Shown one piece after another: positions 1 through 26,684 of a DNA stretch of 26,684 nt. This stretch comes from an uncultured Spirochaetales bacterium. GTDB lineage: Bacteria > Myxococcota_A > UBA9160 > SMWR01. Both the position numbers and the translations under genes were made by a program. Positions within the stretch are counted from its first letter, which is position 1, and each line of letters opens with the position of its first letter. The stretch is from NCBI GenBank assembly GCA_964597285.1, contig CAZQYK010000404.1, forward strand, positions 1 through 26,684, given 5' to 3'. Below the pieces are notes generated by a model that searched no databases, was not told where the DNA came from, and saw nothing but the letters and a program-made list of their open reading frames with translations.

Positions 1-776
1 AGCGCGCGGCGCACGACGGCGAGCCGCCGCCCGAGCTTGCGGTAGCGGCGCTCGAGACGCGCGACGCTGGCGCGGCTCTCGAACAGGCGGCCCCAGACGG
101 CGATGCGCTCGAGCAGTGCGTCGCGCGTGGCCGACTCGTCGGCCGAGAAGAGCGTCCGGAGCGGACCCTCGGGCAGCTCGGGCCCACCGGGCATGCGGAT
201 CGCGCCGAGCCCGTGGCTGTGTTCGAACGCGAAGTGCGGATGGCTCTTCTGGACCTCCTGCCAGAAGCGCCAGACCCCGAAGTCGCCGCGGCGGACCGCG
301 ACGTCGTGGAAGAGCACGACGGCGCCGGGCCGCAGCTTCGGCCGCCACGACTCGAAGTCGTGGCGCACGGCCTCGTAGGTGTGGAGCCCGTCGACGTGGA
401 GCAGGTCGACCGACGCGTCCGGCACCCGCCCGAGCGCGTCGTCGAAGCGGGCGCGCACGAGCTCCGAGAAGCCGGCGTAGTGCTCGGCGTTGTACGTGGC
501 GACGTCGTCGTACACCGCGTCGCCGTAGCGTCCGGCGTGCGCGTCGCCCTGCCAGGTGTCCACCGCCCTGCAGCGGCACGCGAGCCCGAAGTCCGCCACG
601 GCCTGGCAGAACACGAAGTAGGACTCGCCGTAGTGCGTGCCGAGCTCGACGATCGACTCGGGTCGCAGCAGAGCGACGAGCAGGTAGGCGAAGGGCTGGT
701 GCCCCGACCAGGGGCTGATGTTTCCGGCCCGAGAGCGGCGGGGCTCGAAGCTGCTCAGGACGAGGTCGAGGTCCAT
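1..776 (-). CDS. Class I SAM-dependent methyltransferase (Methyltransf_24-like), runs off the left edge
   Basis: Absent from the ORF track; my translation from ATG at 776: MDLDLVLSSFEPRRSRAGNISPWSGHQPFAYLLVALLRPESIVELGTHYGESY...VDTWQGDAHAG...VDLLHVDGLHTYEAVRHDFESWRPKLRPGAVVLFHD. VELGT.xG, DLLHxDGxHTYE and vlfHD motifs fit this family. Starts 14 bp after the glmS stop. Confidence 0.85.
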   Translation of the reverse strand, partial: MDLDLVLSSFEPRRSRAGNISPWSGHQPFAYLLVALLRPESIVELGTHYGESYFVFCQAVADFGLACRCRAVDTWQGDAHAGRYGDAVYDDVATYNAEHYAGFSELVRARFDDALGRVPDASVDLLHVDGLHTYEAVRHDFESWRPKLRPGAVVLFHDVAVRRGDFGVWRFWQEVQKSHPHFAFEHSHGLGAIRMPGGPELPEGPLRTLFSADESATRDALLERIAVWGRLFESRASVARLERRYRKLGRRLAVVRRA

Positions 777-790
777 GTCCCGGCGATGCC

Positions 791-2626
791 CTACTCGACC
801 GTCACGCTCTTCGCGAGGTTCCGGGGCTGGTCGACGTCGGTGCCCTTCAACACCGCGACGTGGTACGCGAGCAGCTGCAGCGGCACGGTCACGAGCACCG
901 CGCTCAGATACTCGCCGAGGTCGGGCACGTATACCACGTCGTTGGCCTTGTCGGCGATCGCCGCGTCGCCCTCGCTCGCGATCGCGATCACGAGACCGTC
1001 GCGGGTGCGCACCTGCTCGAGGTTCGAGATCACCTTCTCGTAGATCGGGCTGCGCGTCGCGATGACGACGACGGGCATGCGCTCGTCGATCAGCGCGATC
1101 GGCCCGTGCTTCATCTCGCCAGCCGCGTAGGCCTCGGCGTGGATGTAGGAGATCTCCTTCAGCTTGAGCGCGCCCTCGAAGGCGATCGGCACCATCACGC
1201 CGCGGCCGAGATAGAGGAAGTCGTCGGCGTGCACGTACTTCTGCGCGATCTCGCGCACCGCCTCGTCGAGGCGCAGCGCCCGCTCGACGAGGCGCGGCAG
1301 GCGCAGCAGCTCGGCGATGCGCTCGCGCCCCTGCTCGGGCGACAGGCGTCCCCGCGCGAGGCCGAGCTTCAGTGCCAGCATGTAGAGCGCCACGACCTGC
1401 GTCGTGAAGGCCTTCGTGCTGGCGACGCCGATCTCCGGACCCGCGTGGGTGTAGAGCACGTCGTGGCTCTCGCGCGCGATGCTCGCGCCGCGGACGTTGC
1501 ACACCGCGAGCACGCGCGAGCCCTGCCGCCGCGCCTCGCGCAGCGCGGCCAGCGTGTCGGCGGTCTCGCCCGACTGCGAGACCGGGATCGCGAGCACGTC
1601 CTCGCCGAGGATCGGGCCGCGGTAGCGGAACTCGCTCGCGAGGTCGACGTCGCAGGGGATCCCGGCGAGCTGCTCGATCATGTACTTCCCGACCAGGCAC
1701 GCGTGCCAGGCCGTTCCGCAGCCGACGAGCGCGACCCTCCGCACGCCGGCGACGCGCTCCGGCGAGAGGTCGATGCCGTCGAGGTCGAGGTCGCCGTCGG
1801 CCTCGAGCACGCGCGTGCCGATCGTGTCGGTGATCGCGCGCGGCTGCTCGAAGATCTCCTTCTGCATGAAGTGGTGGTAGCCGCCCTTCTCCGCCGAGAC
1901 GGGGTCCCACTGGATCGCGAGCGGCTCGCGCTCGACCGGGCGCCCGTCGGCGTCGAGCACCTGCACCTCGTCCTCGGAGATCACCGCGAACTCGCCGTCC
2001 TCGAGGAAGAGCATCTGCCGCGTGTACGGCAGGATCGCCGGGATGTCGCTCGCGAGGAAGTTCTGCTTCTCGCCGATGCCGAGCACGATCGGGCTGCCGC
2101 CGTTCTTCGCGACGACGATGTGCTCGGGGTCGGTCTCCGACAGCACGCCGAAGGCGTACGAGCCGACGACGCGCGCGCAGGCCTCGCGCACCGCCGCGAC
2201 GAGGTCGCTGCCGGCGCGCAGGCGCGCGTCGATCAGGTGGGCGATCAGCTCGGTGTCGGTGTCCGACTCGATGCCGTTGCCCGCCGCCTCGAGCTCGGCG
2301 CGCAACGCCTGGTAGTTCTCCATGATCCCGTTGTGCACGACGACGACCGAGCCGGCCTTGTGCGGGTGGGCGTTGCGCTCGGAGGGCTTGCCGTGCGTCG
2401 CCCAGCGCGTGTGACCGACGCCGACGCGGCCCGAGAGCGGAGCGTCGCGCAGCGCCGCCTCGAGGTTCGCGAGCTTTCCGACCGCACGGCGGATTCCGAT
2501 GCGCTCGCCCTCGAAGATCGCGACGCCGGCCGAGTCGTAGCCGCGGTACTCGAGACGCCGCAGCCCGTCGAGGATCACCTCCTGCGCCTCGTGCCCCCGC
2601 CCGATGTAGCCGACGATCCCGCACAT
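791..2626 (-). CDS. glmS: Glutamine--fructose-6-phosphate transaminase (isomerizing)
   Basis: N-terminal MCGIVG (Ntn Cys), RGYDSAG, GHTRWATHG, HNG, SQSGETADT, STKAFT, ELKHG-like EMKHGP, C-terminal PRNLAKSVTVE; 611 aa. Confidence 0.99.
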   Translation of the reverse strand: MCGIVGYIGRGHEAQEVILDGLRRLEYRGYDSAGVAIFEGERIGIRRAVGKLANLEAALRDAPLSGRVGVGHTRWATHGKPSERNAHPHKAGSVVVVHNGIMENYQALRAELEAAGNGIESDTDTELIAHLIDARLRAGSDLVAAVREACARVVGSYAFGVLSETDPEHIVVAKNGGSPIVLGIGEKQNFLASDIPAILPYTRQMLFLEDGEFAVISEDEVQVLDADGRPVEREPLAIQWDPVSAEKGGYHHFMQKEIFEQPRAITDTIGTRVLEADGDLDLDGIDLSPERVAGVRRVALVGCGTAWHACLVGKYMIEQLAGIPCDVDLASEFRYRGPILGEDVLAIPVSQSGETADTLAALREARRQGSRVLAVCNVRGASIARESHDVLYTHAGPEIGVASTKAFTTQVVALYMLALKLGLARGRLSPEQGRERIAELLRLPRLVERALRLDEAVREIAQKYVHADDFLYLGRGVMVPIAFEGALKLKEISYIHAEAYAAGEMKHGPIALIDERMPVVVIATRSPIYEKVISNLEQVRTRDGLVIAIASEGDAAIADKANDVVYVPDLGEYLSAVLVTVPLQLLAYHVAVLKGTDVDQPRNLAKSVTVE

Positions 2627-2633
2627 GGCCGCG

Positions 2634-3968
2634 CTACTCCTCCGGCCGGTCGCGCCGCCGGCGCCGCGCGACCCAGCCCTCGACGTTGCGCTGCCGCGCG
2701 CGCGCGACCGCCAGCGCCTCGCTCGGCACGCGACTCGTGATCGTCGAGCCGGCCGCGACGTAGCTGTCGGGCTCGACGACGACCGGTGCGACGAGGTTGA
2801 CGTTGCAGCCGACGAACGCGCGCTCGCCGACCTGGGTGCGGTGCTTCGCGCGGCCGTCGTAGTTCACGACGACGGCGCCGCAGCCGAAGCTCGCACCGGC
2901 GCCGACGTCGGCGTCGCCGATGTAGCTCAGGTGGTCGGCCTTGACACCGGGGCCGAGCACGCTGTTCTTCACCTCGACGAAATTCCCGATCCGCGAGCCG
3001 TCGCCGATCGAGCAGTCGGGGCGGACGTGCGCGTTCGGGCCGAGCACGACCTCGTCGCCGATGCGGCTCGACTCGACGACGCAGCCGGGCTTCAGGTGTG
3101 CGCCGCGCCCGATCCGCGTCGCGCCCTGGATCACGCAGTGGGGCTCGATCAGGGTGTCCGCTCCGATCTCGACGTCCACGTCGACCCACGTGGTCGCGGG
3201 GTCGACGATCGTGACACCGGCCGCCATCCACCGGTTCAGCGTGCGCTCGCGCATCCGGCGCGCGGCCTCGGCGAGCTCGGCGCGCGTGTTGACGCCGATC
3301 GCCTGCTCGGCGTCGGGCAGGCGCAGCGCCTCGACGCGCAGGCCGTCGGCGACCGCGAGCTCGACGATCGAGGTCAGGTAGAACTCGCCCTGCGCGTTGC
3401 GGTCGTCGGCGCGCGCGAGCAGCTTCCACAGCAGCGACGCGTCGAGCAGGTAGACGCCGGTGTTGCGCTCGGCGATCGCGAGCTCGTCCGGGGTCGCGTC
3501 CGGCGCCTCGACGATCCGCGAGACGGCGCCGTCGGCGTCGCGCACGACGATGCCCGGCACGTCGACCGGCGCCGACAGCAGCACCAGGTCGGCGCCGCTG
3601 CGCTCGCGCAGCGCCGCCATCTCGCGCAGCGTCTCGCCGCGCAGCAGCGGCGTGTCGCCGTAGAGGATCAGCGCGTCGCCGTCGAATGCGCCGAGCGCGT
3701 CGCGGCACAGCGCGACCGCGTGGCCGGTGCCGCGCTGCTCGGCCTGGAGCACGAACTCGGCCCGGCCGGCGAAGCGCTCGCGCACCGCGTCGGCGCCGTG
3801 GCCGACGACGACGAGGCTGCGCTTCGCGCCGAGCGCCTCGGCCGCGTCGAGCGAGAACGCGAGCATCGGCCGGCCGCCGATCTCGTGCAGCACCTTCGGC
3901 CGGCTCGACTGGAAGCGCGTGCCCTTGCCGGCGGCGAGGATCAGGGCGGCGAGTTCACGGGCGGCCAT
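2634..3968 (-). CDS. glmU: Bifunctional UDP-GlcNAc pyrophosphorylase / glucosamine-1-phosphate N-acetyltransferase
   Basis: ILAAGKGTRF..PKVLH, QAEQRGTGHA, NAQGEFYLT, hexapeptide C-domain with IGNFVEVK and HLSYIGDA; directly upstream of glmS. Confidence 0.98.
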   Translation of the reverse strand: MAARELAALILAAGKGTRFQSSRPKVLHEIGGRPMLAFSLDAAEALGAKRSLVVVGHGADAVRERFAGRAEFVLQAEQRGTGHAVALCRDALGAFDGDALILYGDTPLLRGETLREMAALRERSGADLVLLSAPVDVPGIVVRDADGAVSRIVEAPDATPDELAIAERNTGVYLLDASLLWKLLARADDRNAQGEFYLTSIVELAVADGLRVEALRLPDAEQAIGVNTRAELAEAARRMRERTLNRWMAAGVTIVDPATTWVDVDVEIGADTLIEPHCVIQGATRIGRGAHLKPGCVVESSRIGDEVVLGPNAHVRPDCSIGDGSRIGNFVEVKNSVLGPGVKADHLSYIGDADVGAGASFGCGAVVVNYDGRAKHRTQVGERAFVGCNVNLVAPVVVEPDSYVAAGSTITSRVPSEALAVARARQRNVEGWVARRRRRDRPEE

Positions 3969-3969
3969 G

Positions 3970-3992
3970 CTGCCTCCTGTCTGCCTCCTGTC
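3970..3992 (-). repeat. Tandem 11-bp duplication containing the glmU Shine-Dalgarno sequence
   Basis: Plus strand CTGCCTCCTGT x2; the minus strand reads ACAGGAGGCAG twice just before the ATG at 3968. Confidence 0.85.
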
Positions 3993-4055
3993 TTCGGCGG
4001 GCCGGGGGCGGAGCTGACGCTCTCGCCGCGGGGCGGGACGGCGGGCCGGGCTCGG

Positions 4056-4064
4056 ACGCTACCA
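4056..4064 (-). promoter_or_regulatory. Putative extended -10 promoter for glmU-glmS
   Basis: Minus strand TG-G-TAGCGT (TGn + TAnnnT) about 90 bp upstream of glmU; no clear -35. Confidence 0.4.
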
Positions 4065-4166
4065 CGGCGCGCTCGCGGGGCGAGACCGGGGCGACCGCCG
4101 CCCGAGCACGGCGCTTCCCAAGGGGAGCGCGGCGGAGGCCCGCGATCCGGGGCCGCCGCGCCGCGC

Positions 4167-4172
4167 TAGATT
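4167..4172 (+). promoter_or_regulatory. Putative -10 box for hflX-fabH
   Basis: TAGATT, the only AT-rich hexamer in an extremely GC-rich intergenic stretch; it overlaps the TTG used as start in the ORF track. Confidence 0.5.
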
Positions 4173-4209
4173 GTGCCGGCGACGGCGCCGCTCCGCCGAG
4201 GTCTCCGCG

Positions 4210-5886
4210 ATCGCGATCACCGGCAACACGCACGGCCTGAAGGCCAGCCAGACCCGCCAGCTCGAGCGCCTGTCCCGGCGCCGCGTCCCGCCGGAGCGGC
4301 TCGTGACCCACGAGCTCGCCCGCCAGCTCGCCGCGTTCACCGGCGAGACCGGCCGCCAGGTCGGCGTGCTCGTCGACCGCCGCGGCGCGGTGACCCACGT
4401 GATGGTCGGCGACGCGCGCGGCATCGAGATGCCCGATTGGGGCCGGCTGCGCGCCGGCCGCGGGCGGCTGCGCGGCCTGCGCTGCATCCACAGCCACGTC
4501 GGCGACCACCCGCTCGACCGCGACGACGAGACCGACCTCGCGGTGCTGCGCCTCGACGCGATGGTCGCGATCGGCACGACGCCGGACGGCCTGCCCGGGC
4601 TCGCGCACGTCGCGGCGCTGCGGCCGACCGCGGACGCGGGCGCCGGCATCGAGCACCTCGAGCCGGTCGCGCCGGCGCTGCTCGACCTCGACTTCCGCGA
4701 CTGGATCCGCGCGCGCGAGGAGGAGCTCGCGCGCCAGGACCGCACGCGCGAGGTCGGCCTCGGCGAGCGCGCGATCCTCGTGTCGGTCACCGCCGGCCGG
4801 AGGCCCGCCGACTTCGAGGCCCAGCTCGAAGAGCTCGCCGAGCTGGCGCGCTCGGCCGGCGTGCACGTGGTCGAGGTCGTCACGCAGCATCGGCCCCGGA
4901 TCGACCGCAAGTTCCTGATCGGACCGGGGCGGCTCCAGGACCTCGTGATCCGCGCGTTCCAGAGCGACGTCGACCTGGTGATCTTCGACCAGAACCTGTC
5001 GCCGACCCAGGCGCGCAACCGCGCCGACCGCCTCGAGCTGCGCGTGATCGACCGCACCCAGCTGATCCTCGACATCTTCGCGCAGCGCGCGCGCACCGCC
5101 GACGGCAAGCTCCAGGTGGAACTCGCTCAGCTCAAGTACCTGATGCCGCGCCTCGCGCAGCGCGCCGACGTGTCGCTGTCGCGGCTGGCCGGCGGCATCG
5201 GCGGGCGCGGGCCCGGCGAGACGAAGCTCGAGGTCGACCGCCGGCGCGTGCGCGACCGCGTCGCGCGCCTCGAACGCGAGCTCTTGCGGCTGCGCAGCCA
5301 GCGCGAGTCGCGGCGCAAGCGCCGCGCGCGCCGCGAGGTGCCGGTGCTCTCGATCGTCGGCTACACGAACGCCGGCAAGAGCACGCTGCTGCGCGCGCTG
5401 ACCGAGACGGAGGTCCACGTCGAGAGCCTGATGTTCGCGACGCTCGACCCCACGTCGCGCCGGCTGCGCTTCCCGCGCGACCGCGAGGTGGTCGTGACCG
5501 ACACGGTGGGCTTCATCCGCGACCTGCCCGAGGACCTCGTCGCCGCGTTCCGCGCGACGCTCGAGGAGCTCGAGGACGCCGACCTGCTGCTGCACGTCGT
5601 CGACGCCGCGACCCCGGGCTTCGAGCGCCGCATCGAGGCGGTGCGCGAGGTGCTGGCCCAGATCGGGCTCGGCGACACGCCGGAGCTGCTCGTGTTCAAC
5701 CAGGTCGACCGCCTGCCCGCGCACCAGGGCGCGGCGATCGCGGCCCGGATGGACGGCGTGGCGGTCTCGGCGCTGACGCGCGAGGGTCTGTCCGACCTGA
5801 TCGAGCGCTCGGAGAAGCGGCTCTGGAACGAGCGGGCGCGCGACGGCGCGGGCGGCGCGGCCGCCGCAGGGGGAGGGGAGCGATGA
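4210..5886 (+). CDS. hflX: GTPase HflX, long form with N-terminal extension; start uncertain (ATC 4210 preferred, TTG 4171 alternative)
   Basis: GNTHGLK N-terminal motif, VIDRTQLILDIFAQRA, QVELAQLKY, GRGPGETKLEVDRR, G1 GYTNAGKST, G2 FATLDPT, G3 DTVGF, G4 NQVD. Confidence 0.95.
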   Translation: MAITGNTHGLKASQTRQLERLSRRRVPPERLVTHELARQLAAFTGETGRQVGVLVDRRGAVTHVMVGDARGIEMPDWGRLRAGRGRLRGLRCIHSHVGDHPLDRDDETDLAVLRLDAMVAIGTTPDGLPGLAHVAALRPTADAGAGIEHLEPVAPALLDLDFRDWIRAREEELARQDRTREVGLGERAILVSVTAGRRPADFEAQLEELAELARSAGVHVVEVVTQHRPRIDRKFLIGPGRLQDLVIRAFQSDVDLVIFDQNLSPTQARNRADRLELRVIDRTQLILDIFAQRARTADGKLQVELAQLKYLMPRLAQRADVSLSRLAGGIGGRGPGETKLEVDRRRVRDRVARLERELLRLRSQRESRRKRRARREVPVLSIVGYTNAGKSTLLRALTETEVHVESLMFATLDPTSRRLRFPRDREVVVTDTVGFIRDLPEDLVAAFRATLEELEDADLLLHVVDAATPGFERRIEAVREVLAQIGLGDTPELLVFNQVDRLPAHQGAAIAARMDGVAVSALTREGLSDLIERSEKRLWNERARDGAGGAAAAGGGER

Positions 5887-6893
5887 CGCGGCGAGCCCGG
5901 ATCAGCGGGACGGGCCTGTGCGTCCCGCCGCGGGTGGTCACGAACGACGAGCTCGCCGCGCGCATGGAGACGAGCGACGAGTGGATCCAGCAGCGCACGG
6001 GGATCCGCGAGCGCCACCACATCGACCCGGGGACGCGGCCGTCGGAGCTGGCCGAGACGGCCTCGCGCCAGGCGCTCGACGCCGCCGGGCTCGCGCCGGA
6101 GGACGTCGACCTCGTCGTGCTCGCGACGCTGTCGGCCGAGGCCGATTTCCCGGGCACCTCCTTCTTCCTGCAGGACCGTCTCGGTCTCGGCGACGCGCCG
6201 TGCTTCGACTTGCGCGCGCAGTGCAGCGGCTTCGTCTACTCGCTCTCGGCCGCGAACGCGTTCGTGCGCAGCGGCGCGTACCGCCGCGCCCTCGTCGTCG
6301 GCTGCGAGGTGCACTCGACCGGGCTCGACTTCTCGACCGAGGGGCGCGACGTCGCGGTGCTCTTCGGCGACGGCGCCGGCGCCGTCGTCGTCGAAGCGAA
6401 CGACGACCCCGACGACCCGGCCGGCATCCTCGAGGTGCGGCTGCACGCCGAGGGCGGCTTCGCCGACAAGCTCTGGATCGAGGCGCCCGGCTCCGGAATC
6501 TGGCCGACGCGGATGACCCACGAGGTGATCGAGCAGAAGCGGCACTTCCCGAAGATGGAGGGCCGCTTCGTGTTCAAGCACGCGACGCGGCGCATGCCCG
6601 AGGTGCTGCTCGCGACGCTGTCGGCCGCGAGCCTCAAGCTCGAGGACGTCGACCACTTCCTGTTCCACCAGGCGAACCTGCGGATCAACGAGTACGTCGC
6701 GCAGCAGCTGAAGATCCCGCCCGAGAAGTGCCCGGCGAACATCGACCGCTACGGCAACTGCTCGGCGGCGTCGATTCCGATGCTGCTCGACGAGGGCGTG
6801 CGCGAGGGTCGGATCCGCCCGGGCGACCTCGTCGCGATGACGAGCTTCGGGTCCGGCTTCTCGTGGACCTGCGCGCTGGTGCGCTGGGGCTGA
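5883..6893 (+). CDS. fabH: 3-oxoacyl-ACP synthase III (FabH family)
   Basis: ATGA overlap with the hflX stop. MTRRARISGTG...TSDEWIQQRTGIRER; Cys-His-Asn triad in AQCSGF, FHQAN and GNCSAAS; FGDGAGA. C-terminal part of track ORF 4173..6893. Confidence 0.93.
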   Translation: MTRRARISGTGLCVPPRVVTNDELAARMETSDEWIQQRTGIRERHHIDPGTRPSELAETASRQALDAAGLAPEDVDLVVLATLSAEADFPGTSFFLQDRLGLGDAPCFDLRAQCSGFVYSLSAANAFVRSGAYRRALVVGCEVHSTGLDFSTEGRDVAVLFGDGAGAVVVEANDDPDDPAGILEVRLHAEGGFADKLWIEAPGSGIWPTRMTHEVIEQKRHFPKMEGRFVFKHATRRMPEVLLATLSAASLKLEDVDHFLFHQANLRINEYVAQQLKIPPEKCPANIDRYGNCSAASIPMLLDEGVREGRIRPGDLVAMTSFGSGFSWTCALVRWG

Positions 6894-6992
6894 TGGCGCA
6901 CCGCGTCGAAACCCCCTCGATCGGCTGACGACCCAGAAGCCTCGACTGGTCGCAGGCTTGGGGGATTCTTGCGACCCGGGTCTGGCAGGGTC

Positions 6993-7020
6993 TTGACGCA
7001 TTGACGCGTCGTGTTAAACT
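6993..7020 (+). promoter_or_regulatory. Sigma-70-type promoter of the phasin-like gene
   Basis: -35 TTGACG (6993-6998), 16-bp spacer, extended -10 TG-T-TAAACT (7012-7020). Confidence 0.75.
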
Positions 7021-7137
7021 TCCGCTGCGTCATCCGGCGCGGGTCGCCGGCGCCAGACGGCGCCTCCCCCGAACGGTGGGACGCACCCGCCCGCGGCGCC
7101 GGCTCCGGTGCCACAGCCCCCAGGAGAGGATCACCCC

Positions 7138-7533
7138 ATGCCCGAGACCACCGTGTTCCAGGAAGGCGTCGACCGCGTCCGCGAGGCCTTCGGCTCGATC
7201 GAAGACGAGGTCGAGCGCCTCCAGAAGCAGCTGCGCACCCGCCGCGCGAAGCTCGAGAAGCGCTTCACCTCCGGCCGCAAGGACCTCGAGAAGCGCACCC
7301 AGAAGCTGCGCAGCCGGATCGAGAAGAACCCGACCGTCAAGCGCCTCGAGACGCTGCGCAAGGACGCCGCGAAGCAGATCGAGCAGAACGTCGCGGACCT
7401 GCTCGGCGCGTTCCAGATCGCGTCGAAGAGCGACGTGCAGCGAATCGACCGGAAGATCTCCCAGCTCAACCGCAAGCTGAAGGAGATGGATCGAGCCAAG
7501 CGCTCGAACGGCAGGGCCCAGCCGACCGCCTAG
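7138..7533 (+). CDS. Phasin-like PHA-granule-associated protein (PhaF/PhaI-like), basic coiled coil, 131 aa
   Basis: SD AGGAGAGG precedes ATG 7138. Helical K/R/E-rich sequence with C-terminal FQIASKSDVQRIDRKISQLNRKL, resembling the phasin-family motif (recognised by eye). Confidence 0.65.
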   Translation: MPETTVFQEGVDRVREAFGSIEDEVERLQKQLRTRRAKLEKRFTSGRKDLEKRTQKLRSRIEKNPTVKRLETLRKDAAKQIEQNVADLLGAFQIASKSDVQRIDRKISQLNRKLKEMDRAKRSNGRAQPTA

Positions 7534-7648
7534 CCTAGCCGTGCTCCTCCGGCGCGCCCCCGGGCGCGCCTCCCCGCCACCCGGTCGTTCGCCGAGGGCC
7601 CGAGAGTGCCTGCTCCCGGGCCCTCTTCATCGGCGCTACCGTCGACGC

Positions 7649-8815
7649 ATGCCGGAGTTCCAGGGGCTCGACTTCCTGCGCCTCGACGCGCTGCTCTCCG
7701 ACGAGGAGCGCCTCGCCCGCGACGCCGTGCGCGAGTGGGTGAGCCGCGAGTTCCTGCCGCGCATCCAGCAGCACGTGCGACAGGACGGGTCGTTCCCGAT
7801 GGAGCTCGTGCCCGGCCTCGCCGAGCTCGGCGTGTTCGGCGCGAACCTCTCGGGCTACGGCTGCGCCGGCATGAACAACGTCGCCTACGGGCTCGTGATG
7901 CAGGAGCTCGAGCGCGGCGACTCGGGCCTGCGCAGCTTCGCGTCGGTGCAGGGCTCGCTCGTGATGTACCCGATCCACGCCTACGGCTCCGACGCGCAGA
8001 AGGAGCGCTGGCTGCCCGATCTGGCCGCCGGGCGCGCGATCGGCTGCTTCGGCCTGACCGAGCCCGACGCCGGCAGCCACGTCGCCGCGATGCGCACGCG
8101 CGCCGAGCGCCGAGGCGCCGGCTGGGTGCTGAACGGCACGAAGCGCTGGATCACGAACGGAAGCATCGCCGACGTCGCGGTCGTCTGGGCCCAGACCGAC
8201 GACGGCGTGCGCGGCTTCCTCGTCGAGCGCGGCTGCAGGGGCTTCGAGACGCGCGACATCAAGGGGAAGTTCTCGCTGCGCGGGTCGGTGACGTCGGAGC
8301 TCTTCCTCACCGACGTCGAGCTGCCCGACGAGAGCCGGCTGTCGAAGGTCGAGGGGCTGCGCGGCCCGCTCTCGTGCCTGACCCAGGCGCGCTACGGCAT
8401 CGCGTGGGGCGCGATCGGCGCCGCGATGGCCTGCTACGACGAGGCGCTCCACTACAGCCGCGAGCGCCAGGTGCAAGGCGGGCCGCTCGCGGCGAAGCAG
8501 ATCACGCAGGAGAAGCTCGTCTTCATGCTCACCGAGATCACGAAGGCACAGCTGCTCGCGCTGCGGGTCGGGCGCATCAAGGACGAGGGCTCGCTCGACC
8601 ACACGATGGTGTCGCTGATCAAGCGCAACAACGTCGACGCCGCGCTCCAGATCGCCCGCCTCGCGCGCGACCTGCTCGGCGCGAACGGCATCGTCGACGA
8701 CTACCAGGCGATGCGGCACATGGTGAACCTCGAGACCGTTCGCACCTACGAGGGCACCCACGACGTGCACACGCTGATCCTCGGCGAGGCGATCACCGGC
8801 CACCGCGCGCTGTAG
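7649..8815 (+). CDS. gcdH: Acyl-CoA dehydrogenase, glutaryl-CoA dehydrogenase family
   Basis: Start reassigned to MPEFQGLDFL. YGLVMQELERGDSGLRSFASVQGSLVMYPI, FGLTEPDAGS, LNGTKRWITNG, LLGANGI, catalytic TYEGTHDVH. Confidence 0.8.
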   Translation: MPEFQGLDFLRLDALLSDEERLARDAVREWVSREFLPRIQQHVRQDGSFPMELVPGLAELGVFGANLSGYGCAGMNNVAYGLVMQELERGDSGLRSFASVQGSLVMYPIHAYGSDAQKERWLPDLAAGRAIGCFGLTEPDAGSHVAAMRTRAERRGAGWVLNGTKRWITNGSIADVAVVWAQTDDGVRGFLVERGCRGFETRDIKGKFSLRGSVTSELFLTDVELPDESRLSKVEGLRGPLSCLTQARYGIAWGAIGAAMACYDEALHYSRERQVQGGPLAAKQITQEKLVFMLTEITKAQLLALRVGRIKDEGSLDHTMVSLIKRNNVDAALQIARLARDLLGANGIVDDYQAMRHMVNLETVRTYEGTHDVHTLILGEAITGHRAL

Positions 8816-8857
8816 CGGAGGGCGTCGCCCCCTCGGTCGCCTGCGGGCGCCCTCTCT

Positions 8858-8873
8858 TGGCATGCTCCTTGCT
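8858..8873 (+). promoter_or_regulatory. Sigma-54 (-24/-12) promoter
   Basis: TGGCATG-CTCC-TTGCT matches TGGCAC/TG-N4-TTGCW with exact GG/GC spacing, upstream of the beta-helix gene. Confidence 0.8.
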
Positions 8874-8960
8874 CCCGGGCTCTTCCGAATGACGGAGCCG
8901 CTCGGAATGAGACCGGCGTCACGGTGGCCGGCGCCGCGATCGCAGACCCTCCGAGGCCCG

Positions 8961-10853
8961 ATGCTGCCCCTGTGCCGCTGTCTCGCCGTCCTCGGCGCCG
9001 GATTCGGGCTCGCAGCCGCGCCCGCACGCGCCGCGGTCTACTACGCCGACCCGCTGACCGGCGACGACGCCGGCCCCGGCAGCGCGGCGAGCCCGTTCCG
9101 CAGCGTCGCCGCCGCGGTGCAGAATCTGCAACCCGGCGACGAGCTGCGCCTCCGCGGGGGGACGTACTGGGAGAGCGGCGTTCGCATCTCGGCGCGCGGT
9201 GACCCCGACGCGCCGATCGTGATCCGCACGGCCCCGGACGCGAAGCCGCGCATCGACGGCGGCTTCCGGGAGTTCCGCAGCCCCGGGAACGATCACTGGG
9301 AGCCCGTCGACGGCGGGCGGCACATCTACCGCTCGAAGCGCCGCTACCCGGACGTCGGCATCGTCCACGGATATCTCGAGCACGGCGGACGACGCTGGCG
9401 GCTCGTGCCGTACGAGTCGTGGCAGGCGTTCTCGACGGACGTCGAGCACTTCGACGAGGATCTCCCGATCTACGTGGGCCAGGGCACCTACTGGAACCCG
9501 TCGGACGAGCGGATCTACGTGCGCCTCCAGCCCGGAGTGCTGCAAATCGAGCAGCAGCGGGGATCTCCCGATCCGCCCGCGCTCGACGCCCGTCAGGCGG
9601 CGCTCGTCCTCTACGGCGACGACGAGGTGGTGCGGATCGACGCCCGCGCGCGTCACCTCGTCCTGGAGGGCCTGGCGATCGTGCACCAGAACAACGCGAT
9701 CGAGATCGAGAGCGGCGCCCACGACGTGACCGTGCGCGACAGCGAGCTCCTCGGCGGCCGCACGCACGTCATCGTGCGCGGAGGCGCCCACGACCTCCGC
9801 TTCGAGCGAGTCGTGATCGACGACGCGGTGCCCCCGTGGATCGCCTGGCAGGACGTGAAGTCGGGCACGCGGCCCGCCCATCTGCTCCAGGGTGCGGCGT
9901 TCAATCTCCAGGACGACGCCCATCACGTGGAGATCTTCGAGAGCACGATCCGCAACGTCTTCGACGGCATCGACGCGACCGGCGAGGCGCACCATCTCAC
10001 CGTGCGCGAGAACCTGTTCGAGGGCATCCGCGACGACTGCTTCCAGCTCGGCTCGGCAGGCTACGAGCACCACGTGCACCACAACCGGATGCTGCGCGTC
10101 TCGAAAGGCGTGAGCCGGCACGGCTCTGGCACGAGCCCGCGGCCCGGCACCACTTTCGTGCACCACAACGTGATCGACGCGAGCGAGCGGATGCAGTACG
10201 GGCGACGCGACGCTTCGGGAGCCTGGCACGGCAAGGCGCTGCGCGGCGGCTCGGAGGGAAAGGTCTGGGCGACGCCGTTCGGCTCGCACACCAGCGACGG
10301 ATTCGGAAGCGGCGACGCGTGGAAGATCTACCACAACACCGTCCTGTTCGGACGCGACATCTCGAACCAGGGCGCGGGCCACACGCGCCCCCGGCGCGCC
10401 GGTGCCGTGCACGAGGTCTACAACAACGTCTTCGTCCAGGTGACCGGCTATCGCATCGCCCGTGAGGCGACTGCCCTCGGCGGACTCCAGGTCTACGACG
10501 GCAATCTCTACCACCGGCGGCTCCACGACCCGGACGAGGAGATCTTCGCGGACTTCGAGCCCGCCGACGGCGGTGCGCCGGTGGACTTCGACGATCTCGC
10601 CGCGTTCCGCAGCTCCGCGTTCCAGCGCGCCACGCGCGCGCACTACGCGCCGGGGTGGGAGGCCAACGGCATCGAGGCCGATCCGCGCCTCGACGCGGCT
10701 TATCGCCCGGCCGCGGACGGACCAGCCGCCGTCGGCGCCGTCGCCCTCCCGGCGGGCCTTCCGGGCGCTTCCGGAGAGAAGTTTCGCGGCGCACTCGCAC
10801 CGGCCGGCAGCGGCAACGTAGGGCGGCCGGGCGCGCCATACGTGGTGGAGTGA
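8961..10853 (+). CDS. Secreted right-handed beta-helix (pectin-lyase-fold) protein; possible polysaccharide lyase or modifier
   Basis: Signal peptide MLPLCRCLAVLGAGFGLAAAPARA, then the GDDAGPGS..PFRSVAAA...PGDELRLRGGTY motif typical of DUF1565/PL9-like N-termini. Repeated beta-helix rungs (NNAIEI, HDVTVRDS, HHVEIFESTIRN, HHLTVRENLF, FVHHNVI, IYHNTV, VYNNVF). Alternative start ATG 8889. Confidence 0.75.
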   Translation: MLPLCRCLAVLGAGFGLAAAPARAAVYYADPLTGDDAGPGSAASPFRSVAAAVQNLQPGDELRLRGGTYWESGVRISARGDPDAPIVIRTAPDAKPRIDGGFREFRSPGNDHWEPVDGGRHIYRSKRRYPDVGIVHGYLEHGGRRWRLVPYESWQAFSTDVEHFDEDLPIYVGQGTYWNPSDERIYVRLQPGVLQIEQQRGSPDPPALDARQAALVLYGDDEVVRIDARARHLVLEGLAIVHQNNAIEIESGAHDVTVRDSELLGGRTHVIVRGGAHDLRFERVVIDDAVPPWIAWQDVKSGTRPAHLLQGAAFNLQDDAHHVEIFESTIRNVFDGIDATGEAHHLTVRENLFEGIRDDCFQLGSAGYEHHVHHNRMLRVSKGVSRHGSGTSPRPGTTFVHHNVIDASERMQYGRRDASGAWHGKALRGGSEGKVWATPFGSHTSDGFGSGDAWKIYHNTVLFGRDISNQGAGHTRPRRAGAVHEVYNNVFVQVTGYRIAREATALGGLQVYDGNLYHRRLHDPDEEIFADFEPADGGAPVDFDDLAAFRSSAFQRATRAHYAPGWEANGIEADPRLDAAYRPAADGPAAVGAVALPAGLPGASGEKFRGALAPAGSGNVGRPGAPYVVE

Positions 10854-10857
10854 ACGC

Positions 10858-12033
10858 ATGGGCTCCACACAGCAGCGACACATCGCCGTCGTCACGAACA
10901 CTGAATGGAATCTGCTCCGCTTCCGCGCCGACCTCCTGCGGGCGCTCGTCTCGAAGGGGTGGTCCGTGGCGGCGGTCAGCGATCTCTCGGAGTCCGGCAG
11001 CCAGATGCTCCGCGCCTGGGGCGTGGAGCCGATCCGCGTGTCGGTCGCGTCGGCGGGCACGAACCCGGCCCAGGACCTGCGCTACCTGAGCGCGCTGGCG
11101 GGCGTGTATCGGCGGCTGCGCCCCGATGTCGTGCACCACTTCTCGATCAAGCCGGTCGTCTGGGGATCGTTCGCGGCGCGCATTGCGCGCGTTCCGGTCG
11201 TGGTCAACGGCGTGACCGGGCTCGGCAGCGCCTACGACTCGGAGCGACGCTGGCTGGCGCGCGTGGTGCGCGGGCTGTATCGCGGAGCGCTGCGGCGCGG
11301 CACCGTCGTGCTCCAGAACGCGGAGGACCGGGCGCGGCTGCTCCGCGACATCGGGCTCGATCCGCGGCGCACCGAGGTGGTTCCCGGCTCCGGCGTCGAC
11401 ACCGACCGTCTCGCTCCGGATCCCGCGCTCCGACCCGAGCAGCGCAGCGAGTTCATCATGGTCTCGCGGATGCTCTGGGCCAAGGGGGTGCGAGAGTTCG
11501 TCGAGGCCGCGCGGCGTGTGGCTCGCGACCGGCCCGCGGCATCGTTCTCGCTCTTCGGCGGCTGCCGCGAGGACTACGGCTCGAAGAACGCCGACTTCGT
11601 GCCCCGCGAGTGGCTCGAGGCGGTGGACCGCGAGGGCGTCGTACGCTGGCACGGACGAACCGCTCCAGACGTGGTGGAGCGCCGCATGCGCGGCTGCGCC
11701 GCGCTCGTCCTTCCCTCGAGCTATCCGGAGGGCATTCCGCGGACCCTCCTCGAGGCGGCGGCGGCCGGCGCGCCGATCATCACGACCGACCGGCCCGGCT
11801 GCCGCGACGCGGTGCTTCCCGGCGTCTCCGGCCTTCTCGTGCCGCCCCGCTCGGCCGAGGCGCTCGCCGACGCGATGCGCCGCCTCCTCGACGACCCGGC
11901 GTTGCGCGCGTCGATGGGCGCACGGGGCCGTCAGCTCGCCGTCGAGCGCTTCGACAGCCGGCGGATCGTCGAGCGCCTGCTGTCGCTCTACGACGCCCCG
12001 CGCGACGCCATCGCCTCGCGCGGAGCGGTTTGA
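10858..12033 (+). CDS. Glycosyltransferase family 4 (CapM/PglA-like)
   Basis: FRADLL, PDVVHHFSIKPVVWG, NGVTGLG, GSGVD, RMLWAKGVREF, PSSYPEGIPRTLLEAAAAG, TDRPGCRDAV (EX7E). Confidence 0.92.
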   Translation: MGSTQQRHIAVVTNTEWNLLRFRADLLRALVSKGWSVAAVSDLSESGSQMLRAWGVEPIRVSVASAGTNPAQDLRYLSALAGVYRRLRPDVVHHFSIKPVVWGSFAARIARVPVVVNGVTGLGSAYDSERRWLARVVRGLYRGALRRGTVVLQNAEDRARLLRDIGLDPRRTEVVPGSGVDTDRLAPDPALRPEQRSEFIMVSRMLWAKGVREFVEAARRVARDRPAASFSLFGGCREDYGSKNADFVPREWLEAVDREGVVRWHGRTAPDVVERRMRGCAALVLPSSYPEGIPRTLLEAAAAGAPIITTDRPGCRDAVLPGVSGLLVPPRSAEALADAMRRLLDDPALRASMGARGRQLAVERFDSRRIVERLLSLYDAPRDAIASRGAV

Positions 12034-13124
12034 CCGAGGCGGATCGCCTGGGGAAGGGGTTCGCGAGGCGCTGGACGAACCGTTCCGAGCATCGCGACCA
12101 GCAGCCAGAGGGTCGAGAATCGCAGCCCCTGGTGCGTGACCCCGTAGAGGAACGACGGCACGAGGAAGGCCAGCCCGTACGCTCCGACGCGCCGCCCGAG
12201 CCCGAGCAGGAACGCTCCGAACAGCCCCGCGCCGACGACGCCGTAGCTGAAGACGAGCGTGCCGGGAGTCGAGTGGAACTCCGCGTCGTCCCAGCGGCGG
12301 AAGCGCTCGTAACCCCCCTCCCCGGCGCCGAGCACGAGGTGCTCGGGGTGCTTCCACAGGCGGTCGTAGCCGCGCGTGACGAGGTTGTCGTCCGCCTGGT
12401 CACCGAGACCCGCGATCCGCGCTCGCACCCGCTCGTAGAGGGCGGTTTCGCCCATCAGCGTCACGACGACGAGCGCGGCGAGCATCGCCGGCGCGAGCCG
12501 CTCGGGCCGGCGCACCACCGCGAGCACGAACAGCACCGCGAGCGCGATCAGCGCCGCCTTCGACAGCGACAATGCCACGAGGTAGAGCACGGCGAGCGAG
12601 AACGGGATCTGCCAGCGCAGGCCGACCGGCGCCCTCAGCGTGCAGACGAAGAAGATCGAGCCCGACAGCAGCGCCCAGTAGCCGAGCTGGTTGGGGTTGT
12701 TGAAGAACAGCATGCCGCGGTTCGCGCCCCCTCCGCCGAGCGTGAGTGCGAGCGCCAGCTGGACGAACACCGCGAGCCACGTGCTCCACATCACGACCCG
12801 AACGAATCGGTCCCGGTGGATCGAGTAGAGCCGGAACGCGAGGAAGACGAGCGCGAAGTTGTAGAGGTAGAAGAGGGGCGGAACCAGGAACTCCGGATCG
12901 GCGCGATACGTCGCCCAGGCGACGTTGACCGCGGCGGTCCAGACGGCGAACAGGCCCGCCCACAGCACGATCGGCAGCGCGCCGCGGTCGAGCGGTCCGC
13001 TCGGCCGGACCAACGCGATCGCGACCGCGAGCGTCAGGAACGCGTCCGCCACCTGGGGCAGCCCGCTCGGGAAGAGATAGAAGGGCTTCAGGACGAGATA
13101 GAGTGCGAGCAGGATCAGAGGCAT
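11988..13124 (-). CDS. Wzy-like polysaccharide polymerase / O-antigen ligase family membrane protein
   Basis: MPLILLALYLVLKPFY...; about 10 hydrophobic segments, FNNPNQLGY, LSLSKAAL, and HST..TLVFSYG after a periplasmic loop. C-terminal half of track ORF 11988..14369. Confidence 0.8.
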   Translation of the reverse strand: MPLILLALYLVLKPFYLFPSGLPQVADAFLTLAVAIALVRPSGPLDRGALPIVLWAGLFAVWTAAVNVAWATYRADPEFLVPPLFYLYNFALVFLAFRLYSIHRDRFVRVVMWSTWLAVFVQLALALTLGGGGANRGMLFFNNPNQLGYWALLSGSIFFVCTLRAPVGLRWQIPFSLAVLYLVALSLSKAALIALAVLFVLAVVRRPERLAPAMLAALVVVTLMGETALYERVRARIAGLGDQADDNLVTRGYDRLWKHPEHLVLGAGEGGYERFRRWDDAEFHSTPGTLVFSYGVVGAGLFGAFLLGLGRRVGAYGLAFLVPSFLYGVTHQGLRFSTLWLLVAMLGTVRPAPREPLPQAIRLGQTAPREAMASRGAS

Positions 13125-14470
13125 CGGAAGGCCTCGGCCGCACGCGCGCGGATCGACATTGCGTTGATCCCGGCCGAGCACACCAGATCGGCGACCGCCG
13201 CGGCCACGCCGACCCAGGCGGCGCCCAGGATCCCGTGATCGGGAATCCAGAGCGCGCTCGCCGCGAGCGCGACGACGGCGACGACCACGTGATTCACGAG
13301 GTGGGCGCGGAACCGGCGCGCGGCCGTGGTGCCGAAGTGCAGCATCGACGCGACGTAGCGGATCAGCGCTCCGAACATCACCCAGACGAAGACGTCCGCA
13401 TGCCGCCCGTAGTCGCTGGTGTAGAGGAGCGTCAGTACGGGCGCGCCCGCGACCCACGCGACGGCGAGCCCGACGACGCCGAAGAAGATCCCGATCAGCG
13501 ATACCCGCGCCAGCAGCGAGGCGAAGGCGCGCGTGTTCCCGCTCGCGTACAGCCGCGCGAGCCGGGCGACCGCGGAGTGGCCGAGCCCCTGCACGAGCTC
13601 GTTGCCGGCGGCCGCGATGTAGATCATCGCCGCGAAGTAGCCGAGCTCCTCGAGCCCAGTGCCCTGGGCCAGGAAGAGCCTCGGCGTGCTCTGCTGCAGC
13701 GAGAAGAGCGCGCCGGCGATCCCGAGCGGCAGCGTCTGGCGCGTCAGGCGCCACAGCCGCGCGCGCTGCCAGCTCGGCGACACCGAGGCGTGGGCCTCGC
13801 CCTCGCGATGCCGCAGCACGCGCCGGCCGAGCGGGATGTCGTGGACCGCGAGCACGGCGACCGACGCCAGCGCCATGCCGAGCACGCCGACCCAGAGCCG
13901 CCCGGTGGCGATCACGCCGGCCGCCAGCAGCGCCACCGACGCCACCCCGCGCAGGACCAGCGAACGCGCCACGTGGTCCATGCGTTCGTAGAGCTGGAAG
14001 CATGCGTGGAAGACCTCGCCGACCGACGCAAAGGACCGCGATGCGCCGATCAGCGCGATGACGATCGCCGTCTCGATCCCGTGGCCGAGGCTCGCTCCGA
14101 TCCCGGCGATCACGACCACCGAGGCGAGGCTCGCGAGCGAGCGGAGCCCCATGTACTCGCCGAAGGGATGCGCGCGCTCGACGTCGGTGGCCTGCGCGTG
14201 CCGCAGCCCGAGGTTCGAGAACTTGAAGACCGGCATCGTGATCGCCAGCGCGAGACCGAGCTCGCCGACCATCGCGGGCGAGCCGAGCTTCGCGAGAACG
14301 GCCAGCGTGCCCCACTGCGTCGCGATGTAGACGAGCCGACCGGCGGTGATCCACGAGAAGTTCTTCCACAGCGAGAGCGAAGCCGTCCCGCGGCCCGCGA
14401 TCCTCCGATCGCCCGGTGCCGGCAGCGCGGGCTCCCGCTCGGACGCCGTGGCGCCGGAGTGCGGATGCAC
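13115..14470 (-). CDS. Wzx flippase (polysaccharide biosynthesis / MOP family)
   Basis: GTG start after GGAG. NFSWITAGRL...LAKLGSP..VGELGLA..., GLRHAQATD, many TM helices. Overlaps the wzy start by 10 bp. Confidence 0.88.
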   Translation of the reverse strand: MHPHSGATASEREPALPAPGDRRIAGRGTASLSLWKNFSWITAGRLVYIATQWGTLAVLAKLGSPAMVGELGLALAITMPVFKFSNLGLRHAQATDVERAHPFGEYMGLRSLASLASVVVIAGIGASLGHGIETAIVIALIGASRSFASVGEVFHACFQLYERMDHVARSLVLRGVASVALLAAGVIATGRLWVGVLGMALASVAVLAVHDIPLGRRVLRHREGEAHASVSPSWQRARLWRLTRQTLPLGIAGALFSLQQSTPRLFLAQGTGLEELGYFAAMIYIAAAGNELVQGLGHSAVARLARLYASGNTRAFASLLARVSLIGIFFGVVGLAVAWVAGAPVLTLLYTSDYGRHADVFVWVMFGALIRYVASMLHFGTTAARRFRAHLVNHVVVAVVALAASALWIPDHGILGAAWVGVAAAVADLVCSAGINAMSIRARAAEAFRCL

Positions 14471-14472
14471 GA

Positions 14473-15852
14473 TCAGACTCCCGGCCGCGTCACGACCGTC
14501 TGCACGGTCTTGAGCACGACGTACGCGTCGAGGGCCAGGGAGGCGTTCTCGAGGTAGTAGAGGTCGTGGCGGAACTTCTGCGCCTGCTCCAGCTCCGAGC
14601 CGGAGTAGCCCTGCCGCACCTGCGCCCATCCCGTCAAGCCGGGAGTCGCTGAAAAGCGCGCCTCGTAGAAGGGGATCGACTTCGTCAGCCGGTCCGCGAA
14701 ATGCGCTCGGATCGGGCGCGGACCCACGAGCGACATGTCGCCGCGCAACACGTTCACGAGCTGCGGCAGCTCGTCGAGGCGCAGCTTGCGCAACACGCGC
14801 CCGACGCGCGTGATGCGCGGATCGTCCTCCGAGGCCCAGCGCGGACCGGAGAGACGCTCGGCATCCTGGACCATCGTGCGGAACTTGAGACAGACGAAGG
14901 GGCGGCGGCGCCGACCGAGCCGCTCCTGCGCGAACAGAGCCGGCCCCTCGCTCTCGAGCCGCACGGCGAGCGCGATCAGCGCCATCACCGGCGCCGCCAC
15001 CAGCAGCCCGAGCGAGGCGCCCACCACGTCGCAGGCGCGCTTCGCGCCCGGACGGAAGCGCCGCGGCGCACGGCCGCCGGGGAGGAGCGCGCGTGCGATG
15101 CGACGCGCGTCGACCGCGTGCTCGGGCACGCAGCCGGTGAGCTCCGCCTCGAGCGTCGAGAGGTCCCAGACCTCGACGCCGGCGAGGCGCAGGTCGATCA
15201 GGCGTGCCACCGCTTCGCCGGAGAGCACGAGCCCGGTGTCGATCGCGACCGCGGCGAAGCCGCCGTTGCGGAGCAGCTCCTCCGCGGCCTCGGCCTGCGC
15301 CGGCTGCGTGCCACCGGCGGGAGCGACGTCGAGGATCGGCCCGAGTGCGTACTCGCTCGACGCCTCGCCGGAGAGCGCGGCAACGAGCCCCTGGACGCGC
15401 GCGCGCGATCCGATCGCGGCGAGGCGGCGGGCCCGCCAGCTCCCGACCCACCGGCGCAGCACCGCCCGGCTCGCGAGCGAGAGGCCGAGCAGCAGCGGAA
15501 CGTGTGCGAGCAGCGCCGCGACCTCGATCCGGTCTTCGGCGAGCAGCGGCACCGACGCGATCGCCGCCGCGGACAGCGGGACGAGGCGCCGCCGGTGCCG
15601 AGCCGACGCGCCGCGAGGGGTGACGCCGTGCAGATCGAAGGCATAGAGCGCAGCGAGGTGGAGTGGGATCACCAGCGCGCTCGCGCGGGCCGCGAACGCC
15701 AGCGCTTCCTGCGCTTCGAGCTCCGCCGCGGACGCTCCGGGAAGCACACCGGCCAGCGTCCGTGCCGCGGCCAGCGCGATCGGCACCGCCAGCGCGTCGA
15801 GGGCGAGCGCGAGCGCCGCGGCGCGGCGGCGTCGGGTCCAGAAGCGGCTCAC
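14473..15852 (-). CDS. Priming polyprenyl glycosylphosphotransferase (WcaJ/EpsB-like, long form)
   Basis: GTGA overlap with the upstream stop. N-terminal TM helices, then Bac_transf motifs KRACDV, KFRTM, DPRITRVGRVLRKLRLDELPQL, GDMSLVGPRP, PGLTGWAQV. Confidence 0.93.
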   Translation of the reverse strand: MSRFWTRRRRAAALALALDALAVPIALAAARTLAGVLPGASAAELEAQEALAFAARASALVIPLHLAALYAFDLHGVTPRGASARHRRRLVPLSAAAIASVPLLAEDRIEVAALLAHVPLLLGLSLASRAVLRRWVGSWRARRLAAIGSRARVQGLVAALSGEASSEYALGPILDVAPAGGTQPAQAEAAEELLRNGGFAAVAIDTGLVLSGEAVARLIDLRLAGVEVWDLSTLEAELTGCVPEHAVDARRIARALLPGGRAPRRFRPGAKRACDVVGASLGLLVAAPVMALIALAVRLESEGPALFAQERLGRRRRPFVCLKFRTMVQDAERLSGPRWASEDDPRITRVGRVLRKLRLDELPQLVNVLRGDMSLVGPRPIRAHFADRLTKSIPFYEARFSATPGLTGWAQVRQGYSGSELEQAQKFRHDLYYLENASLALDAYVVLKTVQTVVTRPGV

Positions 15853-16883
15853 GGGTCGGGCGCGCCGACGGCCGCGGCGCCGGCCTGACTCTCTCGTACG
15901 CCGCGCTCGACGAACCAACGCACCGTGCGGTCGAGACCGTCGGGCAGCGGCGTCCGCGCTCTCCAGCCGAGGCGCCGCCGGGCCTTGGTCGTGTCCGAGT
16001 AGTTGCGGCGCACGTCGCCTACGCGCGGCCCGCGGCAGACGAGCTCGGCGCGCGGTACGCCGTAGCGCACGAGCGTCTTGCGGAGCAGCGCGACGAGCTC
16101 CCGGACGGTCGTCTCGCGTTCCGTCGCGATCTGGAACACCTCGCCGCCGACGTTCGCGGTCGTGCCCGCGGCGCGGATGGCCTCGACGAGATCGTCGACG
16201 TACACGTAGTCGCGGGTGTTTCCCCCGTCGCCGTAGATCTCGAGTGGTCGCCCCCGCAATGCGCGGCCGATGAAGCGCGCGACGACGCTGCCCTTGTGCG
16301 CCGAGCCGGGCCCGTAGACGTTGCCGAAACGCAGCGCGACCGTCTCGAGGCCGAAGCTGTGGAAGTAGGCAGAGCAGTAGCCCTCGCACGCGAGCTTGCT
16401 GGCGCCGTAGGGCGAGGCCGGCCGACACGGTACCTCCTCGTGCAGCGGGGGCTCTCGATCACCCACCGGTGCGCCGCTCGACGCGAAGACGAAGCGTCGG
16501 ACGCTGGCGAGGCGTGCCGCGTCGAGGTACGAGAGCGTCCCGAGCACGTTCACCGACAGGTCGCGCGCCGGATCGTCGACGGACTGCTGCACTCCGGTGC
16601 TCGCGGCGAGGTGGACGATCACTTCCGCGCCTTCGACCGCTCGCTGGGCGGCCGTGCGATCGCGCACGTCGCTGACGAGCAGCTGCACCCGCCCGGCGCA
16701 CCAGCGGGGCGCCGCAACCGACGCCCGCGCGTCGACGCGATCGACCTCGGACGTCGCGCCCAGGGTCGCCGCGCTTCCGACCGACAGGTCGTCGACGACG
16801 CGCACGGCGGCGCCCTCGCGCGCCAGAGCGCGCACCAGCGCCGAGCCGATGAAGCCGCATCCCCCCGTGACGAGCCAACGCAT
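15849..16883 (-). CDS. NAD-dependent nucleotide-sugar epimerase/dehydratase (extended SDR, GalE/WbpP-like)
   Basis: MRWLVTGGCGFIGS, IVHLAA, ASSGA, YGASK, LRFGNVYGP, RDYVYVDD. Start coupled by a TGATG overlap to the sqdB-like gene. Confidence 0.93.
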   Translation of the reverse strand: MRWLVTGGCGFIGSALVRALAREGAAVRVVDDLSVGSAATLGATSEVDRVDARASVAAPRWCAGRVQLLVSDVRDRTAAQRAVEGAEVIVHLAASTGVQQSVDDPARDLSVNVLGTLSYLDAARLASVRRFVFASSGAPVGDREPPLHEEVPCRPASPYGASKLACEGYCSAYFHSFGLETVALRFGNVYGPGSAHKGSVVARFIGRALRGRPLEIYGDGGNTRDYVYVDDLVEAIRAAGTTANVGGEVFQIATERETTVRELVALLRKTLVRYGVPRAELVCRGPRVGDVRRNYSDTTKARRRLGWRARTPLPDGLDRTVRWFVERGVRESQAGAAAVGAPDP

Positions 16884-18031
16884 CACGACCAGCGCACCCG
16901 CGGGTGGATCTTCTGCGTGTCGATGCGATCGGCGTAGCGACCCACCGTGCCGAGCATTCCGGTCACGGTTTCGTCGTCGATCGGGTGAGGTCGCAGGCCC
17001 AGCTCGAGCAATCCGGAATGCGCCGGGTTGTAGTAGTGGTCCTCCTTCTCCTTCCGCGGGTTCTGGATGTGCTCGATCTTGACGTCCATGCCCTGGTCGC
17101 GGCCGACCCGCGCGACGCGCTCTGCGAGCTCGTTGACCGAGAACACCTCGGTGAACTGGTTCAGGATGCGCAGTTTGCCGCGCTCGACGGGGTGGGCGAG
17201 CGCGAGCTCGACGCACTGCATCGTGTCCTTCAGGTTCAGATAGCCGCGCCTCTGATTCCCCTGCCCGTAGACAGTCAGCGGCACGCCCGACACCGCCTGG
17301 ACGAGGAAGCGGTTGACCAGCGTTCCGAAGATGTCGTCGTAGTGGAAGTTCGGCAGCAGCGCGTCCGGGAGATCCACGTCCTCGACGCACAGTCCGTACA
17401 CGGGGCCTTGCATCAGGTCGGTGACCCGGATCCCGTAGATCCGCGTGTAGAACCACAGCAGATCCGTGTCGAGCACCTTCGTCGTGTGGTACAGCGAGCC
17501 GGCCGCCCGGGGGAACAGGAAGCGGTCCTTCCGGCCGCGGTGCTCGATGTCGATCCAGCCCTCCTCGATGTCGATGTCGGGCGTCCCGTACTCTCCCATC
17601 GTTCCGAGCTTGACGATGTGACAGTCCGGCGCGTGCCGGAGCACCGACCAGATCAGGTTGAAGGTGACGTCGAGGTTGTTGCGCAACGTGAGCCTCGCCT
17701 CGTCGAAGCCGATCATCGAGTAGGGGGCCGACGGCTGCTCCGCGTAGTGCACGACTCCGTCGGGCTGGAACTCCTCGACGACGCGCGCGAGGAACGCCGG
17801 ATCTGCGCAGTCGCCGACCCGCACGTCGATGCGGTGACCGCTCAGCGCCGCGAACTGCTCGGCGCGCGCCGGCAGCGACGGCGTGGGGAACAGCGGCTCG
17901 GAACGCGTCTGGAGCGCCATCGTGCGGCGCAGGTAGTTGTCCACCGCGCACACCTCGTGCCCGGCGCGGGCGAGGTGCATCGCCGTGGGCCAGCCGAGAT
18001 AGCCGTCTCCGCCGAGGATCAGGACTCTCAT
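16883..18031 (-). CDS. sqdB: UDP-sulfoquinovose synthase (SqdB/SQD1/Agl3 family)
   Basis: MRVLILGGDGYLGWPTAMHL..., VDNYLRR, VVHYAEQPSAPYSM, HIVKLGTMGEYGTP, IEEGWI, YHTTK, TDLMQGPVYG, YDDIFGT..NRFLVQA, PLTVYGQGNQRRGYL, NQFTE, NPRKEKEDHYY. These match SQD1-family signatures along the whole 382 aa. Confidence 0.9.
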   Translation of the reverse strand: MRVLILGGDGYLGWPTAMHLARAGHEVCAVDNYLRRTMALQTRSEPLFPTPSLPARAEQFAALSGHRIDVRVGDCADPAFLARVVEEFQPDGVVHYAEQPSAPYSMIGFDEARLTLRNNLDVTFNLIWSVLRHAPDCHIVKLGTMGEYGTPDIDIEEGWIDIEHRGRKDRFLFPRAAGSLYHTTKVLDTDLLWFYTRIYGIRVTDLMQGPVYGLCVEDVDLPDALLPNFHYDDIFGTLVNRFLVQAVSGVPLTVYGQGNQRRGYLNLKDTMQCVELALAHPVERGKLRILNQFTEVFSVNELAERVARVGRDQGMDVKIEHIQNPRKEKEDHYYNPAHSGLLELGLRPHPIDDETVTGMLGTVGRYADRIDTQKIHPRVRWS

Positions 18032-19101
18032 GCGATCTCTCCCAGTTGCAGGTTCCGTCGATCCGGAGCGAGTCGCGCGGCTCGGGCCTCGTCCACCTCG
18101 AGCAGGCCGCGGTCGATCAGGAAGCGGCGGAGCTGGATCCGGCTGAGCGGCGCCTCGAGCCGCGAGTTGTACGCGCGCGCGACCGGCTGGTGTCCGTTCC
18201 GACGCAGCGCAGGAGGAACCGCGATGTAGGCGCCGATGTCGTACGCCCGCTGGCTCTCCTCCTCCGTCAGCAGCTCCTCGTAGAGCTTCTCGCCGGGGCG
18301 CGCGCCGATCTCGCGGATCTCGACGTCCGTCGGATCGAGCCCGACGCTGGGGGCGAGCTCCTCGATCATCACGTGCGCCAGGTCGACGATCGCGGCGACC
18401 GGCATCTTCGGAACGAAGACCTCGCCGCCCTCGGCGAGCGGCGCCGACTCCATCACGAGCTTCACGCTCTCGTTGAGCCCCATGATGAAGCGCGTCATCG
18501 AGCGGTCGGTGATCGTCACGGGCCCGCCGGCCTCGATCTGCTTGCGGAAGAGCGGGATCACCGACCCGCGGGAGCCCAGGACGTTTCCGAAGCGGGTCGA
18601 CGAGAAGCGGCACCCGGAGCCTCGCGTGAACTGGTTCGCCGCGCTCATCAGCCGCTCGCACATCAGCTTCGAGCTGCCCATGACGTTCGTCGGGTTCACC
18701 GCCTTGTCGGAAGAAGTCAGGCAAACCTGCCGCACCCCGTTGGCGACCGCGGCGTCGATCGCGTTCTGCGTGCCGATCAGATTGCACTGGAGCGCATCTC
18801 GCGGAGAGCGCTCGCAGATCCCGACGTGCTTCAGCGCGGCGCAATGGAAGACGATGTCGACGTCCCGGAAGCGCTGGACGAGCGTGTCGCGGTCGCGGAC
18901 GTCGGCGAGGAAGAGATCGACCGGATCGTCGGCATGTGCTTCGTCGAGGAAGAACAGCTCGCTCTCGTTGTTGTCGAGACCGATCACGCGGACGTCGGAG
19001 ATGCGCACGAGCTGGCTCAGGAGCTCGTGACCGACCGTTCCGGTCACGCCGGTGATCAGGATCGTCTTGCCGGAGAAGTGCGGGTGCGGCAGATGGCTCA
19101 T
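18028..19101 (-). CDS. UDP-N-acetylhexosamine 4,6-dehydratase (Polysacc_synt_2; CapD/CapE/PglF catalytic-domain-like, soluble)
   Basis: ILITGVTGTVG, VFHCAALKHV..CE, SSDKAVNPTNVMGSSK, RFGNVLGSRGSVIPLF, MTRFIM, IGARPGEKLYEEL. ATGA overlaps at both ends. Confidence 0.92.
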   Translation of the reverse strand: MSHLPHPHFSGKTILITGVTGTVGHELLSQLVRISDVRVIGLDNNESELFFLDEAHADDPVDLFLADVRDRDTLVQRFRDVDIVFHCAALKHVGICERSPRDALQCNLIGTQNAIDAAVANGVRQVCLTSSDKAVNPTNVMGSSKLMCERLMSAANQFTRGSGCRFSSTRFGNVLGSRGSVIPLFRKQIEAGGPVTITDRSMTRFIMGLNESVKLVMESAPLAEGGEVFVPKMPVAAIVDLAHVMIEELAPSVGLDPTDVEIREIGARPGEKLYEELLTEEESQRAYDIGAYIAVPPALRRNGHQPVARAYNSRLEAPLSRIQLRRFLIDRGLLEVDEARAARLAPDRRNLQLGEIA

Positions 19102-21320
19102 GCCGAGGGTCCCATCGAGTCCGGCTCGCGCTGGACCGCGTCGAGATCGTCGGGGTCGTAGTCGTCCGCGTCGCGAGTCCGCCCGCGGTTGACGACGGTT
19201 CCCAGCACGGTCGCGTTGACGCGAACGAGTCGACGGTGGGCCTTGAACACGATCGGACGCGGAGCGCGCCGTGGATCGACGACGACGATCACGCCGTCGA
19301 CGAGCGTCGACAGCACCACCGCGTCGCTGACCGGAATCAGCGGCGGCGAATCGATCAGGACGTAGGCGTAGTGCTGGCGGAGATAGCCGAGGATCTGCTT
19401 CATGCGGTCGGATCCGAGCAGCTCGGTCGGCTTCGAAGCCGGCATGCCGCTCGGCAGGAAGTCGATCGTCGCGTCCTGGATCTCGAGCTTGTGGAGCTGC
19501 GGAAGCGTGCCCGACAGCGCCTCGCTGAGGCCGGGAGTCGGAGGCAGTCGCAGCAGGCGCTGACAGCTGGAGCGCCGCAGATCCGCGTCGATCACCAACA
19601 CCGGCTCGCCGAGGTGTGCGAAGAGCGCGGCAGTATTCAGCGTCGTGGTCGTCTTGCCCTCGCCGTGAACCGAGCTCGTGAACAGGATCACGCGTTGAGT
19701 CTCGTCCGCCTGCGCCAGCAGCACGCCGGTGCGGATCGCGCGGTAGGCCTCGCTCGCCGCCGAGAAGGGATCGCGCGAGACCGCGAGCGCTCGACTCGGA
19801 GGATCCCAGTTGCGCCCGACCATCGCGCCGAGCAGCCGGCGGGTTCGCGACGGAAGCCGGGGGCGGCTGCCGCGGCCCAGGCGCGCGAAGTCCGGCACCA
19901 CCCCGAGCGCGGGAATGCCGAGGTAGCGCTCGAGCTCCTCGGGCGTGCGAACCGTGTTGTCGAGGTATTCGACGGCGAAGGCGATTCCCGACCCGAACGT
20001 GAGACCGAGCGCCAGCGCCAGCGCCAGGCTCAGCGCCGTGCGCGGGTGCGAAGGCGCCTCGGGCGTGAAGGCCTCGTCGATCACCGTCACGTTCGAGGCC
20101 TGCACGTCGGAGGCGACGCCGAGCGCGAGCATGCGCTGGCGGACCTCCTCGTAGAGCTGCCGATTCGCGTCGACCTCTCGCTCGAGTACCGCGTATTGGA
20201 CGCCCTCGTCCTTGAGCGCGAGGACGCGATCCTTCTGCTCGTCGAACCGTGCGCGCAGCACGTCCTCGTGCTGGCGAGCCTCCTCGAAGGAGGAGCGCGT
20301 CGACGCCACGAGCGCGGAGATCTCGTGTTGCAGGCGTCCGCGCAGGCGCTGGATCTTCGCCTCCTGATCGCGCGGCCACAGAGGGTTGCCGTCGCGCTCC
20401 AGGTTCGCGGTGCGCGCCGCGAAGTCGGCCTCGAGCATCGCGAGGTGCTCCTTGAGGCTCGCGACCAGCGGGCTCGACACGACCGCGGGGATCGACTCCG
20501 GATCGCGCGAGCTGCCGACCGTCGCCACGGACTCGCGCGCGATGCGCTCCGCCTCGGCTTCGGCCAGCTTCTGGTTCAGCGCCACGAGATGCTCGACCAG
20601 GACGTTCTCGCGGTCGTCGAGCGAGAGGATGCCGTGCTCGCGCCGGTACGCGTTGAGCTCGCGCTCGGACTCGTCGACCCGTTTCGCGAGCCGCTCGAGA
20701 TTGCGAGCCAGGAAATCGCGCGAGTCCTCGAGCGACTGGCGGCGCAGTTCGAGCGCCCGGATCATGTACTCCTGCGCGTGGGTGGCGACGACGCGCGCCG
20801 ACAGCTCGGGGTCGGGGCTCGTGAACGTGACCCGGACCAGCCGGCTCTCCGGATAGGGCTCGACGCCGAGCCAGTCCTCTGCGTACTCGTCCAGGAAGTC
20901 GGCCGAGATCGGCCGCTTCGCTTCCGCGACCTCCGGCTCCGAACTCGTCCAGCCGCCGAGATGCTCGCCGAGCGCCGCGCGGAACGCGTCCGAGCGGGTG
21001 TGGAACTGGGAGGGCGCGAGACCCTCGCGCTCTACCACGGCGCGCGCCAGGCTGCGGCTGCGCAGGATGTCGTACTGCGTCATGTAGTAGTCCCGCGCCT
21101 CGTCCGACGAGAGGTCGAGCGCGCGGGCGGACTCCAGCTGCTCTTCGGGCTCCGGCTCGATCAGCAGCACGACCTCGGCGGTATAGAGGGGCGTGGCGAG
21201 TGACACGTAGAGCCCCACCACTCCGACGCACGCCGCGGCGACGAGCAGGATCAGCCCTCGACGCTCCCTCAGGATCCTCCCGAACGCCCGGAGATCGGGA
21301 CCGAACTCGTAGTCCTGCAC
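19098..21320 (-). CDS. wzc: Wzc polysaccharide co-polymerase / BY-kinase (GumC/Wzc family)
   Basis: GTG start after GGAGG. Two TM segments flank a coiled-coil periplasmic domain; EAYRAIRT, Walker A SSVHGEGKT, A' IDADLRR, Walker B LIDSPP. Confidence 0.92.
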   Translation of the reverse strand: MQDYEFGPDLRAFGRILRERRGLILLVAAACVGVVGLYVSLATPLYTAEVVLLIEPEPEEQLESARALDLSSDEARDYYMTQYDILRSRSLARAVVEREGLAPSQFHTRSDAFRAALGEHLGGWTSSEPEVAEAKRPISADFLDEYAEDWLGVEPYPESRLVRVTFTSPDPELSARVVATHAQEYMIRALELRRQSLEDSRDFLARNLERLAKRVDESERELNAYRREHGILSLDDRENVLVEHLVALNQKLAEAEAERIARESVATVGSSRDPESIPAVVSSPLVASLKEHLAMLEADFAARTANLERDGNPLWPRDQEAKIQRLRGRLQHEISALVASTRSSFEEARQHEDVLRARFDEQKDRVLALKDEGVQYAVLEREVDANRQLYEEVRQRMLALGVASDVQASNVTVIDEAFTPEAPSHPRTALSLALALALGLTFGSGIAFAVEYLDNTVRTPEELERYLGIPALGVVPDFARLGRGSRPRLPSRTRRLLGAMVGRNWDPPSRALAVSRDPFSAASEAYRAIRTGVLLAQADETQRVILFTSSVHGEGKTTTTLNTAALFAHLGEPVLVIDADLRRSSCQRLLRLPPTPGLSEALSGTLPQLHKLEIQDATIDFLPSGMPASKPTELLGSDRMKQILGYLRQHYAYVLIDSPPLIPVSDAVVLSTLVDGVIVVVDPRRAPRPIVFKAHRRLVRVNATVLGTVVNRGRTRDADDYDPDDLDAVQREPDSMGPSA

Positions 21321-21359
21321 AGCTTCCTCCAGCGGATCTGGGGCGGCGAGCGCTGGCAA

Positions 21360-21375
21360 AGCAATGAACGTGCCG
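21360..21375 (-). promoter_or_regulatory. Sigma-54 (-24/-12) promoter of the wzc operon
   Basis: Minus strand CGGCACG-TTCA-TTGCT with correct GG/GC spacing, 40 bp upstream of the wzc GTG. Confidence 0.75.
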
Positions 21376-21563
21376 AGGCCGGCCGCCCCCGACGGAGAGA
21401 GTGCGATTCGCCGGGAGCCCACTGGCGCGCAGGCGCACTCGGAACGGACTCGCGATCGCAGCCGCGTCGCGAAGCTTTGTAGAACGTTCCCGGATTCGTC
21501 CATGAAACGCCTCGAAAGATCCTCCAGTCCGCCTTGGAGCCGCCTCGGAAGGTGCCCTTTCCT

Positions 21564-21579
21564 TGGCACGCGTCTCGCA
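21564..21579 (+). promoter_or_regulatory. Sigma-54 (-24/-12) promoter of the kinase-GT4 pair
   Basis: TGGCACG-CGTC-TCGCA; the ATG follows at 21594. Confidence 0.7.
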
Positions 21580-21593
21580 GACCGGCCAGCGCG

Positions 21594-22418
21594 ATGCCTA
21601 CACGCTCCCGCGACAGCTTCGTCGTCGAGTTCGTGGGTCTGCCGGGAGCCGGGAAGTCGACGCTCTCCCACGCGGTGGCCGAGCTGCTGCGAGCGCGTGG
21701 CGAGCGGGTCAGCGAGCCCACCTACGACCTCACCCGGCGTTCGACCTGGCTCTGGAAGCGGCTGCAGAAGCTGCGCTACGCCGGCGCGATCGCGCTGGGC
21801 CATCCGCTCTGGACGGCCGCCACGCTGCGCCGAATCCGCGCGACCCGGCAGCACAGCGTCAACGACCTGCTCGCGACCTCCTTCAACCTGCTCTTCGTCT
21901 GCGGGCTGCTCGCGCGCGTCTCCCGCCGGCCCGGCATCCACCTGATGGATCAGGGCTTCTTCCACGCGCTCTGGTCGATCGACTTCAGTGCGCGCGCCCC
22001 CGAGCGGCTCGTCGACGTGCGCGTGCACGCGCGCGGCGGCTCGTTGTTGACCCGCGCGGACCTGGTCGTGATGCTCGACGTGCCGAGCGACACCGCGGTG
22101 TCCCGCATGGCCGCTCGGGTGGGCACGCAGAGCCGGCTCGAGTTCCTGATCCCGTCGCCGGACTTCGCGAGCCACCTCGGCGCCGCGCTGCGCGCGCTCG
22201 AGCGGCTCCGGGATCGGCTCGACGACCTCCAGCGCAGAGGTCTGCCCCTGGCGATCGAGCGCCTCGACGACGACGGGCGCGGCGCGCTCGAGAGCCACGC
22301 GCGCTGGACGGCCGATCGGATCCTCCGCAGCCGGGACCGCGCGTTCGAGCCTGCGCTCGCGAACGGATCGCCCGCCCTCGACTCCGCCGGCTCCGCGCTG
22401 CCGAGGCGCGCCGTTTGA
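21594..22418 (+). CDS. P-loop kinase, thymidylate-kinase-like fold, substrate unknown
   Basis: VVEFVGLPGAGKST Walker A; LMDQG at the position of the TMK DR motif; DLVVMLDVPSDTAVSRMAAR resembles the TMK lid region. Confidence 0.7.
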   Translation: MPTRSRDSFVVEFVGLPGAGKSTLSHAVAELLRARGERVSEPTYDLTRRSTWLWKRLQKLRYAGAIALGHPLWTAATLRRIRATRQHSVNDLLATSFNLLFVCGLLARVSRRPGIHLMDQGFFHALWSIDFSARAPERLVDVRVHARGGSLLTRADLVVMLDVPSDTAVSRMAARVGTQSRLEFLIPSPDFASHLGAALRALERLRDRLDDLQRRGLPLAIERLDDDGRGALESHARWTADRILRSRDRAFEPALANGSPALDSAGSALPRRAV

Positions 22419-23623
22419 ACGCGCCGCAGGCCACGGCCTGGACGCAACCCCCGGGGGCCGAACGCCCGATCCGCGTTCTGCACGTCCTGAACGCCTTGAA
22501 TCCCGGCGGCGTGCAGTCGGGACTGCTCCAGACGTTCCCGTTCCTCGACCGCGAGCGCTTCCGCATCGATCTGATGACTGGAAGCCCCCATCCGGACCGC
22601 CGCTTCCAGGCCGCATTCGAGCGGATCGGCGTACACGCGGTCCACGCGAGATACCGCGAGCGTCCCCTCTCGTTCTTCGGCGACTTCGCGCGGCTGCTCC
22701 GCGAGCGCGGCCCCTTCGACGTCGTCCACAGCCACATGCGGCACTACAGCGGCGTCGTGATGCGCTGGGCAGCTCTGTGCGGCGTCCCGCACCGGATCGC
22801 GCACGCCCACAACGACCTGAGCGTCTGGATCGCGGAAGCGGGCCTTCGCGAACGCGTCGAGTTCGCACTCGCCCGACGCTGGGTCCGGCGACACGCCACC
22901 GCGTGGCTCGCCGTGAGCCGCGAAGCGGGCCGCAGCCTCTTCGGCGCCGACTGCGAACGCGATCCCCGTTGGTGCCTGGCCCCGAGCGGGATCGATCTGG
23001 AGCCCTTCGAGCCGACGTGGGACCGCGCCGCGGTTCGGGCGGATCTCGACATCGACGACGCGGCGCTGGTCGTGGGCCACGTGGGCCGATTCCACCCGCA
23101 GAAGAACCACCGCTTCCTGATCGAAGTCTTCGCAGAGGTTCGCAGGCGAGCTCCGAAGGCTCGGCTCGTCCTGGTGGGTGAGGGCGAGGCCGAGTCCGAG
23201 GCGAGGCGGCGCGCCGACGAGCTCGGCGTCGCCGACGCGGTCTCGTTCCTCGGCGTCCGCTACGACGTCCCGCGCCTGATGCAGGGCGCATTCGACGTGT
23301 TCGTGCTTCCGTCCCGCTTCGAGGGCCTTCCGCGCACCGTGATCGAGGCCCAGGCATGCGCGCTGCCGTGCGTGATCTCGAACGGCGTCACGCGCGAGGC
23401 CGACGCGCTGCCGGCGCTGGTGACCCGGCTCGGACTGGGCGACCCGCCGGATCGCTGGGCGCGCGAGGTGATCGCCGCGGCGGCGCGCCCGCGGCCGATC
23501 GAGCGCTGCGCGGCACTCGCCGAGATCCGCCGCATGCCGCTCGAAGCCCACCAGATCGCGGCCACGCTCGAGCGAATCTACTCGGCGTGTGAAGGCGCGC
23601 GCGCCGGGCCGGATCCCGGCTAG
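22415..23623 (+). CDS. Glycosyltransferase family 4 (CapH/EpsF-like)
   Basis: TTGA overlap with the kinase stop. RVLHVLNALNPGG, DVVHSH, IAHAHN, GHVGRFHPQKNHRFL, FLGVRYDV, PSRFEGLPRTVIEAQACALP. Confidence 0.9.
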   Translation: MNAPQATAWTQPPGAERPIRVLHVLNALNPGGVQSGLLQTFPFLDRERFRIDLMTGSPHPDRRFQAAFERIGVHAVHARYRERPLSFFGDFARLLRERGPFDVVHSHMRHYSGVVMRWAALCGVPHRIAHAHNDLSVWIAEAGLRERVEFALARRWVRRHATAWLAVSREAGRSLFGADCERDPRWCLAPSGIDLEPFEPTWDRAAVRADLDIDDAALVVGHVGRFHPQKNHRFLIEVFAEVRRRAPKARLVLVGEGEAESEARRRADELGVADAVSFLGVRYDVPRLMQGAFDVFVLPSRFEGLPRTVIEAQACALPCVISNGVTREADALPALVTRLGLGDPPDRWAREVIAAAARPRPIERCAALAEIRRMPLEAHQIAATLERIYSACEGARAGPDPG

Positions 23624-23862
23624 CGGCGCTCGTCGTCGAGGCGCAGCCGGATCTCGCGAGCGAAGGCGCCGGGGCGCTCGCCGCGGCGCGCGAAGAGCGC
23701 CTCGCTGTCGGCAATGCGCGCCTCGCTCCACTCGACCGGGAAGACCTCGCCGTCCATCAGGTAGCGGCGCACGTGCTCGTCGACGACGAGCGCGTGGAAC
23801 GCGTCGAGATCGGCCCTCCGCAGCGGCCGGTAGCGGAGCCGCTCCGAGAACGGCCCTCTCAG
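23620..23862 (-). pseudogene. GNAT (RimJ/RimL-like) acetyltransferase remnant, about 80 aa
   Basis: SERLRYRPLRRADLDAFHALVVDEHVRRYLMDG resembles the Acetyltransf_3 N-terminus, but the acetyl-CoA-binding core is missing. Only a CTG start (CTGA overlap) is available. Confidence 0.6.
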
Positions 23863-24965
23863 CTTCCCGCCACCGCCGACGGCTGCTGCCAGCTCGACAG
23901 GAACTGCATCAGCAGCTGGACCAGCTCCTCGGGCGGCTGCGGCTCGGGCTCCTCGACGGAGTCCTTGAGGTGCTCGAAGCGCAGCAGGTCCAGCTTCGCG
24001 AACGCCTCGCGCACGCGCGGCGTCAGCAGGCCGAGGCGCTTCAGGTTCGGGACGATCTTCGAGAAGGTCATCTGGCGGAAGCCCACCATGAAGGGCGTGT
24101 TCTTCGCCCACTCGACCCACACCTCCTGGTCCCAGCCGAGGCGGTCGAAGACCTGGTGCATCAGCAGTCGCTCGCGCAGCAGGTGCGTCGACTCGATCAC
24201 GAAGTCCTCGCGCTCGCGCAGCTCGCTCGCGCTCATCTCCCGCGTGTACAGGTTCTCGAGCGCCATCACGCCGAAGGCCACGTGGCGCGACTCGTCGGCC
24301 ATGATGCGCCGCGTGATGTCCTGGATCAGCTCCTCGCCGGACATCATCAGCCGCAGCAGCCCGAAGGCCGCGAGCGCGAGCCCCTCGACCATGATCTGCA
24401 TCCCGAGGAAGGTCAGGTCCCAGCGCGGGTCGGTGACGATGTCGTCCATCAGCGTCTGCAGGCTCGGGTGCACCTCGTAGGACAGGCCGAGCTTCTCGGT
24501 GAGGTAGCGGTGGTAGACCTCGACGTGGCGCGCCTCGTCGGACACCTGGCTCGCGGCGTAGAACTTCGCCTCCTCCCACGGCACCGTCTGCACGATCTTC
24601 GCGGTCGCGACGAGCGCGCCCTGCTCGCCGTGCAGGAACTGCGAGAGCATGAAGGAGTTCATGTTCAGCTGGAGGTCGATCGTCTCGCGCTCGTCGAGCG
24701 TGCGCGGCGGGTTCATCACCTGGTTCAGCAGCTGACCGCCGCCGCCGGCGGCGCGCTCGCGCATGATGCGGTCGATGTCGACGTCGATCGACCAGTCGAG
24801 GTCGGACGCGTTCCAGGCGTTCTTCTTGCCCTTCTCGTACAGCGCCAGCAGGTTCTGCTGGCGCAGCGCGTACTCCCAGTCGAAGACCGTGTCGATGGTG
24901 GCGCGAATCTCGCGCGAGGCTCCGGTCGCGGGGAGCGGAAGCGGATTGCGCTGCTGGTAGTTCAC
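23859..24965 (-). CDS. Ferritin-like diiron protein (AurF-like superfamily)
   Basis: GTG start with AAGGAG SD and GTGA overlap with the TetR stop. Diiron ligand pattern HGEQGA, DEARH, VEGLA, DESRH (two ExxH motifs). Confidence 0.82.
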   Translation of the reverse strand: MNYQQRNPLPLPATGASREIRATIDTVFDWEYALRQQNLLALYEKGKKNAWNASDLDWSIDVDIDRIMRERAAGGGGQLLNQVMNPPRTLDERETIDLQLNMNSFMLSQFLHGEQGALVATAKIVQTVPWEEAKFYAASQVSDEARHVEVYHRYLTEKLGLSYEVHPSLQTLMDDIVTDPRWDLTFLGMQIMVEGLALAAFGLLRLMMSGEELIQDITRRIMADESRHVAFGVMALENLYTREMSASELREREDFVIESTHLLRERLLMHQVFDRLGWDQEVWVEWAKNTPFMVGFRQMTFSKIVPNLKRLGLLTPRVREAFAKLDLLRFEHLKDSVEEPEPQPPEELVQLLMQFLSSWQQPSAVAGS

Positions 24966-25666
24966 GATCGTCTCCTTCGGGCGCTGGTCCGGCGCGGGGC
25001 CGGGCGTGAGGCGGCCGCGTCGCGGGCGCCGACGTAGCCGAGGAAGTTGCGGACGATCTCCCGGGCGATCTCGTCGTCCGAGAGCGTGCGTCCGGCGGCG
25101 CGCAGGTCGCCGCCGATCACGCGCTGCAGCGTCAGCCCGAACGCGAACTGCACCGCGAGGTCGATCGCGATCTCGGGGTTCGGGTGCGAGAGCTGGTCGC
25201 GCCGGGTCAGCACCAGGCGCGTGATGCGCTCGCCGACGAGCCGGCGGAAGCGCAGCGCGTCGGCGCGCGCCTCGGCGTCGAGCGCGGCGCGCGTCAGGAA
25301 CGCGGCGATCAGGTTGCGGCGCTCGGTCGACACGCCGACGAGCTCGGCCGCGCAGGCCTCGACGATCGCGCGCAGCGGCGCCTCGGCCCAGCGCCCCTCG
25401 TCGGCGAGCGCCTCGACGCGCGCGTCCATCTCGGCGAGGAAGCGCTCCTCGAGCGCGCGCAGCAGCGCGTCCTTGTCGCGGAAGCGCGCGTAGAAGCCGC
25501 CGACCGACGAGCGCGCGCGGTGCACGATCTCCGGGATCGAGACCTCCGCCGGCCCCTTCTCCTCGATCAGCGCCTCGGCGGCGTCGAGGATGCGGTGCAG
25601 CGTCGCGAGGCTGCGCGCCTGCTTCGGCGGGGCGGGGCTGGCGAGCGCGAGCGGGGCGTCGGCCAT
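24962..25666 (-). CDS. TetR/AcrR family transcriptional regulator
   Basis: QARSLATLHRILDAAEALIEEKG...VSIPEIVHRARSSVGGFYARFRDKDALL helix-turn-helix. Confidence 0.93.
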   Translation of the reverse strand: MADAPLALASPAPPKQARSLATLHRILDAAEALIEEKGPAEVSIPEIVHRARSSVGGFYARFRDKDALLRALEERFLAEMDARVEALADEGRWAEAPLRAIVEACAAELVGVSTERRNLIAAFLTRAALDAEARADALRFRRLVGERITRLVLTRRDQLSHPNPEIAIDLAVQFAFGLTLQRVIGGDLRAAGRTLSDDEIAREIVRNFLGYVGARDAAASRPAPRRTSARRRRS

Positions 25667-25691
25667 CGGCGGGTCCGGGGTTCGTTCGAGA

Positions 25692-25716
25692 AGAATCAGA
25701 ATCGGATTCGGATTCT
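25692..25716. promoter_or_regulatory. Palindromic operator overlapping the TetR promoter
   Basis: AGAATCAGAATC-G-GATTCGGATTCT: 12-bp arms with 1 mismatch, overlapping minus-strand -10 TAGAAT (25717-25712). Confidence 0.65.
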
Positions 25717-25762
25717 ACGCAACGGCGGCGCCGGCGTCGAGGGCCCTTGGGAGGCGCGCCGC

Positions 25763-26434
25763 TCAGGCCGGCGGCGCGATGCCGAGCGTGCGCGACGTCG
25801 CGGAGATCGGCACCGCGGCCGGGTCCGGCGCGGTGCCGAGCAGCCGATCGGCGCCGAGCCGGGTGACGCCGAACCAGTGGCGCTCGTTCTTGAAGTGGTG
25901 CAGGCGGTGGTTGCGCCACAGCCGGCGGTAGGCCGCACCGCGCGGCGCGACCCGCGTGTGGATCAGGAAGTGCACGGCCTCGTAGTGGATCGCCAGCGCC
26001 AGATAGGTCGCGAGCGCGGTCAGCGCGAGCTCGGGCCCCGGCGTCGCGAGGAAGCACAGCGCGGCGACGATCGGCAGCGAGTACCAGAAGGAGTGGAAGG
26101 GGATGAAGAGCAGCGCGTAGTTCCACGGGTCGCGGTGGTGTGCGCGGTGCGCGCGCGGCACGCGCCCGTCGAAGCGGAAGCGCCCGATCCGCACCGGCTT
26201 CGCGTGCAGGATCCACACGTGGATCCCCCACTCCTGGAGCGGCCAGAGCGCGGCGATCACCGCCACCGGCGCGAGATCCCACGCCGACCAGCCGCCGAGC
26301 GCGATCCGCGCCGCGAGCGCGGCCGCGAACGCCGCGAGCAGCACGCGCGGGCTCGCGTGGCCGAGGAACACCGGCAGCGCCTCGCGCAGCGTCGCGGGGG
26401 TGTCGCCGGGAGCGCTCGTCGCGGGCCGGGTCAT
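25763..26434 (-). CDS. Fatty acid hydroxylase / sterol desaturase family membrane diiron enzyme
   Basis: His boxes HIWILH, HRAHH, HFLIH, HRLHH separated by TM segments. Confidence 0.88.
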   Translation of the reverse strand: MTRPATSAPGDTPATLREALPVFLGHASPRVLLAAFAAALAARIALGGWSAWDLAPVAVIAALWPLQEWGIHVWILHAKPVRIGRFRFDGRVPRAHRAHHRDPWNYALLFIPFHSFWYSLPIVAALCFLATPGPELALTALATYLALAIHYEAVHFLIHTRVAPRGAAYRRLWRNHRLHHFKNERHWFGVTRLGADRLLGTAPDPAAVPISATSRTLGIAPPA

Positions 26435-26440
26435 GGCGCG

Positions 26441-26548
26441 ATTCTATCCCGACGCGCGCGCGCCGCGGCAGGAGCGAGTGCGGCCGCCGCGATTCCGGCG
26501 CCGCGGCCCGCTCGAGCCTGGCGACGCGCCGGAGCGGGCGCGTAGAAT
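26441..26548. promoter_or_regulatory. Divergent pair of TAGAAT -10 boxes
   Basis: Minus-strand TAGAAT 26446-26441 is 6 nt from ATG 26434; plus-strand TAGAAT 26543-26548 is 7 nt from ATG 26556. Confidence 0.6.
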
Positions 26549-26555
26549 GCGCGCG

Positions 26556-26684
26556 ATGCTCCAGCCGACGCGGATCCGCCCGCTCGCGCTCGCGGCGCTC
26601 GCCGCGCTCGCGTGGACGTGGCGCGCGTCTCAGGATCCACGTCCCGAGCCGGTCGTCGCGCCGACGCCTCAGGCTCACCCGAGC
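26556..26684 (+). CDS. Partial CDS with signal-peptide or membrane-anchor-like N-terminus; function unknown
   Basis: MLQPTRIRPLALAALAALAWTWRASQDPRPEPVVAPTPQAHPS..., open to the window end and preceded by a -10 box. Confidence 0.55.
   Translation, partial: MLQPTRIRPLALAALAALAWTWRASQDPRPEPVVAPTPQAHPS

Follow-up and report, generated by a model that had tools for sequence, protein, structure and literature searches.

Sulfoquinovose is regarded as a product of phototroph membranes and of a few archaeal N-glycans, an origin that is taken for granted in models of its global cycling. The classical role of sqdB in bacteria is the synthesis of the sulfolipid SQDG, for which SqdX serves as a GT4 glycosyltransferase. 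Motifs have been defined for UDP-sulfoquinovose synthases (PMC4388408, PMC8987622), and the R101A mutation abolishes the activity of one of them, Agl3 (PMC4388408). A route of sulfofucose biosynthesis is still missing (PMC12421959), and a 2026 review of bacterial sulfoquinovose cycling never mentions polysaccharides. Our own literature search found no paper tying sqdB to bacterial polysaccharides, in keeping with the preliminary description of this locus, which held that such a pathway was little characterised. Here, we describe an SqdB homologue encoded in a Wzx/Wzy operon; judged from its genomic context, the sulfonated sugar that it is predicted to make is likely to enter the polymer.

We performed codon-model gene calling and Pfam/NCBIfam scans on the window, that is, the whole 26.7-kb stretch of DNA that was analysed. 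Positions 11988-21320 hold exactly seven consecutive genes in the order previously described (wzc, dehydratase, sqdB, epimerase, PGT, wzx and wzy, the last a probable assignment), and the strand of all seven is corrected to minus. The two GT4 genes mentioned earlier fall outside this span. The features are as follows:

19098..21320, minus strand: wzc, 740 aa, polysaccharide co-polymerase fused to a P-loop (BY-kinase-type) domain (Pfam Wzz, GNVR, AAA_31)
18028..19101, minus strand: dehydratase, 357 aa, soluble Polysacc_synt_2 SDR, probably a UDP-HexNAc 4,6-dehydratase (PF02719 E 7e-93)
16883..18031, minus strand: sqdB, 382 aa, UDP-sulfoquinovose-synthase homologue of the Pro101 type (1QRR, NF041015)
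15849..16886, minus strand: SDR, 345 aa, extended SDR, 4-epimerase or 4-ketoreductase (Pfam Epimerase E 1.5e-56)
14473..15852, minus strand: PGT, 459 aa, priming polyprenyl-phosphate phosphoglycosyl transferase, large Bac_transf type (PF02397 E 3e-64)
13115..14470, minus strand: wzx, 451 aa, flippase candidate (PF01943, ~12 hydrophobic segments)
11988..13124, minus strand: wzy, 378 aa, probable polymerase (Wzy_C sub-threshold, ~10 hydrophobic segments, directly after wzx)
10858..12033, plus strand: GT4a, 391 aa, PglA-like glycosyltransferase (Pfam GT4/GT1 domains, PDB 8DQD)
22415..23623, plus strand: GT4b, 402 aa, GT4 glycosyltransferase (Pfam GT4/GT1)
8862..10853, plus strand: beta-helix protein, 663 aa, secreted right-handed beta-helix, candidate polysaccharide lyase/hydrolase (weak Beta_helix, Chondroitinase_B)
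21552..22418, plus strand: P-loop protein, 288 aa, divergent from wzc (P-loop only)

The operon genes are tightly coupled. Start and stop codons overlap as ATGA at the wzc/dehydratase and dehydratase/sqdB junctions and as GTGA at the sqdB/SDR and SDR/PGT junctions; the sqdB/SDR overlap can alternatively be read as TGATG, so the ATGA and TGATG overlaps reported earlier are indeed present. A 2-nt gap lies between PGT and wzx, wzx and wzy overlap by 10 nt, and the operon is kept in an 86%-identical relative. Among the assembly proteins, Wzc scored 125 bits against TIGR01007 (cutoff 108) and carries the Walker A motif GEGKT; inspection of its sequence found no C-terminal tyrosine cluster. PGT scored 312 bits against TIGR03025 (cutoff 296) and has four hydrophobic segments. 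Wzx matched PF01943 at 28.2 bits, exactly at the cutoff, and is 71% identical to its orthologue in a related locus, L002. The match of Wzy to Wzy_C was sub-threshold (E 1e-3), and the L002 orthologue matched across the same residues at E 1e-5. On balance, we read the locus as one for Wzx/Wzy-dependent synthesis of an exopolysaccharide or capsule in a Gram-negative host, probably an uncultured member of the Myxococcota. Its nucleotide-sugar module is a conserved cassette that would supply two unusual sugars.

The SqdB homologue matches Arabidopsis SQD1 over its whole length (1QRR; residues 2-381 versus 3-382, 49% identity, E 3e-123), as expected from its previous designation as a full-length SqdB/SQD1-family protein. 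This identity is higher than the 44% between SQD1 and the SqdB of S. meliloti, which is reportedly required genetically for SQDG. Its best NCBIfam model was NF041015, the UDP-sulfoquinovose synthase equivalog, at 450 bits against a cutoff of 575 bits; this cutoff shuts out proven enzymes, since SQD1 scored 483 and S. meliloti SqdB 332 bits. The NAD site reads GGDGYLG at residue 7, and T144, M145, E147, Y148, S179, Y181, H182, K185 and Q208 are conserved. In family numbering, the Thr145/Tyr182/Lys186 triad, the [ST]MG motif with Glu148/Tyr149 (here TMGEY) and His183 are present.

The sole departure from the catalytic set is residue 100, a proline where the family has Arg101. The arginine is found in SQD1, Agl3, S. 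meliloti SqdB, Loktanella and an Acidimicrobiia clade. Among the 120 closest homologues, nearly all carry proline at this position, as do 77 of 86 locus matches and 80 of 103 aligned family sequences, where it is the majority state. Phylogeny placed the window SqdB in a clade separate from SQD1/SqdB, and the enzymes with experimental backing all belong to Arg-type clades; a literature search found no characterised Pro-type enzyme. Beside Gln209, the window clade shows two more changes, reading Met-Gln-Gly-Pro as opposed to Asn/His-Gln-Gly-Val/Ile in SQD1/SqdB.

These differences raise the possibility that the Pro101-type protein adds no sulfite and is an SDR whose reaction ends at a product such as UDP-glucose-5,6-ene or a 4-keto/6-deoxy sugar, giving a polymer free of sulfonate. 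It is favoured by the replacement, here and throughout the clade, of an arginine that is essential in Agl3, by the changes beside Gln209, by the confinement of experimental backing to Arg-type enzymes, and by the release of UDP-Glc-5,6-ene from Agl3 when sulfite is withheld. However, all remaining catalytic and motif residues are conserved, and the window SqdB is closer to SQD1 than is a proven bacterial SqdB. Because proline is the majority state of the family, its presence is unlikely to signal lost function. We consider a sulfite-free product unlikely and infer that the window SqdB probably uses sulfite, within a clade that departs from every characterised synthase at Arg101.

A neighbourhood survey for sqdB with wzx/wzy, as the preliminary description had suggested, showed the dehydratase-sqdB pair recurring in glycan loci of many phyla. 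We compared 64 related loci from at least eight phyla, using 51 long loci for counts in the wider neighbourhood. A dehydratase orthologue directly adjoins sqdB in 60 of the 64 loci, and an SDR orthologue (at least 45% identity) lies no more than two genes from sqdB in 26. Glycan-assembly genes were present within 8 kb in at least 40 of the 51 long loci, the neighbours including GT4/GT2, Wzx, Wza, Wzc and ABC-2 genes. Profile scans found no Poly_export/Wza exporter gene in the 26.7-kb window; Wza adjoins the cassette in 12 related loci. Cultured carriers include Rubrobacter marinus SCSIO 52915, Parahaliea maris HSLHS9 and Methylomonas subterranea SURF-2, and carriers as a whole span, among others, the Chloroflexota, Acidobacteriota, Alpha- and Gammaproteobacteria, Gemmatimonadota, Actinomycetota and probably Myxococcota. 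Far from being incidental neighbours, the dehydratase and epimerase form part of a conserved cassette, so that a 2-acetamido-2,6-dideoxyhexose is probably present in the repeat unit as well.

No sulfite-generating gene was found inside the window. In eight related loci from four phyla, the cluster includes a gene for APS/PAPS reductase (motifs ECGLH and CC..CxxC), an enzyme that yields sulfite. The naive binomial P for this co-location is ~1e-7, or 3e-3 to 4e-4 when only four independent events are counted. The presence of these genes beside the cassette is a further argument against the sulfite-free reading.

The best PDB match of the dehydratase was 6BWC (E 5e-78), which we take to be Pen and which ranked above FnlA, CapE, FlaA1 and PglF. 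The motifs nevertheless speak against a Pen-type UDP-GlcNAc 5,6-dehydratase, being SDK (residue 131) and MGSSK (residue 141) in the window protein versus SNA and YGATK in Pen. For the SDR, which has YGASK at residue 160, the top PDB matches were the UDP-Glc/HexNAc 4-epimerases 4ZRM, 7YS8, WbgU and WbpP. A DegT aminotransferase gene lies beside the dehydratase in 10 loci, in several of them with an acetyltransferase as well; there is a trend for the SDR and DegT to be mutually exclusive partners of the dehydratase (p = 0.06). In 15 of the 51 loci, the surroundings of the pair revealed no finishing enzyme, and other oxidoreductases are present in some of these.

This arrangement could also reflect a Pen/Pal-like relay in series on UDP-GlcNAc, in which the dehydratase makes a 5,6-ene or 4-keto-5,6-ene and the SqdB-type enzyme adds sulfite and reduces C4, giving, for example, UDP-6-sulfo-QuiNAc. 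The adjacency of the two genes in nearly all loci across phyla, including the 15 lacking a detected reductase or aminotransferase, fits such a relay, as does the closest solved relative, since Pen passes its ene intermediate to a second SDR. By motif register, the Arg101-to-Pro site presumably corresponds to the glycine position of the UDP-GlcNAc-specific epimerase WbpP, which also counts in its favour. However, the SDK...MxxxK motifs agree with complete 4,6-dehydratases (FnlA, CapE, PglF) and differ from the SNA...YxxxK of Pen, the DegT and acetyltransferase partners resemble a normal bacillosamine-type pathway, and Glu147 and Tyr148, with which SqdB would itself carry out dehydration, are retained. 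Other oxidoreductases in some of the apparently partnerless loci also weigh against the relay, and a literature search found no such sulfonated amino sugar. We regard this route as distinctly improbable and favour two separate nucleotide-sugar branches.

GT4a converges on wzy with a 46-nt overlap and has a 76%-identical orthologue at the same position in L002. Across residues 9-379 it matched PglA (PDB 8DQD) at E 5.5e-36, the next match being at E 5e-12; this PglA-like character makes an undecaprenyl-PP-linked 6-deoxy-HexNAc its probable acceptor. GT4b matched TIGR03088 below the cutoff (E 1.6e-38), and its PDB matches were generic GT4 proteins only. The two had been described as CapM- and CapH-like and not lipid-directed. 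The second point holds for GT4a. The label "CapM-like" is unfit for a GT4, since Cap5M is a phosphoglycosyl transferase (PMC11626204), and the closest solved relative of GT4a is PglA. The beta-helix gene lies 4 nt upstream of GT4a; its product has a signal-like hydrophobic segment at the N-terminus and a 77%-identical L002 orthologue annotated as Pel9A-like_beta_helix. The gene for the 288-aa P-loop protein overlaps the start of GT4b by 4 nt. Only the P-loop of this protein matches APS or nucleotide kinases, weakly, and tblastn found a 72%-identical orthologue beside wzc in L003.

The GT4 genes also bear on whether SqdB serves ordinary SQDG synthesis and sits in the operon by chance, with one GT4 acting as an SqdX-type lipid glycosyltransferase. 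The classical role of sqdB and the GT4 nature of SqdX speak for this, and the generic, weak matches of GT4b include the lipid-acting PimB' and MGlcDAG synthase. Against it, sqdB overlaps glycan genes at both its start and stop codons, GT4a is PglA-like, and the cassette stands in glycan loci in most relatives. No sqdD/sqdC-type lipid gene set was found at the window locus or among the annotated neighbour families of related loci. Proven lipid-type loci belong to separate Arg-type clades and are organised otherwise, with sqdD/sqdC-type neighbours: S. meliloti has sqdB with a glycosyl transferase, and in Loktanella a set of sqdB, a GT and an oxidoreductase lies next to phn genes. The Acidimicrobiia-type sqdB is without a dehydratase partner. 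A purely sulfolipid role for the window SqdB is very improbable.

In the pathway that we propose, sulfite from assimilatory sulfate reduction would be accepted by UDP-glucose: SqdB would oxidise C4 with NAD+, dehydrate across C5-C6, add sulfite to C6 by Michael addition and re-reduce C4, yielding UDP-sulfoquinovose. The Polysacc_synt_2 enzyme would convert UDP-GlcNAc to UDP-4-keto-6-deoxy-GlcNAc, whose sugar, as such or in reduced form, the priming transferase would load onto undecaprenyl phosphate. In a known precedent, the priming sugar is itself a dehydratase product and is reduced afterwards on the lipid carrier (PMC11626204). The downstream SDR would finish the lipid-linked sugar to QuiNAc or FucNAc, like WreQ of Rhizobium etli, or may instead 4-epimerise UDP-sulfoquinovose to UDP-sulfofucose. 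GT4a would place the second sugar on the Und-PP-linked 6-deoxy-HexNAc and GT4b would add another, one of the two being the sulfosugar transferase. Wzx would then flip the unit, Wzy polymerise it, and Wzc set chain length and export. Counting against this pathway are, above all, the proline in place of Arg101, and further the lack of sulfite-generating and Wza genes in the window, the marginal Pfam matches of Wzx and Wzy, an SDR/DegT exclusivity that amounts to a trend, and the 15 loci in which the pair has no detected finishing partner.

Candidates for the sulfonated sugar are sulfoquinovose, sulfofucose (its 4-epimer) and a sulfonated HexNAc. Tentatively, the dehydratase-SqdB(-SDR) cassette may be a widespread, uncharacterised route to C6-sulfonated surface-glycan sugars whose product is not plain sulfoquinovose: the coupled 4-epimerase could give UDP-sulfofucose, or a Pen/Pal-like relay could give a sulfonated amino sugar, for instance 6-sulfo-QuiNAc. 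The Pro101 SqdB would then constitute an enzyme class devoted to glycans and set apart from the Arg101 lipid/N-glycan type.

Since the cassette recurs in glycan loci of many phyla, uncharacterised bacteria may build C-S-bonded sugars into their coats and not into membrane lipids alone. If so, the sulfosugars of soils, sediments and oceans would have a second, heterotrophic origin in the capsules, exopolysaccharides or O-antigens of non-phototrophs from many phyla. These would form a new class of polymers, permanently anionic and resistant to sulfatases, the cassette would offer a concrete candidate for sulfofucose biosynthesis, and family biochemistry to date would have sampled only the minority Arg101 branch.

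Compared with known systems, the window protein resembles SQD1/SqdB in its full-length homology, NAD-binding motif, TMGEY, Y-H-x-x-K and Gln209, but its partners are a Polysacc_synt_2 dehydratase and glycan-assembly genes in place of sqdX or sqdD/sqdC. As with Agl3 of Sulfolobus acidocaldarius, the sulfosugar would enter a polyprenyl-linked surface glycan and not a lipid; Agl3 serves AglB-dependent protein N-glycosylation, whereas the window system is bacterial, with Wzx/Wzy/Wzc polymerisation. The Bacillus thuringiensis Pen/Pal pair, a relay via UDP-GlcNAc-5,6-ene, likewise has a second extended SDR encoded beside the dehydratase, though in the window this second enzyme is SQD1-like and not Pal-like. 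The Campylobacter pgl and Rhizobium etli Wre systems lead from a UDP-GlcNAc 4,6-dehydratase through a 6-deoxy-HexNAc priming sugar to a GT4. Features in common with them are the Polysacc_synt_2 dehydratase, either an SDR or an aminotransferase/acetyltransferase pair, the Bac_transf primer and the PglA-like GT4. The locus differs from them in that its primer is of the large WbaP-like form and in that the dehydratase and SDR genes have between them an SqdB homologue, nearly always dehydratase-linked.

At ~72% GC, raw ORF lists of the window were mostly shadow frames, and a GC3 filter on these ORFs missed the entire operon because long ORFs fused real genes with shadow frames. Genes were resolved by codon-usage segmentation with a model trained on confident genes, and seven consecutive minus-strand genes were found to fill 11988-21320 exactly. 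Two GT4-family glycosyltransferase genes, GT4a and GT4b, lie beyond this span.

Genes of the operon, in order, and the two GT4 genes
19098-21320, minus strand: operon gene 1, wzc
18028-19101, minus strand: operon gene 2, Polysacc_synt_2 SDR (dehydratase)
16883-18031, minus strand: operon gene 3, sqdB (382 aa)
15849-16886, minus strand: operon gene 4, second SDR
14473-15852, minus strand: operon gene 5, Bac_transf priming transferase (PGT)
13115-14470, minus strand: operon gene 6, wzx
11988-13124, minus strand: operon gene 7, polytopic membrane protein, probable wzy
10858-12033, plus strand: GT4a, converging on wzy
22415-23623, plus strand: GT4b, in the unit divergent from wzc, after a gene for a 288-aa P-loop protein

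The first four operon junctions are, in order, ATGA, ATGA, GTGA (which can also be read as TGATG) and GTGA; given these start/stop overlaps, the preliminary description was correct in calling the operon translationally coupled. At the last two junctions the genes are 2 nt apart and overlap by 10 nt, respectively. The convergent wzy (minus strand) and GT4a (plus strand) share 46 nt at their 3′ ends (11988-12033), and a promoter and terminator scan gave no signal above background. Since the named relatives of the window's GlmS are Myxococcota MAGs (84-85% identity), the window probably comes from an uncultured Gram-negative member of the Myxococcota. Elsewhere in the window, a small minus-strand cluster (23859-26434) encodes an R2-like ligand-binding oxidase/DUF455-like protein, a TetR regulator and a fatty-acid hydroxylase-family protein, and appears separate from and unrelated to the glycan operon. 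The HflX call (4171-5886, plus strand) carries an N-terminal extension of ~200 aa ahead of the HflX domain, and its start codon is uncertain.

The window SqdB aligned along its full length with Arabidopsis SQD1 (1QRR; E value 3 × 10−123, 49% identity), which, together with the gene segmentation, confirmed the earlier observation of a sqdB gene within this Wzx/Wzy operon. The same alignment ruled out a second enzyme of the L-FucNAc pathway of the CapF/WbjC/FnlB type. The sole strong NCBIfam match of the window SqdB was the UDP-sulfoquinovose synthase model, at 450 bits against a curated cutoff of 575 bits. SQD1 (483 bits) and the SqdBs of S. meliloti and Loktanella (~330 bits) also miss this cutoff, which is therefore uninformative for the window SqdB, and we rejected the low score as evidence against function.

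We surveyed 80 related loci from species-representative genomes, with SqdB 65-72% identical to that of the window; 64 had both flanks present. A dehydratase orthologue (47-60% identity) immediately adjoined sqdB in 60 of these 64, and an orthologue of the downstream SDR lay within two genes of sqdB in 26. The dehydratase and sqdB genes, with or without this SDR, thus form a conserved cassette. Its carriers include Chloroflexota, Acidobacteriota, Alpha-, Gamma- and ‘Delta’-proteobacteria, Gemmatimonadota, Actinomycetota (Rubrobacter), Bacteroidota, Nitrospinota and Zetaproteobacteria. Outside the cassette the loci vary, and what surrounds it is glycan machinery throughout: GT4, GT2, Wzx, Wzy_C, Wza, Wzc, Bac_transf, ABC-2/Wzt pairs, DegT aminotransferases, acetyltransferases, UDP-sugar dehydrogenases and methyltransferases. 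Genes of these kinds occur within 8 kb in at least 40 of the 51 long loci. The closest relative (86% identity) keeps the same operon and flanks, comprising wzc, dehydratase, sqdB, SDR, PGT, wzx, wzy, GT4a and a beta-helix protein. In the window, sqdB (GC 0.667) and the dehydratase gene (GC 0.672; together 16883-19101) are lower in GC than the flanking housekeeping genes (~0.72), which fits a horizontally mobile cassette. A search of plasmids gave only matches below 48% identity to the cassette-type SqdB, none of them a close relative. One Mariprofundaceae MAG holds two cassette copies (loci L010 and L018). In L018 the SDR gene is followed by an additional sqdB-like gene (344 aa, 35% identity). 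A PF03601 (Cons_hypoth698, YeiH-like) membrane protein recurs beside the cassette in three loci (L005; L085, 7138-8223; L086, 5772-6857).

Could the cassette enzymes have lost the use of sulfite? The window SqdB retains the GGDGYLG NAD motif and Thr144, Met145, Glu147, Tyr148, Ser179, Tyr181, His182, Lys185 and Gln208. One residue differs: the window SqdB has Pro (HYAEQPSAP; residue 100) in place of the Arg101 of SQD1 and Agl3 (EQRSAP). An alternative reading, in which such Pro-type enzymes add no sulfite, draws on the inactivity of the Agl3 R101A mutant (PMC4388408). Pro is also found in nearly all of the 120 closest homologues and in 77 of 86 locus hits, and it is the majority state (80 of 103) in an alignment made up mostly of family-wide representatives at 50% identity; we rejected the idea that it is a unique anomaly. 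Arg occupies the position in SQD1, the S. meliloti and Loktanella SqdBs and one Acidimicrobiia clade. A neighbor-joining tree without bootstrap placed the Arg-type enzymes mainly in two clades that hold all experimentally backed members, and the cassette-linked proteins in one tight Pro-type clade.

Against a loss of sulfite use stands the presence of a CysH-type APS/PAPS reductase, with ECGLH and CC..CxxC motifs, inside the cluster in eight loci from four phyla (L005, L014, L023, L025, L027, L037, L054 and L079), where it often adjoins a further SDR ~30% identical to that of the window. Reductases of this type produce sulfite. The co-occurrence has a naive binomial P of ~1 × 10−7, or 3 × 10−3 to 4 × 10−4 when only four independent events are counted. 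In our view, no other indirect evidence speaks as strongly for continued sulfite use by Pro-type enzymes; an APS/PAPS reductase gene is absent from the window. At a Chloroflexota locus (L020), a Sulfotransfer_1 gene (12794-13681) lies two genes downstream of sqdB, and the glycan there may combine a sulfonate with a sulfate ester.

The best PDB match of the dehydratase was 6BWC (E value 5 × 10−78), ahead of FnlA, CapE, FlaA1 and PglF. We take 6BWC to be Pen, the UDP-GlcNAc 5,6-dehydratase of B. thuringiensis. This match raises the alternative that the dehydratase and SqdB act as a Pen/Pal-like relay on UDP-GlcNAc, yielding a sulfonated amino sugar, and in 15 of 51 loci no finishing enzyme was indeed detected nearby, although other oxidoreductases or a GT2/flippase-like pair are present at some of these. 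Unlike Pen, with its SNA...YGATK motifs, the window enzyme has SDK (residue 131) and MGSSK (141), the complete UDP-HexNAc 4,6-dehydratase type. A DegT aminotransferase accompanies the dehydratase in ten loci, several of which also have an acetyltransferase, as in bacillosamine pathways; mutual exclusivity of SDR and DegT was not significant (p = 0.06). At three loci of different lineages, an LPG_synthase_TM (flippase-like) protein and a GT2 follow the cassette (L035, 9271-11267; L040, 11216-13231; L069, 11211-13081), which suggests a polyprenyl-phosphate-sugar route there, not Wzx/Wzy.

The downstream SDR resembles 4-epimerases such as GalE, WbgU and WbpP, but a 4-ketoreductase is just as plausible. 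In Rhizobium etli, what the priming transferase truly uses is UDP-4-keto-6-deoxy-GlcNAc, the product of the dehydratase, and reduction of the 4-keto sugar by the SDR WreQ takes place on the lipid carrier (PMC11626204). Alternatively, the SDR would epimerize UDP-sulfoquinovose to UDP-sulfofucose, a sugar for which no biosynthetic pathway is known (PMC12421959).

GT4a matched PglA over its full length (E value 5.5 × 10−36; next match 5 × 10−12). PglA itself transfers the second sugar onto Und-PP-diNAcBac. Those GT4s found repeatedly next to the cassette elsewhere (clusters c3 and c15) were not PglA-like in a PDB search, and the PglA link is therefore limited to GT4a and its orthologue. A secreted beta-helix protein (8862-10853, plus strand), whose orthologue is Pel9A-like, ends 4 nt upstream of GT4a; the pair is kept in the related locus L002, and the protein may serve as a depolymerase of the polymer, itself possibly sulfonated. 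The gene for the 288-aa P-loop protein (21552-22418, plus strand) runs 4 nt into the start of GT4b, and a 72%-identical orthologue (tblastn) lies divergent from wzc in another related locus, L003. The protein shows similarity to others solely in its P-loop, and weakly, with APS kinases and other nucleotide kinases matching best; its single-sequence AlphaFold model was unusable (pLDDT 36). It may act on the glycan as a kinase or a sulfur-related enzyme. Wzc carries Walker A, A′ and B motifs and one Tyr in its last 40 residues, without the C-terminal tyrosine cluster typical of BY-kinases.

The most economical reading is a three-part scheme, in which the dehydratase with the SDR would supply a reducing-end 6-deoxy-HexNAc, SqdB would supply a sulfosugar and GT4a would extend the Und-PP-linked primer. 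We infer that the dehydratase and sqdB travel together because both supply a conserved glycan core. That a sulfonated sugar enters the Wzx/Wzy polymer seems to us somewhat probable; this interpretation, already offered in the preliminary description, is supported by gene context and comparative genomics. The SqdB family and the Wzx/Wzy pathway are each known separately; what is new is their combination, the conserved cassette and the uncharacterized Pro101 enzyme type. A full-text literature search, outside which most subscription journals fall, with closer reading on Agl3 biochemistry, nucleotide-sugar dehydratases, sulfofucose and sulfoquinovose cycling, found neither this cassette nor a link between sqdB and bacterial polysaccharides; the 2026 review on cycling is entirely silent on polysaccharides. 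Cultured carriers exist (Rubrobacter marinus SCSIO 52915, locus L043; Parahaliea maris HSLHS9, L083; and Methylomonas subterranea SURF-2, L074), which makes the sulfonated-polymer reading directly testable.

A role of this sqdB in ordinary SQDG synthesis was ranked least likely on gene context. In Acidimicrobiia, Arg-type sqdB has no adjoining dehydratase gene; what comes after it in every case is a conserved ~360-aa protein without a Pfam match (L089-L091, about 8229-9333), which could be an unrecognized sulfoquinovosyl transferase. The lipid-type loci likewise differ from the cassette loci: in S. meliloti, a gene for a small glycosyl transferase comes after sqdB, and in Loktanella, sqdB, a glycosyltransferase and an oxidoreductase adjoin phosphonate-uptake genes.

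What the first reader, a model, noticed from the sequence alone, without database searches (positions are those of the whole stretch)
15849..18031. sqdB coupled to a GalE-like SDR: possible route to UDP-sulfofucose
Seen: the epimerase ATG overlaps the sqdB stop (TGATG) and the protein keeps the GxxGxxG and YxxxK motifs. Known: GalE-like enzymes invert C4 of UDP-sugars, and 6-deoxy-6-sulfo-galactose (sulfofucose) has been reported in an archaeal (Thermoplasma) surface glycan; I am not aware of an established biosynthetic enzyme. Inference: this SDR may be a UDP-sulfoquinovose 4-epimerase.
Basis: inference. Interest (0 to 1): 0.55.

Follow-up and report, generated by a model that had tools for sequence, protein, structure and literature searches.

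The report
Candidate sulfo-sugar C4-epimerase in three-gene cassette
This gene belongs to an uncharacterised enzyme subfamily that travels with sulfoquinovose-synthase genes across bacteria and archaea and probably flips one carbon of a sulfonated sugar, a step no known enzyme performs, although here the sugar is more likely an N-acetylated form than plain sulfofucose.

Summary
Observation confirmed: sqdB-like (18031-16883) and SDR (16883-15849) overlap by TGATG and both motifs are intact, but most junctions in this operon overlap.

It lies beside this SqdB clade in 66/71 loci, against 0/79 for other SqdB clades. The scan has reported that pairing several times on other DNA.

Added here: the SDR is its own subfamily with epimerase-type catalytic residues and an invariant Lys197 in the loop that binds the anion in uronate epimerases. 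It co-occurs with SqdB of several clades (20/21 Actinomycetota genomes against 26% background), including canonical SqdB in Rubrobacter xylanophilus.

Best reading (0.45): UDP-GlcNAc to 5,6-ene to UDP-6-sulfo-QuiNAc, then C4 inversion to UDP-6-sulfo-FucNAc for a Wzy-type polysaccharide. Orthologues beside canonical SqdB are good UDP-sulfofucose candidates.

Against: a complete genome the size of Thermoplasma acidophilum has sqdB but no member of this subfamily, so it probably does not explain the one known prokaryotic sulfofucose. All chemistry is inferred; nothing was assayed.

The parts
15849..16883 (-). Extended SDR (P0002, 344 aa), candidate UDP-6-sulfo-sugar 4-epimerase; GxxGxxG, Asp31, Ser136, Tyr159, Lys163, Asn188, Asn294
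16293..16298 (-). His196-Lys197 codons in the substrate loop; Lys197 invariant in the subfamily, proposed sulfonate contact (inferred)
   Evidence: K197 in 120/120 homologues and 80/80 SDR-anchored loci; loop is colinear with the Arg185 loop of B. cereus UGAepi (PMC12338863)
16883..18031 (-). SqdB/SQD1-like protein (P0001, 382 aa) of a distinct clade (motifs YHTTKVLDTDL, LMQGPVYG); keeps SQD1 Thr145, Tyr182, His183, Lys186; Arg101 replaced by Pro
18028..19101 (-).
   Evidence: coupling
19098..21320 (-). Wzc-like chain-length regulator / tyrosine kinase, first gene of the operon (start codon inferred)
14473..15852 (-). Polyprenyl glycosylphosphotransferase (WcaJ/EpsB type), priming enzyme
   Evidence: TIGR03025 312.4 bits over cut-off 295.55
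13115..14369 (-). Wzx-type flippase (start uncertain)
   Evidence: PF01943 28.3 bits, cut-off 28.2, on the frame extended to 14431
11988..13124 (-). Probable Wzy polymerase
   Evidence: Weak Wzy_C hit, E 0.0011, below cut-off; homologues in L029 and L066 in the same context
10858..12033 (+). GT4 glycosyltransferase, convergent with wzy
22460..23623 (+). Second GT4 glycosyltransferase on the divergent unit (start not fixed)

Best explanation
Three coupled genes build a C6-sulfonated amino-sugar nucleotide for a Wzx/Wzy polysaccharide. (1) The Pen/CapD-like enzyme dehydrates UDP-GlcNAc, probably to the 5,6-ene exo-glycal as Pen does. (2) The SqdB-like enzyme oxidises C4, adds sulfite at C6 and reduces C4 again, giving UDP-6-sulfo-QuiNAc. 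(3) The SDR of this finding, with tightly bound NAD+, inverts C4 to give UDP-6-sulfo-FucNAc, with Lys197 holding the sulfonate. The same SDR subfamily beside a canonical SqdB (for example R. xylanophilus) would make UDP-sulfofucose. Shown: the genes, motifs, clades and co-occurrence. Inferred: all three reactions, the substrates and the role of Lys197. Because SqdB chemistry passes through a 4-keto state, a useful C4 inversion must come after step 2.
For: SDR type: top sequence and fold matches are C4-epimerases (4ZRM, 7YS8, 6WJB, WbpP, WbgU). Ser136 is followed by Gly-Ala, not the Asp-Glu or Asp-Lys of dehydratases (PMC8987622 Table 1). The gatekeeper position holds Asn294, not a bulky Tyr (PMC3792076). 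Subfamily: one clade of 92 rows, SH-aLRT 91, quick tree; K197 invariant. Coupling with sqdB: 22/29 SDR-anchored metagenome loci with at least 2.5 kb on both sides; 20/21 Actinomycetota genomes against 66/251 background, 12 of them within 7 kb; partners come from at least five SqdB types. Dehydratase coupling: 66/71 against 0/79; reverse test 7/7 against 0/16; profile best hit is Pen, 373.7 bits against 290.2 for the next. SqdB-type enzymes make the 5,6-ene without sulfite (PMC4388408). 6-sulfo-QuiN exists in nature in Haloarcula hispanica (PMC9943897). Two loci carry this clade and a canonical sqdB together (L014, L227), which suggests different products.
Against: No activity data. The dehydratase has M-x3-K like PglF and CapE, not the Y-x3-K of Pen, so a 4-keto-6-deoxy product is possible. 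The SqdB-like protein lacks Arg101, which is essential in Agl3 (PMC4388408), and misses the family cut-off. Lys197 lies two residues after the Arg185-equivalent position, and no coordinates were available to show where it points. The SDR is optional (27/71 clade loci). Many co-occurring genomes are probably kin, so counts overstate independence. The T. acidophilum-sized genome lacks the subfamily. I found no report of 6-sulfo-FucNAc in the papers searched.
Confidence: 0.45

Rival explanations
1. One reading: the SqdB-like enzyme here uses UDP-glucose and makes UDP-sulfoquinovose, the SDR turns it into UDP-sulfofucose, and the dehydratase serves another sugar of the repeat unit.
For: Gapless alignment to SQD1 with Thr145, Tyr182, His183, Lys186 kept. 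The SDR subfamily also sits near canonical Arg101 SqdB with no short dehydratase nearby.
Against: An independent dehydratase would not be locked to this one SqdB clade in both directions (66/71 against 0/79; 7/7 against 0/16). All solved relatives named for the dehydratase at the top are UDP-GlcNAc enzymes. SDR residue 139 is Pro in 61/67 loci with this clade and 0/7 with Arg/His-type SqdB (few independent lineages), a hint of different substrates.
Confidence: 0.15
2. No sulfonate: the cassette makes an ordinary 6-deoxy-HexNAc. The dehydratase gives a 4-keto-6-deoxy or 5,6-ene sugar, the SqdB-like protein is repurposed as a Pal-like or reducing partner, and the SDR reduces or epimerises the product to QuiNAc or FucNAc.
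For: M-x3-K and SDK motifs fit 4,6-dehydratases of the PglF type (PMC8987622). Pen works with a second SDR, Pal (PMC8987622 ref. 117). The clade has changed several SQD1 positions. Genomes with the SDR and canonical sqdB also hold a long CapD/PglF elsewhere.
Against: It does not explain why the SDR follows SqdB of several clades, including canonical ones without the short dehydratase. Pal is a weaker match to the SDR than several 4-epimerases. Invariant Asp31 fits NAD(H) use rather than an NADPH reductase (general SDR knowledge).
Confidence: 0.2
3. The SDR is an ordinary UDP-Glc, UDP-GlcNAc or uronate 4-epimerase that hitchhikes in glycan loci.
For: Closest characterised relatives act on UDP-Glc or UDP-GlcNAc. 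The small residues after the catalytic Ser are shared with T. maritima GalE. Some members have no sqdB within 4 kb (29/80 loci, many on short contigs), and 5/14 Thermoplasmata genomes with it showed no sqdB.
Against: Only 35-39% identity to those enzymes, a shorter loop with an invariant Lys, and genome-level co-occurrence with sqdB far above background (20/21 against 66/251). Other SDRs of the same genome fall outside the clade.
Confidence: 0.15

Closest known systems
Broad-specificity UDP-hexose 4-epimerases: T. maritima GalE (4ZRM), M. tuberculosis Rv3634c (7YS8), P. protegens UDP-GlcNAc C4-epimerase (6WJB), WbpP (1SB8)
   Same: Extended SDR fold (TM-score 0.81-0.86 by query), GxxGxxG, Ser/Tyr/Lys triad, small gatekeeper, no dehydratase acid/base pair.
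   Different: About 28-38% identity; substrate loop two to three residues shorter with invariant Lys197; Asn at the gatekeeper; below the galE cut-off (142.2 against 262.3); tied to sqdB genes.
UDP-glucuronic acid 4-epimerase of Bacillus cereus (6ZL6)
   Same: C4 epimerase of a C6-anionic sugar; loop of the same length, whose Arg185 alone holds the anion of the galacto-configured product (PMC12338863).
   Different: 27% identity; the Arg185 position is Gly/Ser/Thr/Ala here and the basic residues are His196 and Lys197; the Thr-Ser-Ser carboxylate network is Ser-Gly-Ala.
UDP-sulfoquinovose synthases SQD1, SqdB, Agl3 (EC 3.13.1.1)
   Same: Gapless alignment to SQD1; Thr145, Tyr182, His183, Lys186 kept.
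   Different: Arg101 is Pro; several clade-specific changes; below the NF041015 cut-off; paired with a separate dehydratase; sits in a Wzy locus, not a sulfolipid operon.
Pen/Pal of Bacillus thuringiensis and TunA/TunF (UDP-GlcNAc 5,6-ene pathways)
   Same: The upstream gene's best solved relative is Pen; a two-enzyme relay through an exo-glycal is precedented (PMC8987622).
   Different: M-x3-K instead of Y-x3-K; the partner is SqdB-like, not Pal.

Membership tests
Extended SDR, nucleotide-sugar C4-epimerase type | Rossmann GxxGxxG and [ST]-xn-Y-x3-K triad | tested here: met
   GGCGFIG, Ser136, Tyr159, Lys163; Ser136, Tyr159 and Lys163 invariant in 120 homologues
Extended SDR, nucleotide-sugar C4-epimerase type | No acid/base pair after the catalytic Ser/Thr | tested here: met
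   Ser136-Gly137-Ala138 against [ST]DE or [ST]DK in dehydratases (PMC8987622)
Extended SDR, nucleotide-sugar C4-epimerase type | Demonstrated C4 epimerisation | not testable with these tools
   Needs an assay
GalE equivalog (TIGR01179) | Score over the curated cut-off | tested here: not met
   142.2 against 262.3 bits
UDP-glucuronate 4-epimerase | Arg185 and Thr-Ser-Ser carboxylate network | tested here: not met
   Ala195 at the Arg185 position; Ser-Gly-Ala
dTDP/UDP-glucose 4,6-dehydratase (TIGR01181) | [ST]DE motif and cut-off score | tested here: not met
   175.2 against 365.1 bits; motif absent
UDP-sulfoquinovose synthase (NF041015, SQD1/SqdB/Agl3) for 18031-16883 | Score over the curated cut-off of 575 | tested here: not met
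   449.8 bits. The cut-off is strict: alphaproteobacterial Arg101 SqdB also miss it
UDP-sulfoquinovose synthase (NF041015, SQD1/SqdB/Agl3) for 18031-16883 | Thr145, Tyr182, His183, Lys186 of SQD1 | tested here: met
   TMGEYG and YHTTK
UDP-sulfoquinovose synthase (NF041015, SQD1/SqdB/Agl3) for 18031-16883 | Arg101 (R101A inactive in Agl3) | tested here: not met
   Pro100. Pro is also common in other uncharacterised clades without a dehydratase, so it does not by itself name the substrate
UDP-sulfoquinovose synthase (NF041015, SQD1/SqdB/Agl3) for 18031-16883 | Sulfite addition to a UDP-sugar | not testable with these tools
   Needs an assay
Pen-type UDP-GlcNAc 5,6-dehydratase for 19101-18028 | Closest solved relative and [ST]DK motif | tested here: met
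   6BWC best by 59 bits (single) and 83 bits (profile); SSDK in 119/120
Pen-type UDP-GlcNAc 5,6-dehydratase for 19101-18028 | Catalytic Y-x3-K | tested here: not met
   M-x3-K, invariant in the family
Wzx/Wzy-dependent polysaccharide locus | Priming transferase, Wzx, Wzy, Wzc and glycosyltransferases together | tested here: met
   the Wzy hit is weak and no OPX export gene was identified in the window

The most novel reading that the evidence does not exclude
The SDR founds a dedicated family of UDP-6-sulfo-sugar 4-epimerases, the first enzymes for galacto-configured sulfosugars. With canonical SqdB it makes UDP-sulfofucose; with the dehydratase-coupled SqdB clade it makes an undescribed sugar, 6-sulfo-FucNAc, for bacterial surface polysaccharides in many phyla.
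Probability: 0.4. Interest if true: 0.75.

Novelty: new variant of a known kind. Interest (0 to 1): 0.58.

Why it matters
A 2025 paper that described sulfofucose catabolism states that no biosynthetic pathway was known (PMC12421959). This analysis names a specific, widespread enzyme subfamily and cultured test strains: the pair in Rubrobacter xylanophilus DSM 9941 and the full trio in Rhodothalassium salexigens DSM 2132. If right, bacteria put C-sulfonated amino sugars into surface polysaccharides, which would be a new source term in the organosulfur cycle and could explain why soil bacteria can eat sulfofucose. Thousands of proteins now labelled UDP-glucose 4-epimerase would need a new name.

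Tried and rejected
Translational overlap as evidence of a special link: rejected, most junctions overlap.

Arg101-to-Pro as a marker of N-acetyl substrate: rejected as diagnostic. Pro occurs in many SqdB clades with no dehydratase nearby.

Thermoplasma link: tested and not supported. Thermoplasmata genomes with Arg101-type sqdB had no subfamily member (0/28); the best SDR in the 1,564,906-bp genome scored 157 bits against 300-580 for members, lacks Lys197, and no SDR lies within 9 kb of its sqdB.

SDRs next to Arg101 sqdB in Chloroflexota (L141, L148, L152 and others) are a separate clade without Lys197.

A 4-aminotransferase as the dehydratase's partner: DegT in only 15/80 loci.

The careful SDR tree did not finish; the quick tree was used. 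No complex prediction was run because no binding is claimed. The SQD1 structure paper and the Pen/Pal papers were not held. A search for 'sulfoquinovosamin' found no paper. Loci from three unpublished genomes (G475, G356, G403) were left out of all analyses; they count only in the 66/251 background tally (63/248 without them).
Full report
Observation. The two genes are real, intact and on the minus strand: an SqdB-like gene at 18031-16883 and an extended SDR at 16883-15849, overlapping by TGATG. The SDR has GGCGFIG, Ser136 and Tyr159-x3-Lys163. The overlap is not special, since wzc/dehydratase, dehydratase/sqdB, SDR/wcaJ and wzx/wzy overlap as well. The genome holds one sqdB-like gene.

Context. 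The operon reads wzc, a short Polysacc_synt_2 dehydratase, sqdB-like, SDR, priming glycosylphosphotransferase, wzx, probable wzy, with a GT4 on each flank. This is a Wzx/Wzy polysaccharide locus, not a sulfolipid operon. The genome has a PAPS-reductase-family match elsewhere; that family also covers other enzymes, so it is only a hint of sulfite supply.

The SqdB-like protein. It aligns to SQD1 without gaps (414.8 bits) and keeps Thr145, Tyr182, His183 and Lys186, but scores under the NF041015 cut-off and has Pro at Arg101, a residue needed in Agl3 (PMC4388408). It belongs to one well-supported clade (29 rows, SH-aLRT 100, quick tree) spread over many phyla at about 60-72% identity. Pro101 alone is not diagnostic, because many other clades have it. 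What marks this clade is its neighbour: the dehydratase lies within 1.2 kb in 66 of 71 loci with full flanks and in 0 of 79 loci of other clades. In the reverse test, the 7 closest dehydratase homologues in a 300-genome class sample were all beside this clade and the 16 more distant ones never were. The dehydratase is closest to Pen, a UDP-GlcNAc 5,6-dehydratase (PMC8987622), though it has M-x3-K rather than Pen's Tyr. Earlier reports of this scan reached the same pairing on other DNA; I had tested it before looking, and their agreement is not independent evidence.

The SDR. Sequence, profile and fold searches put C4-epimerases first. Ser136 is followed by Gly-Ala, so the dehydratase acid/base pair is absent. 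It misses the galE cut-off. Its homologues form a clade apart from the other SDRs of this genome. Lys197 is invariant in 120 homologues and 80 loci, His196 and Asn294 nearly so. The loop that carries Lys197 has the same length as the loop of B. cereus UDP-glucuronate 4-epimerase whose Arg185 binds the anion of the galacto product (PMC12338863). Lys197 sits two residues later. A sulfonate reaches one atom further from the ring than a carboxylate, which may fit, but this is inference.

Does the SDR track sqdB? Yes. Starting from the SDR, 22 of 29 metagenome loci with wide flanks hold an sqdB-like gene. In one Actinomycetota sample, 20 of 21 genomes with the subfamily have sqdB against 66 of 251 overall, and 12 have it within 7 kb. 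Many of these are probably kin, so the nominal p value overstates. More telling is that the partner changes: this clade, SQD1-like Arg101 (R. xylanophilus, SDR 62% identical, 4.7 kb from sqdB), alphaproteobacterial-type Arg101, the IMQGVV clade and an archaeal Pro clade. In Thermoplasmata all 9 genomes with that archaeal clade carry the SDR, 5 more carry the SDR with no sqdB found, and 28 other sqdB genomes lack it.

The Thermoplasma test. A single-contig genome of 1,564,906 bases, which matches T. acidophilum as I recall its length, has a canonical Arg101 sqdB with no SDR within 9 kb. Its best SDR scores 157 bits and lacks Lys197. So the one known prokaryotic sulfofucose is probably made some other way.

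Mechanism. SqdB chemistry runs through C4 oxidation, dehydration, sulfite addition and reduction, and yields the 5,6-ene when sulfite is absent (PMC4388408). A Pen-like partner could supply the GlcNAc 5,6-ene, leaving the SqdB-like enzyme to add sulfite and give UDP-6-sulfo-QuiNAc. 6-sulfo-QuiN is known from H. hispanica (PMC9943897). Since C4 is reset in that step, an epimerase matters only afterwards, giving UDP-6-sulfo-FucNAc. The SDR is present in 27 of 71 clade loci, as expected for an optional last step. I put this at 0.45, the plain sulfofucose route here at 0.15, a non-sulfonated deoxy sugar at 0.2 and an ordinary epimerase at 0.15. The broader claim that the SDR epimerises some 6-sulfo UDP-sugar is therefore about 0.6.

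Verdict. Observation confirmed, interpretation partly supported. It works like a GalE-type epimerase but is not a GalE equivalog. It is best filed as a new variant of a known kind. No biosynthetic route to sulfofucose was known in 2025 (PMC12421959), and cultured strains now offer a direct test. Interest 0.58.

Noticed in passing
P0114, P0120, P0124, P0147 (representatives): SqdB-like domains fused to a class-V aminotransferase (PLP) domain. L246 also has the SDR beside a gene that looks similar. Could be a sulfur-supplying or amino-sugar step.
   Followed up: no
P0011, P0015, P0096, P0109: Several SqdB homologues are interrupted by inteins or LAGLIDADG domains.
   Followed up: no
L014:5988-10306 and L227: Dehydratase, this SqdB clade, the SDR and a canonical alphaproteobacterial-type sqdB lie in one locus, suggesting two different sulfosugars.
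   Followed up: partly
L091:6001-9202 (Haladaptatus plasmid): Haloarchaeal Pro-type sqdB is followed by two SDRs, one with Ser-Cys-Asn after the catalytic strand, reminiscent of TunA's Cys. A related SDR group lies upstream of the dehydratase in several Chloroflexota loci.
   Followed up: no
L141, L148, L152, L155, L158, L163, L168: A second, separate SDR clade without Lys197 sits beside Arg101 sqdB in Chloroflexota; another candidate UDP-sulfoquinovose epimerase.
   Followed up: partly
window:21360-21375 (-): A sigma-54-like -24/-12 element lies upstream of wzc, followed by GGAGG and a GTG at 21320; lead from note e1-5161674.
   Followed up: partly
window:21594-22418 (+): P-loop protein with only weak kinase hits (AAA_33, APS kinase below cut-off) ahead of the second GT4; function open.
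   Followed up: partly
window:8961-10853 (+): Probable secreted right-handed beta-helix protein upstream of a GT4, weak lyase-like hits; may modify or cut the polymer.
   Followed up: no
window:23859-26434 (-): Fatty-acid-hydroxylase-family gene, TetR regulator and a possible ferritin-like protein outside the glycan locus.
   Followed up: no
SDR residue 139 across loci: Pro in 61/67 loci with this SqdB clade, Ala or Thr in 7/7 with Arg/His-type SqdB; may mark substrate, may be ancestry.
   Followed up: partly
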